A DNA stretch of 63,564 nucleotides, the filler included, from Stramenopiles sp. TOSAG23-3 (Eukaryota): assembly GCA_900128585.1 (NCBI GenBank). It is 10 parts of 10 records of this genome, joined end to end, with 100 filler letters (N's around TTAATTAATTAA, not from the genome) between each part and the next. Parts side by side here need not be neighbours in the genome. Positions count along the whole stretch, not along the records: positions 6,972 to 13,830 come from LT643242.1; positions 13,931 to 20,783 come from LT643243.1; positions 20,884 to 27,729 come from LT643244.1; 7 more parts are not named here. The stretch is one strand, 5' to 3'. Positions within the stretch are counted from its first letter, which is position 1. Every line of letters starts with the position of its first letter. Of the stretch, positions 1 to 63,564 are shown piece after piece. The translations under genes were made by a program, and so were the position numbers. Below the pieces are notes generated by a model. It made no database searches. It saw only the letters and a list, made by a program, of their open reading frames with translations, and was not told the DNA's origin.

Positions 1-370
1 GCATTTTGCCGCTTCCAACGGTCACGAGAACGTGGTGACACTGCTTGCAAAGGAGTACAATGCGGATGTGATGGTTCGAAATAATGTTGGTTGGACACCG
101 ATGCATTGTGCCGCGCAAGAAGGTCACGCAAACGTGGTAGCACTACTTGTGAAGGAGTACAATGCGGATGTGATGGTTCGAGACAATGATGGTTTCACAC
201 CGATGCATTGTGCCGCTGAGGGAGGTCACGCAAACGTGGTGACACTACTTGCAAAGGAGCTCAATGCCGATGTGATGGTTTGAAACAATGATGGTGGTCA
301 CCGATGCATTTTGCCGCTTCCAACGGTCACGAGAACGTGGTGACACCGTTTGCAAAGGAGTATAATGCAA
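1..370 (+). CDS. Ankyrin-repeat protein, 3' end only (5' truncated); last repeat degenerate
   Basis: Tandem 102-bp (34 aa) units, e.g. GWTPMHCAAQEGHANVVALLVKEYNADV. TGA at 281-283 where other units have CGA, followed by a frameshifted partial unit. Confidence 0.9.
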
Positions 371-534
371 AAAGTCTAAAAATAAACAATTTAAAATATT
401 TTAGGTTACACACAACAACTGAAAACAAATATAGATTATAGAACATGTCCTGCAAATTGCTTGATTTAGTCTTTCACATGTTAGGTGGAAGGAGGAAGTT
501 TGGTTCTTGAACGGTTTTACCTTTAAAGAAACCA

Positions 535-1017
535 TCATTGATTGAATTTTAGGTGGTCGCCGCCTTGCCTAAACCGGAACACCTCCTCAAAGTGGTGCAC
601 TTTTGTCATCTCGCGTTTCCCTTCGGGCGTCATCAAGAAGGACCTCAGTCTCTCCAGTTGGTCCAAGGTCGTCTTCGTTCCCATTTCATTGTACTCTTCC
701 TTGGAAATCTTGGTAGGACGAACTTGGTAGTACGCAGGATTCTTTTTTCTGGGTCCTGTAAGAACGAGCACTTTTCCAATTCTCCTCTCCCGTTCAGAGC
801 ACAGTTTATCACGCTGACGTTGTATCACTGCTTGCCTTTGCATTTTAATATTGGGAGGTTTACGTAGAAGCCGTTGGCTGGTGTAGAGTTTTGGTTTATT
901 ACATTCACCAGACTGATAATGCATTGTTCGTTTCAGCACATTTTCTTTGGGTTCGGAGCGCTCCGTTGGTGCAGTTTCCCCGGCTGCCGTAGTAATATTA
1001 GTGATTTTAACTTTCAT
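535..1017 (-). CDS. 160-aa basic protein with NEMP/TMEM194 C-terminal-like motif
   Basis: ATG ORF after an AT-rich leader. ISKEEYNEMGTKTTLDQLERLRSFLMTP...FRQGGDHL resembles NEMP1 [28 protein letters not shown]...FVEGSSHL (recalled). Confidence 0.65.
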   Translation of the reverse strand: MKVKITNITTAAGETAPTERSEPKENVLKRTMHYQSGECNKPKLYTSQRLLRKPPNIKMQRQAVIQRQRDKLCSERERRIGKVLVLTGPRKKNPAYYQVRPTKISKEEYNEMGTKTTLDQLERLRSFLMTPEGKREMTKVHHFEEVFRFRQGGDHLKFNQ

Positions 1018-1897
1018 ATTCTTTTGTTTTATAAATTTACTTTTTGTGGTTCAAATGCTTAATCCTATGTTTGTTTGATTTCCACTTCGTGTTTTACATT
1101 TATTGCCTTGAAGTCTATATAGTCTATGTAATAATATACCGTGCTGGAGGACGGAATAATAATTTGTATTATTAAAATAGAGACTATCAATAAAAAAAGA
1201 AAAGAAGGGGCGGGGCTGTAAGCTAGGAGAGGGAGAGAGGGTACGTACATTAGACTATATTCTAGTCTATTTATTTAAAGTTCCTCTACCTTGTGATCGA
1301 CGAGGAAGAATAATGTAGCTTTTCGAGACGACCCGAACCACAATCTTGTGCGCCTGTAAAATAATGTGGAAGGTGGACAGTTTTCCGATTCTGTTCGTGG
1401 GAATTCAATCTGTAATATTGAATCAGATAATTAATACAGACACACAGCACCAGGGTAAATTTTCCGAACTTTTTTCGGAAAAAATCTCTTCTTTTCGTAC
1501 CAGTATACTAATTCACAACAAGTACATATATTATCCTATTAAAGGGATCAGAATTGTTGCGCACCACCTTTTTCCGAAATAAATATATAAAGTAACTACC
1601 GGTACCCCCCAGACCAGAGCCAATGATATGCCAATGTGTAAATCCCCCCCATCATCATCATCATCAAAAATACATTTTAATAAATGTATCCAATATAGTA
1701 CAACAAAACGAATAATGCTATTAATAGCAGGTTCCTTCCCAAAAAGAAACACTTGGACTGTGTGTTATTAATATATTCCGAACAACTCGCACCCCCCCTT
1801 TCGACGCCACAAAATAAAATTATAACTAAAGAAAAGAAACGAAGCAGCACCAACAAAAAACAAGTAGCGAACCTTTCAAGATTCAAAAAAAAAACAG

Positions 1898-4800
1898 ATG
1901 AGGGAGAACAAAATCGTAACGTGTAGCACCCCAGAAGCACCCGCGAAGCGGAAAAAGCAACATGGCGCTTCAAGCTCAAAAAAACAGAAACTCGCGAAGT
2001 GCCCTGTTTGTCTCGAGCCGCCCGAAAAGGCGCTTATGTGCGAAAAGGGGTTCGTGGCATGTGACCAGTGCTGGCAGCGGAAAATTTGCTTTGATATCCA
2101 GCGAGGTCGAGCACCGCAGTGCATGTGCAAACGGTGCGGCGACTTGCCAAAATTTGAGCCTCGGTTCAACTCGTTGGTGAATAATTTGTGCACTTTATGT
2201 TACAAACCCCAAAAGTACCGGCGATGCACCCCAACGGTTAAGATTGGGTGCGCGCTCGACCACTCGTTTTGTTCCGAGTGTATTCGGGTGCATTTGTTGA
2301 CAGCGCTGAAACCAGATTCAAAGACAATGCCAAAGTGCCCGCGCTTCGCCGAGTGCAAGTTCACCCTACAGGAAGCAAGTATTCGCAGGCTGCTTGAGGA
2401 AACGAAAAACAACACGATCGATAACGCGGAACCGACAGAAATTTATTTACAAGAATGGTACGACTTACGAGTTCGAACGAGTCAAGTAAATCATCCACGG
2501 GGGTTTAAATGCACAGTTCCTGATTGTTCGGGATACGTATTGGGGAGCATTTGGGACTCGAGCACACGAAAGACACGGTGTTTAAATTGCGACCGTATGT
2601 ATTGTTCTGCTTGCAAGAACGAGTACCACCCGGGGCGAAAGTCATGCGTCGATGCGAAACATGCTAGCGCACAGTGGAACGGGTTTCTTAAAGCAACAGC
2701 AGACCCAGGTACGAAAACTGGCGCTGGTGTTGCTGAGACGGCCAAGGCGGCCCTGCTTCGAATTCAGCAGGATGGCCAGACAGATGAATGGTTCCGCAAA
2801 GAATTCGCGTCCCAATCGGACGACCATGGGATAAAGTTCTGCCCAAACCCAAAGTGCAAAAAGATCATCTACAAGGTCGACCGGTGCACTTCTATGATAT
2901 GCGGGAAAAACAATGATGATGATGAAGACAATCAAGACGGCTGCCGCCAGAAATTTGACTGGCGAAAGGCTCCTCACGCAACAAAGGAAGAAATTGATGC
3001 GTACCTGTCGAAGCGCGGAAAGAAAACGTTCGCGCAGGTGGAGCTTACGAGCGATGGCGTTCACTACAGTACTGCTATTTTTCACAGCAAGGACTTAAAA
3101 TGGGAAACGCGGGCTTGCACTGAGTGTTCGGAGGTTATTAAAGGCACTCGATTTGATTGTATTAATTGCGGCGGAGACAGCGGAAGACCCAGTGCGACGC
3201 TATGCTTGAAATGCGTTACAAACCACGTAGACCACCGCTGGGGGAAAACGAAGCATTCGGGTCACAAATTTGCTGTTGTCAACCCTCTGACGACCGCGCC
3301 TGTTCCTGCCCTGCGATATGTACAAGCAAGGCTGAACCAAGAATCAGGGATATTGTCTGTGCGTGATCTCAGCAGGGCAGTTGACCTCGTGGAATTGCTT
3401 GATACTGCCAGCGACAAAAATCTCGAGGATGGATCCCTGGTAACGGTGCGGGTTGACCTGCATCCAGATGGCAATCTGGTGTTCGCTGACAATGCTCGTC
3501 GGGCCATTGGAGATTTATGTTTGGACTCCATCGCATTTGATTTAAATGACAACAAAACATGTGGTGGTGACAAACAACCTTTAAAATTACTGGACTCGGC
3601 GCCATTTTATTGCGAGACAGATGAACCTCAAAAAGTGAACGTAGAGGCCGCACATCTTTCTGAGTCTATTGTATTCCACCCAGGCGCGCACTACCGTTTT
3701 AACTTTTCTGTCCACAATGTTGAAGGTCTAAGTAAATACATGACGCTCTCGGAAGACAGTAAGAGCATCGAATTGCCACTGAAGAGTAAAGTTCCACTTA
3801 CGGATGATCTTGCCAAGTTGGTTGCCAAGGAAGCACTCACGGAGGAGCAAGCCCACGCAATGATGCCGCCCCAGAAGGTAAAAGGGGAGGAGTCAAAAGG
3901 GACTACCGAGTCTTCAGGGGAGGAGTGTGCCACAAACGCCTCAGTCTGGGAAGTAGTCAATGTGACGTTGGAATCGGTGACCAGCAAAGTATTTATGCTT
4001 CGGAATGTCCTTCACCCAGAATTGTTCTTGCGCTCGAGCGATAGACTCGATAACCAAAGCAAAAATGCGCTTGTGGGTGTCGCAGAATATAATGATGCTG
4101 AGGCTAGTCGATTTCACTTTACTGCTACCGTAAACGGCGATCCCGATTTTCGCCAATGTAACCAATTCATCCCGTGCAATCCTGCCTCCATCCAAGCAGG
4201 CAATCAATATGTTTTCCATCCTAAGGGAGAGAGGACAGATTATCGTAAGGGTTTGCCCCATGACCAAATAGTTACCGTTATTGAGCAGAATACTGGAACA
4301 CCGCCGATACACGTTGAATGGAAGGATGGCACAACGTACTGGGTTCATAAGGAAGACTTGTGCGTAAAGATAACACAAAAAACCGAATTACCAAGTACGG
4401 GATATCAAATATTTCTGTATTCGGTTTTTGGTGGACAAAAAAGTCCCATTTATAGTGACGAAATGGGGAGGGTTGCAATTAATTGCTCGTTAAAGCGTTG
4501 GTATTGGTTTGGTTGCTCTCAAACATGCACTAAATCACATCGCAGCAAAACAACTTGCGTAGTGTGCAATCGTCCTTGGGACAAGCACAGTGGTCATAAG
4601 TGCAACGACGGCACTGACAGACGTGGCATCTTTGCTTCCGGTAAAATACAAATGAAGACCCCAATATATGTAGAAACTGTTCGGGAAGCAAACGAGTCCT
4701 CCCCAAAGGCGTTCCTGTCGGGCATTGACGACATAGCCCTCGCAAAAGTGCACTGCACACCTGCCGAAGACTCAGTGCACCTGATGCCTGTTTTATGGGA

Positions 4801-6358
4801 GAAAAAGTGTCTGGCACTCTGCACACCCGCATTTCCAGCTTGTGATGAGCAACTTGAAGTGTTGCAGTTGAATGGTGAGGCGTACAAAGTGTTTGGAACT
4901 GGTTTGCGCACAGAAACGCCGCACTTCGTCCGACGCGCTCCGGACACAATCTCACCAGGAAACCAATTTATTTTTCATCCTAGTTCCAATAGGTATGCTT
5001 ATACCCAGGATTTGCCTCGTGAAGAACTGGTTACAGTGATCCAGAAGGGTTGCGGGAAACCGCCAATACACGTTAAATGGAAGGATGGTACAGACTACTG
5101 GGTATACGAGAAAGATTTATGCTTGCCACCAAAGGTAGCCGCTGGAAATAAATCCTCAATGCAGCAAGAAGGAGTGCCTGCGCAGGTGCGGTGTCGAGTT
5201 CACAACAACATCGTACATCTGTTTGGACGAGTCAGCGCAATGAATGGGGGTTACCTTAAAAAAGGCACTTGCATAACGAGAAAATTAGTGCGCGGTCCCA
5301 GAAACTATCGCCAACTGTTTATGGTTGCGGGTTTAAGCAAGGACTACCCGAAACGCGTTGGAACAGCCGTGGTGGAGTATATTAATGGATGTTTAGTGTT
5401 CAAGGGTGTTACAGCGGACAGTGATCTTTCGAGAATCCACAGCCTTTCACTAAACGATATCGTTATTATTCTCCCGAACATAAATGGGCAGCCAAATGGT
5501 CCAGTTGGGTTCGAGTGGGATGTAAATATGCTGGCCAGATGTCGGAAGAGAGAAGCTTATAATAATTTTAATCTGCTTTGTGCAGATAGCAATTACGATC
5601 CTATATTTGGAAATGTCTCGTTCGCGTCAGGTCGCCATTCCTGGCAATTTCATGGGCGCAAATGGACGCACATTAAGTTCGGCATTGCCACCGAGAACGC
5701 GAAATACACCGCTTTTGATTTTGAATCTGATGCAGTGCGCGTATTTGGAGGCAGCGGTGCAGACACAGGTAAAGAATATTACAAAGAGGTCAATAATTTG
5801 ACAAACACTTCTGTAGTGACAGTGACTCTTGATTTTGAAGACGATTCGTTTTCCATTGAAATCGACTGCGTACATTTCCCCCAGCATACATTTCGTGGTG
5901 GCATTAAAGGGAAGATGTGGTTCCCTGTCGCTGGATGCAATTCCAGCGACGCCCTTATCTCAGTCTATACACGGCCAAAACGAATCCCGAGAGACAAGCA
6001 GACCGATCAAATACATAAGGTTCTGGAACAAAAGCACGATAGAAAGGGGCGGGGAGCTGAGCCAAACTCTTCTGCATTGACCCGATTGGATGCAAATTAT
6101 GGTGGTACCATCTACGGCTTCACTGATCAATCAAAACAATATTTGATTGGAACGGTGGTCCGTCGACCATCTGCGACAACAAAAGCATTTCTCACTAAAG
6201 GCACAGCCTGCCCCGGCGATCAAAGCGGGTGCCCGCTTGGCATGTGGCGCCCCGGGGACTTGATCGCGCGTCTTCCAGTAGGTTGCCGCCCTTTGTCCAC
6301 TTTAACGTTCGGTGTCTTGGCACGTGCTGCGCCGAAGTGGCCATGTATTGAAACGTGA
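1898..6358 (+). CDS. Large RBR (RING1-IBR-RING2) E3 ubiquitin ligase with ZZ finger, two CPH-like domains and a SPRY/B30.2-like domain
   Basis: RING1 CALDHSFCSEC..CPRFAEC. IBR CTVPDC..CLNCDRMYCSACKNEYH. RING2 CPNPKCKKIIYKVDRCTSMICG. ZZ CTECSEVIKGTRFDCINC..LCLKC. SPRY-like SGRHSWQF..IKFGIA..VTVTLDFE..WFPVA. Confidence 0.85.
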   Translation: MRENKIVTCSTPEAPAKRKKQHGASSSKKQKLAKCPVCLEPPEKALMCEKGFVACDQCWQRKICFDIQRGRAPQCMCKRCGDLPKFEPRFNSLVNNLCTLCYKPQKYRRCTPTVKIGCALDHSFCSECIRVHLLTALKPDSKTMPKCPRFAECKFTLQEASIRRLLEETKNNTIDNAEPTEIYLQEWYDLRVRTSQVNHPRGFKCTVPDCSGYVLGSIWDSSTRKTRCLNCDRMYCSACKNEYHPGRKSCVDAKHASAQWNGFLKATADPGTKTGAGVAETAKAALLRIQQDGQTDEWFRKEFASQSDDHGIKFCPNPKCKKIIYKVDRCTSMICGKNNDDDEDNQDGCRQKFDWRKAPHATKEEIDAYLSKRGKKTFAQVELTSDGVHYSTAIFHSKDLKWETRACTECSEVIKGTRFDCINCGGDSGRPSATLCLKCVTNHVDHRWGKTKHSGHKFAVVNPLTTAPVPALRYVQARLNQESGILSVRDLSRAVDLVELLDTASDKNLEDGSLVTVRVDLHPDGNLVFADNARRAIGDLCLDSIAFDLNDNKTCGGDKQPLKLLDSAPFYCETDEPQKVNVEAAHLSESIVFHPGAHYRFNFSVHNVEGLSKYMTLSEDSKSIELPLKSKVPLTDDLAKLVAKEALTEEQAHAMMPPQKVKGEESKGTTESSGEECATNASVWEVVNVTLESVTSKVFMLRNVLHPELFLRSSDRLDNQSKNALVGVAEYNDAEASRFHFTATVNGDPDFRQCNQFIPCNPASIQAGNQYVFHPKGERTDYRKGLPHDQIVTVIEQNTGTPPIHVEWKDGTTYWVHKEDLCVKITQKTELPSTGYQIFLYSVFGGQKSPIYSDEMGRVAINCSLKRWYWFGCSQTCTKSHRSKTTCVVCNRPWDKHSGHKCNDGTDRRGIFASGKIQMKTPIYVETVREANESSPKAFLSGIDDIALAKVHCTPAEDSVHLMPVLWEKKCLALCTPAFPACDEQLEVLQLNGEAYKVFGTGLRTETPHFVRRAPDTISPGNQFIFHPSSNRYAYTQDLPREELVTVIQKGCGKPPIHVKWKDGTDYWVYEKDLCLPPKVAAGNKSSMQQEGVPAQVRCRVHNNIVHLFGRVSAMNGGYLKKGTCITRKLVRGPRNYRQLFMVAGLSKDYPKRVGTAVVEYINGCLVFKGVTADSDLSRIHSLSLNDIVIILPNINGQPNGPVGFEWDVNMLARCRKREAYNNFNLLCADSNYDPIFGNVSFASGRHSWQFHGRKWTHIKFGIATENAKYTAFDFESDAVRVFGGSGADTGKEYYKEVNNLTNTSVVTVTLDFEDDSFSIEIDCVHFPQHTFRGGIKGKMWFPVAGCNSSDALISVYTRPKRIPRDKQTDQIHKVLEQKHDRKGRGAEPNSSALTRLDANYGGTIYGFTDQSKQYLIGTVVRRPSATTKAFLTKGTACPGDQSGCPLGMWRPGDLIARLPVGCRPLSTLTFGVLARAAPKWPCIET

Positions 6359-6871
6359 GTATCGATCAATTTTGACATTATAAATTCCCCGCCGCCTGAA
6401 AAAAAAACATCGTCCAATGTCATACCTGGATATCATGAAATTATACAAGAGACATAAGTACACGACGAAGCAGAAACAGGCTCCTGGCGCCTCTTTTGGT
6501 ATTCGAATTTGATAGGGAGATTAATTTATTTAATATACGATACACTTACATGTATTATACCATATCATCTTACTACTAGGAGTTCTTCTTCATTCTTCAA
6601 CAAAAAGAAAAAGACCTCTGGACTCGTTTACGTATATATTTGAGAGAAAGACTACCCAGAATCCACAGTGTAGGAACGAAAAAGGTGACGGAAGCATGTT
6701 TTACAAGACTTCAAAGCCCCTCTTCATTTCCCGTCTTGTGCACTAACTACTGTTGGACGGCTGCTGGGATGTTTGAGCACTTCCCCTTTTTGGTACTACT
6801 AATGAAAAAACCAAAATATATAGTACTAATGATATAAAATTATGCTAAGCATACTGACACGGGCCACAGGC

Positions 6872-6971
6872 NNNNNNNNNNNNNNNNNNNNNNNNNNNNN
6901 NNNNNNNNNNNNNNNTTAATTAATTAANNNNNNNNNNNNNNNNNNNNNNNNNNNNNNNNNNNNNNNNNNNN
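6872..6971. other. Artificial contig-joining spacer
   Basis: 44 N + TTAATTAATTAA + 44 N. Identical spacers at 13831-13930, 20784-20883, 27730-27829, 34673-34772, 41607-41706, 48537-48636, 55462-55561 and 62379-62478. Confidence 0.98.
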
Positions 6972-7050
6972 CGTAGAAAGAAATTAGAAAAGAAGTAAAA
7001 AAACTATAATAAATTTAAAAAAAGAAGAAAGAAAACCAATAAAAAAAGCA
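6972..7050 (+). repeat. Left copy of 79-bp perfect inverted repeat at the ends of contig 2
   Basis: CGTAGAAAGAAATTAGAAAAG...AATAAAAAAAGCA is the exact reverse complement of 13752-13830. Confidence 0.95.
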
Positions 7051-7053
7051 TTG

Positions 7054-8415
7054 ATGGATATGTCCGAAGAAGTGTGTGGTTACATTAGCACTATGGAAGA
7101 GCAGTCTGCAAAAGAACGACAACTTAATACCGGGGATATTGTTTGGGCGAAATCCGATAATTATCCCTGGTGGCCCGCCCAAGTTACTGCCATAAACAAT
7201 CATGTTTGCAAAGTTTTGTTTTTTCCGGATCATCAGGAACTTACAATGCCGCTTCGCTTTGTGATGCCATTTTTAAAGCATTATGATGCGCTTTCAAAGA
7301 GTATGGCGTGCACGCTCCATGTCAATGATATTCTTATGTTTAAGCAAGCCGTTTCACAAGGGGCGCTGATGATTCGTGCACAGCACCAATCATCTCACAA
7401 CCAATTTGAGAAGACTTTGCCCGCAACGATTCTTGGCCACGCTGCACAAGCGCAACTAGAAGATGAACGTGAACAAATGCCCGGATTTTTGCTGAATGCA
7501 AATAGCAAGAATTCAAGCATGAAACAAAAACCACCCAAACAACATAAAAAGAAAAGGCGCAGAAAAACCGACTCGGTCCTTAATACAAAGAACGCCACAG
7601 AGCCCAGCAAACGAAGAAAATTTAACGGGGCATGGCCCAGGAAGATTGACCACAGAGTAAGCTCTAAGAATACGAAAAAAGCAGATCCGAGCACAATTCC
7701 CATGGCGTTTTCTGGCAGCAACGACGCATCCCACCATGCAAAAATGATGAAGATCAGCAATGATTGCCCGTTTTGTGGAAAAGTGTTTTCTCGACCCCAA
7801 GCATGTGGAATGCACAAAAAGTATTGCAAGAAGAATCCCAGGAAAGGGCTACCCACAGGCGATAAATGGCGAAAAGGAATGGTTGACGCTTCATTGCAAC
7901 CGGTGATGGCCCCTGTTGGCAAACCATTGAAGAATCCTCCTTTGACTGAGGCAGTTCTTGGTCGAGGATTGGAGATCTTTTGGTCCGGAGACTCAACGTG
8001 GTACTCAGGCACAGTCTCGAATTATGACGCAAATACTGGGCATCACGAAGTAGTCTACGATGACGGCGCAACTGAATGGGTGAATCTTGTGAACGAAAAG
8101 TTTAAGTGGAGGTCAAAAACAAAGAATCAGAAAGTGCCCCTAGCTGTACGAATGAATATGAACAGTTCTAACAAGCAAAACAATTTGCCTCTTGGAATTA
8201 TCCATGGGGCCAAATATGTTGCTGAAAAAGTGTTGGATATCAGAAATAACGACTTGTCAGGGTCGGGATGCGCTACATATCTAGTAAAATGGGCTAACAT
8301 TGATACACCAAGTTGGGTGTCCGGTACCGGTAATAGTCTTGTGCCCCAAACTATTATTGATGAGTACTACAGAAATGTAAACACGGGCGGTAGGAGGAAT
8401 CCTAGGTTCTTGTGA
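7054..8415 (+). CDS. Chromatin reader: PWWP + C2HC finger + Tudor + chromodomain-like
   Basis: GDIVWAKSDNYPWWPAQV (PWWP). CPFCGKVFSRPQACGMHKKYC. LGRGLEIFWSGDSTWYSGTVSNYD..HEVVYDDGATEWVNL (Tudor). YVAEKVLD..YLVKWANIDTPSWV (chromo). First ATG at 7054. Confidence 0.88.
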   Translation: MDMSEEVCGYISTMEEQSAKERQLNTGDIVWAKSDNYPWWPAQVTAINNHVCKVLFFPDHQELTMPLRFVMPFLKHYDALSKSMACTLHVNDILMFKQAVSQGALMIRAQHQSSHNQFEKTLPATILGHAAQAQLEDEREQMPGFLLNANSKNSSMKQKPPKQHKKKRRRKTDSVLNTKNATEPSKRRKFNGAWPRKIDHRVSSKNTKKADPSTIPMAFSGSNDASHHAKMMKISNDCPFCGKVFSRPQACGMHKKYCKKNPRKGLPTGDKWRKGMVDASLQPVMAPVGKPLKNPPLTEAVLGRGLEIFWSGDSTWYSGTVSNYDANTGHHEVVYDDGATEWVNLVNEKFKWRSKTKNQKVPLAVRMNMNSSNKQNNLPLGIIHGAKYVAEKVLDIRNNDLSGSGCATYLVKWANIDTPSWVSGTGNSLVPQTIIDEYYRNVNTGGRRNPRFL

Positions 8416-8478
8416 TGGAAATAGCAGTTTGTGTTATTGCCATACTCGCACCACGTCGTCGAAAGTTTTTAAGTATTT

Positions 8479-8503
8479 TAAAAACAAGAAAATTGGCTGT
8501 TAT
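8479..8503 (+). promoter_or_regulatory. 25-bp 3'-flank motif TAAAAACAAGAAAATTGGCTGTTAT, copy 1
   Basis: Exact copies at 13357-13381 (+) and 21795-21819 (-). A regulatory role is inferred from position only. Confidence 0.6.
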
Positions 8504-8669
8504 TTAATTAGTTTTAAAGTTATTTTAGTTTTAAAGTAAGATTAATTTATCAATAAAGCTCTAAAGTTCCAGGTTTACGTTCCTTCGTGTACTGCGAAAT
8601 GTTTAATACTCTTTTTTTAAAGCGTAACTTAGTTTATCAGTAAGGTCTTAGGCAAATATCTTGCCCATT

Positions 8670-10784
8670 CTATAACATATTTGCTTTTCTGTTGCGATAA
8701 CTTAGTGCAAACTGCTTCGGCAAAAACTCCAAGAGTTTGTCTTTTAGCGAACTAGTTAATCTTGACAAAAGCCTTTTCTGATGAGAGCTAAACGCATGCG
8801 TGTGCACACAGTCAGAGAACAAACTAAAAATTCGATCAAGGACCATCGATCTTGATTTGAATTGATCCTGATGGCTCTGTTCATCGACTGACCATTCCAA
8901 CCATGTGCTTAACTCACCAATTTCTTCTAAAAATTGCATATAAATGTTCTTTTTTTTTAATTTGTTAACTGCCAAGGACGCTGTCATTACATGCAAATCT
9001 GACAGAAAGGCCATGACATTGGCAGTGGCAATGTGGTTTTGAAGAACCGCTGGGTGAGGCACCAGCGGGTTCTCGGTGGTGCATGCCTCTGCTGCAGCTG
9101 GGGAACCATTTGACTCTGGGGCTTCTTTGGCTCGTTTCCGTTTTTTTGATAAGGTTTGGACACCATGGTACGGAGAATTTGCGGTGCATACACGGCATTT
9201 AAATGTGTTTGGCTTATTCAAAACGGTGCAGAAAGCGCATGCCCATGAGCCATCCGAGTATAGCAAATTCATTATTGCGCGTTTCTTCAAGATCAAGTTT
9301 TTTGACTTTAACTCTTGGATACGTGAAGGGTTAGCGCAAAGGTTACACAACCATCTGCTATTTCTTCCGTGTCTTCCACCTGTCAATTGATGGCACGAGC
9401 TGCAAAATACTGTCTTGCATTGGTCGCATGACTTCATTTCAACCGCGGCACTCTTACGTTTACAAACTTCACATTCTGAAAATCGTGAGGGTTTCCTCGG
9501 AGTCATTTCCGTTATATTTAATCGGCTTTGAATGTAATTAAAGAACGCATAAATATTTTTCAGTGTCTTGTTTGGGAACTTGTTGGCGATAGTAGAAAAC
9601 TTTTTGCCGTAAACAGAAAATAAACGGAAAAATTTAGCATGGTCGGCAGACGTCCACATTTGGGGTATTAATTCGGACCCTTTTTGTTTCATTTCTGCTT
9701 CCGTTAGACCGTGAAGTAAGTGCAACGGTGCTGTCGCTTCGACCGATGGCGAAACTGTGGTACAACTCACATGCTTCCGGACGGTTCCATCTTGGAGCAC
9801 GACATCTACGGTGCACTGTTCTTGGTCAAACATTGTCACGATAGCAGGGAAGTGTTCTTTTTTTTCGTTTGGAAGAGTCACCTCTATTCGCTGTCCAATA
9901 TCAAACGTACGAGGGAAACTATCGACATCGAAGCTGGAATAAATTTGATCGCATCCCCATAGTAGCAGGGGGTCATCTTCGTACACTTTACGTGGGGTTC
10001 TTCGTCTTGATGTGTTACCTTCGAAACATTCTGGTATAACAGCTTGGTACATCGGCCCTTCGCGTATTCCTGGCTCATCGCTTTCTGAGTCGCTGCTGGA
10101 TTCACTGCTGCCGGAAGTACTTTCATCTGAGGAAGAAAGAATCGTTGAAGGTACCTCGTCACCTGGGGCACTAGTTTCCCGTTTCGACAGGCTTGCTTGC
10201 TTAAGAGGACAAGTCTTTTTGTGCATTCCACAGCCTTGTGTAGTTTGAAATGTCCGATTACAATATGGACAAACGGCTCCATTAGTTGCCATCATGTCCT
10301 TGCTACCATTACCCCGTTTTGTTCCAGCACCCCGAGAGAGGATGCTTGTGTTCATGAGCGGTCGAAAGATACGTTTCGCGGGGATATACTCTAAGCAACA
10401 ACTGTATACTACCCTTCCTTTCTTTGATTCGTGGGTAATATCACTGCCTTCTGGGTACACGAAAACCTTTTCGATTATGCTCCGAACATCATTTTCGTCC
10501 TCTTCCCGGGAATAAAATATTTCATTTCTTCCAAAATCTGACAATTTTGAATCCAAAAAATCCAAATGCGTGTCTCTCGGCCTGAACATCCATCGTACAC
10601 GCACCATGTGTTTGTCGTGACACCTGTAAAATTCTTGGATAGCACCGATGTAGGGGAAATCCTTTTCTTCGCCTTTTAAATGCACAAAATCGCGAAGGGA
10701 AAACATTTTCCCTCCAATATCCAACTGCCGGTAAAACGTCTTGCCGCTCTTTGCATCTTTTCTTATAGGCGAACCGACAAACAT
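8670..10784 (-). CDS. Chromatin protein: BAH + C2HC finger + ELM2-like + Tudor-like + SANT + PHD-like + RanBP2 finger + PAH-like C-terminus
   Basis: BAH DFVHL..PYIGAI..VRVRWMFRPRDT..NEIFYS. ELM2-like IREGPMYQAVIP. SANT WTSADHAKFFRLFSVYGKKFSTIA..KT. CEVC..CDQC..CSSC..WLCNLC. WACAFCTVLNKPNTFKCRVC. Confidence 0.87.
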   Translation of the reverse strand: MFVGSPIRKDAKSGKTFYRQLDIGGKMFSLRDFVHLKGEEKDFPYIGAIQEFYRCHDKHMVRVRWMFRPRDTHLDFLDSKLSDFGRNEIFYSREEDENDVRSIIEKVFVYPEGSDITHESKKGRVVYSCCLEYIPAKRIFRPLMNTSILSRGAGTKRGNGSKDMMATNGAVCPYCNRTFQTTQGCGMHKKTCPLKQASLSKRETSAPGDEVPSTILSSSDESTSGSSESSSDSESDEPGIREGPMYQAVIPECFEGNTSRRRTPRKVYEDDPLLLWGCDQIYSSFDVDSFPRTFDIGQRIEVTLPNEKKEHFPAIVTMFDQEQCTVDVVLQDGTVRKHVSCTTVSPSVEATAPLHLLHGLTEAEMKQKGSELIPQMWTSADHAKFFRLFSVYGKKFSTIANKFPNKTLKNIYAFFNYIQSRLNITEMTPRKPSRFSECEVCKRKSAAVEMKSCDQCKTVFCSSCHQLTGGRHGRNSRWLCNLCANPSRIQELKSKNLILKKRAIMNLLYSDGSWACAFCTVLNKPNTFKCRVCTANSPYHGVQTLSKKRKRAKEAPESNGSPAAAEACTTENPLVPHPAVLQNHIATANVMAFLSDLHVMTASLAVNKLKKKNIYMQFLEEIGELSTWLEWSVDEQSHQDQFKSRSMVLDRIFSLFSDCVHTHAFSSHQKRLLSRLTSSLKDKLLEFLPKQFALSYRNRKANML

Positions 10785-12222
10785 GGAAAGCGTTGCCGAA
10801 AGTTTGTCCGGTGCCGTATTGTTGTGTTGCAGTATAAAATGAGCAAGGATCAGGAAAACTTTTATTTTTGTAATGCGTCTTTAGCAATAAATGTGGGGGA
10901 ACGATCGTGTTTAGAGACTATTTATGAAATGAAGATGGTGAGAAAATGAGTTCGTGTGTAACATGTGGCGGGGTACCTCTTGGTTCTTTTGTGTAAAACG
11001 ACTAGTAGTATAATGAACAGATATTATAATAATAATAATAATAATAAAATAAATATTATAAATGTACATCATTATATAACTAATAACTATACTACTATTA
11101 TATATATCATATAATAATTTGGATGATTTATATTCGTTCCACACCACACAACCAATAATTAGAATAATCAAACTCCTCTGCTGTGTTCGATGAAGACGAA
11201 TTTTTTTAAAAAGAAGAAGAGTTTTTTAACATATTCTCAAAAAAACTGGTTGTTTCGTATACACGTAGTCTTCTTAGAGGTACGTAGGTCACTCACAGTT
11301 GGAAAAGTTGTTATAGTATACACTAATAGGTAATATATATATATAAGTACGGATTATTGATGATAGTTCGAACCAAATTTTAGTTGTCACTCAAGTAACT
11401 AACTATAATACCAACTTGGTATGAGGAAGAACTCGTCCGATCCTCGTAATTCAGGTGTGATGGTGTGATTGACGGCCAAATATTTTGTTGATAGCTTCGT
11501 GGCAAAAGAGGAAACAAGTACGAATTGACTGTATACTTTAAATAAACTATGGCCACAGTTGCTGGGACACCTCGGCGGCCAAATTCACCACTTTTAAAAC
11601 TTCACACACTCAGCACTCAGCCTTGCAGCTATGCTACGGTACCGTATTATTATATCCTGTTTCCTTCACAACCTGCAAATAGACTAATAAATCTGTAAAT
11701 ACATCTCATGTGAGAGGAGGAAGCTTTCTTTTTGCATTTCCTTTTTTTTTCTTCACAATTGCTTTATTTATTAAATACAAGGAGGCAAGGAGGGGGGGTA
11801 CACCACCATCAGGAATTTTGAAGTCAAAAAAAAAACGAAAGACATTTTTTTTTTAGCAAGAGGGAGGGAGGGGAAGAAATACAAATACCTGGTATTATAC
11901 TATTATTATATAGCTATACAGAGGAATACTGTAGTATTCAATAGTATATATATATAGTCGTCTAATAATGTAATAATACTCGAAAACCAGGTGGTACAGT
12001 GTACACTACTAACTACATACAGTCGTCAGGTAAATACGATTACTAATCATCGACATCAAAAGAGAAATAAAGCCCAATTCGCTCTGCTATCGAACTAACT
12101 GCTTGCATTTACCGCAGTTATATTGTTTAACACAAGTTCAGATCCACATTATTCGCTCGCAGCCGGGTCATTGTGTTGCGTCCACGCGCATTTTAATTGC
12201 CCTGTTGCTTCTTGTGCTACAG

Positions 12223-13338
12223 ATGTTGTTCTTCCAGAAAACCACCGTGTTTCAGCTATTGAGCTTGGCACTTGCTGTGGCTCTCTGCTCTGCCGATCCT
12301 GCTTTGGGGAGTCGCACTGTCTCACAAGGCAAGTCAGAAGTAGTGGTATCTGAGCAACTGCTCGAATTTCTGGGGCCTAGCCAGTTTGACTTGTCTGCTT
12401 GCCCAGTCGGTACAAAGCAAGTCTCGAACAAAGCAGGGAATAGAACTTGCCTAACTTGTAAAGCTGGCTTTTATTCAGCAACTTCGGGTTCCTCTAATTG
12501 TGTCAAATACAGGGACTGTCCGGCGGGTAAATATACTTCCTTGCAGGGTACCTTATCACGAGATCGTGTGTGCTTGACTTGTGCAGCTGGAACATATAGC
12601 CTTGTGAAAAACAGCGATCGGTGCCTGCCACTTATATGCCAGCCTGGTAACTTTTTTTCGGACACTAGCGCCCAATGCGAAAAGTGTCCGCAAGGACAAT
12701 ATTCGGCCACGCAGCACCCCAAAGGCTGCAAAAAATGGAGTGTTTGCGCAGCTGGAATGGTGGAGCACTTGCCTGGATCTTCCATATCGGACCGGGTGTG
12801 CACTTTAGAGGTACCCGTTCAGATGTTGTGCCCTGCCGGTTTTGTGTTTCGACCACCGTCTTGCGCCCCGTGCCCCAGTGGACATTACTCCACCAGCAAA
12901 TCACTCAGTTGTAGACAGTATACCGAATGCGAGCTAAATGAATACATTGCAGTACGAGGCACCAACTCCTCGGATCGTGTATGCCAACAGTGCAAAACAA
13001 ATGGGCACGTATCACCTGGCCACGACAGTTTTGGAGAGGCATCGTGTACTCTATCAAGCGTTTTGCGACTTAAACCCACCATTAAATTAGAGTATTTAGC
13101 AGTTTTATTGCTGTCTGCTCTTGTCTGGCGATGGACTACGGCATTGAATCGCCGCCCCCCTTATAAAAAGAGCAGGGCGCTCATCGCTTATGAAAAGGCA
13201 GCTGGGTTATCCGAGGGGGAGGTTCAAAAGGGCAAAAAGGGTGATCACGCTAGCAAAACAAAGAAAGTCCAAAAGGGCAAAAAACAACCTTCAGGAGAGC
13301 AAGATGATAGTGATGAGAGGCGTTTAATTTCATTGTAA
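12223..13338 (+). CDS. Type-I membrane protein with TNFR-like/GCC2_GCC3 cysteine-rich repeats
   Basis: Signal peptide MLFFQKTTVFQLLSLALAVALCSA. Three CxxxxxC..GT/SxxxDRVC units plus CxxCxxGxYS units. Hydrophobic segment YLAVLLLSALVW, then a Lys-rich tail. Confidence 0.82.
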   Translation: MLFFQKTTVFQLLSLALAVALCSADPALGSRTVSQGKSEVVVSEQLLEFLGPSQFDLSACPVGTKQVSNKAGNRTCLTCKAGFYSATSGSSNCVKYRDCPAGKYTSLQGTLSRDRVCLTCAAGTYSLVKNSDRCLPLICQPGNFFSDTSAQCEKCPQGQYSATQHPKGCKKWSVCAAGMVEHLPGSSISDRVCTLEVPVQMLCPAGFVFRPPSCAPCPSGHYSTSKSLSCRQYTECELNEYIAVRGTNSSDRVCQQCKTNGHVSPGHDSFGEASCTLSSVLRLKPTIKLEYLAVLLLSALVWRWTTALNRRPPYKKSRALIAYEKAAGLSEGEVQKGKKGDHASKTKKVQKGKKQPSGEQDDSDERRLISL

Positions 13339-13356
13339 TGCATTTTATTAATATTA

Positions 13357-13381
13357 TAAAAACAAGAAAATTGGCTGTTAT
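13357..13381 (+). promoter_or_regulatory. 25-bp 3'-flank motif, copy 2
   Basis: Exact match to 8479-8503, about 20 nt after the stop codon at 13338. Confidence 0.6.
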
Positions 13382-13751
13382 ATCATTTTTTTTCAAAGAG
13401 GAAAAAAGAACAAAATAAACATGAATGGTTTTTAATAACACCATACTATATAATTTGTTTTTTCTAATAACACCAAAAGTTAGTAAACTTGAGTGTTGGT
13501 ATAACACCATATATTGAAACATTTTACTTTAAACAAAAAAATCGCTGTTATTGTAAGTAATTAGATGACGACTACTAATGTTCTATGTTACTTACGAACT
13601 GGTCTCTACTTTTGTGATTTTAGTAAAATCAATATACACTACTCTTCTTGTCACTTAGCCTTGACTAATAATCCATTTTCATTTGGCGTGCCTCTCCATG
13701 CTCCGAAAAGTTTATATTTTTTTTTGATGTTCTACATACTGTACAGTGAAT

Positions 13752-13830
13752 TGCTTTTTTTATTGGTTTTCTTTCTTCTTTTTTTAAATTTATTATAGTT
13801 TTTTTACTTCTTTTCTAATTTCTTTCTACG
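13752..13830 (-). repeat. Right copy of 79-bp terminal inverted repeat of contig 2
   Basis: Reverse complement of 6972-7050, ending at the last base of the contig. Confidence 0.95.
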
Positions 13831-13949
13831 NNNNNNNNNNNNNNNNNNNNNNNNNNNNNNNNNNNNNNNNNNNNTTAATTAATTAANNNNNNNNNNNNNN
13901 NNNNNNNNNNNNNNNNNNNNNNNNNNNNNNTAATAAAAAAATAAAAAAA

Positions 13950-14125
13950 GAACTTTCTTCTTCTTCTTCTTGTTCTTCTTCTTCTTCTTCTTCTTCTTTT
14001 ATTAATTCTTCTTCTTCTTCTTCTTCTTCTTTTTCTTTCTTCTTCTTTCTTCTTCTTTCTTAATCTTCTTTTTTTTCTTCTTTTTATTTTTTCGAGGAGG
14101 AGGAGAAGAAGAAGAAGAAGAGGAG
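13950..14125. repeat. TTC/GAA low-complexity tract
   Basis: Imperfect (TTC)n. Similar tracts at about 52550-52670, 56965-57115 and 61100-61520. Confidence 0.9.
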
Positions 14126-14429
14126 GATCGTTTTTTTTTTATTCATTATATTATATGATGGTGGTGTGAGATGTATTAAATATTTATTTTTATACCATTA
14201 TTATTAGTAGATCGATGATGATGATGCGTGAGAAGAATGAAAAAAACGAAAAAAAAAGAAGGGAAATTCAAAAAGCAATCAATAGAAGAATAGAAAAAGT
14301 TCTCACCCGTTCCAATTTTAGGCAATAGCATGGCACATCCACTAATAACACCAGCGAAAACACCACTCTTGAGATATTGCCGTGGATTCATATTCTCTGC
14401 ATTGCTTAGTTACCAAAACGATCGCAAAG

Positions 14430-15611
14430 ATGGCATCTTTTGCCGGGCAAGGTGGCTCGGAAAAGCGGCTGAAGGCATCGAGCAACAACTGGGATCCGCT
14501 TTCTTCTGACCGGTTATTTCTCCCACTGCCACGTGCGGTTAACGTAGAAATTTTTAGTTATTTCTCTGTCAGCGATATGATTTGTTTGCATTCCGTGTCA
14601 AAATGTTCTGAAATCTATGCAAAAATGGACAGCTTTTGGAAAAGACAATGTGAAGTGCTCTTGGAAGGCAAGCAAAACGCAAGCTTCAGTAGGCTACAAA
14701 GAGACCAGGATATATCATCCAAGTCGTGGCACGACACGTTTAAAGACGCTTATTTGGACGGCAAGCGGGGGTCCATTACATCAGAAGAACTTACAGGTCA
14801 CATCTGGTGTTTCAGTACTTTAAACCAAGAACTCATGTTTAACGATGACCACAAACTGAATATGCCAGGGCACGACCAATACTCGTGGGGATTCACTTCT
14901 ACACAGAAACGTTTTTTTGACGAACGCCTTGTCATACCAGTAATGTTGACGGAAGAAAATGTCGCCGGGGAAGAAATCGAAGTGGACAACCAACTGGTGG
15001 AAAATTCGAACAGCAGCATATACCAGTGTAAAGCGAGTGGGGTAGTCCCAGCGGTGTTTAATGCTGGGGATCGACTCATGCTTCCCGTAAACGTTTGCGG
15101 GGACATCGAGTCCCTGGTGCGTGCACAGTCTGGAGATTTAGTATACATCAGCAACTTCCCTGCGCATAGATGCGTTCGACTTCCTAATTGGGGCTGGGTT
15201 ATTTACAATGATATCGGCGTATTTTTTTATACTGTCGAAAAAAGCAAAGTGCAATATAACGGGAGCCTGGCCGATTTAGTTGGCCGACGAAGGAGGCCAG
15301 TAATTTGTCCGGAAAACATGTATTTCGCGTTAGAATCTTTATGCGCTTTTCTAGAGTTAGCGCACAACACGGAAGTTCTGAATCGCCATCCAATTCTGAG
15401 GAACGCAGTACGCCAAATCTTGGGGAACAGGTACTACAAGAATTTGCGTTTCATCTTTCAGAAAATTGGTGCAGGCACGATGCCATTTGTTGAACTTGGT
15501 ATTGGCGAAACAAAGGTATTATGGGATATGGGTAAAACTGAATTAATCCGACATGCCGAATATATCAGGCGTACCGTTGAGCCGAAACTAAATCCCGCCA
15601 ACGCGTTTTAA
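14430..15611 (+). CDS. F-box protein
   Basis: LPLPRAVNVEIFSYFSVSDMICLHSVSK..DSFWKRQC (F-box), then SWHDTF..DGKRGSITSEEL..W and ISNFP..RLPNWGWVIYN motifs. First ATG at 14430. Confidence 0.8.
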   Translation: MASFAGQGGSEKRLKASSNNWDPLSSDRLFLPLPRAVNVEIFSYFSVSDMICLHSVSKCSEIYAKMDSFWKRQCEVLLEGKQNASFSRLQRDQDISSKSWHDTFKDAYLDGKRGSITSEELTGHIWCFSTLNQELMFNDDHKLNMPGHDQYSWGFTSTQKRFFDERLVIPVMLTEENVAGEEIEVDNQLVENSNSSIYQCKASGVVPAVFNAGDRLMLPVNVCGDIESLVRAQSGDLVYISNFPAHRCVRLPNWGWVIYNDIGVFFYTVEKSKVQYNGSLADLVGRRRRPVICPENMYFALESLCAFLELAHNTEVLNRHPILRNAVRQILGNRYYKNLRFIFQKIGAGTMPFVELGIGETKVLWDMGKTELIRHAEYIRRTVEPKLNPANAF

Positions 15612-15645
15612 GATTTAGGAACACGCACTTAAATGTTTAAAGGTT

Positions 15646-15760
15646 NNNNNNNNNNNNNNNNNNNNNNNNNNNNNNNNNNNNNNNNNNNNNNNNNNNNNNN
15701 NNNNNNNNNNNNNNNNNNNNNNNNNNNNNNNNNNNNNNNNNNNNNNNNNNNNNNNNNNNN
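15646..15760. other. Scaffold gap (115 N, no stop linker)
   Basis: Plain N run inside contig 3. Confidence 0.95.
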
Positions 15761-15795
15761 AAGATGTGTATCACCAGGAGTACATTAAACACGCT

Positions 15796-18700
15796 TCATC
15801 GCAGAGCAGGGGTGGATTGTGATTTTATAACAAGCGCTGGTGGCTGTCCCGGCATTCCTCCACTTGCCCTGCTATACCCCCTGCTATTGGAACCGTTTCT
15901 AGTTTCAAGTTTCGGCAAATTATCTCCTGATTCTCCATCTGAAGCACTTGGCGAAAGCTGGGTCGGAGATGAATTCAACGTTTGCCGTTCAATGTGGTGC
16001 ACAAGTCCGTGCACCTGATCCCTCAAGCGTTTAATTTCTAAACGTTGCATCTCTAATTCTTGATTGTTGTCTTCTAATTGCTCCAACATATGAGACACCC
16101 GAGTTTTGGCAGACGCAGTTTCCATCAACGGCCTCGTGCTTCCTCTAATGAGCTGACCCCTTGATGATATGGGCCTCGGCTTTGGGGCCGTGAAGGTCTG
16201 CCGAGATGGTATTCCAGAGCGCGATTTAATGGCTCTCGTAGGAAGCTGGGCAGTTGACGAGTTTCGAGCAGGCGACGGCTGGGCCATGGGCGAGTCCGGA
16301 GGTGCGACAGAGCCGCTAGACTCTGGTCCTAAACCAAAAGACATAGACCCGCCCGAGGCAGTGCTCCAAGCAGAATTCGTACGTGGATCGTAGACGGGGG
16401 GCGGCCCCTCCGGTTCAGGAAGCTTTCGCCAGTGTACGTTGTCCAGCGCGGATCCGTTGTCTACTTTGCCGAGGGCCATGTTCAGCTCGGACTTGAGCTC
16501 TTCTAGCTTTCGCTTCTGCAGCAAGTTTTCCCGACGCAGGCTGTTGCACTCCGAGATCAACAATGAGTTTTCTTCCATGGACATTTTTGATTTTCGCTGC
16601 ATTTTCTTACCAGCCAGCTTCAAAGTCTTTTTCAGGGTATGAACAGTTTTTTCCATGTAGTCCCGTTGTCTATTTGCCTCCATGACCGCGGCTTGTGCTT
16701 CTGCCGACGAGCCTCCCCCCCCACTTTTCTTGCCTGAAGATGCAGTGGCACTGTTGGCATCGCCCTCGCCATCTTTCTTTTCCGAAGGCTGGGAGGGTTT
16801 TGCTGTTCTCCTTCCTTTTCCCTTTTCCTTCTTCACAAACGTTCGGTACAAATCGTTCATAGAGCTTTCGTACTCTTTCGGATCCACGTAGTTAATGATC
16901 GTCGTTAATTGGTGAGTGAAGGCCATGATTTCGCGCTCACGGTCCCTCAGAGTGGATGTCAGTCCCTTAATATCATTTTGCAGCCCTGTCATTTTCATCT
17001 TACTGTCCCCCAAAGCCCGAGTCGTGAGCTTTTTGTCATGGAACTCGTTGACAAGCTCTTCGTACATGTCTCTAATATGCTTTTCCAACGCGTCGATGTG
17101 CTCGGCCACTGGCCCCTTTTCCTTCGAAAGCATTTGTATCCGATGGTTCAGAACGTACTTAAAGTTTTCCAGGGTGCTATGCTTGGATCTCAACCCAAGA
17201 ATTGTGCGTTCTTTTTGCTGCAAAGAGACCTCACGCTCATCAAGTTGGCGTTCCTGCAATTTCAACATATCTTGCAGGTCGTAGTATGCCTTCTTCAAAC
17301 TGGCGTACTCTTGCTCCCTTACTTTAGCAACTTCTTGAACTTCCTCCATTTTAGCCTGAAGCTTTTCGCACCTGTCCGTTTGTTGATGGAGCATTGCCGT
17401 CATTTTTGATACCATATCGTGGTACGCCTCTTCGTCTTTTTCGCGCTTCTTCTGAAGCTCCAGAATTTCTTGATCGTCGTCCTCCGTCTGCTGTGCTAAT
17501 ATTGTATTATATTCCAGCTCGTTCTTCTTCAACTCGTCGTTCAAAAGTTCAATTTGCTGCAGCCCTGCATTCACTTCTTTGACCCGCTGCTCTTCCAGTT
17601 TCTCCAGCCGCTCCATGTGAGAGTTTCTCAGCGCCTCGATCTCTTCCCTTACTTCTTGCTGCTGCAACTCCATCGCTTCGCTAACCTCGTCGTAGCGCGC
17701 AATTTCTACGGCAAGCCTGTGCTCGTACTCATTCTCTATTGCTTGCATACTAACGATGTGATTGGTTTCTCGCTTGTCGACTTCCTCCATATGCTCTCTA
17801 CTGTACGCTTCATGCCTTTGGTTCAAGGTTTCAAAGCGGTCCCTCTCCACCGCAATCGCTGCGTCCATTTCTTCCGTCTTTTGCTTCAGCTGGTCATGCC
17901 AGACCTTGCTCTGCATGGCCATTTCCAGCTCGTTCCTACTCTTCATTTCTTCGATTTCTTTTCGTAATCCAGCGATAATTTTATCCTTTATGTAAACCTT
18001 TTCGTTATCCACCAAGACCGCATTGTAATTGAAGTGCACAGGGTCCGCCCCTTGCGTCTTCGATCGCATGGAAGCCGCGCTCTCAATCGCTGTTGCAAAA
18101 ATGGTCCCATCGTCACCACAACTAAGGACGTAGAAATCGTCGTTGGTGACCACTAAATTATTTATTTGGCCATTGTGCACTTTTATCTCTTGGTAGTTAG
18201 TTGGGTCCGCGTGCTTTCCCAGGGGCCACGGGTACACACGGAGGCAACCAGTTGCGGTACCCGCTATGACGGCATTGTTTTGGTTGGTGATTACCACCTC
18301 CGTGATCAAATCTTCCCCGAGTATGTTGCACGTTGCGTATTCTGTTTCTCCCTGCTCGTTCCGCCTCACTTCGTAAAGCTTCTTGTCGTTCCCTGCGGCG
18401 CACACTATGGGGCGTTCGCGATCCGACGCGATCCCCGAAAAGGCGCACATCTGTATCGTTGTTTCGTCCACACGTTTTCCAGTTTCAACATTCCACCCGT
18501 AGACACTGCCATCTTCCCCGGTAGAGTAAATAAAGCTGTTGTCGTACCAGGACAGAGACCGGACCCGCCTAATGTGACCCATAAGCGTCTTTACCAGCTC
18601 AAAGGTGTACGTGTTGTAGATCTCAATCGATATGCCAAACGACGCCGCGAACAGGTGTCCCCCGGGGCTGAACCGCAGCGCTTTGCAGTTTTTCACGTTG

Positions 18701-20151
18701 AGAGGGTTGGGTCTTACGGGCTCTAAGCAGTCATTCAGCACGTTAAAGTATTGAATGTTGTCCTTGTAACCAACCAGCACTTGCAAGCCGCTCGGGTGAA
18801 ACGCAACGCAGTAGGGCTCGTCGGTTTCGTTGTAATGGGACACTTGGCACTCCCATATCGACTTTTCATTTACCGACCTCGAGCTTTCAAAAGCCCAGAC
18901 TTTGATGCACTTGTCCGCCCCACACGTCACCACGTGCGGCTTATTCTGGCATATGTCGATGTCTAGCACGCGGCCGGTATGGTAGCCGTGGTTCCTCATG
19001 GGGGTAAATGCGCCCTGCTCCGCCTCAAGCGTGTCAATATTTACAAGGGGAAACGTTATCAGCTGGTTGTCCGGTTGGGTGAACATCACGACTTTCTCAT
19101 CCAGCGGCGATATTGCCAAATTGGTGATCGTCAGGTGCTCCTGCTCCGTGTAAAAGTACTTGATTAGCATAAAGGGCTCTTTTCGATCGTCGGTGTGCTC
19201 GTACACGCACATGTACCCCCCGAGATCCGTCCCCGTTCCGGCGACGACAAAGCCTTTTTTGTACGTCTCGATGGTTTCAAAGCGGTGGGCCGCCTCCGGG
19301 CTGGTTTGAACCTTTAATGATTGGACGATCTCGCTCGACGTATCGTTGATTTCGAACACGTAGCAGTTGCCTTCGTTCGTCAGCGCCAAGAGCACCCCCT
19401 TGCTCCTCATCCATGCGTGGTCGACAAAGTGGGTCTTGCTTTCCGTCTTTCCCGGCAGCAGCGCCGACGATCTTAGGGATAGGTCTTTTTCCAAGCGCCA
19501 AAGCTTCAAATGCTGTGGCCCCGACGTGGTTATCATGGAGGCATCTGCGGGGTTAACGCGTATGCGTGACGCCGTCACCGGAGCTTTCGTGTGCGCAATC
19601 AGCTTCAGGTTGCTCCATTTCCAGTACACAATGTAGTTTTCTGGAGCGCTACCAAGGGCCACCAAGAATTTTGTGTCCTTGGTGAAGCAGCAGCTGATGA
19701 ACTGCCCTTTCATGTTCGGGAACGTGAGCGTTCGAAGGTGGGAGCCTTGGACTACGTGGTACACGCTCACTTGCCCGTGCGGCGATTTACCTTCTGCAAG
19801 CCGGGCCTTTTCGCAGAACGCCACACGCTTTCTATTGGGCGCCACGGCCATCCCTAGGATAGCTTCCACGTTGGGGTTCAGGTCAAAAAAGTCCATTTTG
19901 TGCTTGTCCAGCTGGTAGGAGCAGGCCTTTTTCCCTATGGGATGGATCACTTTGCTCTCTGCCAGGAAGCCTATGTTGTCACGAATGTGACCCGTCGGCC
20001 CGTACTTTGTCTCGTTCGCATATATCCCAAAACCATGCTCTACTTTTATTTCAACCGCAAGCTGCGTTGGTTTGCTCCCCAACGCGTCCGAAGACTTGGA
20101 AGCCCCCGCCTCCGACTTGGACTCTACCTTCCCTCCAAACTTTGACGACAT
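15796..20151 (-). CDS. CFAP57: Cilia- and flagella-associated protein 57 (WD40 + long coiled coil)
   Basis: WD40 region (HTGRVLDIDICQNKPHVVTCGADKCIKVW; VAFHPSGLQVLVG; LRFSPGGHLFA). Coiled coil with LENFKYVLNHRI and MEENSLLISECNSLRRE. ATG at 20151; intronless. Confidence 0.9.
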   Translation of the reverse strand: MSSKFGGKVESKSEAGASKSSDALGSKPTQLAVEIKVEHGFGIYANETKYGPTGHIRDNIGFLAESKVIHPIGKKACSYQLDKHKMDFFDLNPNVEAILGMAVAPNRKRVAFCEKARLAEGKSPHGQVSVYHVVQGSHLRTLTFPNMKGQFISCCFTKDTKFLVALGSAPENYIVYWKWSNLKLIAHTKAPVTASRIRVNPADASMITTSGPQHLKLWRLEKDLSLRSSALLPGKTESKTHFVDHAWMRSKGVLLALTNEGNCYVFEINDTSSEIVQSLKVQTSPEAAHRFETIETYKKGFVVAGTGTDLGGYMCVYEHTDDRKEPFMLIKYFYTEQEHLTITNLAISPLDEKVVMFTQPDNQLITFPLVNIDTLEAEQGAFTPMRNHGYHTGRVLDIDICQNKPHVVTCGADKCIKVWAFESSRSVNEKSIWECQVSHYNETDEPYCVAFHPSGLQVLVGYKDNIQYFNVLNDCLEPVRPNPLNVKNCKALRFSPGGHLFAASFGISIEIYNTYTFELVKTLMGHIRRVRSLSWYDNSFIYSTGEDGSVYGWNVETGKRVDETTIQMCAFSGIASDRERPIVCAAGNDKKLYEVRRNEQGETEYATCNILGEDLITEVVITNQNNAVIAGTATGCLRVYPWPLGKHADPTNYQEIKVHNGQINNLVVTNDDFYVLSCGDDGTIFATAIESAASMRSKTQGADPVHFNYNAVLVDNEKVYIKDKIIAGLRKEIEEMKSRNELEMAMQSKVWHDQLKQKTEEMDAAIAVERDRFETLNQRHEAYSREHMEEVDKRETNHIVSMQAIENEYEHRLAVEIARYDEVSEAMELQQQEVREEIEALRNSHMERLEKLEEQRVKEVNAGLQQIELLNDELKKNELEYNTILAQQTEDDDQEILELQKKREKDEEAYHDMVSKMTAMLHQQTDRCEKLQAKMEEVQEVAKVREQEYASLKKAYYDLQDMLKLQERQLDEREVSLQQKERTILGLRSKHSTLENFKYVLNHRIQMLSKEKGPVAEHIDALEKHIRDMYEELVNEFHDKKLTTRALGDSKMKMTGLQNDIKGLTSTLRDREREIMAFTHQLTTIINYVDPKEYESSMNDLYRTFVKKEKGKGRRTAKPSQPSEKKDGEGDANSATASSGKKSGGGGSSAEAQAAVMEANRQRDYMEKTVHTLKKTLKLAGKKMQRKSKMSMEENSLLISECNSLRRENLLQKRKLEELKSELNMALGKVDNGSALDNVHWRKLPEPEGPPPVYDPRTNSAWSTASGGSMSFGLGPESSGSVAPPDSPMAQPSPARNSSTAQLPTRAIKSRSGIPSRQTFTAPKPRPISSRGQLIRGSTRPLMETASAKTRVSHMLEQLEDNNQELEMQRLEIKRLRDQVHGLVHHIERQTLNSSPTQLSPSASDGESGDNLPKLETRNGSNSRGYSRASGGMPGQPPALVIKSQSTPALR

Positions 20152-20884
20152 TTGGCTGTATATATTGCAAAAGTGGTGCACTCCCTAACAGTATATAAAT
20201 ACTAACCACCAATGAGCGAATTCAATAGTATCTCAAACAAACAAATTCCCTATTTTTCTCTTGTGATTAATTCTCTCATATCTTTCATTTCTTTCTATTC
20301 TTTCTTTCTATTCTTTCTATTCTTTCTTTCTTCTTCTTCGCAAAAAAAAACAAAAAAATAATAATAATAATAAGGAAGGACGGCTGGCGTTACCAACAAA
20401 TAAAAAAAACAAAAAAACAAAAGTAGTAGTAGGAGAAGAAGAGGGTCTGACCTTCCTTGTTATATTTATTATAATACGAAGTATGAGCATTATGTGTTAT
20501 GTAGTATGTATGTACGGTATTCCTGTACCAGTAGAACGGAAGGAAGGGATTTAATTAATACGATTATGTTGGATGTTGTGAACGTCTATATTCTATTCTA
20601 TTCTTCTTCTTCTTCTTCTTTTATTTATTTATTATTATTTTATCAATAGTCCTCCAGTTCGTCGTCTCTTCTAGCTTATTTATTATAAGGTAGATAGTAG
20701 TAGCACAGCAGTTAAAACTATTTTCTATTCTTCTCTTTTTTTCTACGTGATGTAATTTCTTCAACGGTAAAAAGAAAGAAAAANNNNNNNNNNNNNNNNN
20801 NNNNNNNNNNNNNNNNNNNNNNNNNNNTTAATTAATTAANNNNNNNNNNNNNNNNNNNNNNNNNNNNNNNNNNNNNNNNNNNNG

Positions 20885-21469
20885 GCGAGCCTCTCCACCA
20901 GTGTCGTGAAAAAAATAAACGTTGTTGGGATATGCGGTTCGCTGCGTGCTCAGTCCTGCAACGCTGGCCTTCTACGCCATGCTGTGCAGGTTGCTGCTGC
21001 GCGCGATGACGTTGTAATGACAACATTTGATATTGGCGCTCTTCCGCTGTACAACCAGGATCTTGACGGTGAGGACGCGCCGGAGGTAGCCAAAAACTGG
21101 AAAGCGGCCGTGCAGCAAGCGGACGCCGTCTTCTTTGCGTGCCCCGAATACAACTATTCAATGAGCGGTGCACTTAAGAACGCGCTGGACTGGCCGTCCA
21201 AGTTCCCGTCCCAGCTCTGGAAAGGCAAGGTTGGCGCAATTGTTGGCGCGGGTGGGGGAGCAGGATCCGCAAGAGGCCAACTTGCGCTTCGCCAGAGCGG
21301 CGTCTTTCTGGACATCACGTTTGTAAACACACCAGAAGTGTGCATCCAACGGTTCAGCGACAAAACCGCGTTCGATGCAGAAGGTAACCTTGTCGGTGAA
21401 AAGTGGCAGGAGCGCGTCGAAAACATTTTCGATCGTATGGTTGGTCTAGCAGTAAAAATCAGAGACTGA
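20885..21469 (+). CDS. NADPH-dependent FMN reductase (ChrR/NQR-like flavoprotein), probably 5' truncated
   Basis: GICGSLRAQSCN; LPLYNQD; PEYNYSMSGALKNALDW; GSARGQLALRQ. Frame is open to the contig start. Confidence 0.93.
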   Translation, partial: ASLSTSVVKKINVVGICGSLRAQSCNAGLLRHAVQVAAARDDVVMTTFDIGALPLYNQDLDGEDAPEVAKNWKAAVQQADAVFFACPEYNYSMSGALKNALDWPSKFPSQLWKGKVGAIVGAGGGAGSARGQLALRQSGVFLDITFVNTPEVCIQRFSDKTAFDAEGNLVGEKWQERVENIFDRMVGLAVKIRD

Positions 21470-21794
21470 TAATCCGAAATTATAAAGAACTACTCGTACG
21501 AGATGAACAAAGAATGTTTACAAATACTCTGTTGGTTATTACAGATATGATATCTTATGAATACTGTAAAAACAAAAAACTGGCTGTATGTAAAAACAAA
21601 TTTTAGTAGTAGCTTATTATATGTAAAAAAAACAAATTAATATATCTAGTATGTTTTATTATGTATATTAATGTGAAAGAAAACAAGAAACCTTAAAATA
21701 AGAATTACCATTAATAGTTTAGTTTTAAGAAAACTAATTTAGTCTATCTTCTACATTTACTTTCGTAATCGTGAAGATAAGTTGTTTTACTTAA

Positions 21795-21819
21795 ATAACA
21801 GCCAATTTTCTTGTTTTTA
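21795..21819 (-). promoter_or_regulatory. 25-bp 3'-flank motif, copy 3
   Basis: Exact reverse-complement copy about 110 nt past the stop of the minus-strand carrier gene, on a different contig from copies 1 and 2. Confidence 0.6.
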
Positions 21820-21927
21820 AGTTGTACAGAATGTACCGAATTTATTTTACTTTCGTTTAAGCATGAACACATCTCTTGTTAAATTTAACAATCGAGGTCG
21901 AACATCGAACGTGGCCACACTTCTGCT

Positions 21928-23301
21928 TCAATCACCCAATCGCCCGAGGACATAGTCGCGGCAAACGACGGAGACGGCCACTGCGGGGGCAACTTTCATC
22001 ATAGTTGGCACAATGCCAGCGTACAGCCCTCGAAAGCCGTCCGCTTTGGCGACTGACCGCAGCGCGAGCCAAGTGTACAGGCGCACACCAGCTCCGGCAG
22101 GGGATTGGTTGTTCGTTGGGATCTTATCCAGCTGAATCCTCCTGCGAACCACGTCCAGTGGGTACACAACGCACTGGGCGCACAAACCTGCCAAAGCCCC
22201 AAACCCTAGAAACGAGCCCACCGACGGTTCAACGTACCCGCCGTTGATGAACACTTGCTTCAAGACATCGTACGACGCCTGCTGCAGCCCTATAAACGGC
22301 GCTACGGCGAACAAGGTCGACTGCATGCCCTTATAGAGTGCCCTCGACCCTCCCTTTTCTACAATCGATTTCGCAACTTGCCGGATCGACTGCGTCTCCG
22401 AGGTCGCTTTTACCGTTTGCTTCGCCCGGATAACATCCAATGGGTACGTCAAAGCGGTGGCACACACGCCGGCCAGCCCACCAGCCACAGCACGCCATAC
22501 GGGCTCCATCGGGTCCAACTCGCTGTCACATGGCAGATACTTTACAAATCTTGAGTAAAAGACGCAGGACATTCCGGCAAAAGGAAAGACGCGAAGACAA
22601 TTTGTGAAATTTCCAGCAAAGAGTCCAGACGCGATGCCTTCTTTCGCAGCAATGTTCCGCATGGATTGAAAGACCCCGGCGTTGCCCAATGTCCCCGTTT
22701 GGGCCTGCAATTTCACTCGCTCCAGCGGTGCCGTGAACGTGCGCGAGCAAATTCCACCGAAGCCACCTGCCACTAAGAATTGACCCAGGGGGAGATCTTT
22801 CGGTGGAATTGGAGGCGCCAGATCGCTTCCCACATCGCTACCAGCACTGTGAACCCACGCCCGCGCAACACTCTCGAGAGTGGCGTTTGGAATCCCAGAA
22901 AATATTTCACTAAACTCCTCCAAAGACACATACCCATCCGAATTTAAATCCACCCGCTTCACCATCTTTCGAACATCGCTGCGGGTCACATGAATATGCA
23001 TGGACACCAACGCCCTGTGCAGCTCCTCCTCCGTGATAGAGCCAGAATTGTCTTCGTCTATGCCCTCGAAAACACCTCGCAAATGCGCAGCGTCGAAAAG
23101 TTTCCGGAACTCTGAAAAGTCAATCGTCCCGGAACTGTCCAAATCGGCCGTCCGCATTAATTCGGAAAGTTCCTCGTCGGACTGGTGAATCCCTAACTCG
23201 CGAATGCAGGACTTAAACCCTTCCAAGTCTACATTTCCATCCGCACCCTTGTAGACAGCAAAGGCCGTCTGCAACTCAGCAGTTGTCTTGTGTTTTCCCA
23301 T
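21928..23301 (-). CDS. EF-hand calcium-binding mitochondrial carrier (SCaMC/ATP-Mg:Pi carrier family)
   Basis: EF-hands DLDSSGTIDFSEF, DEDNSGSITEEEL, DLNSDGYVSLEEF. Three carrier signatures PLERVK, PLDVIR, PLDVVR. Confidence 0.93.
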   Translation of the reverse strand: MGKHKTTAELQTAFAVYKGADGNVDLEGFKSCIRELGIHQSDEELSELMRTADLDSSGTIDFSEFRKLFDAAHLRGVFEGIDEDNSGSITEEELHRALVSMHIHVTRSDVRKMVKRVDLNSDGYVSLEEFSEIFSGIPNATLESVARAWVHSAGSDVGSDLAPPIPPKDLPLGQFLVAGGFGGICSRTFTAPLERVKLQAQTGTLGNAGVFQSMRNIAAKEGIASGLFAGNFTNCLRVFPFAGMSCVFYSRFVKYLPCDSELDPMEPVWRAVAGGLAGVCATALTYPLDVIRAKQTVKATSETQSIRQVAKSIVEKGGSRALYKGMQSTLFAVAPFIGLQQASYDVLKQVFINGGYVEPSVGSFLGFGALAGLCAQCVVYPLDVVRRRIQLDKIPTNNQSPAGAGVRLYTWLALRSVAKADGFRGLYAGIVPTMMKVAPAVAVSVVCRDYVLGRLGD

Positions 23302-23960
23302 TTCAATATGGAAACCTGCCTGCTATATCGGCAACGGGGACGGTATGGGATACCTAACAACGCGGGAGTCCACCGGTGACTTGGTTTGGCGTTCCTTTCC
23401 TTTTAACTCTGAATTAGCATGGTGCAGAAGACTGGCAACGTACTAGAATGTGAACTTTTTCAGTATTTATATTTATAGTAGAGTGATAAAATGATTTATT
23501 GTTTGCTTCTTCTTCTTGCCTGCGTAGCCTCTTCTTAATTAATAATAATAATATGTAATTATTATGACGAAAATTGACTAATAATAATTAATAAATATTT
23601 GGAATCGAATATAGAGAAGAATGAATTTGTATGTTGTGTACCTGTACACGTACACTGTACAATGTATCTATAATAAACACAATAAAAAAACAACGAATTG
23701 TTTCATATTTTTTTTTATACCATTCCATTCCAGGTGTGGTGTAAATACAATTTTCAGAAACAAAAACAAAAACGGTAGAACAGATATAAAATAAGCTTCT
23801 TGTATATTAATCTGTAATTTTTACCCAATATATTTATAACTAAATTGTAAGAAAGAAAAATCAGACCAAAACAATACGTGCGTGAGCACCGAACAGTTTG
23901 CAATAATTTTCAAAACAATTTGATGTTTTGAAACCACCACGGTATTTTCAAACTATAAAA

Positions 23961-25352
23961 ATGATCCGTTTTCCATTCAGTCGGATACAAGTCCCATTAA
24001 CGTCCGTCATTCGTGACCGTCGGGTGGTTGCGATATGGAACATCTTGTACATTATAGCATGTGCTGTGTCCGTAATAGTCTTTGTCTTCTCAATTAAAGG
24101 CTGGTCGGCCAAAGCAAGTGTTACTGTTAATGGAAACATGTGGATGTCGGAGCATGCCGCCAGTACCGGGGAGGGTGAAAATGCGTATTGCGGAAACAAA
24201 GATTTTGATTACACGTACGACCACGACTTTCGCTACGCCAATATTAGTTGCGTCAACCTCACTGCAAACGAAATTCTTTCGAAAGGGAATGGCTTCCCGG
24301 GGGCCTACTTTGTGACTACAATGTTGCACACACAATTTTTAAAGAAGAAACTTAATTGTAGCAACAGCCCAAGCACCGGGTCGGCGGTATGCAAAGAGAA
24401 AAACGCCAAAGAAGTAGGCCCCGCCCAAGCACAGTTCGTGTCGGGCCTTGAACATTACTTGCTATCCAGTAAAATTTTTGCAAAAGTTGAGCAAGAAATA
24501 CTGTTTGGTGCAGATATATACGCATCCACCCCAAGTGGAGAGCTAAAGCTGCTGAGCCAAGCCTCAAACATGATGATTAGCATGCAAGTCTGGGAATGGC
24601 TCAACGTGTTTGAAATTAAAAGTTTAGATGAGAACAGCACAGAAATCAACAAAATATTTTCAACGGATGCATCTATAGGAGACGCACGCTACCGCATGAC
24701 CGGGCTGAACATGTACATCAGAGTAGAGGTTGCAAATATCGCCAGCTACTTCTCGTTTCCTGGGAAGCCTTTCATTATTTTGTATTTAGACGTGGGAAAG
24801 TCGTGGCAAAGGGTCACCTACCGAGGGGAGCCGGTAGGACTGGAAGGGTACAGCAAGTTGGTAGATGCGTATGGTCTTAGGTTTCTATGGGAGACTCTGG
24901 AAACGCAAGTGTACATTTTTTCATGGCGAAATAGTTTCATCTCCACCCTCGATGTGCTTATATTTTTTGAAGTGGTCAGAGTATTGGCGTCGTTTGCGTT
25001 CATGCGCCTGTTTGGAAAAGACTCACAAAAATGGCGCGGCTCGATTGAGCGCACGATGGAAGAACAGGTGTACCTTTCCGACACCGTTCGCGCGGCGCAC
25101 AGGCGAAGCGTTCTGGCAAACTCTAGACTTGCAGCGGAGACGCGTGAAGAAGAACTGTCTTACGAGCACTTCCGCTTGACGAAAAGCGGAAGTAAAAGGA
25201 AAACCGTGCCGCCCGTCTCTTTCGACGGTGCCTTGTCGCCAGAATCGAAAGCACCCCCGCCATACGGCCCCTCGCAGGAGACTACAAATTCCCTGCACGT
25301 TCGAAAGTCTGAACTTTTGCCCGTTGGAACGCCCTCGAAATACATCATATGA
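23961..25352 (+). CDS. Divergent P2X-receptor-like channel
   Basis: Two TM segments flanking an ectodomain. VIRDRR before TM1; YCGNKDFDYTY..C..EILSKG..FVTT; YRMTG; YGLRF before TM2. Confidence 0.7.
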   Translation: MIRFPFSRIQVPLTSVIRDRRVVAIWNILYIIACAVSVIVFVFSIKGWSAKASVTVNGNMWMSEHAASTGEGENAYCGNKDFDYTYDHDFRYANISCVNLTANEILSKGNGFPGAYFVTTMLHTQFLKKKLNCSNSPSTGSAVCKEKNAKEVGPAQAQFVSGLEHYLLSSKIFAKVEQEILFGADIYASTPSGELKLLSQASNMMISMQVWEWLNVFEIKSLDENSTEINKIFSTDASIGDARYRMTGLNMYIRVEVANIASYFSFPGKPFIILYLDVGKSWQRVTYRGEPVGLEGYSKLVDAYGLRFLWETLETQVYIFSWRNSFISTLDVLIFFEVVRVLASFAFMRLFGKDSQKWRGSIERTMEEQVYLSDTVRAAHRRSVLANSRLAAETREEELSYEHFRLTKSGSKRKTVPPVSFDGALSPESKAPPPYGPSQETTNSLHVRKSELLPVGTPSKYII

Positions 25353-25645
25353 CTGGCAGTACTATAAGAAGACAATGTTGATCCATAAAACTTTGAAGAT
25401 TAAACAGCATTTGTTAAACTTTTTAAGCTAAGCTTTCAAGATTTACTCAATTACGCTTACGTATCAGAACTAATTTAAGAACTCTTTATAAAATGGTCTT
25501 TTATGTTGTATGTAAGTTATGTATATGGATCATACGTGTGTAGTAAATGGTCTCAAAATTTAGAGTGGCGCGTGTGGTGTTAGCTTTATAATCACTGCAC
25601 GCGCTTCCCGATGTTATTCGCACCCCATTCCCTTCAACCAAACAC

Positions 25646-26194
25646 TCAAAGAACATCCCGAGCTGGTATAATGCCATCGTACCCGAGCACTCCCATCGTG
25701 CCTGGGTCATGTTTAAAATTTTGTGAAAAGTTGCAGTCGAGCTTTGCACCGTTGGAAACGGAAACGGCTGCATATACCAAGCCTCTAACACCACGTATTC
25801 GTTCTTTTACTAACTCTTCCCCATTGTGGAAAAATCTCAACGATGCTGTGTCAAGATCGATGGCTACCCCAATGATATCATCTACTTTAAACCTGTCGTG
25901 CGATTTCAGACCCCAGCTTTTCTTGGTTGCCCCCAGGTGACCGCCGAGGGCTTTTGAGCGCTGGGAGACTCCAACACAAAACTTTCCTTCACTTTTTACT
26001 AAAATTTCATAAAATGCACGGCTTTGGTGGATAGCGGCAGTGCACAACGCCGTGCCAGAACCGCTAACATTAAAATTGCTCACTTTGACTTTCTGGCCAT
26101 GCCACTTTTTGTCGAGAACAACCACCGGATTGTTATTGAGCTCCTCGTACCGCTCTTTTCCGCCGAGCCCCATTGCTTTGCAACATTGCCCCAT
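25646..26194 (-). CDS. SPRYD7: SPRY domain-containing protein 7
   Basis: LDKKWHGQKV..VSGSGTALCTAAIHQSRAFYEI..DIIGVAID..YAAVSVSNGAKLDCNF. MGQCC acylation-type N-terminus. Confidence 0.85.
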   Translation of the reverse strand: MGQCCKAMGLGGKERYEELNNNPVVVLDKKWHGQKVKVSNFNVSGSGTALCTAAIHQSRAFYEILVKSEGKFCVGVSQRSKALGGHLGATKKSWGLKSHDRFKVDDIIGVAIDLDTASLRFFHNGEELVKERIRGVRGLVYAAVSVSNGAKLDCNFSQNFKHDPGTMGVLGYDGIIPARDVL

Positions 26195-26965
26195 AGTATA
26201 TATATAAGATTAGCACCCTGGTATATCGTACCCTTTACCGTATTTTCGCTTTGAGTCTGGTGCCTTCCATAAAAGAGAATCTTCTATGTACGACTTTCAT
26301 ACGTACGTTTCACAACACTTTTGGACTATGCTATACTACATTTACAAACATATACTAAATTAACTTTTTTACAAACATATAATAGTAGTTTGGTATAATT
26401 TAAAATAATAATAATATATAATAATGATGATATTATTACAAAGGTAATTTAAATTAGAATACAACATCATTATTTTTTTAGTTGTAGTAGCTAGACTACC
26501 GGTACTATATCTTATACTAGACGACTAAATACTATTTTTAAATCGTCTCCTCTTTATCCTCCTCTCATCTTCTCAGAGGATCCTCTCCGCCACCACCGCC
26601 GGTTGGTTTATTTTCTAGTCTCTATTTAGCACTATTATCGCGATCACCACATCTCATCACATCATTTCAAGCTTCTACAACTCTATACCGTACGGTATCT
26701 ATATAGGTACACAGCCTACGGCTAGATGAGGATATCTCTCGTTGTCTGGATGTAAGCTAATATACTATAAAGCGTTAATGGAGTTAAGCAGAAATAATCC
26801 TTTGCTATTTCTTCTTCATCATATGGTATTATTAAAAAAACAACAAACAGATAACATTTTCTTGGTGTTGAGGAGTACATAAAAAAAGATAACAACTTAA
26901 AACCCATCAGCAATATACAACTTACAACACCTTCTCTTCAAACCCGCCATGAACCATGCAGTTTT

Positions 26966-27727
26966 TCACCAGACGCACGGAGAAGTTCCTCGCGGTGGCC
27001 GTTTGTACTCCAATTTTACTGCAGGGGAGAACGCAAAGTCAATTTGGGAATGAGGTTGTACTTGGGTGGAACAGAGGCGCCTTGTTTTTGTACCGTCGAC
27101 CAACGGCTTGCTTTTGTTTATGCAGTCCGTTTGGGCAGCGACTTTCATCATACCGTGATGGTCCCCGTGCGTCACAGGGATCTTCCAGCCTTTGATTTCG
27201 TCCGCGCGCTGGTACCACTCTTTCGGTGGTGGCGTACTGTGGATTTTGGGATCGTACTCAATGAAGTACGTGTTTGGCCACCGTTTCTTTTTTGTATGGT
27301 ACACGTCCATGTACCCAGGTGCGTGCGGGTTGTGTTCGTCCAACCAGTTTACGGAGGTCTTCTTGTCCGGTTGAACGTCTCGATCTGCAAACTTTGCAAT
27401 TTTGGAGGGCTTGAGGCGTTGCTCATCTAGCTGCGACAACTGCTCCAGGGGGTGGGCATCTCCGCGATGCTCGTCGTCTTTCCTGGCCGTAATCTTCCCC
27501 GTAATCTTGAACTTCTTCAAGTGATCGTCGGGAAGCAAATATCGCTGGGCAGTTCTCAGGTGGTCCTCTATGTAGTTTTCGACCTCTGGCCCAGCTATGG
27601 CCTCAAACAATTCCCCAAACGAGAGCTCTCCGTCGCCATTTTTGTCAATAACTTTCATCAGCGCGCCAACTTCGTCATCATCCAAGTTGAAGTTTAAGAA
27701 CTTGTTCAAACCGTTCTTGATTTCCTG
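26966..27727 (-). CDS. EF-hand protein, 5' truncated
   Basis: IDKNGDGELSFGEL. Frame is open to the contig end. Confidence 0.75.
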   Translation of the reverse strand, partial: QEIKNGLNKFLNFNLDDDEVGALMKVIDKNGDGELSFGELFEAIAGPEVENYIEDHLRTAQRYLLPDDHLKKFKITGKITARKDDEHRGDAHPLEQLSQLDEQRLKPSKIAKFADRDVQPDKKTSVNWLDEHNPHAPGYMDVYHTKKKRWPNTYFIEYDPKIHSTPPPKEWYQRADEIKGWKIPVTHGDHHGMMKVAAQTDCINKSKPLVDGTKTRRLCSTQVQPHSQIDFAFSPAVKLEYKRPPRGTSPCVW

Positions 27728-28249
27728 GGNNNNNNNNNNNNNNNNNNNNNNNNNNNNNNNNNNNNNNNNNNNNTTAATTAATTAANNNNNNNNNNNNNNN
27801 NNNNNNNNNNNNNNNNNNNNNNNNNNNNNTGGTATTTATGATGATATATAATATTATGGCATCATCATGACAAAATCTGACTTTTTGTTTTTTTGCTGCC
27901 TTTTTTCACAGGCAACAAAAATTAAGGGAAATTACCATATCACATAAAAATAGTAGTAGGTGATATTTAGTAAGTATACCTTAATTATAGATATTTTTAT
28001 CCGGTAATTTGTGGTTTCATTTTTGTTGTTGTTGCGCTTTTTTTAGGATTTTGAACGATGAATGCAGTTGAAATGACATGATGATTGTGTGTCTTTTCAA
28101 TGGAGAGAAATGTTGAATTATTGAATACACATTGGGTAACAAATGAAAGGATTCATTTTCTATAATTGGGCAAGGTCGATTGATTGTTTTATTTAATTTG
28201 TGAAACCAGAACTTCATCATCGCTTTGTCTTGCCGTATTATATATTGCA

Positions 28250-28882
28250 ATGGTGTATTTTGCTGGACCCCCGCCGGCGCGTAAGAGAACGCCACATCAG
28301 AAGATCTCCGTTGGTAGGTACAATGTCGACGGGACTGGGCGAGACTTGATGTCGCTGTTTCCCGTACCTCGTATAATGCCGTACACTGCGAAAGTATACC
28401 ATGCATTGAAACCTGTGAGCAATCGTGTCGCCCCAAAGACATACGGTGCCGAACGTCCCAAACCGTCTGGGTCCGGGAGAGACTCGTTTGTATGGAAACA
28501 CTGGGACAACAACAAACCTCCAGGATTCCGTCCTACAGAAACCCCATGGGCCCGGAACTCTACTGCACCATGGGCAAACGATCGCATGGCAAAGCGACCG
28601 CCAAAAAAACGACTAAATTATAACGCAAAATCCGCAGAAGCAAAGAGGCAGAGGCAAAAATTTCTTATTCAACAACAGTACATGAAGATTCTTACATTAT
28701 CCCCGAGGCAACAAAAGTGTGCGAATGCAAGGCAGCGGCCAAACACTTCTCAGCCGCGCAAACGCAGCCCGCGTCACTGGCCCATGAAGCCGAACCAAGG
28801 GCCTGCTGGTTCAATACCTAGAGGCTTACGATGTAAGCGCCCAGAGACTCCAGGCGGACGAAATACAACTCCGTGGGTTTGA
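28250..28882 (+). CDS. Basic Pro/Arg-rich hypothetical protein with two G(T/S)GRD motifs
   Basis: YNVDGTGRD and PSGSGRDSFV. GC-richer ORF within AT-rich flanks. Confidence 0.65.
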   Translation: MVYFAGPPPARKRTPHQKISVGRYNVDGTGRDLMSLFPVPRIMPYTAKVYHALKPVSNRVAPKTYGAERPKPSGSGRDSFVWKHWDNNKPPGFRPTETPWARNSTAPWANDRMAKRPPKKRLNYNAKSAEAKRQRQKFLIQQQYMKILTLSPRQQKCANARQRPNTSQPRKRSPRHWPMKPNQGPAGSIPRGLRCKRPETPGGRNTTPWV

Positions 28883-29113
28883 GAAGAGAAGCATGAACAA
28901 ACTGATAATTAACGATTAGGAAACTAGTTATTAAAAACACAATTTTAGTTACAGCATTCGTACTGCCATCTGTGTTATTAGTAATTTAAAATTGAATAGA
29001 AACACGATATGTAAGGTTTATTTTTATAAGTAAAATAATTTTAACCTGGGCGCGTGAAAAAACGTTTGTGGGAGAATGAATCCCTGGTGAAATGTTTCTG
29101 CGTCGCTCTAACT

Positions 29114-29587
29114 TCAAGAATAGGAGTTAATTATTTTATTGTACGCCGATTTCGCACGTCGAGGTTTTAATGGGCTTCGTGTTATCTCTACTGGCACGCG
29201 ACATGTGCGGGAGGACGCGGGTTTATACAGACGCTTTTTTAGCACCTTTGTGAGCTTCATTTCTTCTACCCGAGCGTCGTCGCACCTGTCAATAACGGCC
29301 AATCGGGCACGTTCAATGGTTTGCCACAAACGGATCTCTGCGGGGGTGCGGGCATCTTCTATATGTCTCTGAGCTTCGTATGATGTTGCAATTTTCTGAG
29401 CCGTCGCAGTTTTCGTAAATGCGCTTGATCGTCTTGGCGCCTCGAATGTACCTTTCTCCAGTTTACCCAGCTCCTCTACCTTAAGTTTTTGCGGTTTCAA
29501 CGTGTAAGTGACATTGGAAAACCCCTTAGACGTTAAAAAAGGCGATTTTACAATGTGAAGATCGCGAGGGGATGCATACGCTGCCAT
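29114..29587 (-). CDS. Hypothetical basic protein, 157 aa
   Basis: ATG ORF with coding-like composition; no domain recognised. Confidence 0.6.
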   Translation of the reverse strand: MAAYASPRDLHIVKSPFLTSKGFSNVTYTLKPQKLKVEELGKLEKGTFEAPRRSSAFTKTATAQKIATSYEAQRHIEDARTPAEIRLWQTIERARLAVIDRCDDARVEEMKLTKVLKKRLYKPASSRTCRVPVEITRSPLKPRRAKSAYNKIINSYS

Positions 29588-30607
29588 CGTAAAAAGTTAG
29601 AGAGTGTTCTCCTCTCTGATGGCTCTGCGCAATTCTTTGGAAGTGCCGTTTCAATTTGCAGATTAATTGATGCGTGGATAGAATTGATTTCTGTACGAAG
29701 AATTTTGTTTTTAGATTTCTTCTTTCTTGTCTTCTATTACAACATATATATTAACATATGAATGTGAATGAATTGATACATAAAATACACAACAATTGTG
29801 TTGATAGTCAATTTTACTTGATTCTTGTTATATTTTAACATAACAACATACCAATATATGAATGAATATGAAAGATACATAAGCGAGCATGTAACCGCTT
29901 TTTCTCTTTTTTTTTTCAACTATTGGTACGCTAGACTATACGAATACTATTAATTCTTCTTTGGACAATACATACAATAATGAAGAAACCTGGGAATTCT
30001 TAATAACTAGACTTTACGGAATCATTCCTGTTTCCCACGCTATCCCAATACAATATTTAAATAGCCAACCATTTTTTATTATAAAAATTATTATTCATTT
30101 CATCATAGTCTAAAAGTATTACAATGGAAATAGTATAGCTTAAAATGATATACCACGTAAATAGAGGCAGGCAGGGAAGGCAGCAGAAGAACGAAGAAGA
30201 AGGGAGGAGCAAGCTGTGAACGAACCGAACCGCACATATTTGTGGACGGTTGGTGGTTAGAGGTTGGAGGTGGTTGCCTGCCTGCGTGCAAATGCAAAAC
30301 AATTTAAATTGTTTCACGCTGTGTACTTTTGTCAGAACTCAGCAAAATAGATATTTTTTATCAATTAGACGAATCCGCGCATCATTAATAGTTAATGAAG
30401 GAAAAGTAAAAGCATACTTGAAAGATATTGAAGGTAGTAAGTACAGCAATACGTAGCTGGAATAGGAATTTGAAGGTTGGGGAGAAGTATCCATACAACG
30501 AGCGACGTCAGGCAGGCCGCATGTTTTGAGTAAAGGAAGGGCGATAATAGACATTGTTCAAGGCGGGTTTCAAAGATTATTTTTGGCCGTGAAGAGAAGG
30601 CGGCTTT

Positions 30608-31912
30608 ATGAGTGCGTTGGATCGTGACGTCATCGCCACCCCGAGCAAGCGGGCAAAGCGCCCGCTGGTGCAACGAGTCTCCCTCAAGGATACGGTTGCG
30701 GCTGCGAGCCAAGCTGCGACGTTGAAGCGTGGGGCCGTTTCAATTTTTGACAAACGTGGCAAGAAGAGGCGAAAAAGGACTCGCAGGCCTGCAAAGAAGT
30801 CGCGAAGCGCTCGATCGCGGGACGCTGGAATTTCCCAATGCTTAAACAGGCCGACCATTCGCGGCTACGACTTTTTGCAAAGACACATTTTTGAGATCGG
30901 TTACTTCCAGTCGCACACGGGCGGGTCGGACGAGTTCAGCAGCCCGTTCCCCTGCCCCTGTGGCGAGAAGGCGGAGATTGTCCACGGGGGCTGTGGGAAA
31001 GTGTGCACTGTCTGCGGGACGGTGATCGATCCCAGGGTCATTTCCGAGTACTCCCACTTGACCGGGAGCGCCGAGGGGAACGATTCGAGCAACGGGGAGG
31101 AGAAGGCAAGCGCGATCCGGAACACGTCCGGGATTGCGAACCACAGCTTTTTGAGAAACGCCATGACGGGAAGCCAGGTGCACGAATTTTTTGATTCGGA
31201 GGGCAAGTTTACCGTGATAGAGCTCCCGGAAGCCGAGGCAGACAAGCGCAACAAAACGTTGGCCGCAAAGTTGAGAGAGCTTGTGGGAATAATGAAATTG
31301 ACCCAGCGGGTTTTTGACAGCGGGCTTGCCATCTTTCAGAACCTGGAGAAGAACGGCTACTTTCGGCAGGTGAAGGTCCCGTACAAGGATGAAGAGAAGG
31401 TGCTGCCCATGCTGATTGCCGTGCTGTACATATCCTGCAAAGTGGTGTACGCGTCCCGGTCGCTCCGAGAGCTTTGCAACGTGTCCGCGGACGTGCGACC
31501 GAGGGATGTGAACTGCTGGCTGAAGCTCATGAAGCAGATGTGTACCATTCAGGTGCCAGTGACCAAACCGGCGGAATTCGTCGGACGGTTCTGCCAAATG
31601 GTGAGAGTCCATGCCCACGAAGAGCGAATAGCTCGGGAAATCTTAATCAATGTTGCCAAGTTCGACGTCGATACAAACGGCAGGCACCCCAGAGAAGTCG
31701 CGCTGGCAGCCATTTACATGGCGACCTGTTCGCGAGACGATCCGCCGGCGATCGCAAAGGTTGCAGAATTGGTAGGCATCAGCGGAGGGGTGGCTGAACG
31801 GACTTACAGTCTGTTGAGGAGCAGGAAAGAGGACGTAGTCCCAGTATTCATGAAGAATCTGCTGGACCTGTCCGGGGGCTTGGCAACTTTGCCTGTGTTC
31901 AAACAGGTTTAA
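30608..31912 (+). CDS. TFIIB-family factor (divergent)
   Basis: Zn ribbon CPCG..VCTVCGTVIDPRVI. Cyclin folds IAVLYISCK..RSLREL; PAEFVGRFC; GRHPREVALAAIYMA. Confidence 0.85.
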   Translation: MSALDRDVIATPSKRAKRPLVQRVSLKDTVAAASQAATLKRGAVSIFDKRGKKRRKRTRRPAKKSRSARSRDAGISQCLNRPTIRGYDFLQRHIFEIGYFQSHTGGSDEFSSPFPCPCGEKAEIVHGGCGKVCTVCGTVIDPRVISEYSHLTGSAEGNDSSNGEEKASAIRNTSGIANHSFLRNAMTGSQVHEFFDSEGKFTVIELPEAEADKRNKTLAAKLRELVGIMKLTQRVFDSGLAIFQNLEKNGYFRQVKVPYKDEEKVLPMLIAVLYISCKVVYASRSLRELCNVSADVRPRDVNCWLKLMKQMCTIQVPVTKPAEFVGRFCQMVRVHAHEERIAREILINVAKFDVDTNGRHPREVALAAIYMATCSRDDPPAIAKVAELVGISGGVAERTYSLLRSRKEDVVPVFMKNLLDLSGGLATLPVFKQV

Positions 31913-33064
31913 ATTCTTTTTTCGAACGACGGGAAGGTAGCAGAGCGAGTCTTTACAAAAACCCTAAGAATCTATAAGTGTTTCTGGTCGTTTCGTCAAA
32001 GCATTATATTCAACAAGTTTTCAGTTTAAGGCCCTTTCTTAGTCGTCTATTAAAAATAGGACCTAAGTACTCATTTTATTTAAAACACAAAAGAAAATAT
32101 TAACGAAAATCACAATGCTATTCGTATGTACCGTACCGTACGAAGTATTAGTCTTTTCGATTATTTCTTCTTCTTTGCTCTGTGGTGAGCGATTGAGACC
32201 TCAATTTTTTTGTAGCTCTAATAAATAGTCGTCTATTTTATCTCAATTCTTTCCTCGCGCTGTTGTTTTTTCCTTTTTTTCATCATCATCCTCATCTCTT
32301 CGTCTCCGTAAAAACACGACCGTCGTTGTTTTTTTTTAAGTAAAATTCCATCATAGACAGCTGTTCTATAAAGTGTTCAGTATCCTTGGCGCGAAAAAAA
32401 ATCCGACTCGATTTTCAAAGTATGGAAGTGTTCTGACAGAAAATGACAAAATGAAGGAATGGGGACACCTATCTTCATAAGTTTAGATCAGGCGCTCGTT
32501 CTCACCTCGATGCCCAGTCCCCAACGAACGTTTATAAATTGTTTGCCCTTCATTGACTTGGAATTACGGTTCCAAGGGACAATTTTTTGTGAAATGGGCG
32601 ATTTCGACCAAACGCCTCACAAACGTTCACTTATTTTTTTGTAAGATCTGGGGAAACTAACTGTACAGGCATATTTTGGTATGTCTGAAAAGACTTTTGA
32701 CAGTTTAAATTTTAAAAAATTAACCTTTTTTCATAAAGATCTCATCGTTTGAAATAGTTAACACAAAGTCGTGTACCATTTTTCCACTCCGCGCCAAAGA
32801 AGCTCGACAATCAGAAATCGCCATCCCTCGTCTCCAATGCTGTGTATATGTAAGGCTTTATTTTCACATATACTGATCTTTTAAAAATAAAAATTATACT
32901 TTTTTTTATATTTTTTGCTGTTTTTTTTCCCTTTTTTATCGTACTCGTACTCTTACATCTAGAAACAATAAAAAATTCTCCTAAAACTGAAAAAAATTAA
33001 AAATAAACGCGTACACATGCTCTAAAAAGGCTACAGATTACAATTGCATTTTTGCTTCAAAAAG

Positions 33065-34672
33065 TTAGAGCAGCCTGGACACCACGTGCTGGCAATAGGT
33101 TAAGCCGCTGACCCAGCACTCGCAGATGTTTCTCGAAGGCATGACCAAGCTGATTTTTACAACACCGCTGTTCAGTGCGGTCGTGATCGAAACTTGCAGA
33201 ATACACGACGAGTCCAGGGATTCCGCGTCCTCACCCTCCAGAGTGTAACTTTCACCGTCCAAGACCTGGTCCGCGATGATTATATCAACTATATTCCTCA
33301 TCGGGATTATCCCTACGTTTTCTTTGGTGTCTATGGTCCATTGCAGCAACTGAAGGGACGGGCTGAGCCAGAACGTGCATGAGAGTGTGGCCCAGAGACC
33401 GGACGACACGTCTTTCGTGATCAGAAACACTTGCTCTCCGCGCAACAGCGGGTTGAGCAAGTATTGGAGGGACGAAATGGAGCTGGTCATCTGGGCTTCT
33501 GCGCTTCCCCCCAATATTGGGAGCTGCCGCCTAAGCGTAAACTCCAAAAGGGAGCCTCTGTCGTCCATCTGAACGGTCTTGTTGCACTGCGAAAGCTTCG
33601 ACTGGGGGTCGGGCAAGTCGCCCAGCATGCACTCGTATATTTCGGGACCATTTCGTACGGCTGGGTACGCAGAGCCTAGCAAGAAACTGTTTACCCTGGT
33701 CTGCGTTGGCCCTTTGGCCCCGCGCTTCGCTACCATGGCCTTTTTGTGCCCTGAGTTGCCTTTGGAAGACTCTGCGTCGTTTGCTGCCTTCTCTGCGGCT
33801 TCAGGCTTTGCGATCCGTTCGACTGACTCCACCTTTTCCTCAATGGCAGTGTTGTCAGGCTTGTTTTCACTATCGGCAGTTGTATTTACGTTGTAACGCT
33901 CCTCGTACGTCCGAATTCGGACTACGGGCACTGTCTCGTCGCTTTTCTCGGCCGATACCTCCCCCCCTGCGTCTGCTGTTCCCAACGGTGGTATCGGTGG
34001 AGGAACGGATTTTCGTTTCTGCGCTGTCCCTTTTGTACCACGACTCCTAACGACGGGAGGCTCCCCCACCGTCGATTTTCGCGCTTGACGAGCGTATATT
34101 GGCGTAGCATTTTCCCCTCCTCTAATTGCGCCTGAATTCCCCCAATCGTCTATGTCCACGTTATGAGTCGTGGGCGGCGGTGGCGGCGGCGCAAGACGTT
34201 CCGCCCCTCGGTTGACAGTACTTGTTCTCCCTGACGATGGCTCTTCTGCAATCGGGCGTAGCCCTTTGCTCAGGGCCAAGAAGTTTGTAGGTGGCTGCGC
34301 GGACGATCTCCTCCGTGTATCGTATGGCTTTAACGACGCGGTGCTGTTCGATCGCTTCGTACGTGGCGACTTAGTACTATTCACTCCCCCCGCCAAAGCC
34401 TGCATGTGATGGGGGATGTGCATGGGGAAAAGGGCCTCCTCGGCGCCCTCCTGACCATCTTCAGGGTTGCTTTCCTCGGGACTCTTTCTAGAGCCTTCAA
34501 CGTCCGCCCTCGGTGGGTGTTCGCTGGGGTGTGGACTAGGGGGGTAGGGCGTTCCCATTTCTGTTTCTGCCCTGGCTGGCCGCGAGACCCCGGGCTCTTG
34601 TAGACTATCCACCTTTCTTGGGCTGCTGGAAATTCCCAATCTATCCGAAATAGCACGCCCCCCCCCCCCCCC
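33065..34672 (-). CDS. Pro-rich disordered protein with C-terminal PH-like domain, 5' truncated
   Basis: LLRGEQV..FWLSPSLQLLQW..IPMRNIVDI..ISLVMPSRNICECWVSGL. Frame is open to the poly-C contig end. Confidence 0.7.
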   Translation of the reverse strand, partial: GGGGGRAISDRLGISSSPRKVDSLQEPGVSRPARAETEMGTPYPPSPHPSEHPPRADVEGSRKSPEESNPEDGQEGAEEALFPMHIPHHMQALAGGVNSTKSPRTKRSNSTASLKPYDTRRRSSAQPPTNFLALSKGLRPIAEEPSSGRTSTVNRGAERLAPPPPPPTTHNVDIDDWGNSGAIRGGENATPIYARQARKSTVGEPPVVRSRGTKGTAQKRKSVPPPIPPLGTADAGGEVSAEKSDETVPVVRIRTYEERYNVNTTADSENKPDNTAIEEKVESVERIAKPEAAEKAANDAESSKGNSGHKKAMVAKRGAKGPTQTRVNSFLLGSAYPAVRNGPEIYECMLGDLPDPQSKLSQCNKTVQMDDRGSLLEFTLRRQLPILGGSAEAQMTSSISSLQYLLNPLLRGEQVFLITKDVSSGLWATLSCTFWLSPSLQLLQWTIDTKENVGIIPMRNIVDIIIADQVLDGESYTLEGEDAESLDSSCILQVSITTALNSGVVKISLVMPSRNICECWVSGLTYCQHVVSRLL

Positions 34673-35033
34673 NNNNNNNNNNNNNNNNNNNNNNNNNNNN
34701 NNNNNNNNNNNNNNNNTTAATTAATTAANNNNNNNNNNNNNNNNNNNNNNNNNNNNNNNNNNNNNNNNNNNNTTGTTGTGTTGAGTTGTGAAGGAGAGGA
34801 GGAAGGGATTTCAAATTGATAATATGTAAGCTTTATATAGTTACTATATATAATAACAATATTACTTATATAAAGAGACAATGCGTCGTGAGTGAATCGG
34901 AAAAGGACTTGAAAGATATTTACTAGGAGCACGTTAGGGTAGAAATATATTAAACGCGGCGATATATATATACACATATATACATACAGAGTCGTCGTGC
35001 GGAGAAAGACCGATACTGTGATATTTGTTGACA

Positions 35034-36662
35034 ATGGGGGACGCAAGCACTATTACGCTGACGGCACCGTTGTGGCCACTTGTAATTCAGGCCGAGGACC
35101 GTAACAGTTCTTGCCCCTTGTATTATTACGAAGAACAATGCAAGGAGCAGAATGACGAAGGGGGGAACTCAAAGGCAGAGTTTCGCTTAAAACCAGAAGT
35201 TGCGATTGATTTTTGCGAGAAAGTAGACTTTGTTCGCCCAGGAAGTGACGAACCAGTTCAGGAAAACCTACAGCGAGACTTGGTCCGGGAACGGGTCAAC
35301 GAACACTTTTGGAAAAATCCGGTATCCAAGTTTTTAAAGTTGGAGGAATGGCTTGTTCTCCCGGCGCAGCTCAAGCCACACGCTGAACAAATTTGCAAAT
35401 ATTTGCCGCTGGATTTCTTCAACAACAGCGCGAGGGTCCCCCGCGCGATTGCAATACGGCCGGACAATACCATTGTTCGCACCATAGCGTGGCACCCGTA
35501 TCGGAACCGCTTGGCAGTCGTTCGGGCCGACAACGCTATCTTTATATACGATGTTCGGTCTGCAAGGTGGTTGGAGACCTGCCTGTCTCATGAGTTTCAA
35601 AGCGGGGTAACTTGCATAGAATGGCAGCCAATGGCGGGTTGCCGCTTGGCCGTTGGATGCGAATCGGGCATTTGCCTGTGGCAAATTTTTGACGATGAAA
35701 CCCGGCCCGGGCGCGCCTGGATGCGATTTTTGTCCTACAGAGGGCATACAAACATCTCTTCGCTCTCGTGGTGCCCCAGAGGCGATCTGCTCGCATCTGC
35801 AAGCCCGGCATCATCCAGTGTATTGGTGTGGGAAGTCCTTACAGGAAATGGCAGGCCCCTAGAAGCGTGCCGTGGCCACGGTGTCAACATTGTGAAGTGG
35901 AGCCATAATTCATATTACCTGTTTGTCGGGACGTTTTCGTCAACCATGTACGTGTGGGAGACCAAAACGTGGACATGCGAGTCTTGGGAGTTGCCGGAGA
36001 GCAGCTACCGTAGTGGCGTGGAAAATCAAGGCGATTGCTCTGGCACAGTTGCATCTGGGATGTGCCAGGGGGCAGCATGGAGCCCTGACGGCAGGCTTCT
36101 TGCAGTAGCAGAAACTGGCAGCAGTGTCGTTTGGACATTGGCGCTGCACCACGTGCCTCCCAGAATTGATGGACATTTCGAAAAAAAATCCAAGCAATTG
36201 AACGTGAAGGACCACCCATACTGCTTACCAGGAGAGGATATAGTAGTGCGCGAGCTAGCGTGGTCCTACGATGCTCGGGGCGAGCGTCTCGCAGTGACCG
36301 TCGCCGCACGGTCCCACCAAACCAGGAATCAGGCAGGGACGTCTAGCGAAACTTCGGCCCCGTCCAGCGACAGCACAAACGAGAATGAGGATGAAAGTAG
36401 TGATAGTATAATTCTGCTGTACAATGTTGTGCAGCGCCCCCATTTCTCCTTCGGACCGTGCGGCTATTTATCCCGCTATGGGGACGACCAAGCCGGTGGA
36501 TCGAGTGACGATGAAGTTTCTGGGGAAGGATACGAAAGGCCGTATAATATTTGCTTTTGGCCGGCTTGCAGAAGTGGCGCAACGCTCGCGAGCGTTTGGT
36601 TAGATGGCGCAATTAAAATTTCTCAGTTAGTTTACAAGACAACAGTCCACGACGAGTATTAA
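35034..36662 (+). CDS. AAAS: Aladin nucleoporin (WD40)
   Basis: IAWHPYRNRLAV; LSHEFQSGVTCIEWQPMAGCRLAVGCESGICLW; GHTNISSLSWCPRGDLLASAS; WETKTWTCESW; GERLAV. Confidence 0.9.
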   Translation: MGDASTITLTAPLWPLVIQAEDRNSSCPLYYYEEQCKEQNDEGGNSKAEFRLKPEVAIDFCEKVDFVRPGSDEPVQENLQRDLVRERVNEHFWKNPVSKFLKLEEWLVLPAQLKPHAEQICKYLPLDFFNNSARVPRAIAIRPDNTIVRTIAWHPYRNRLAVVRADNAIFIYDVRSARWLETCLSHEFQSGVTCIEWQPMAGCRLAVGCESGICLWQIFDDETRPGRAWMRFLSYRGHTNISSLSWCPRGDLLASASPASSSVLVWEVLTGNGRPLEACRGHGVNIVKWSHNSYYLFVGTFSSTMYVWETKTWTCESWELPESSYRSGVENQGDCSGTVASGMCQGAAWSPDGRLLAVAETGSSVVWTLALHHVPPRIDGHFEKKSKQLNVKDHPYCLPGEDIVVRELAWSYDARGERLAVTVAARSHQTRNQAGTSSETSAPSSDSTNENEDESSDSIILLYNVVQRPHFSFGPCGYLSRYGDDQAGGSSDDEVSGEGYERPYNICFWPACRSGATLASVWLDGAIKISQLVYKTTVHDEY

Positions 36663-36855
36663 AAAGAGAGAAAATCCCCCCGGTGTACGTAGAAAGGGTA
36701 GGGGGTAATTAAATTATTGTTAAAATTAAAGAGGCGGTAGTTTTGTAATTTAAAAATTAAAAATTGTGTATATCTTGGTGTACATTAAATTTTTTCTCGA
36801 GGTTTTTCTCTAACTTTTTTAAAACTCTCTAAGAATTAATACATTGACGCGCGCT

Positions 36856-37902
36856 TTACGTCTTCTTTTGCAAGCTTTTCACAATAGCGGTCGTTCGTCC
36901 CGCAATAGTTTCAAAGGCAATCCTCTCATTTTTTGCTGGAGGGTACTTCAGCCCTGTTTTCACTTTGGACCACCTAAAATGGAACAACCAGTTTTTTGGG
37001 AATTTTGCTGAATCTCCGTTGGCATCGCACGCAATTTTTACGACTGTTTTGATAGCTTTGTGCAATGCTTTGAATTGTTTGTCTATCAGAGAGTTTACGG
37101 CTTTACCGGGGTGAATTCTAGCCATTAAGCAAACATCATCCGCAATCCAATTGCCAATCCCAGCACAAAACGATTGGTCCAAAAGATTTTTTTTCACGTT
37201 TCCGCTACGTTCTTGGAGAAGCTTTTTGAACAATTTGGGAGTTGGCATTTCGTACAAAGGGTCAAACCCTAGACCATTGATGGGATGTTCGTCCAATACC
37301 GTTGGAAACAATTTCACCTTTCCGAACCTCCTGGGGCAAATAAACACGAATTCAGTCCCATCATTTAACTCAAAGTACAGTTTCGAGTATTTCGGCGGAA
37401 ATTCAGCGACCACGGAAAGTTCAGCATTTGCCCTTTTGCGACTTTTTTCTGCGTCTTCGTAAATGGAGTCAACTTTTAAATATTTTGAGCCTTTTTGTCT
37501 TGCATATCCACGCTCTTGCACACCATTCACTACAAAATTACCTGACATCCCAAAGTGGAACAGAACGTCAAATGTATCTCCGTTCTCCGAAGTTTTCGCC
37601 TTCGCTCCGCCGCCACGACGCTTTCTTTTGCCTCCAGATTTTGGCTCCGTTTTAATTTGTGAGAGTGTTAGCCACACGTGCTTTCCCTTTCGATTTACGG
37701 ATTGAATTGTTGCCCCCTTGAGCCTTTTTTCGACCTTTGTATGTGTCATGCCAGTCTTAGTTGCAGCGAATACGTTGTCATCAAATTTTCCATGACGAGG
37801 ACCCCCACCCGTCTCAATTGCGCTAATCGTTATAATCGTCTTTCCAACTAAATATTTTTCACAGAGGCGCTTCCCGCGCTCCAGGGACGGTAGTTCAGGC
37901 AT
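36856..37902 (-). CDS. FPG: Formamidopyrimidine-DNA glycosylase, plant/fungal zincless-finger type
   Basis: MPELP start; RKGKH; HFGMSG; RRFGKV; H2TH LLDQSFCAGIGNWIADD; WLFHFRW; GRTTAIV..LQK. Confidence 0.92.
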   Translation of the reverse strand: MPELPSLERGKRLCEKYLVGKTIITISAIETGGGPRHGKFDDNVFAATKTGMTHTKVEKRLKGATIQSVNRKGKHVWLTLSQIKTEPKSGGKRKRRGGGAKAKTSENGDTFDVLFHFGMSGNFVVNGVQERGYARQKGSKYLKVDSIYEDAEKSRKRANAELSVVAEFPPKYSKLYFELNDGTEFVFICPRRFGKVKLFPTVLDEHPINGLGFDPLYEMPTPKLFKKLLQERSGNVKKNLLDQSFCAGIGNWIADDVCLMARIHPGKAVNSLIDKQFKALHKAIKTVVKIACDANGDSAKFPKNWLFHFRWSKVKTGLKYPPAKNERIAFETIAGRTTAIVKSLQKKT

Positions 37903-38465
37903 AATATTAGAAACAAACAAAAACTGCGTCACAAAATCAAGATCTGCACCATTGCAATGCTCACGTCAAAAATCACAAAAAAAAGTGCTTGACTATACGC
38001 ATTTGTAACAACACGATGACGACTTAAATTACAAGTATTGTTTTTATAATAATTAATACTACTAATTCTTCGTCGTCGTCGTTTTCTTATTATTTTTTTT
38101 TTCAGCGGCGGTGGTGGTGGTGGTTTCTTCTATTAATACCGGTAGTACCTGTACCGGTACTTGATGTTCTTCTGCTGTTGTTCGAAGAACACATGTCATT
38201 TGTCTTCTTCCATTTTTTTGTTACTTTTTTTGTCGCCTTCTTCTTTCTTCTTCAATCAAAGAAGTTGGTATTTATTATATTTTAATATTAAAAAATATTA
38301 GTTTTTTTCTAAAAAATACTAAATATAAATAAGACTATAAATTTTTTTTAATAAAAATGTTTTCTATTCCTTCGTCGAATGATGCACTCATGGTGCTGTA
38401 TCCTCGGAGGAATTATTCGTACTACCAACGTAATTAGTTCAGGCGCGCGGCGCGCACCGCAGAAA

Positions 38466-41183
38466 TCAGTCTTCTAATTCGTCTTCCGACGAACTGATCA
38501 AATCAATCACAATATCATTACACCAGTCATTGCCAGTAATCTCGTTTTCGTCGTCTCCAGAAGAAAGGGGAACTTGTCCCTCTGAATCGTCAGACAAATT
38601 TACGCAATCAATTGCTTCATGAAGCGTCGGGAATGTAGCTTTCGCAAGTTTCGGGTTCGAAGTCTTTTGGACTTTTGTTTCATTTTTCATTTCACCAAAA
38701 TGTTTACGCGTACCCGGGTCAAAAAGCATCGAGTCATCTTCGAATGAGAGCTCGCCGCAATCCGGACTATCCTCAGGTGCAAGCCTTGCCTCGAACCGTG
38801 CACGTTTTGGTGACCGACCTTGACTTTCCCTGAGCGCGGACTTCGGGCGTTTGCCCAAGTCAGAGAGCGATTGTTCGGTGGCATTTTCAGTTGGTTGTTG
38901 CCCGTAAGCTTCCTGGTAAACTTCCTGATAAGCTTCCAAAGATATCCTGCTGATTTCTCGCCACGTTACAACGCCTGTCTCGTCACTGTCAAGCATGATC
39001 TCTGCAAGCTTCTGCTTGCCACGTTCTGCCTTCTGAACTGCTGCTTGGATCCCATCTTTTGCTGCAAGATGCAAGATGTCGACTACACCACTCGCGTTGC
39101 CCTTTTGTCCTCGTCTGTAAACACGGTGAATGAGTTGATCATTCAAAGAATACATGTGGTCAACGATGAGCATTGCTGAGCCCGAAACAAGACTAAGCCC
39201 TACTCCCCCAGCTTGCGAGCTTAAATACAAAACTCTTTTCCCATCCGGACATGCAAAATTTCGTAATATACTGCTCCGTTTCGTCATTGAGCAGGACCCA
39301 TCATAAATATTTCCGTCAATACTATGATTTTCATGGCACCATCTTTGCAGGAGGGTTAAGAACGTCACAAAAGAGCCCGCGACAACAATTTTGTCATGAC
39401 TCCCAAGCAACATTTGGATGCACGAAGCAGCATGAAGCAGGGCAGGACTGGGAGTTTTTAAGGCTTGGTTAACGCAGGTTCTATTAAACTTCCGTCCTCC
39501 GTATTTGTGCACAAGTGCTGGATGGAGTTCTGCTAACTTCATTTTCGTGAGCAACTCGCCGTATCGTATAAACGCCCCTTGACTGATGTACTCATCGCCG
39601 TCGGTAGCAAGGGGAATGGTGTTTGCTTCGCGTAACCACTCTAGAAACTTGAGGGAAGGTTCGTGGATATATTCATGAACAACAACGTTTTTCGGGGGTA
39701 AGCAAACGGTTTTTTGCAATTCGCTTTCACTTACACGATCAATAAAAAGATTTCTCGCGTCTTGACAAACGTTCATGTCGATACTGTTTGAATCAGCATC
39801 CACTCTCCATACTTTCGGATCGTTGAATTTGCCCCTTTCCCCCAATGCTAGGAGTAGACCGGACAAATCGCCAGCTCTATTCACGACTGGAGTTCCGGTA
39901 AGCAAAAAAGCACGGAGCGCATTTGAGCAGATGGCCCTACAGGCTGCCCCATACCATAATTTTGGGATTGCTATATTGTAGTTTCGTGCCTTATGACCTT
40001 CGTCAATGCCAACGAAGTAGAATGCAGTTTCGAAAAACTAGTTGTGAGACATTTTAGCGTAGCCTCCTCGGTTGACCCTTCGTCCCCGTTCGTTAAAGAC
40101 CCTTTCAAATTTTGGATCCCACCGATGGGCCAATTTAAACAATGCTACTAAAACGGTTTCTTTCATCACGTATATTCCTCTCAAATCCCCGGTGCGACAA
40201 GCCTCCGCGTCCGCCATAGAGGTGATATATGTGACATTGCAATTTGGTGAAAATTTCTCAAATTCCTTCTGCCAGACGTCTATAATAGTGGCTACGGGTA
40301 CAATGAGAATGCAGGGTTTTGGTTTCATCTTGTCTTGTTTACACTTTCCAAAGTAGTGACAGAACAATGAAATGCCGAACATCGATTTGCCTGCCCCCAT
40401 GGCCCAGGCATATATCCGCTTCAGAAAGTTTTCGTAGTTTAAAAGAGCGTGTATTTGGTGCTGATAAAATTGACATTTGCCTAACTGAAACCCGCCTGAC
40501 TCACATAATTGAAGGGTTTTCTTGACCAGGCGCTTCCGATCGTCCCGGCATCGAAGGGCCAACTGGTCCTCGAAGATCATGTTTTGCCGTTCCTCCGCGT
40601 GACGTATCATCTCCGTCTCCTTTGCTGCCCGCGCCGCCGGTTTGAGAGTGGTACTTGTCCTCTTCTGGGCTAGCTCGGGTATTTCCTCGCTATCACTATC
40701 CTGTAGGGGGGCTGTTGAAGTCGAAGCAGATGTACCGCGGTGGCCCTGGGCGTAGGTGGGTATTTGAGTACTCTCACATACCTGGGAGTTTTCCCCGCAA
40801 AATTCCCCGAATTGGCAGGTAAGACTGGGCAAAGCCTTCACCAAGGACGCCGCACCTGGCTTTCTCATGTTTGCTGTGCAAAATATGGGCTTGGTGCTGC
40901 TGCTACTGCTGGCGCTCGTGCTGGTGGGCCCCTCGCCCATGCATCCATTACTTTCGTCGACTACATCTGGTAATTCAACGGGGGCGTCAATGGATATGGG
41001 AGAGATGCCGGGAGTGACATGTCTCTCGGAAACAGTGGAACTACCCGCACCTTCATTTGTGCCAAGCGATGATGCTGGTCCCGCAAACTGGCTGATGCGT
41101 AATTGCGTTTCCCTGGGTTGCTCCGCCGTTTGTGTAGTTTTCCCGATAATCCTGTTCAGGAAGTTACGAATGAACTTAGCCAT
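38466..41183 (-). pseudogene. SNF2-family helicase interrupted by one in-frame TAG (40038-40040)
   Basis: The two track ORFs are in the same frame. The 44 intervening codons read FFETAFYFVGIDEGHKARN..RAF. Motifs MGAGKS, DEGH, TGTPVVN, GGVGLSL, RVYRRGQ are all present. Confidence 0.8.
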
Positions 41184-41706
41184 TTCTCAAACGTTTGTAT
41201 AAACTGTTTGTTTTGGTTACATTTTCAAATATTTTCTTTTATTTCTTGCAAGTTTTGTTTTTCGAAATAGGAAACAACAACAAGGTGTGCGTGTTGTAGT
41301 GGTGGTTGTGGTGATGAAAAGAAAGAAAAAGAAAAAGAGGAGGAGGAAGAAAAAAAGGGTAAAAAAAAATAATAAAATAACAACAACAAACAAACAAACA
41401 AATTCAAGTCAACATCACAGCATCAGGAAGAAGGTTTTGTAATAATACGGTACAACAATAATAAACTCAACCAAATGTTCAAAGAGAACCGTAATGGTAT
41501 TACAATACTATTTTAATAGACACGCGGCGGCGTTGTTCTTGTTTTTTTAATAATTGATTCAATTCTTCTTTTTTTATTTTATTCAGAGAGAGTACGACGC
41601 CAAAGCNNNNNNNNNNNNNNNNNNNNNNNNNNNNNNNNNNNNNNNNNNNNTTAATTAATTAANNNNNNNNNNNNNNNNNNNNNNNNNNNNNNNNNNNNNN
41701 NNNNNN

Positions 41707-44318
41707 CGGCGCTCGTTGGATCTGCACGCCACCAGTTCGATGCAACAGGAGGGGCGGTCAGGCCTACTTTTTTGCATTCTGACTTATCCATGGGGCATGT
41801 TGCGCAGTCTGAATTAGGCGGCAAAAAGTAGTTTTGTTGGCATACGCATTGGGTGTCATTATTCTTTCGGCTGTACGCACCGAGAAACTCACCTAGACCG
41901 CAACCACGGCTGTTGACAGTTATTGTTGAAGTGGTAGGAGCCAATCCTTTGTAAAAAGCCATCTCTGACACATCTACGGCCCTTACCGTGTGAGTCAAAA
42001 CACAGGAAAATATAACTAAGTCTCTCACAATATTCTTCTCAGAGTCTCCTATGCTAACATCGATGGTTTGGTCAACGTCCCAATTTTCATCAGTGAACGA
42101 TAAGCCCGTTGATGATAGTTTGCATTGGTCCGTCGAGCTGGATATTGTTACAGTGATGCCGAAATATGGTGGTCTCGGCAGCTTAACAGTGTAAGATGTT
42201 ACTGAACCCTCCGTTACCGTTCTCGTTGCGAATGTGCCCACCAGACCACCACTACTGCCTGCGTAACACAGCCGGATGTATTCACTAGACCTCCCGTCAA
42301 TTACAAGACGTACATATTTGTCATCATCACATTCCCCTGGCACGCCAGGAGAAGCGTATGTGCAGCGAATTTCGTTGTAAGAAATATGTTGTGGTTCGGT
42401 GCAAAATTCATCATCACCAACATGGACACGGAAATAACTGGAAAGAGGGATAGCAAAATATTCACCTCGAATGACCATCGTACCCCCATTCAATGCTGGA
42501 ACCACGGAGGAGACCACAGGTACTCTGTAATTTATTGGCTTGGAAGGCACGGTTGGGGTTAGATATGATGAAATACCATCGTACTGCACCCAGTACTCGT
42601 ATCCATCTATGGAAATTCTAGTAATTTTATGACCAGTCCCACTTCCAGGGGGCGTGGTGACTCGCAACTCGGTGTTAGATATCCAGGTCGCATTGGTAAA
42701 TTTAGCTTCGACACCCGTCGCCGGGTTAGGGTTACTAGGGGGTTGATATATTTGCAGGGTCAGGTAAACAGCGATCGTTGAGGGGGAGTACCCAAAATGA
42801 TTTCCTTTAATGATCATTCGTTCACCACCCTCCGGATTTAATTGGCTCGCATTTAATATAATTGACTGATTGGGAAGGGGTACTGGATAAAAATCCCAGA
42901 TTGACGGGTGCGAATAGGACACCATTCTGTGTGTAGTTGTCTCCACGGTAGGACACCAGTCCTTTTCGCACCTCATGGACATGCCATTCGAAGCGGTAAC
43001 AGTAATTTTGTGATTGCCCCCAGTTCGGTCTGGCACTGTGCATATAATTTTCGTCGCGCTCCAAAATGTATACGGACACAGAGCATCTCCTATCTTTACA
43101 TTTTTAGTTGTCGAACCGGTTTGGTCAAAATGGAGACCGGTTATCGTTAGGTTCGTGTACGATGGAATGATTTTCGGTTCGACATTCGATATACGTGGGA
43201 CGAAGGTAGATGCATTGCACCAAACTCCTAGCGATGCAGGTGTGCGATCTGTGCACGTGCTTCCAGGTAATCCTGCGCTTTCGCAGAGTGTTTCGGAGTG
43301 GTCACATGTTTCGGAAGAAGACATATTCACTGCTGTTTGCCCTTGCCAATTGTAATTTATCATTCTTAGACTGCCTGTGAAGGAGTCAAACAACAAGTCC
43401 TCTCCAGTATTATCCATGAATCTACCACCGACGAAAGTGACATTGTTGACCCCAGAACCTACAATTCCAACTCCGCCATTAGGATTCGAACTACCTCCAG
43501 TATTCCCTCCAGTATTTCTAGAAATAATGTTGTCGAAGAGGAGAAGGTCTCCCTTCCTTACGCACAGTACAAAATTTCCTTCTAGTACACGATTACCGGA
43601 CAGTACACTTTTTAAAATTTGTAATTTCCCGTCAGATTCCATTGAAATTGCACTACAGCCTTTTTCAGCACGGTTACCAGTTATTATACTGTTTTTTATA
43701 AAAACCGAACCATTAACAATCCTCATCACTCCACCTTCATTTTCATGTGCGCCGTTCACTAACATTAAATTGTCAATAGTAAGTGTCCCCCCCTTTTACC
43801 AGAAATAGCCTGTTCCCTTCGTCGTAACGACCCTGAGTTCGGAGCCCTCCATCAATTGCCCGCTTCCCATCATCTTGAATCCCAGGCATGGTCTCTCCCA
43901 CCAGTTTCGCAGAAACTCCAGATCCAAAAACTAAAGTTGATGTAATCGAGCAATTGGTGTAGAGACTCAGTCCTTCTGTTAGAATGAGCGGGTTAAAATT
44001 ACTACACAGGTTATACCGTTGACCAGGCAACGGACCCGCAAACATACGTCTCCTATTGACAATTTTATCATTTGAAGCTATCGAGCCTAGATTTACGGCA
44101 GACTGTTTTATTTCTTTTTCCTTAGGAGCCTGACACTGTGGAAATAGTTCTGCAAAATCAGCTTCGTGTATGCGTTTTTTCTTCGTGCATTCCTCATCAC
44201 AGACGGGAAACATCTTCTCAAACGTCTTATCATACCGCTCTTGATCTGCTAGACAATCGCCATGAGCAAAAGTCACAAGAGCAAAGCACAATAGTAAAAA
44301 GTAGAAATGGCGAGCCAT
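41707..44318 (-). CDS. Large surface adhesin-like protein (signal peptide, Pmp/pectin-lyase-like region, IPT/TIG repeats, Cys-rich); frameshifted at a G7 run and 3' truncated
   Basis: MARHFYFLLLCFALVTFAHG. Removing one G at 43787-43793 gives RLFLVKGGTLTIDNLMLVNG and fuses the two ORFs. IPT repeats PRISNVEP..LTITGLHF, GGERMIIKGNHFG, GGTMVIRGEYF. Confidence 0.8.
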
Positions 44319-44750
44319 AGTTATTTTTGTCAGTATCAATTGTATAAAATACAAAGTATATTCGATTGCGATGTTGAATATGTTTTTTTTTTTAGAAGAA
44401 TCGTTCGTTTCGCGGGAACTGTTGCTAGAATTTATCTTTTTTTTAGAAGAATTGTTCGTTACCAGAATGGATACCAGTGTTGATAAAGATGTTGGCAGTG
44501 AAATTCAATACAAGAGAAAAAAATTAGTGGTGGCCAACGACCAACGACGGAAAGAAAATTGTTGATCGTAGATCGTAGATAGTCTTGTGGTTTGGTATAT
44601 TTTCTTTTAATTGTAGGATGCTGACACCAATGGTACTGATATGATATCCATTCCTAAGCTGTGTGAATGCTAGATGCTGTTTTTTTTCACTAAGCCAATC
44701 AATTAATTATTATTATTATTTTTATTAATTATTATAAATTATTATTCGTG

Positions 44751-44955
44751 CGTTGAAACACACTAGTTCCTACTAAAATGTAGACTAAATATTTTAGGTA
44801 GGGAAATGATGAACTACACATCATAGTTAAAACTGTGACAAAAATTTGTGTACGTTGAAACTGCGCTGAAACTTCCTACTAAAATGTAGATTAAATATTT
44901 TAGATAGGGAAATTATGACCTACGCATCATAGTTAAAACTGTGACTAAATTTGTG
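44751..44955. repeat. Two-copy imperfect tandem repeat (period about 105 bp) with internal hairpins
   Basis: TTCCTACTAAAATGTAGA..CATCATAGTTAAAACTGTGAC..TTTGTG at 44767-44850 and 44873-44955. Confidence 0.9.
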
Positions 44956-45250
44956 GTGCGCGCGTGCTCAAATGATGACGTGCTGATTGCTATGTTTTTT
45001 TGCATTTTTATTAATAAAAAATAATAATAAATATATAATACTTCGTAGTCCTTTGTATAAAAAAATGCTTTTTGTAAATAAACGTCGAAGCCAACTTCAT
45101 ATTATTATTATTTGAAAGAAATAATCTTTTCTAACGAAAATAGATCATTCTTCGTCAAGAAATATAGAGCCACCAATATAGAGCGTGACGCCCAAATACA
45201 ATCTCTATTTTACACAGTCAATACTGACAAAAGATCCACAAGTGAGAAAT

Positions 45251-46144
45251 ATGTGCAATGGTATTTTTGTTGGCGTTGTGGCTTTGATTTGCCTCCAACC
45301 TGGTTCTGCTGTTTGTTATACAGCTCCTGATGCCTCGGGTCACGTAAACGTATCTAACAGTTTGACGGAAATTGAATCAGGGGCATACTATGGATGTCGC
45401 GAACTTAAATCGATAACCATACCAAGTAGTGTGACATCGATACAATCTCAGGCATTTCGAGACAGCGGCCTTACCTCGTTAACCATACCGAACAGTGTGA
45501 CGTCGATAGGTCCATCGTTATGCTATGGCTGTGAGAACCTTACTTCGGTGACCATACCGAACAGTGTGGAAACTCTAGGAGAACGCGCATTTGACTCATG
45601 TACACTTCTAGAGAGCTTGACCATACCGAACAAAGTGACGTCGGTAGGAAAGAGGCTTTGTTCAGAGTGCAAAAGCCTGACGTCCTTAACCATATCGAAC
45701 AATGTCACGAGCATAGGATATCTTGCTTTCCAAGGAACGGGTTTAACGTCAGTAACCATACCAAACTGCGTGACGGAAATATCAAAACATGCATTCTGGA
45801 ATTCTCAAAACCTTGTTTCAGTGACCATTGGTACCGGCGTAAAAAGCATTGGGGACAGTGCATTCGGATCAAACAATAAGGAACGCAACAAGAATCTGAA
45901 ATGTTACAAGGTCTGTGAGCCAGGGCCAAACGCATGTCATAAAATGGTCAGCCTGGACGACGATGTCTCTGGAAGCGGAAAATCATGTTTCGGAGATTGT
46001 ACCATGGAGTCGCTAGATGCATTGAGCTGTCCCGGAGTCGATGGAGAGTGCGAGGAATGTCCGCTGAAAAGTGCCAGTGTGTTGTCCTCGCGGTCGATGA
46101 TCACCACCGTGCTTCTACTCGCCGTGCTCGTTTATCTTTTCTAG
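45251..46144 (+). CDS. BspA-like leucine-rich repeat (LRR_5) surface protein, likely GPI-anchored
   Basis: Signal peptide MCNGIFVGVVALICLQPGSA. Repeats LTSVTIPNSVTSIGxxAF. Cys-rich stalk. Hydrophobic C-terminus VLLLAVLVYLF. Confidence 0.92.
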   Translation: MCNGIFVGVVALICLQPGSAVCYTAPDASGHVNVSNSLTEIESGAYYGCRELKSITIPSSVTSIQSQAFRDSGLTSLTIPNSVTSIGPSLCYGCENLTSVTIPNSVETLGERAFDSCTLLESLTIPNKVTSVGKRLCSECKSLTSLTISNNVTSIGYLAFQGTGLTSVTIPNCVTEISKHAFWNSQNLVSVTIGTGVKSIGDSAFGSNNKERNKNLKCYKVCEPGPNACHKMVSLDDDVSGSGKSCFGDCTMESLDALSCPGVDGECEECPLKSASVLSSRSMITTVLLLAVLVYLF

Positions 46145-46872
46145 TGGACCAGATGTAAGTTGAAGAGGCGTCCAAGTGATGTGCACTTTAAAATAAATAC
46201 TTTTCGTATTATATCGTAAGTTAAAGAAAATGTCGGGGAGAATAATTCATAATGGCACGCGCGCAATAATACCTCGGTAAGGCTACTGACAAAATGTAGC
46301 CCTATCACATCATCCTCCAGTCGAAATTAGAATACAAACAACATACTACATATACTGACATCTATCAGTCAGCTGTCAAAAATCAGCACCGAAACAGCAT
46401 TAAGACCTTCTTCGTAAAAAACTCCCACCATGCTATCGCCTCCTACCGCTCCTGATCTTCATGGCAGAATAGGTACTATACCTGAGGGCGTAGTGTGTGG
46501 CTGTTTAAGTATACTATGCCTATTTCTTTTCAACAAGTATTGATTGTTTTGGCCGTCATAGTTGTTTTGATTCCTATATGAGGTCGCTATAATGTAGCAG
46601 TATTATTGTTTTTTTTAGTAGTAGTATGGGGAAAGAGTGATCACGGCCCAAACAGTACCGAACATCCGTACCAAACGAAATAGGAACCACAGCTTAAAAC
46701 GCGGATGCTGGTCGGAGTTTTGCCTAGTCTATTTAGTACAGGGTTGCATAGTGTAAAGTAGTGATAGGATCATATTTTAGTACACTTTGTATGTAGTGTT
46801 GTATGTATTTTTTCACATTGCTGTGTACTTGTGCGGTTTTTTTTTTAGATTACAGGGAAAGTCAGTAGTCTT

Positions 46873-47382
46873 TTAACTACAACCGCTGATCCGTAAAAAA
46901 TTTTTGGTGAATTGAGCTTTTGCTTTTATCATTTCTGCTCGTAGTTTTTTCAGTGTCTTCAATGTTTTCACTTTTGACCGCGCCAATTCTTTTTCACGTT
47001 TCATCAAATTTGTGGACAAACTTCGGATTTCCCTTTCCAGCTCCGCGATTTCCCTGCCACGATCGGCGAGATCACGGTTATGCCCCGCGAGAGTCGCTTT
47101 AGCTTCATCTTTCAACCGAACTATAGTTCCGTCCGCACTCCTCAGTTCGTCGGCGATCGTCATGTACGCTTCGACAACGTGTACGTACTTTGAGGCGCAC
47201 TTCGCTCCCGGTAATATCCTCCCCGGCGCTGCGTCTGCATCATTTGTTGTGCGCTCAACGGCTTTATGGCCGCCCAGCTTACGGGACGGTACAAGGTGAA
47301 ACTTCTGGGATACATACATATTTCCTGCGGTCAAAATGAAACAAAAGACACCAAACATCAGGAGTGGAACGCTCCACCCCAT
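46873..47382 (-). CDS. Small signal-anchored coiled-coil protein
   Basis: MGWSVPLLMFGVFCFILTA followed by a heptad-like C-terminal half. Confidence 0.6.
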   Translation of the reverse strand: MGWSVPLLMFGVFCFILTAGNMYVSQKFHLVPSRKLGGHKAVERTTNDADAAPGRILPGAKCASKYVHVVEAYMTIADELRSADGTIVRLKDEAKATLAGHNRDLADRGREIAELEREIRSLSTNLMKREKELARSKVKTLKTLKKLRAEMIKAKAQFTKNFLRISGCS

Positions 47383-48212
47383 TACTATATTATGCTTTTC
47401 GCACCTATTGCGACAGGGGACGGAGAACAGAGCTATTCTTCTCGGAACGTCGCGTGTCAAAAACAGTCGTTTGCGGTGCCACGATCGCGCAGCTTTAAAA
47501 GCGCAGCCAAATCCTTTTCTTTGTATATTTTTCTGGTGAAAGATACATTTTTGTAGTCGATTTATATTGTTGCTTCATCGTCGCAATATAAAATAATCAC
47601 CCATGTATTGGTGAACTACCAAATCTATTGTAAAAGATGATGATAATATTTTTTAGTAATGTTTTTAATTATAGAAAAGAAGAAATGAAAAAGAAGAAGA
47701 AAGAAGAAGAAGAAGAGGAGGAGGATGCATTCTTCATGATACAGAAGACTAGTATTAATACAGGGAAATAGGTAGGAACAGGTAAAATTTCCTTCTTGAC
47801 AAAATAAATAAATAAATTGGTATGCTATACCCCTGTTAACCACTTCTTAACTATAAAAGAACAGGAAGCAGTCGTCCATGCTTTTATGAACTTTCCATCG
47901 TTTACATGAACAGAGCACCTAACTTATTTTACCATGACTTTAGTTCCTATATACAGTCTATTGAATTTATATATATGTACATAATAGAATGTTATTATTG
48001 TTAGTATTTATATTGTTAAATTAGTATAAATCCCATCTCCTCAGGGAAGAAGAAGAAGGGCAATCATATTATTAAAAGAAAAAGTATTTTCCTATCTCTG
48101 CCGCATCAATCACATTATTCTTGCAAAAATTCAACACCACCACCACCTTTCCAATTGATAAATAAAACCATTACAGACGAAAAGGCAGAAACAGCAGAAG
48201 TAAAATTGAATA

Positions 48213-48536
48213 ATGCAAGACGTGACAAAAGAGGAAATGCAGGAAAACCCTCTCCGGCACAATGCCATTGGCAACTTGGAATTAATGAGTGGGCACGACG
48301 AAGCGAAAGAGCTTTCACGGTGTCGGAAATGCCGTATAGTGTGCGGTGGTGAAAGCGTAGTGGTGAACATGACGGTGCTTGGTTTAGGTGGAGGCAACAT
48401 TTATCTTTATTGGGCATACGAACCAAATTTTGAACTTCGTTTCACCCGTGAAGGAGTGTGGGTATTTTTCGCACTAGGAATTCTTTCCTGCTTGCTCGCA
48501 CTATCGTTTATTGTTCGCACTTGTATTGCTATTCAA
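48213..48536 (+). CDS. Hypothetical membrane protein, 3' truncated
   Basis: ATG ORF with hydrophobic segments running into the contig end. Confidence 0.5.
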
Positions 48537-48918
48537 NNNNNNNNNNNNNNNNNNNNNNNNNNNNNNNNNNNNNNNNNNNNTTAATTAATTAANNNNNNNN
48601 NNNNNNNNNNNNNNNNNNNNNNNNNNNNNNNNNNNNCAAAACAAAAAAAACAAAAAAGACCAAAAAAAAATACTAAGAAAAAATATTATTAATAATAAAT
48701 ATTATCATCATCCGATGATAATGATGATTCCAAAACAAACAAAAAATCATCCAAACAAACAACCCAAACCCAAACAAACCAACAACTGTGGGAGATTTAA
48801 AAGAAAAAGTATACATCTAGTAATATACAAGCACGCAGAGATTTACGAAAGAAACACCTACCTGCGTTAATTTTTATTCACACACACATACACCAACACC
48901 AGGAGGAATAAAGAAAGT

Positions 48919-51900
48919 ATGGAAGAAGCAAACAATCCCCAGGAGAGAACGGTTTCTTTTGCCTCCCAATCCGACTCGGTTCGAACCGCGCAGAGCATCG
49001 AAAGCAAAACGCTCGAGAGTGCAACTTTGGCAAGGCGTCCGGTAAGCCGTCTCATCAATCCAAAGCCAGTGCTATCCAGCGTTTCCAAAACGGCGCGAGA
49101 TGTGTCCAAGCGCATCTCGTTGGTACAAAAGCAGGTAAGAAGCGGTGCGTCCAAGCATGTCACGTTGGCGCAAGAACAGGTCAGTGGAGCCCTGAAGGGC
49201 GTGCAGCAGGTGAGCGATGCGCTGAAAGGTGCAAAAGACCGTTTGTTCACTAAACAACAAAGAGACCACAAGTTCCTGTTGGCCCCTATGACCGCCGTTA
49301 CGTACCAAGAATACATTTGCTGCGGACGCTGTAAGAACGGTCCAGAGGTCCGACTCGACGATAAGATTGAGGATATCGTCAGGGCAGAAGCAACGACGCT
49401 TGGCGCAGTGGAACATCTTGTACCGACTGTGAAGAAGGGCAGGCCTTCAAAAATGGAACCGAACGTTTGCTTTTGCTGTCCTGGTCAGAAGACTGCCAAC
49501 CCTGGGTATGACTTTTTATTCAATCGTCAAAAGTTTAAGTCGCTTCTTATCATACAGTTGGCCATGTTCTTCATGACAATCCTGGTTTTGAATTACGAAC
49601 AATACATGATCAAAGCCCCATCTTGTCACCCGGTGGAAGTGGACAATTTTATGAGCTGGTTACGGCCCCGAGGCGAAACTTACAACGCGAACTATGTGAA
49701 TTCGAGCGTATCGCACAGCAGGGAGAAAATAGTCATCGTGCCTCGAAAACGGCCCTTTTGCGTTGATATGGTGAAGCCATTGGACGCCTTTGGATTTTGT
49801 AACATTATTGCTGAATATGAATGGTTTCTCGCGAATCCGTTCAATATTGGGGCCCCCCTTCAGAAAACTCCCGTTAACCCATTTTTAGGGTTAATTATAG
49901 TGTCCCTGCTTGGCTACCTCTTCGCTGCCATGTCTTTAGATGTTGGGAGAAAACTGTTTTACGATTATAATGCCAAAGAAAGGCGTTGTGTCAGGAAGTG
50001 TTTGTCGTTTTTCATTCGGCTATGGGTGGGCCTTGGTTGTGTCGTATACTTCTTATTTGTTCAAACTCAGCTGCACAACTCCCTGCGCGTCTGCGGCCAA
50101 GGGCTATTCAACACCAACTGTTTCTTGAGGAACGGCACGGTTGTGTACACAAAAGAACAGGCGAGTTCTTACTACCAAGATTTTAAGTACATTTACTGGG
50201 ACGAATATAAAAAGATAGAGGTAGGTTCACAAGAGTCTTCGAACATAACCCTCGCTATCACCACAGGCGTGGTGGGAAAATTTAAAGCGGCCTCGGGCCT
50301 TCTTGAAGAAAATTTTTCCAAATGCATGGAGTTTCAATACGACGGACACCTCGTTGTTGTGTACGGGATTTGGCTTGTGCTCACTGTATTGTTCTACATT
50401 TCAAACTTGTCTGCGCTGATTTCAATGATCGAATATCTAAAACCAGGGTTTATAATTGTTGCAAAGCGAAAAATGGGACAATTGAAGAATGCTGCTTTTA
50501 AAGACTGGAACGCGACTGCCAAAGCGAGAGGGCTCCTTTTCAAAATAGAGCGTAGCCTTCCAACAGCGTGCAAGAGCAAGGGCCCTTACCTTTGGAAGGG
50601 GTCGAATGCACCGGGCAAGAAGCGCGAGAAAGTTGGTTTTCAGTTTCCACCGATCGTTGGCGCGGCAGTGCTTTTGACGGTTGTAGGGTTGTTCGGAATA
50701 TTTGTTCAATATTGGGTGTGGCAGGTGGAGACGATTGAGGGGTTCTTGACGAGATGCGCAGTCCCATCCTTGGAGCGCGCTCACGACATTGCGAAGGACC
50801 CAAAGGTGACTAACTCGAGCCAGTTACTGCACCAAGTGCTGGGACCGTGTGCCCCATACATAGACTACGGCGATCTCGAGGCGAAGCTCTTCAGACAAAA
50901 AGGAGAATTTTTTAGTGAAGCGTCGGAATATCTAACGAACGGGTCAGCGATCGCAAAAGAAAATATGGAGGAGCTTCGGGCAAATGCAGTCAGTCGTGCG
51001 AATGCCGTAAGTCCCGATTTAGTGGCCCAAATACTCAATCTCGGGGCAGATGCAGGAGCTCAAGCCCAGGGGATTACAAAGGGCGTTCCAGGCATCATCA
51101 TACAGACTGTTCAATCGGGGTTTCAGAATTTTGCGAACAACAATTTTAATTTGGTAAAACAAATTTTGGGAAACAACGTGGTTGGAAAAGTAATTATAGG
51201 CCAGGTTGTCGCCCAGATTCTCCTTATTTGGTCTGCGTTTGGAAAAATAGTTCTCATTATATGCGCCATCCTTAGATTTCGGAGCATGCAGCGAATGCTG
51301 AACAAACTGTACGTAATTGGTGTGCGGCAGTGCGAAGTTGTTGAACGGTGCTTTGTGCACGAGGAAGGCGTGTATGTTTTCCCGATGAATCACAAGGATT
51401 TGGATGCCCTGAATGGTGAAGCACCAGAATCTAAAATAATTACCAACAATTGTGAGATTTTCGGGGCAAACATCCGAATGCCCCACCTTGAAGTTGAAGA
51501 GCTGTCCCAGGAGGAAAAGCGTAAAGCCCAGGAGAAGCGGCTGGAGTATCGTCATATTCACGACGTGAATTACTTTCTTCCGGGGTTTGTGATATCTCAA
51601 TTATTGGGCTCTATTATTCAATTCTATGTACTCTGGATAGGGCTCTCACTTTTGTACTTTGCAGTGGTCTTAAACGTTGCCCAAATGATAGTAATGAAGC
51701 CTGAGGGTGGAGTCCGATCTTTTGACACCGAGGAAGATATCTTAGAGGGGCTTGAAGTGATGAGCAATAAGTTATTCGTGGTGCTTCTGAGCGTGTGCAT
51801 TCCATTTTTTCTGAAAGGCGTCATTTTGAAACAGTTCGGAAAATATTGGTCGGATCGCAAAAGTGGGATAAAAGCCCCCAAGCGATTCATTTTGATCAAT

Positions 51901-52356
51901 TTCCTTCAAATGGTAAGTTTCTGTTCTATCTCTACGGTTAAGTGTTCTCCGAAGCCTTTTTTGGTACTAACTTGTTTTTGTCTTTCTCTCACTGCTTAGA
52001 TATATTTGATTCCTGTAACATTTTTTGTCATGGTTGCCCGCGTCACGGCGGTATCGGCCCGCTCTCTGTATTTGTTAGGCGATTTGGACAAACCGTTTGG
52101 AATTTTTGATACGTTGACGTATGGTTGGAGGAGTATTATCGAGGCCATGCGTATCCGGGCAGAATTCAGGAAGAGGGCCTACGAAAAAGCAAAGGAGATC
52201 CGGTGGAAGACCGTAAAATTTAAAGACGAGGGTATATTGCTGGCCGAAGGGAAAGACGACAAAAGTGCCGAAGATCGGGTAAAGAACTCCTGGATTATGA
52301 TGACACCGTCAGTGGCTCTCCAGTCTGGCAGTGAAGTAGACGGTGAAGTATTGTAA
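48919..52356 (+). CDS. Multi-pass membrane protein, STRA6 (RBP receptor)-like; exons 48919-51912 and 52000-52356 (1116 aa)
   Basis: A phase-0 intron joins the two track ORFs. Motifs GFQFPPIVGAAVL, PGFVISQLLGSIIQF and MVARV..LYLLGDLDK..DTLTYGWRSII resemble STRA6 in the same order. Confidence 0.65.
51913..51999 (+). other. 87-nt spliceosomal intron
   Basis: GTAAGT donor, TACTAAC branch point (51965-51971), pyrimidine tract and TAG acceptor. Splicing preserves the frame. Confidence 0.9.
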
Positions 52357-52905
52357 TAGACTAATTATCGTTGGCGGCGGGGGGAGGTGTGTTAGTTGTC
52401 TCTTTCTATTTCTCGTTTTTTTTGTAATGTATGCAGGCGTTCATCTATTGTTTCCTACTAAATAATAGTACTATTTTCATTCTCTTCAGTGAATGTGTAC
52501 TACATTACGATTTTTAATTACTGATAATAATAAAAACAATTTAAATTTTTTTTTCTGTTTTTTTGCTTCTTCTTCTTTTTTTTCTCCTCCTCCTCCTCTT
52601 TTCTTCTTCTTTTTTTCTTCTTCTTCTCTTCTTCTTCTTCTCTTCGCTTCTCCGCCTCCGCCTTCATTTACCAAGGTATTATTTTTTACGAATATATTAT
52701 TTGTACCACACATAATATAAGATCTTTAATTGTACATGAAGTCGTTTACGTATCTTTAAAGATTCAAATTTGTAGGGTAGTGAGCTGCACGTTTTCTTCT
52801 ATGTTTATGCTGTACCTGCAAGTCCGCCTATTTTTTGCATTTTGCAATCTACCTATTTTCTTTCTTTCTTTTAGTACACCGAATTTTCCAGGGGTTGTCT
52901 TCATA

Positions 52906-54102
52906 ATGAAAGTCCGAACGGTTACCGCGTTTGTCAGCTTAACGGGTGCTTTCGACGAAAGCTATGTTTCTGCGGCGCTGGAATTTTTAAAAGCCCACTC
53001 TGCTATTTTGGAAAACGAAGGGAATTTTGAAGTTCAGACCACTCGCTTGGTATTCAACGATCCTAGTGAGTGGTTACTAAATGTGAAAGTAGGGGAGCCG
53101 GTGTCCCTGAAAAACGATGTCTTGAATTCGCTCGGGGCCCTTCTCGACAAGCACGGTGTATCCTTTTGTTCCCTTGGACGCCTTCCCTCCAAATACGCAG
53201 ACGTAGCACCTGCCATGATCCTTGCCAACGAACGGTTCAACGTGTCTGTAAATGTGAAAAAGGCGGACGTCGAGGGGGCGCTTCGAGTCGCAGAGGCCTG
53301 CAAAAACATCGCTGAAAATACGGATGGAGGTTTGGGCAACTTTCGATTTTGTGCGTCCTCCAATTTTGATAACGATTCCTGCTGCCCGTTCTTCCCCGCG
53401 TCCTTTGCCCCTTCGGTTGCGCACAACGCCACCGAGCAGGCGGTGTCCTTTGCTATAGGGCTAGAGAACGGATCCGACTTTCAACAAGCTTGCAGCCAAG
53501 CTGCCACCCTCAAACATTTAGGAAGAGAGATTGCCGCCGTGTTTTCCCCCGCGCTGAACGAGATAGAACGGCTCTGCCTTCGGGCCGAAGCGGAAACGAA
53601 CGCATCCGCTTACAAAATTGTTTACGCTGGGATTGACACTTCCTTGAACCCTGCCCTTGGGAACGAAGGCAGCATAGCATATGGGTTCAACCGGCTGAAA
53701 GAAGTAAAAAAATTTGGGTCAGAGGGGGCAAGCTTGGCCGCAGTTGCAGAGGCGACGACGGCGTGCCAGGATGGGTTCAAAGGCATTCGACTGTGTGGGT
53801 ACTGCGGGTGTATGCTGCCGCTGTGTGAGGACGAAGGCCTGGCATTGTCGGATTTGAATGCCCGCGATTTGTTGTCCTTGTCGAGCACCTGTGGCGTTGG
53901 GGTAGACACGTTGCCGCTAGGGCTGAACGATTTGGATGTGGACAAACTCGCATTTTTGTACTTGGATGCTGCTGCCGTTGCTTTCCGCAAGCAGCGCCCT
54001 TTGAGCGTCCGTGTCTTTCCTGTCCCTGGGCTGTCGTCGGGCCAAGCGACAACGTTCGACAATCCGTACTTGACGAACTCGAAATGTCGGGGCCTGAATT
54101 GA
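52906..54102 (+). CDS. DUF711/UPF0210 family protein
   Basis: MKVRTVTAF; EVQTTRL; GNFRFCASSN..PFFPASF; GIDTSLNP; CGYCGCMLPLCEDEGLA; SSTCGVGVDTLPL; PLSVRVFPVPG; FDNPYLTN. Confidence 0.88.
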   Translation: MKVRTVTAFVSLTGAFDESYVSAALEFLKAHSAILENEGNFEVQTTRLVFNDPSEWLLNVKVGEPVSLKNDVLNSLGALLDKHGVSFCSLGRLPSKYADVAPAMILANERFNVSVNVKKADVEGALRVAEACKNIAENTDGGLGNFRFCASSNFDNDSCCPFFPASFAPSVAHNATEQAVSFAIGLENGSDFQQACSQAATLKHLGREIAAVFSPALNEIERLCLRAEAETNASAYKIVYAGIDTSLNPALGNEGSIAYGFNRLKEVKKFGSEGASLAAVAEATTACQDGFKGIRLCGYCGCMLPLCEDEGLALSDLNARDLLSLSSTCGVGVDTLPLGLNDLDVDKLAFLYLDAAAVAFRKQRPLSVRVFPVPGLSSGQATTFDNPYLTNSKCRGLN

Positions 54103-54545
54103 TTAAAATGAGTGAAAATAAAATATAAGAACTCTTATATTTTATACCTGGGTACTTACCCAAAAGTAAATTCTGTGTGCGTAATAATCTTACCTTACTA
54201 CGTAAGAATTCTTTACGAAGGTTGGAAAAATGCGCAATAAGTTATTACTGTCGTAAATTTTTAATATTGACCTTACAAAACAAATTTATTATCATACCAC
54301 ATTTAGTATGTTTTAATACGCTCAAAAAAAAAAAGAAGGTAAAACCGTTCAAGAACCCAAACTCCATCCGCCATTGTTTTGTTTCTAAACCTTTTATATT
54401 TTAAACAACTATCCCCTCACACTAGGAGTACAAAATCTACTTTTTAAGATTGCAAGCGCTGATGAAAAATTTTGTGATCACAATTTTAAGTCGTGTTTCG
54501 CATTTTGGGTTTTCAAGCAATTGTTTTGATTTTATCTCAGAGCCG

Positions 54546-55220
54546 CTACAGCTCGTCGTCCTGCACCTCTTGCTTCGCTTTCTCGCTGGGTGGGGCGTAA
54601 TCTTTAGGAAGGACCTCGAGGTACAATTCTAGGTGCGCGTGGGGTGGTATTCCATAGACGTGGTGCCCATGCATGTCGTAGCCAAGCTCAGGTGGCAAAA
54701 CAAAACGGCCCCGTTGCCCATAATGCATAAGTTTGATCGCTTCGTCGAATCCTTCCACCACGTGGGTGTTCTTTCGATGGGACTGGTAGACTCGCATCCG
54801 CCCATCTCTGTGTTGATGCGCTCTAATAATCTCTCCCCCGACCGTTATTTTAATCGGATTGTCAGGGTGGGACAACGAGTGGATGTGATGTCCAGCATGC
54901 AACAGGTACATCTTATACATAACGTACACCTCTTCATTTTTTTGCAAACGATTTCCCCCTTCGAAGTCTCCGAACAATTTATACGACACCCCAGAATCAG
55001 TTAGCTTGTACCCGATTTGAATGTTGTTCATCAACTCGTCGCGTATTTCGTGCACCCATCCCATCTCTCCCCGCTTTTCATCGTTGCGAGCATGGAGATG
55101 CCGGGGGTGGGCATCATGGTAGGACGGGCCTTCAAACTGTATCGCACGCACACCATGAAGACTCAACAAAACCCCCACGGCAAACAACAGCGCACGAAGG
55201 GAACAGTGCCAAACGACCAT
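54546..55220 (-). CDS. ER-resident FKBP-type peptidyl-prolyl isomerase, His-rich
   Basis: Signal peptide; TDSGVSYK; VVEGFDEAIKLMHYGQRGRFVLPPELGY..IPPHAHLELYLEVL; C-terminal DDEL. Confidence 0.87.
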   Translation of the reverse strand: MVVWHCSLRALLFAVGVLLSLHGVRAIQFEGPSYHDAHPRHLHARNDEKRGEMGWVHEIRDELMNNIQIGYKLTDSGVSYKLFGDFEGGNRLQKNEEVYVMYKMYLLHAGHHIHSLSHPDNPIKITVGGEIIRAHQHRDGRMRVYQSHRKNTHVVEGFDEAIKLMHYGQRGRFVLPPELGYDMHGHHVYGIPPHAHLELYLEVLPKDYAPPSEKAKQEVQDDEL

Positions 55221-55561
55221 AGCAACAATCAAATGAAGAGCAACAAACAGAAGAAAAATCAAAACAAAACAAAACAAAAACGAACCAAAACCCCTTGCTA
55301 AAAAACGTGCAAAATCAATAGACCAACTTTATTCTTTCTTCACTGTATATCTGAGATTACCATGCCCACTCCCCAACTCTTTAATAAATTATTCATCATT
55401 CTTTCATAGCTTTATATAAAAAACAAATTAGAAGAAGAAGAAAAAAATATCTGAAATCTGANNNNNNNNNNNNNNNNNNNNNNNNNNNNNNNNNNNNNNN
55501 NNNNNTTAATTAATTAANNNNNNNNNNNNNNNNNNNNNNNNNNNNNNNNNNNNNNNNNNNN

Positions 55562-56790
55562 TACCCCCATTTTTTTGTTTTGACGTCAAAGTACGACCCC
55601 CACGCGCTTGTGTGGTTCTGAATCAAAACGTCCTCGTCGTACCGTGACTTTGGGACGGCGGGGGCGTGCCCTTTGAGGATCCTACCATCGGCACTGTACT
55701 CTATGTAATTCTCCGTCGAGCCTAGCAGTAGCTCGCGATGAGGCTGGTTCATGTGCTGCTCCCCCCCGTACTTGTGCAGCAACGTTTTCTTCTTCATATT
55801 CTCAGCCTTGGACTGCCTCTCTTCAAACTTCTTCTTCGCTAATTCTAACTCCGTTGGGTTCCCCATCAGGCCGGTCCCACCCCCCGCGGTGCCCCTGTGC
55901 TTGCCCTGGCTCCAGGCAAAGACCTGCGTTTGGGCCAGACGGACCGCGTCGCCAGACACGCGAGCTGTATTGTCCCCTATGAATTCCGATTCGCTTGGGT
56001 CTAGCTCAGGGTGGGGGTTTGCTCGCATGGAGCGAGATTTGGGGTCGTAGTATGCAGAATTTGGGTTCAAATTCATCAAATACTTCGCCGTATTTTCACG
56101 CTGCCTTAAATTCTTTATCGTCAACCCAACCTGGCTGGACTTGGCCCCAACGTGCTTTCGGCCCGCCGTCATGTTCTTGTCCTGGTGGTCAGAAATGCGC
56201 AAATCATCGTCATCGGACTCATCAGAGGATGAATCGTCCGAGGACGAGTCGCTGCTGCTATCGCTATCACTCCCCGCCCCTTTCGGCGTAGCCTGTTCCT
56301 CTGCCTTTCTCTTTTCTTTCTCCACCAACCGTTTGCGCCTTTCTTCGGCTTTTACTTCCTTCCTCAGCTCTGCCAGCTTGTTGTACCGGTTTACCGTCTT
56401 CATGTGCTCGTCTGGGTCGTATCCATTGTACCGGTCCCGCTTGGCGTCAAACGAAAGGTTCGGGTTGTTCCCTTGCGCCGCTGCCGACCCAATCTTTCTC
56501 CGTTTCAGCCCCGGCTCGCCCAAGCTATCTACGTCTTTGTGGGCCCTGGCCCTCGACCCCAGGCCATATTTAGCCCACCGTTCGGGCGCTTCCACCAACG
56601 TCCTTAAGTGGTTGTGAAAGGTCGCACGGTTGTCATACTTCTCCTTTGCCTGAGCTTTCTGGTGATCAAGGATAGATTTTTCTGACCCCTCGTCCAAGTA
56701 CCATGGCCGCTTGGCCATGTACTCTGGAACATGGGGGTTGACTATTTCTGCTTCTGCCGCAGCGGCGTCAGTTGTGGAGCTGGACGCCAT
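55562..56790 (-). CDS. SLU7: Pre-mRNA splicing factor SLU7, 3' truncated
   Basis: NPHVPEYMAKRPWY; DAKRDRYNGYDP; NLRQRENTAKYLMNLNPNSAYYDPKSRSMR; KSRYDEDV..NHTSAWGSY. Confidence 0.93.
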
Positions 56791-57307
56791 GTCGACACAC
56801 GCACAAACGAACGCTTCGAACTTAAAGAAGAAGAAAAAACGATATGAATACGAAGGCCCAAAAATTGCATGAAACAAACCCTTGTGCACGCAACCTTTCG
56901 TTTGCCACTCTATTTTTATGTTGTAGATATATAGACAGACATAAGAAACAATTGGTTTTCAGAATGAAGAAAGAAAGAAAGAGTCGAAAGAATGAAGAAA
57001 GAAAGAAAGAGTCGAAAGAAAGAAAGAAAGAAAGAAAGAAAGAAGAAGAAGAAAGAGAAAGAAGAAAGAAGAAGAAAGAAAAAGAAGAAAGAAAAAGAGA
57101 AGAAGAAGAAAGAGGGATGAATGGCCTTCACTAACTAATCTACATTAAGGATATATGAATTATATTTAACTAATATGATATTATTATACAATGATATTAC
57201 TATATATAAGACACCCACACCCCTCTACCTACATCCTTGTTTGTTTTGGCCTCCTCTTATGTTCTTGTATATATATATGATAAATGATTAGAGAATATGA
57301 GTATGTC

Positions 57308-59623
57308 CTATATATCCTGCACATTTTCAAACTCTGTCTCTTCTTTCACGGTGAAGGATTTGCTCCAGCTACGAAAGAGTTTTGCAGCTCCAGCGGCACC
57401 GGAGGACAAGTTCGCAGAGACCGCCGACCCAAGAATGGCCGCCTGGTTTTGTGCGACTTTCATGCTCGTATTCACTGCGTCTTTTATGGCCTGGATGTCT
57501 TCGTCTTCCAGGCCGGTGGCCAGGCTGTCCATAACGCTGTCGCTGTTGGAGGCGTTGCCGTTCCCTCGCGAAAACTTCCGTTTCGCCCGTTCAAAAATTC
57601 CTATTTTCGGCTTCTGGGCGCTGCGGTTGGTAACCTCGACGGCTCCGCTGGCAAACTGCTGTTCCCGTTCCCTGACACTCTCCGCTTCCAACAGCAGCTT
57701 TTGCAGGTCCGTGGGGGGATATCTTTGCAGCAGCTGCAGCGCCTCCGCAAAGTCCGCCCGAAGAATTTTTCGGCGGGACCGAATCACCATGGCGCAGCAG
57801 ATGTGGATGAGAAAGGAATACCTGCCCGTGTCCGCGAACAGGGAATCCCAAAGGCGGACGGTGTCCGGCAAATCAAACTCCCTAGACAGCATCGTCGTAA
57901 TCCACCGGAATGCGTAGAATTTAGGGTTTAGGTTCAGCGCGTCCATGTGGGAAAATAGCTCAGGGTCTTGCCTGGCCAGAATGTTTTGAAAGAGGTCAAT
58001 GTGGCCGTTGATCCCGCTCTCCGTCTCGTCCAAAGTTTCAATGAACCAATCCCGGACTTCACTCATGACGCCTGAAAAACACCAAAACGTGTCCGCTTCG
58101 ATGTTGAAGTCGTTGTTGAACCCATAGGGGTCCGCCTTCCCCTCTTCGCGCTCGTGCATGAAAACGTAGTAGAGCGGCGCCATGATCTCGTTCATGCCCT
58201 GGATGTAGCAGATGCCAGGGTTGAGCTTGGCGAATATAAACAGCATCCGTTTCAGAGCGGTGTACACTTCGCCGCCAAAAAAGGCGTACCCAGGGTGGGT
58301 CCTGTGCACGTCTTTGGCGATGGTCTCCTTGACCTCCTCGTCCTTGTAGTACTCGTTCCACTTGCTCCCGTTGGTATTAGACAATGGGTTGTCCTCTGAC
58401 AAATCAATGTCGTCCCCGTCTCCCCGCTTCAAAAGTTCTTCCTGGTCTAAGATCAGGTCGTCGCAAAATTCTCTGTACATGTCCCGTTTTCGTTTCAGCG
58501 CAGCGGGCCACAGGGATTTGTCCTTCTCCGGGAGAAGGTTCAACAAAATCCTCCAGGAAAGCCCGCGGAGTCCTTTCGGTTTCTCCGGGATCCCATAAAA
58601 TACCAGCTTTCGCAATGAACTCATCTCGATCTCGTTGGATTTCGACGTTTCTTGAGAAAGCAGCAGCACTTTCTGGAGCAGCACGCTGCGCTTGGCAAAA
58701 ACGCCCGAGGCAACCGGTCCCCCTTGGCCTTCGTCGCTTTTTCCCCTCTGCTGACGCTTCCGTCTGGTGTCGACCGTTGCAACGCTCGCAAATGCAAGGC
58801 TTTTGCTCTCGAGTATCCTGTTTCTCAGAGAGATGGTAAAGCTTGCCCCCGCCGTCGCGGCGGACACAAACTGCAACGTCAACGGCCTGCTGGACGATAC
58901 AATTTTCTTCACCACTGCAGAGTAGTTCGTGCAGTTTTGGTGGATGACTTCTCCGTTAATGGAGTAAAGGCAATCCCCGGGAGAAATGGCACCGCACTTT
59001 TCCGACGGCCCACGAATCTTTTTTTGCAGGGCCACGCCGTCTTTCTGCTTCTTTCTAGTCACGATGATCGGTGCAAACGACGTCACCACGACAACAAGGG
59101 GGGTGGCGTCTTTTTCCTGTTCTGTTATTCGCAACCCAATGGGGCCCTTGCCGTACACGACGTCCACGGCCTTGAGCTCGACGTCGTTCCCCTGTGCGGC
59201 ACGCTCGGGCTTTGTCTCTGCCTTTGGTTTTTCTGGTGTATTGTCGGGTTCCGATGGCACCGTGGGTTCAACGTTGGGCACCGTGGGGACGCTTGCCTCC
59301 TTGGCAGGCATTTGCTTTTGGTCTTCTTTGGGCATCGCGGGGGACAATATGACTAAGTCCTCGCTGCTGCTCGCACTGCTCGAAATCGACACTACGTTCA
59401 TAACCTTTGCGTCCTGTTCCGCGATCTCCTCCCCAAAATCATCATCTATCGCATTCCACTCTTCCAACAGCCCATCCACTTCCTCCAAACTCGTTTCGAG
59501 GTCCATCTCTTCGCCCCCCCCGCCACCCGTCAAGTCGTCCACCTCCCCCAATAGCAAGTTCACTTCATCCTCAAGACCAGCCAAGTCTATCGCGTCACGT
59601 TCTTGGGAGTCACTCGTAGCCAT
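57308..59623 (-). CDS. PDZ + TBC-domain Rab GAP (TBC1D13-like)
   Basis: PDZ KGPIGLRI..GAISPGDCLYSINGE..RPLTLQF. TBC IAKDVHRT, KLNPGICYIQGMNE, FYAFRWIT..REF..RLWDSLF. Confidence 0.9.
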   Translation of the reverse strand: MATSDSQERDAIDLAGLEDEVNLLLGEVDDLTGGGGGEEMDLETSLEEVDGLLEEWNAIDDDFGEEIAEQDAKVMNVVSISSSASSSEDLVILSPAMPKEDQKQMPAKEASVPTVPNVEPTVPSEPDNTPEKPKAETKPERAAQGNDVELKAVDVVYGKGPIGLRITEQEKDATPLVVVVTSFAPIIVTRKKQKDGVALQKKIRGPSEKCGAISPGDCLYSINGEVIHQNCTNYSAVVKKIVSSSRPLTLQFVSAATAGASFTISLRNRILESKSLAFASVATVDTRRKRQQRGKSDEGQGGPVASGVFAKRSVLLQKVLLLSQETSKSNEIEMSSLRKLVFYGIPEKPKGLRGLSWRILLNLLPEKDKSLWPAALKRKRDMYREFCDDLILDQEELLKRGDGDDIDLSEDNPLSNTNGSKWNEYYKDEEVKETIAKDVHRTHPGYAFFGGEVYTALKRMLFIFAKLNPGICYIQGMNEIMAPLYYVFMHEREEGKADPYGFNNDFNIEADTFWCFSGVMSEVRDWFIETLDETESGINGHIDLFQNILARQDPELFSHMDALNLNPKFYAFRWITTMLSREFDLPDTVRLWDSLFADTGRYSFLIHICCAMVIRSRRKILRADFAEALQLLQRYPPTDLQKLLLEAESVREREQQFASGAVEVTNRSAQKPKIGIFERAKRKFSRGNGNASNSDSVMDSLATGLEDEDIQAIKDAVNTSMKVAQNQAAILGSAVSANLSSGAAGAAKLFRSWSKSFTVKEETEFENVQDI

Positions 59624-60164
59624 GACTACAAAGTGGAATTGGTGTAGATAATCTGTCTATCCAACAATGTTACCAAGCCACCATGTATGTGAAGTAATCC
59701 CTGTCTTCCTTATGGGGATCGAATCGTTTCCATTTACGTTTTACTCTATATTTATTTCACTTTTTTGCTTTTTGAACGTATAGTTGAACATAGGTGGCCT
59801 TTTCTTCTCGTCGTCTCGTCGTGTTGTTACCGGGGTAGTATTATAGTAGTAGTAATTTTGCGTATCGGTTGTATACATAATTGAATGTGTTATACTTAAT
59901 TTATACTAATTTTTTTTTTTTTTTCAAGTATTAAATAAGTTGTTTACAATATCAATAAATAATAAGAAAAGAAATTAAGAAGAACGAAAGAAGAAGAGTA
60001 AAAAAATATCTAGACGACGGCTGTGCTTCGTTTCTGGACACAGTCCAATATGAAATGATATAACATTCATGGCAGACGATTCGTTTTGTTTCTCTTTCTT
60101 TCTCTCTCTCTTTTGCCATCTATCACGAGTCTTTTTTTCTCCTCCTCCGCCTCCTCTTCTTCTT

Positions 60165-60827
60165 TTACCAGCCCTTTCCAAAATTGCGCGAGGACTTGTG
60201 CGTGTAACTGTCCATGTATCGTTCGCTGCTTTCGTCCAAACCACCCCACAAAGCTGGATCGTCTTCGTCATCGTATGCACTGTATACCTGCGACTTCTTT
60301 TTCTTCTTCTTCTTTTTCTTCTTCTTCTTCGTTGCGGTGGCCTGGGCCTGGGCCGCAATTTGTTTCTGCAAAATGGCGGCCGCTTGCTTGGCACTATTGT
60401 AGTTGATCTTCCGGTTCCTTAGCACCACTTTCAACGCTTCCAGCTGTGCGACGGTCAGCTTGTCGCCCACGGCTGCCAAAACTTCCGTGAGAAACCCCGA
60501 AGTACTGTCTGGGGAAACGTTCTCCGACTTCATCTTCAACGCAATGGCTACAGCCAGGGCTTTGCTGAGCTTGACGGACTCGACCTTCAACGATTCTACC
60601 AAAGCCAAGCTTTCCTCTGGCGTGAGCACGGCCGGGGCTTTCAGCGCGGCCTCGTCCTCCTCGTCGTCATCTAACAGCGCCTCCCAGTCGTCCCCGTCGT
60701 CGTCGCCGTCGCCACCGGGAACGTTGACGTCCGCCGTTTCCCAGTCTTCCTCCTCCTCCTCGTCCCCCGGGACGTTTACCACCCCACTTTCCCAATCTTC
60801 CTCGTCGTCGCCTGCCAATGCTGCCAT
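60165..60827 (-). CDS. Acidic/poly-Lys protein, possibly eIF3j-like
   Basis: Three acidic (E/D)DWE motifs at the N-terminus, a helical core, a K11 tract and an acidic tail. The layout resembles eIF3j. Confidence 0.45.
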   Translation of the reverse strand: MAALAGDDEEDWESGVVNVPGDEEEEEDWETADVNVPGGDGDDDGDDWEALLDDDEEDEAALKAPAVLTPEESLALVESLKVESVKLSKALAVAIALKMKSENVSPDSTSGFLTEVLAAVGDKLTVAQLEALKVVLRNRKINYNSAKQAAAILQKQIAAQAQATATKKKKKKKKKKKKSQVYSAYDDEDDPALWGGLDESSERYMDSYTHKSSRNFGKGW

Positions 60828-61099
60828 AGTACAAACTTAGTTTATGTAAAAATAGATAGTTAGTCTGTCCGTCGTGTATATTTGAGATGTAGATATATGA
60901 TATCCCTCTCCTGCCTAGAAATATATTGCAGAAAAAATCAAAAGGTATGTACAATCACAGGTAAGAAAAGGAGAAGAATAGAGAGAAGGAAGAAAGGATG
61001 AACAAAAGAGTACATAATGAGTTAATAAATCATATATTATAGAATAGACAACAATTTTCTTCTTGTACCAAAAGGTACCAAGGTAGTCGTCGTGTCTTC

Positions 61100-61520
61100 A
61101 TTATTTACTTCTTCTTCTTTCTTCTTCTCTTTCTTCTTTCTTCTTCTTTCTTCTTATTTTATTTACTTCTTCTTCTTTCTTCTTCTTTCTTCTTCTTTCT
61201 TCTTCTTTCTTCCTCTTTCTTCTACTTTCTTCTTCTCTTTCTTCTTTCTTCTTATTTTATTTACTTCTTCTTCTTTCTTCTTCTTTCTTCTTCTTTCTTC
61301 TTCTCTTTCTTCTTTCTTCTTATTATTTACTTCTTCTTCTTTCTTCTGCTTCTTTTTATTTATTTCTTCCTTCTTCCTTCTTCTTCTTCTTCTTCTTCTT
61401 CTTTCTTCTTCTTTCTTCTGCTTCTTTTTATTTATTTCTTCCTTCTTCTTCTTCTTTCTTCTTCTTTCTTCTGCTTCTTTTTATTTATTTATTTTTCTTT
61501 TTATTTCTTTCTTCTCTTTG
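61100..61520. repeat. Pyrimidine-rich low-complexity tract with internal duplications
   Basis: (TTC/TTTC)n with repeated TTATTTACTTCTTCTTCTTTC and TTCTGCTTCTTTTTATTTATTTC blocks. Confidence 0.9.
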
Positions 61521-62478
61521 TGACCAGTGGTTATTTGTATGCTGCTGCTATTATATAATACGACGAGAGGAGGGAGGGAAGCCAAGAGAAGAGAGAAAGA
61601 CAAAAAAACAAAACAATACAATTAAGGATATATATCTTATAATAATGATCAATGCTGTGTATATATAAAAGAGGTATATTTTATCACTTTTTTAATTCTA
61701 TTTCTTTATTCTTAAATATTATTATAATAAATCATCTAAATTCTTATATCTACAATAGCTTTATTTATTCCAAATGGTCTTACATCGTTATCTCTATAAA
61801 CATATATCCTTAATTTATAAATTGCTTCTCTCTCCTCTCTCTCTCTCCATAAAAATTGACCAAATGAATGAATGTACATTTTATAGAATTTAAAATAAAT
61901 ATAATAAAAATATTGACTTAGCTGAAAGAAAGAAATAATGAATTTAATATTAACTTAAGCTTAAATATTTCATCAATAAAAATAGAAAGAAGAAGAGAAA
62001 GTGTGGTATAATGTATAATTTAGATATTAAAATATAACGAAGAAGAAGAAGAAAGATGAAAGAAAGAAAGAAAGAGCAAATACTCCCCTTCCCAATATGT
62101 GGACTACTGTAGTACTATTTAGTATTAATTATATTAGTAATTTAATTTAATTTAATTAATATTTGAAATGAGCTTTCTTCTTCTTCTTTCTTTTTTTTGC
62201 TGTTGTTTTGTTGTTTTATTATTATAGAAAAGCTCTCCTCTCTTTTTTTTCTTCTTCTTTTCTTATTATTATTCTTATTTTTTATTTTATTATATTATTA
62301 TTTAAAATCATCTTCTTCTAGAGATCTTTTTCATTGTTACATTCTCATTCATTCATTTTACGAAGCGGCCGAAGAATTNNNNNNNNNNNNNNNNNNNNNN
62401 NNNNNNNNNNNNNNNNNNNNNNTTAATTAATTAANNNNNNNNNNNNNNNNNNNNNNNNNNNNNNNNNNNNNNNNNNNN

Positions 62479-62691
62479 GAGGGGGAAACCCCGAAGAGCA
62501 CCGCCGCAGCGCTTAAAAAGTTCTACTCGTGCGTCCCGATGCTGGGCGGGTTCCTTGGCCACGTGCCGGACAAGTGTATCGCCGACTTGAAGGCGGGGAT
62601 CTGCACGCTGGCGCTGCCGAGCTGCGGGGCCAAGTGCACGGGGCGGGTCGCGTGCCGGTCCGAGTGCAAGGCGATCCACGTCGTTCATTAA
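62479..62691 (+). pseudogene. Fragment of a Frizzled-type cysteine-rich domain (not in the ORF track)
   Basis: Translates to ..DKCIADLKAGICTLALPSCGAKCTGRVACRSECKAIHVVH*. The Cys spacing is Fz-CRD-like and the frame ends abruptly. Confidence 0.55.
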
Positions 62692-62749
62692 CAAAGACAC
62701 CCTGGGGCCAATCCAGCCTGGAGGAGCCACGGAGGGAATAGTGAAAGGG

Positions 62750-63372
62750 ATGGTCGGCGACGACGAGATGTTTTCCGCCAGTGCCCGTCGTCGTCGAGGC
62801 GCCCGAGGAGCCAGACGCGTTCGCGGGCATCGAGCTCGACGTTTCGGCGGTAACGCGGGGGTGGGGGGGGCCCGGCGACGAAGGGGCCGCGACCGTCGCG
62901 CCCCCTCCGGAGGAGGAACCCCCGCCGGGGGTCGTCGAGGAATCCCCCCTCCCAACGGACGACTTCCAGGCGTACGTCCAGCGGGTGACGGCGGAGCTGA
63001 CGGTGCTCGAAACGGGGCAGGGCGAAACGGAGGCGGAGCAGCGAAAGGCGCAGGAGACGGTCGAGTCGTACCGGACGGATCTGGCGCTGGCCGAGAAGAA
63101 GCAGACGGTGGCGATCGAACAGGAGGACTACGACGCCGCGGAACAGTTCAACGTGTCGATTTCCGACCGCCAGCAGCTGCTTCAGTCAAGGTGGCGACCG
63201 AGACGGCGACGCACACGGGCGAGAAAGAGAAGTGGGAGGGTGGGAGGGTGAGCGGGCCCGGGTCCAGGCGGACTTCGACGCGCTGATGGCGCAGCTGCGG
63301 GAAAAGGAGGGTGAGATGAAGGCCATCGTGGAGCGGGTCGACGAGAGCGAGACCAGCATCAGCCAAAAATAA
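62750..63372 (+). pseudogene. Frameshifted GC-rich fragment of a UVR-motif coiled-coil protein
   Basis: AIEQEDYDAAEQF (UVR-like). Frame changes near 63185 and at the 8-bp duplication TGGGAGGG (63233-63248). Abrupt switch to AT-rich DNA at about 63365. Confidence 0.6.
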
Positions 63373-63564
63373 TAATAAAATAATAATGATAATAAGATGT
63401 AATTGGTAACAAATGAGTATATAGTATATATGCTTTAAGACTCCCATTTTGTATCTCAGAGTCTACATCTCAACAGCTTTCACCCAGTTTTTCATGGCGT
63501 GCGCTTCCGTTTCTTTGGATTTGCCTTGCAATTTTTTTGGTGGTTAACTCTTTTTTTGTACGAA

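Follow-up and report, generated by a model that had tools for sequence, protein, structure and literature searches.

A 25-nt motif recurring behind stop codons is probably the tail of a high-copy retroposon family in an uncultured marine protist

Introduction

Copies of LINE-type elements that are truncated at the 5′ end have one constant end, graded truncation, target-site duplications of variable length and an AT-rich nick site, and they occur in nested and inverted arrangements. SINEs and other non-autonomous retroposons can borrow the 3′ tail of a LINE, giving tail-sharing LINE/SINE pairs. The Leishmania elements SIDER1 and SIDER2 are short repeats of retroposon origin, now degenerate and extinct, that cluster behind genes and appear in transcripts, with a function established by experiment. 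They are described as lying mainly in 3′ UTRs and having post-transcriptional roles (PMC2323293, PMC2689281, PMC5689007).

Here we compare with these systems a 25-mer, M (TAAAAACAAGAAAATTGGCTGTTAT), found behind stop codons in a 63,564-nt stretch of DNA (the window). We conclude that M, read as its reverse complement, is probably the 3′ terminal tail of a retroposon family of the non-LTR type, one that is high-copy and apparently non-autonomous, and that M is probably not a general gene-end signal; the attractive reading as a 25-nt gene-end signal is replaced by one that has been tested. The host looks to be an uncultured marine protist, stramenopile-like in appearance.

The M family resembles LINE-type copies in all the respects listed above. 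It differs in that no reverse transcriptase (RT) or endonuclease ORF was found in the loci and window searched, in that it ends in a short T/U run in place of a poly(A) or simple-repeat tail, and in its extreme truncation, with many copies of 22–33 bp; its only ORF, of 200–270 aa, is rich in serine and aspartate and has no known domain. As in tail-sharing SINEs, its two diverged subfamilies, A and B, have different bodies but a common last ~38 nt, which is expected if the reverse transcriptase recognises the tail; unlike in SINEs, Rfam found no Pol III-type head in eight loci, and long copies carry an ORF instead. SIDERs, by comparison, are longer; among M copies many are exact and tiny, with bounding duplications still in place, and any function would be hypothetical.

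A literature search with a 13-mer of M returned one unrelated mouse paper, and the accessible text of papers on non-LTR retrotransposons, truncation, target-site duplication and stramenopiles contained no such element; to that extent the family is apparently undescribed, as well as recently active, in an abundant uncultured marine protist. For the specialist, the interest lies in copies cut to 22 bp that still have 11–12-bp duplications, in the confinement of M copies to gene 3′ flanks of a compact genome, and in their presence in RNA-library contigs beside many unrelated genes. Such elements can mislead motif discovery, can break transcript assemblies at 3′ ends, and can turn into raw material for post-transcriptional regulation, as with the Leishmania SIDERs.

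Results

Occurrence of M in the window

The window comprises 10 contigs of about 6.9 kb, joined by spacers of the form N44-TTAATTAATTAA-N44. M occurs exactly three times in the whole window, at 8479–8503 (+), 13357–13381 (+) and 21795–21819 (−), with no further matches at up to three mismatches, and none of 100 dinucleotide-preserving shuffles contained any match. The copies lie 63, 18 and 108 nt after the stop codons of a PWWP gene (8413–8415), a TNFR-like gene (13336–13338) and an EF-hand mitochondrial carrier gene (21928–21930, minus strand), respectively. Copy 3 is on a different contig and shares 30 bp with copy 1. Degenerate copies are present at 21567–21589 (+), after an FMN reductase gene, and at 13530–13551 (+), both downstream of stop codons. 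On all these points the initial annotation was borne out. The features are as follows:

8479..8503, + strand: exact M, copy 1, in the spacer where the PWWP gene and a BAH/Myb gene converge
8479..8613, + strand: complete copy 1 element (M and ~110 nt more), 68–70% identical to long repeats of types A and B2
13357..13381, + strand: exact M, copy 2, where similarity to other copies stops at the motif end
13530..13667, + strand: degenerate M (13530–13551) followed by a type A body, body identity 69%
21567..21589, + strand: degenerate M-like copy, about 97 nt past the FMN reductase stop
21786..21817, − strand: copy 3, a 32-bp mini-insertion consisting of M minus its first two bases plus 9 shared-tail bases
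21778..21785, no strand: TAAGTTGT (minus-strand reading ACAACTTA), left copy of a direct repeat of 8 bp around copy 3
21818..21825, no strand: right copy of TAAGTTGT beside copy 3

The flanks had been described as unrelated. This holds for the outer (5′) side of M, and fails on the inner side, where copy 1 (to ~8613) and the 13530 copy (to ~13667) run into a longer repeat with 68–69% identity to other loci, and copy 3 goes on for another 8 bases beyond M. Positions 2–121 of reference A_L079 align to window 8480–8613, and the copy 1 element may have diverged or may belong to a subfamily outside the sample; by the same kind of alignment, 13530..13667 reads as an old, longer copy of the family to which M belongs. 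The TAAGTTGT repeat around copy 3 is a putative target-site duplication, 8 bp being weak by itself. For copy 2, a clear target-site duplication was looked for and not found.

The family in metagenome contigs

In place of a genome-wide count, metagenome contigs were scanned with the exact 22-mer core of M. The scan gave at least 132 loci and at least 147 matches, at least 141 of them unique, from at least 16 record sets; because the sample was selected for an exact 22-mer, it says nothing unbiased about the decay of M. The window's own loci are absent among the loci fetched. In the copies listed, the outer boundary of M is sharp and the adjoining flank is unique to each copy. On the inner side, the 141 unique copies listed continue into a repeat of type A (21 copies) or type B (35 copies), or are short or other (85 copies). 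Types A and B are the longest copies, and have in common only the last ~38 nt, a tail that has no poly(A), contains an ATTAAA-like stretch, and has 4–5 T at its end on the element strand. Coverage of the long copies listed by other copies declines with distance from the M end, from ~160 through 35, 14–19, 12 and 6 to 0 by ~350 nt. The initial annotation held that membership in a longer transposon consensus would speak against a new signal, and this is what we found, the copies being prefixes of long repeats.

Viral contigs gave 32 loci with a degenerate pattern, mostly one unrelated phage sequence, and the full motif in none of them. In prokaryote genomes there was one match: a MAG titled Dehalococcoidia has a type B copy on a contig of 4.1 kb, and no other M copies.

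Target-site duplications and truncation

Of the 131 testable copies listed, 38 have an exact direct repeat, 10 bp or longer, that abuts M and recurs within 450 nt, against 3 of 131 for a control word 30 nt further upstream. For repeats of at least 8 bp the figures are 63 of 138 copies listed and 15 in the control; this control took in only copies whose upstream flank measured 60 nt or more. The duplications of the 38 bounded copies listed are 10 bp (5 copies), 11 bp (13), 12 bp (12), 13 bp (4), 14 bp (1), 15 bp (2) and 16 bp (1) long, and the copies share a preference for an AT-rich nick site, roughly TTA|TAAA. Bounded inserts are 22–335 bp in size (33 bp or less in 13/38), and all 38 match reference A or B colinearly, as prefixes that start at M; the end point of the alignment approximates the insert length, and identity is at least 0.90 in 25 of the 38. 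The remaining 93 of the 131 copies listed have no exact repeat of at least 10 bp, and neither do window copies 1 and 2.

The excess of repeats over the control, the prefix inserts and the constant end together form the signature of target-primed reverse transcription (TPRT) with extreme 5′ truncation. Family membership, the constant end, the truncation series and the duplications are direct observations, and duplications of variable length combined with a constant 3′ end and variable 5′ truncation are the marks of a TPRT-type retroposon. A further mark, an RT in the element or a partner, was not found among 110 neighbour ORFs or elsewhere in the search space of ~430 kb of loci plus the window. 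Among the observations that count against the retroposon reading are the 93 copies with no such repeat, the rather tight duplication lengths, at 11–12 bp, and copy 1, whose M is identical at 25/25 positions and adjoins a body only 68% identical to the sampled references. A perfect M beside such a body could mean that M is under selection, and not that the copy is young and of a subfamily outside the sample.

The element ORF and a possible mechanism

The ORF of types A and B (~200–270 aa, serine/aspartate-rich, no known domain) is on the strand opposite to M and points toward M, with its stop 87–90 nt short of M in the two type B copies measured. This direction, with a stop ahead of M, fits M as the complement of the end of a 3′ UTR. 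Relatives of the ORF at E below 1e-4 are only short proteins of 45–266 aa; Pfam gave nothing at E below 0.06 for six element ORFs, and the Protein Atlas no usable match. There was no RT domain among the 110 neighbour ORFs and no element-borne endonuclease: the sole Exo_endo_phos match (L097) belongs to a gene outside the element, located upstream of M on the same strand as M. In the eight loci submitted to Rfam there was no tRNA, 7SL or 5S head of the kind that provides the Pol III promoter of a SINE, and no ribozyme at E ≤ 1, including the hammerhead that marks Penelope-like elements and retrozymes; the matches obtained were sub-threshold miRNA-like ones on a back-to-back inverted pair, and one to IS009 far below the gathering score. 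The type A and B tails are predicted to fold no more stably than shuffles (z = −1.05 and +2.61). With neither a poly(A) tail nor a tRNA, 7SL or 5S head, the family is neither a textbook LINE nor a textbook SINE.

Since no reverse transcriptase was found, we infer the retroposon mechanism, namely reverse transcription, the identity of the RNA strand and the enzyme. The element RNA would end with the complement of M, its last bases being a short U run. An endonuclease would nick AT-rich DNA at roughly TTA|TAAA, and the freed 3′ end would prime reverse transcription on the RNA tail, which would place M at the start of every copy. Synthesis would mostly stop at 22–60 nt, at times reaching 335 nt or more; a second nick ~11–12 bp away would create the target-site duplication; and copies would land or survive in gene 3′ flanks. 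In a compact, intron-poor genome where most 3′ flanks lie tail-to-tail, M would then always be "sense" to one of its two neighbours.

Genomic placement and strand

At the loci listed, M has 61 neighbouring ORFs on its upstream side and 49 on its downstream side, these being unrelated housekeeping genes (for example Rpb2, MCM7, Sec24 and dynein). The spacers that carry M there are convergent in 36 cases, tandem in 12 and divergent in one, counts based on cleaned gene calls that replaced a first count made with ORFs of at least 120 aa (53 vs 20, 47 vs 7). Placement according to the number of spacers is rejected (window baseline 8:7:6, p = 4e-7), whereas placement according to the number of 3′ flanks fits (16:7:0, p = 0.71). 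The location in 3′ flanks is thus observed directly.

The interpretations of the initial annotation are therefore partly supported. Its tiny element targeted to gene ends was essentially right, since we find duplication-bounded insertions in gene 3′ flanks, while its 3′-end processing or termination signal found no support. A polyadenylation signal would serve most genes, in sense orientation only and at a constrained distance. M shares with canonical poly(A) and 3′-processing signals a position downstream of stop codons and an ATTAAA-like stretch in the tail, but it is 25 nt or longer and lies behind only 4 of the 31 window ORFs (reading 220 nt downstream of each); across the loci its distance from the stop ranges from −3 to more than 500 nt, and it occurs on either strand. 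In the tandem spacers listed where strand can be judged, five copies are sense and nine antisense, with no sense bias; random strand, which had been named as evidence against a signal, is what is seen. The sense-after-stop appearance arises because genes pair tail-to-tail. In bounded convergent cases M is no nearer to its own gene: the median distances are 115 nt on the M side and 112 nt on the other, with the M side closer in 5 of 11.

M in RNA-library contigs

M lies within RNA-library contigs of 1–4 kb from three studies, again a direct observation, although RNA libraries can carry DNA and carry-over is possible for these contigs. With the same reservation, the family is like SIDERs in being retroposon-derived, located in gene 3′ flanks and present in RNA-library contigs. 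These data bear on the proposal that M or the ~38-nt tail is retained for mRNA 3′-end work, as a polyadenylation/termination module or as a site for an RNA-binding protein or small RNA. Such a function would add to the mobile-element reading, the sequence having spread by retroposition and then been co-opted as in Leishmania, where SIDERs are described as mostly 3′-UTR retroposons with regulatory roles. Summed RNA-library depth is 191–597 at M and 0–9 in the adjoining PWWP and BAH coding bins, parts of both genes being left uncovered by the contigs; no joint across inserts appears among the rows listed. In 11 of the 14 long M-carrying records listed (the listing covers 32 of 311 pieces), M is 0–77 nt from a record end with the remainder upstream, and contigs of two studies end at the identical point 29 nt past M; the perfect M of copy 1 beside its diverged body points the same way. 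However, repeats of k-mer length interrupt contigs, and an end near M may for that reason be an assembly break; nor is there a poly(A) loose end among the rows listed. Given also the small share of gene ends, the variable distance, the mixed strand and the similar medians, we consider a 3′-end function quite unlikely.

It is unlikely, too, that the ~38-nt tail has been co-opted so widely that the 22–60-bp mini-retroposons are portable 3′-UTR modules in hundreds to thousands of gene tails; candidate roles would be poly(A) signal, decay or translation element, or target of element-derived small RNAs. If true, this would be a SIDER-like regulon of independent origin outside trypanosomatids, with an active tail-primed reverse transcriptase still writing it, mostly as the tag only.

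Other origins for the inserts

At some loci a stretch of 150–250 nt is enclosed by M on one side and a diverged, inverted M on the other, both facing outward; one of these loci (L073) is bounded by a 10-bp direct repeat, and back-to-back inverted M pairs occur at L058 and L132. Together with the fairly tight duplication length of 11–12 bp, this would suit a cut-and-paste DNA transposon or MITE family with M as its terminal inverted repeat, and M copies are indeed like MITEs in being small, high-copy, gene-proximal non-coding DNA with flanking duplications. Unlike MITEs, which have inverted repeats at both ends and a fixed duplication, most bounded copies carry M at one end only, their other end varying so that some are as short as 22 bp, and have duplications of 10–16 bp; they are thus not the product of a transposase that needs two termini; nor is there a transposase ORF among the 110 neighbour ORFs. 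Because the elements often sit inside or beside one another in the metagenome loci, nested or double-primed insertions can account for the inverted pairs, and a terminal inverted repeat is very unlikely.

The very short inserts (a third of the bounded copies listed, as counted above) and the failure to find an element-encoded enzyme in the search space would also suit an origin other than true transposition, in which breaks in the DNA of AT-rich gene tails were repaired with templated patches of some abundant RNA or cDNA. We regard this as most improbable, since the regular 10–16-bp duplications, the constant start at the same tail base and the shared nick-site preference indicate a dedicated, tail-primed process with staggered nicks. 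An artefact (adapter, primer or assembly chimera) would account for a short, exact sequence near contig features of a fragmented assembly, but is effectively refuted by unique flanks and flanking duplications across at least 16 public record sets, by the presence of contig 2 of the window in runs from 12 studies, and by the 1–4 kb RNA-library contigs of three studies, which also answers the adapter and primer check proposed in the initial annotation.

A second repeat family, which has an A-rich start like that of M, behaves alike, and is represented in the window by one feature:

13433..13474: second-family 22-bp copy with a flanking 10-bp duplication

Occurrence of M in the window

The 25-mer TAAAAACAAGAAAATTGGCTGTTAT, called M here, occurs exactly at three positions in the window, as the initial annotation had stated, and matched none of 100 dinucleotide-preserving shuffles. 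Both degenerate copies that it described were also recovered, and no further match was found in the window at up to three mismatches. The copies are as follows:

8479-8503 (+): copy 1, exact match, starting 63 nt past the stop of a PWWP protein
13357-13381 (+): copy 2, exact match, starting 18 nt past the stop of a TNFR/ephrin-receptor-like cysteine-rich protein
21795-21819 (-): copy 3, exact match, starting 108 nt past the stop of an EF-hand mitochondrial carrier
21567-21589 (+): degenerate M, after FMN reductase
13530-13551 (+): degenerate M

Copies 1 and 2 lie on one contig and copy 3 on another. The window genes are long unbroken ORFs, tightly packed. When 220 nt were read downstream of each of 31 ORFs, a sense copy of M was found behind just four, and M therefore cannot be a general signal of gene ends.

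We note that the window consists of ten contigs of approximately 6.9 kb joined by spacers, and that linkage of features across these cannot be assumed:

6872-6971, 13831-13930, 20784-20883 ... 62379-62478: N44-TTAATTAATTAA-N44 spacers, nine sites
15646-15760: separate gap of 115 N, inside contig 3

The M family in metagenome loci

Metagenome contigs were scanned with a 22-mer core of M, degenerate at two positions. Among the matches listed, the scan gave at least 132 loci in 16 record sets, with 147 matches, 141 of them unique. Viral contigs searched with a degenerate pattern yielded unrelated sequence only. When the listed matches were lined up, the sequence upstream of M was different in each copy, while downstream most copies have TTAAGTAATTAAA in common, and then continue in either of two related ways, as type A (21 of the 141 listed copies) or type B (35/141). 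In the other 85 the similarity fades after anywhere between a few and a few dozen bases. Measured against all loci, the coverage of a long A or B copy drops steadily from the M end, from approximately 160 through 35, 14-19, 12 and 6 to 0 by about 350 nt. The window copies fit this one-sided picture: the flanks had been described as unrelated, which holds upstream; downstream, copy 1 resembles A-like references (68-70% identity) as far as approximately 8613, and the degenerate copy at 13530 resembles the long repeat (69% identity) as far as approximately 13667.

One type B copy (L165 / L166) lies on a 4.1-kb contig, CALGTL010000157.1, from a metagenome-assembled genome titled uncultured Dehalococcoidia bacterium. 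It is the sole copy in that 2.3-Mb genome, and the contig is probably mis-binned eukaryotic DNA.

Types A and B have their last 38 nt or so in common (M plus 13), differ over the next 90-190 nt, and resemble each other again within an ORF that lies on the strand opposite to M and points toward it. When a 141-residue piece of this ORF, taken from a type B locus (L051), was used as a HMMER query, 67 cluster representatives matched at E ≤0.001. The matches at E <1e-4 are all short (45-266 aa); the longest relatives have a Met start and are serine/aspartate-rich, and none has a Pfam family. A protein Atlas search with the element ORF gave no usable match, and the folding of the type A and B tails was not better than that of shuffles. 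In L051, at approximately 1820-2000 on the minus strand, a further B-like 3'-UTR segment that lacks M lies upstream of the type B ORF, followed by another ORF that ends in a similar acidic motif; the same is seen in L052 and L132. The long copies may be partial tandem arrays, or may take their body from a small gene family.

Insertion signature

The word abutting the outer end of M was sought again in the 450 nt on the inner side of M. An exact repeat of at least 10 bp was found for 38 of the 131 testable copies among those listed, compared to 3/131 for a control word taken 30 nt further upstream. With the threshold lowered to 8 bp, repeats were found in 63 of 138 listed copies; the control, restricted to copies having 60 nt or more of upstream flank, gave 15. 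The repeats of the 38 bounded copies are 10-16 bp long (10 bp, 5 copies; 11 bp, 13; 12 bp, 12; 13 bp, 4; 14 bp, 1; 15 bp, 2; 16 bp, 1), and the target reconstructed from them is AT-rich, reading roughly TTA/TAAA at the M-side junction.

The bounded inserts range from 22 to 335 bp, with 13 of the 38 no longer than 33 bp. All 38 align from the M end as prefixes of one of two long copies, L033 (type A) or L051 (type B), and their end points in these references are near the inserts' own lengths. Identity to the reference is at least 0.90 in 25/38, and the inserts below this value either are composites or belong to other subfamilies. Six loci (L038, L058, L073, L115, L124 and L132) contain copies in tandem or in inverted pairs that face outward. 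In the window, copy 3 is a 32-bp insert flanked by an 8-bp word present twice, which is weak when taken alone, and no convincing flanking repeat was seen for copies 1 and 2.

Genomic placement

The ORFs neighboring M, upstream as well as downstream, are unrelated housekeeping genes, and by Pfam there is no reverse transcriptase among 61 upstream and 49 downstream neighbors. Gene calls were cleaned by retaining ORFs of at least 150 aa and keeping the longer where two overlapped. Among the listed copies with genes on both sides within 500-700 nt, 35 of 40 lie between convergent genes, four between tandem genes (-,-) and one between divergent genes.

Spacers of up to 1500 nt, by orientation of the adjoining genes
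Class; with M (fetched loci); window baseline (every spacer)
Convergent; 36; 8
Tandem; 12; 7
Divergent; 1; 6

A model in which M falls according to how many spacers each class has is rejected (p = 4e-7), while one that follows how many gene 3' flanks each class offers (16:7:0) fits (p = 0.71); GC content is equal across the three classes (0.33-0.34). Strand relative to transcription can be judged in tandem spacers only, where there are five sense and nine antisense copies, all closer to the stop of the upstream gene than to the start of the next. In convergent spacers with both ends defined, the M end and the other end of the copy lie at median distances of 115 and 112 nt from their own genes, and M is the closer in 5 of 11.

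The placement rule is thus gene 3' flanks, on either strand. The initial annotation had described M as lying in sense orientation after stop codons; this is true of the window positions and is not a rule, and the pattern arises because a 3' flank usually has a second 3' flank opposite it. Its suggestion of a 3'-end signal is at odds with the four of 31 gene ends and with the use of either strand, and correcting that hypothesis is the main value of the present analysis. Its alternative suggestion, a tiny element at gene ends, agrees with the bounded insertions in 3' flanks. The analysis also flags very short, still-bounded retroposon tags in the gene tails of an abundant uncultured protist.

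In one fetched locus, probably L145, the flank of which fits by eye, the leading TAA of the 25-mer doubles as the stop of the ORF upstream, which is at least 120 aa long (distance -3), and insertion of M there may have reset the end of the coding region.

Proposed mechanism and alternatives

From the sequence data we consider it likely that the M family consists of products of target-primed reverse transcription with 5' truncation, the enzymology being inferred, because the copies combine a constant end, graded truncations, staggered-cut duplications, an AT-rich nick site and an ORF running toward the constant end. The element RNA would end in the complement of M, its last 4-5 nucleotides being U, and the nicked target strand would prime cDNA synthesis at this tail. 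M would then be written first in every copy, because synthesis primes at the RNA tail, and synthesis would mostly halt early. The same tail on two diverged bodies suggests that the enzyme recognizes the tail. Inverted pairs and tandem copies are consistent with insertion of one copy into another, or with both nicks serving as primers.

In its behavior the family resembles a non-autonomous retroposon dependent on a LINE; a search of approximately 430 kb of loci and of the window found no reverse transcriptase. A SINE would be expected to have a Pol III head, whereas Rfam found no tRNA, 7SL or 5S head in eight loci, nor a hammerhead ribozyme. Leishmania SIDERs, in the portions of the literature consulted, are similar to the M family in location. 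A literature search found no paper containing the M sequence, and we met no such element in the portions we consulted of the literature on non-LTR retrotransposons, truncation, target-site duplication and stramenopiles. Within these motif-sequence and topic searches, the family is undescribed.

The data would allow co-option of M as a 3'-UTR module but do not support it: the best hint is copy 1, where a perfect M adjoins a 68% body, yet the tandem spacers display no sense bias. That the short copies are templated repair patches is difficult to reconcile with duplications this regular and a start point that does not vary. The bounded copies, being single-ended, contradict membership in a DNA transposon or MITE, and an oligonucleotide artefact, such as the identity to a library oligo considered in the initial annotation, is excluded by the presence of M in many independent records.

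M in RNA-library contigs

Four marine metatranscriptome runs, drawn from three studies, supplied contigs that were aligned to contig 2. Summed depth was 191-597 in the bin of copy 1, compared to 0-9 in the adjoining PWWP and BAH coding bins; many RNA contigs from other loci contain M, and RNA libraries can contain DNA. The listing covers 32 of the 311 pieces, and no poly(A) loose end appears among the rows given. In 11 of the 14 long M-only records listed, M lies 0-77 nt from the record end with the remainder upstream, a layout to be read with the fact that contigs break at repeats of about the assembler's word length; one other has the opposite layout and two have M internally. What these contigs support is the presence of M-bearing gene tails in RNA libraries.

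Over 8472-8507, RNA contigs contain tandem pairs of M as little as three bases (TAT) apart. Their depth is 58.8-98.2 in two runs and 5.71 in a third, and therefore at least one well-represented transcript or locus carries a tandem pair.

Host organism

Contig 2 is present in marine metagenome runs from 12 studies, with small shares in marine metatranscriptomes. The top relatives of the carrier protein are environmental (65-70% identity), and the top named ones are from stramenopiles (Triparma, a bolidophyte, and Ectocarpus) at approximately 42%. Dynein heavy chain and ciliary proteins are encoded among the neighboring genes of related loci. The host is probably an uncultured, stramenopile-like marine flagellate.

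Other short repeats

Two further short repeats were seen, with these window copies:

13443-13464 (-): second mini-repeat family, 22-bp copy
13433-13442 and 13465-13474: 10-bp direct repeat TAATAACACC around that copy
502-521 (-) and 54338-54357 (+): third short repeat GGTAAAACCGTTCAAGAACC and surroundings, exact, on two contigs

The second family begins with a run of A followed by ACAAATTATATAGTATG..., often continuing to ...TTTTAAGACTCTCATTTTAAATC, with 25 unique copies in the fetched loci and the window. The A-rich start that it has in common with M suggests that both may use the same insertion machinery. The third repeat had no match in 100 shuffles, and each of its window copies lies directly behind a gene end. 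It is found three times in the fetched loci (L052 and L122), and also downstream of M in some copies, for example in L118, L125 and L151.

Follow-up and report, generated by a model that had tools for sequence, protein, structure and literature searches.

A two-exon gene from an uncultured marine protist encodes a polytopic membrane protein that may be a distant relative of STRA6

The window, that is, the whole stretch of DNA analysed here (63,564 nucleotides, filler included, joined from ten parts of the Stramenopiles sp. TOSAG23-3 assembly GCA_900128585.1), is gene-dense, with few and short introns, and its genes are typical of eukaryotes (EML, Aladin, Slu7, an EF-hand mitochondrial carrier, TFIIB and RabGAP). 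At 48919–52356, on the plus strand of the part taken from LT643248.1, lies a two-exon gene whose spliced product has 1116 amino acids. The features of the gene and its product are as follows.

48919–51912, plus strand: exon 1, codons 1–998, from the ATG at 48919 to ...FLQM (open frame, translation)
48919–49533, plus strand: N-terminal region, aa 1–205, predicted to be cytosolic; 33 K/R against 21 D/E, no NxS/T site
49534–50727, plus strand: hydrophobic segments 1–5 (aa 206–226, 320–342, 360–383, 476–507 and 578–603), from hydropathy and loop charges
50728–51180, plus strand: loop 5, aa 604–754 (151 aa), predicted helical, with two Cys and two NxS/T sites; its predicted position is extracellular or lumenal
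51181–51912, plus strand: first part of the C-terminal core, comprising segment 6 (aa 755–786), a predicted cytosolic stretch (aa 787–886), segments 7 and 8 and the start of segment 9
51913–51999, plus strand: intron of 87 nt, with a GTAAGT donor, a TACTAAC branch box and a TTAG acceptor
52000–52356, plus strand: exon 2, codons 999–1116 and the stop codon TAA (52354–52356), starting IYLIPVT... (translation)
52000–52101, plus strand: the rest of segment 9 (to aa 1024) and a conserved GDLDKPFG turn (aa 1025–1032), from translation, hydropathy and alignment
52126–52206, plus strand: conserved basic amphipathic helix, aa 1041–1067, with W, I, M and F at positions 1-5-8-14
52357–52432, plus strand: 3' untranslated region; RNA contigs end at 52376–52432 and cannot fix the end of the RNA exactly

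Approximately 280 nt upstream of the start codon there is an assembly linker or gap, TTAATTAATTAA flanked by two runs of N (48538–48636), and the promoter and 5' untranslated region may therefore be incomplete. Just past the 3' end of the gene a long intergenic tract is pyrimidine-rich, (CTT/CCT)n, at 52540–52660. The next gene downstream (52534–54102, plus strand) encodes a DUF711 protein (PF05167, E 5e-52), a mostly prokaryotic family. Elsewhere in the window, a protein with TNFR_c6 and ephrin-receptor-like Cys-rich repeats (12034–13338, plus strand; E 2e-19 and 8e-8) and a BspA-type LRR protein (45182–46144, plus strand; E 1e-52) appear to be surface proteins of this organism.

The sequence-only reading had proposed that the receptor becomes visible only after splicing, and the junction can be placed exactly. 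Four RNA runs were aligned to 50900–52500. In the RNA contigs of three of them (X1, X5 and X7, from three different studies and including two oligo-dT libraries), position 51911/12 is joined to 51999/52000, so that 87 nt with GT..AG ends are skipped, with 35–159 nt on the shorter side of the junction; the fourth run, X2, had no contig spanning the splice site. RNA contigs also extend over exon 1 at 50900–51911. The branch box, at 51965–51971, lies 28 nt upstream of the acceptor, and the intron itself stays in frame and closes with TAG.

Relatives of the gene show the same junction. Exon 2 can be aligned with spliced or intron-free relatives, and in P0009, P0020 and P0025 the sequence ...LQM or ...LEM runs directly into ILLIPVT..., with no insert. 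The genomic contig L002 carries the junction inside one uninterrupted frame (3160–4155) and has its introns elsewhere, which indicates that the L002 lineage is without this intron. The gene-caller products P0003, P0004, P0007 and P0005/P0006, from closer relatives, all enter a GT-starting insert at exactly the same codon; in P0005/P0006, which share the MEEA.. start of the exon 1 product, read-through of the insert happens to remain in frame. We conclude that the two-exon gene and its splice are genuine and that the gene is expressed. The region 50900–52356 is partly present in 20 of the 24 public runs listed, which come from 13 studies and are all marine or aquatic. Twelve of these 20 positive runs are on record as RNA, and they include oligo-dT libraries (marine poly-A metatranscriptomes). 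The host of the gene is an uncultured marine protist.

Hydropathy analysis gives nine to ten hydrophobic segments for the spliced product. The N-terminal region contains clusters of Cys and a conserved PGYDFLFNRQ motif immediately before the first hydrophobic segment. Segments 1–5 are separated alternately by loops 1 and 3, which carry Cys and NxS/T sites and are predicted to lie outside, and by the basic loops 2 and 4. Loop 1 (aa 227–319, 93 aa) and loop 3 (aa 384–475, 92 aa) together hold six Cys and four NxS/T sites; with loop 5 included the figures are eight Cys and six of the eight NxS/T sites of the protein. Large extra loops of the kinds described from the sequence, rich in Cys and N-glycan sites (loops 1 and 3) or predicted to be helical (loop 5), are present.

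The predicted cytosolic stretch at aa 787–886 is conserved and carries RMLNKLYVIG.. and YFLPGF. It is followed by segment 7 (aa 887–926), which at 40 residues is possibly two helices, by segment 8 (aa 950–972) and by segment 9 (aa 990–1024), which has 35 residues and a central proline and whose first nine residues are encoded by exon 1. The W-I-M-F pattern of the basic helix beyond it is kept in all six sequences examined, and its 1-5-8-14 spacing resembles a classical calmodulin-target pattern.

The charges of the loops alternate, with 6 K/R against 2 D/E in loop 2, 17 against 3 in loop 4 and 6 against 1 in loop 9, and the C-terminal tail is basic and, by hydropathy, probably inside. From hydropathy and charge we infer that the N-terminus and the basic loops are cytosolic and that the three large loops are outer or lumenal. 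STRA6 has its N-terminus outside and its C-terminus inside and crosses the membrane nine times; since the charge bias places the 205-residue N-terminus of the protist protein inside, one extra segment is implied relative to that topology. The product is a polytopic membrane glycoprotein, with predicted glycan sites.

The protein belongs to a small family. Among 1.84 billion cluster representatives searched by phmmer with the exon 1 product, 23 matched at E ≤ 0.001, 16 at 1e-10 and 9 at 1e-30, and most of the 23 matched cluster proteins are fragments. Word-index searches returned four, six and eight proteins, every one a member of this family and lacking a precomputed Pfam domain, and there is no Pfam family for the group. 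In a metagenome scan with alignment A5, 259 pattern matches came down to two loci, L001 and L002. Between the window protein and L002, identity is 27% over aa 320–786 (138/509) and 47% over aa 787–998 (105/223), from which it can be seen that the C-terminal third is the conserved core. Between the window protein and P0003 there is no difference in TM5–TM9.

P0003 is 95% identical to the window protein, and 31 of the 54 amino acid differences between them fall at 49657–50046 (aa 247–376, covering loop 1 and segments 2 and 3), with 35% of the residues of segment 2 and 42% of those of segment 3 differing; this patch looks like a hypervariable or recombined cassette within a near-identical gene. 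Comparison with near-identical RNA contigs gave 19 single-base differences at 51008–52262, of which 17, each considered on its own, replace an amino acid and two are silent. These sites give no sign of purifying selection; the numbers are too small for a claim of positive selection, the binomial probability being about 0.1 against a 3:1 expectation. The N-terminal head of L002 (586–790) has about five tandem 11-residue repeats, KTAKGEMVKT-like, which recall amphipathic repeats that bind lipid surfaces; its period-11 score of 2.02 was reached by none of 2000 shuffles. The period was absent from the window protein and from P0006, whose scores were matched by 1948 and 1998 of 2000 shuffles, respectively, and the 11-residue repeat was therefore dropped as a feature of the family.

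The sequence-only reading had also called the protein a STRA6-like receptor, from an apparent resemblance of short motifs, and this part of it stands only in part: protein-language-model neighbourhood and architecture speak for it, and Pfam, profile and Foldseek searches all came back without STRA6. The RBP_receptor family (PF14752) was matched at E ≤ 10 by none of 25 sequences of the protist family (both window exon products, 20 relatives and three L002 exon translations), a result in which the HMMER filters may hide matches above E ~0.1. The two window pieces had no Pfam match at all at E ≤ 10, and seven relatives and 16 further sequences gave scattered sub-threshold noise, never PF14752. 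With no such match, we refrain from assigning the protein to PF14752. Profiles of the protist family with 324, 1057 and 342 positions matched no PDB chain at E ≤ 10 in a set that contained the zebrafish STRA6 structure 5SY1. Searches of the PDB by phmmer with P0001, P0020 and P0009 likewise returned no STRA6 chain at E ≤ 10, and only chance matches (rhinovirus VP3, PBP1a, the TLR1 TIR domain and RamR; E 0.25–1).

Structure prediction gave models too poor to decide the fold. AlphaFold2 reached pLDDT 55.4 and pTM 0.41 for P0006 (1094 aa, with the intron read through; alignment A1), and pLDDT 56.6 and pTM 0.38 for the spliced C-terminal protein P0009 (435 aa; alignment A4). With these models Foldseek found no match at E ≤ 0.001 and no STRA6 among the matches listed; VIA gave no STRA6 among the 50 matches listed for the P0009 model, nor among Foldseek's 306 chains. 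The longest structural alignment was to STRA6, but it is weak and within the noise. A homodimer prediction for the 331-residue product of L002 exon 3 scored 0.00, with the fold of the single chain itself uncertain, and this speaks neither for nor against a dimer.

A different picture came from a feature search of the ESM Atlas. With residues 130–415 of P0009, which cover segments 6–9, the search returned only three clusters, and all three are PF14752 clusters. The first scored 0.86, with 189 of 256 features shared and PF14752 in 48% of its members; the second 0.85, with 177 shared and PF14752 in 92%; and the third 0.80, with 167 shared and PF14752 in 100%. Scores below 0.9 such as these are a lead only, and the scale carries no calibration for parts of proteins. 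The ten best family-bearing matches were PF14752 in ten of ten cases; by chance, one shuffled protein in three reaches 0.8, and one in three obtains ten matches to a single family. At least 170 shared features are seen in about nine of ten same-family matches, against one to two of ten chance or distant ones. The whole 998-residue exon 1 product gave no usable match. Since PF14752 had been named beforehand from the motif resemblance, it is unlikely that a random neighbour would land there; the two observations may nevertheless not be fully independent, as both are pattern recognition on the same sequence.

Taken together, these results leave the proposal that the protein is a distant, pre-animal and very divergent relative of the STRA6/STRA6L (RBP_receptor) family evenly balanced. 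The low prior that a motif resemblance deserves is raised by the Atlas neighbourhood, and slightly by the structural and architectural parallels, and is lowered by the failure of the HMM searches. The main competing explanation, to which we give somewhat less than an even chance, is that this is a lineage-restricted polytopic membrane protein without an evolutionary tie to STRA6, its resemblance arising from composition and the generic geometry of helix bundles; in that case work on its function, be it that of a channel, transporter, surface receptor or adhesion protein, would have to start from nothing. In favour of this, the family is confined to 23 clusters at E ≤ 0.001 out of 1.84 billion representatives, all of them free of Pfam domains, and neither HMMER, Pfam nor Foldseek links it to any known family, while the Atlas score lies under its own reliability mark and the structural match to STRA6 is within noise. 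Against this, a neighbour reached by chance would have had to belong to the previously named PF14752, out of 7.7 million clusters, and also to share 189 of the 256 features.

The protein could also be a composite, in which segments 1–4 and two capped outer loops form a four-helix membrane bundle of the tetraspanin, TTYH or connexin type, with an unrelated module attached on the C-terminal side. No family HMM match (PF00335 for the tetraspanins) and no CCG motif in the large outer loop were found in the protist protein, structural scores against PRPH2-ROM1 (7zw1), uroplakin (8jj5) and TTYH (7p5j and 9qnr) were at noise level, and, unlike the four- or five-helix proteins of the tetraspanin and TTYH type, the protist protein has five or six further segments. 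We regard the composite as very improbable.

If the protein is a relative of STRA6, a STRA6-like way of working is the most likely mechanism: a hydrophobic ligand would move through a cleft open to the membrane, at no cost in energy and under calmodulin-type control, with each step drawn by analogy. The conserved core, made up of segments 6–9 with the proline-containing last segment and the GDLDKPFG turn, would be the counterpart of the central domain of STRA6, where a lipophilic cleft is open to the membrane, and would form such a cleft itself. The basic W-I-M-F helix, 17 residues further on, would be a calmodulin-type regulatory site like CaMBP2. A small hydrophobic molecule, perhaps a sterol, some other lipid or a derivative of a carotenoid or retinoid, would pass between an extracellular binding site and either the membrane or an acceptor in the cytosol, without energy input, and the role of the RBP docking site would fall to the large outer loops of the protein itself.

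Extended to the history of the family, this suggests that the fold of STRA6 predates animals, that the protist protein is a lipophilic-cleft conduit with its own Cys-rich and helical ectodomains and a calmodulin-type switch, exchanging a hydrophobic molecule (sterol, carotenoid or retinoid derivative, or lipid signal) with the outside without energy, and that the vertebrate retinol receptor is a late specialisation of an ancient lipid gate of eukaryotes. We offer this full scenario tentatively, as one that is possible and yet has the greater part of the probability against it. If it is true, the STRA6 fold would be older than both animals and RBP, its ancestral ligand would probably have been something other than retinol bound to RBP, and the protist relative would provide a second, very divergent sequence family from which the essential parts of the cleft and of the calmodulin switch could be worked out. 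Should the link be confirmed, the protein would be a strongly divergent, domain-expanded, pre-animal variant of STRA6; should it fail, there would still be an expressed, conserved and unannotated family of membrane proteins in marine plankton.

STRA6 is the closest known system, and descriptions of it set its mode of transport apart from that of every other transporter class. The zebrafish protein is a stable dimer with nine transmembrane helices per protomer and, at the core of the dimer, a long intramembrane helix that lies horizontally, and binds calmodulin at three C-terminal regions, mainly CaMBP2 (residues 554–580) (PMC7154012). A lipophilic cleft that reaches into the membrane is described in another account (PMC8951293), and a juxtamembrane helix near residue 250, TM7 at approximately 366–376 and a juxtamembrane loop at 535–538 have been delineated (PMC5954442). 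As to distribution, STRA6 is treated as an invention of animals: it is called ‘animal-specific’ in one paper (PMC5977736), another records STRA6/STRA6L in vertebrates and amphioxus, with Stra6l in amphioxus (PMC3184775), and a third records it in sponges (PMC7743902). A limited search of the open-access literature found no report of a non-animal STRA6 homologue in a protist, diatom or phytoplankton.

The protist protein is unlike STRA6 in several respects. It is approximately 450 residues longer and is without a Pfam or HMMER match, it has an additional N-terminal hydrophobic segment following a 205-residue, probably cytosolic head, it carries three outer loops of 90–150 residues, and its host is a protist with no known RBP partner. 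In other respects the two are alike. The STRA6/STRA6L/RBPR2 proteins (PF14752; 5SY1 being the zebrafish STRA6–calmodulin structure) are likewise large and polytopic, with approximately nine hydrophobic segments, and PF14752 clusters are the nearest neighbour of the protist protein in protein-language-model feature space. Both have a conserved C-terminal membrane core that ends in a long hydrophobic stretch (35 residues with a central proline in the protist protein), and in both a basic amphipathic helix follows the last segment, a Trp-containing one in the protist protein at the place where STRA6 has its main calmodulin-binding helix, calmodulin binding here being putative. Read as architecture rather than as an alignment, the protist protein can be fitted to the STRA6 plan if its first segment is taken as the extra one. 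The stretch of approximately 100 residues after segment 6 (aa 787–886) would then replace the juxtamembrane region of STRA6, the long, proline-containing last segment would correspond to TM9, to the intramembrane helix or to both, and the W-I-M-F helix would correspond to CaMBP2.
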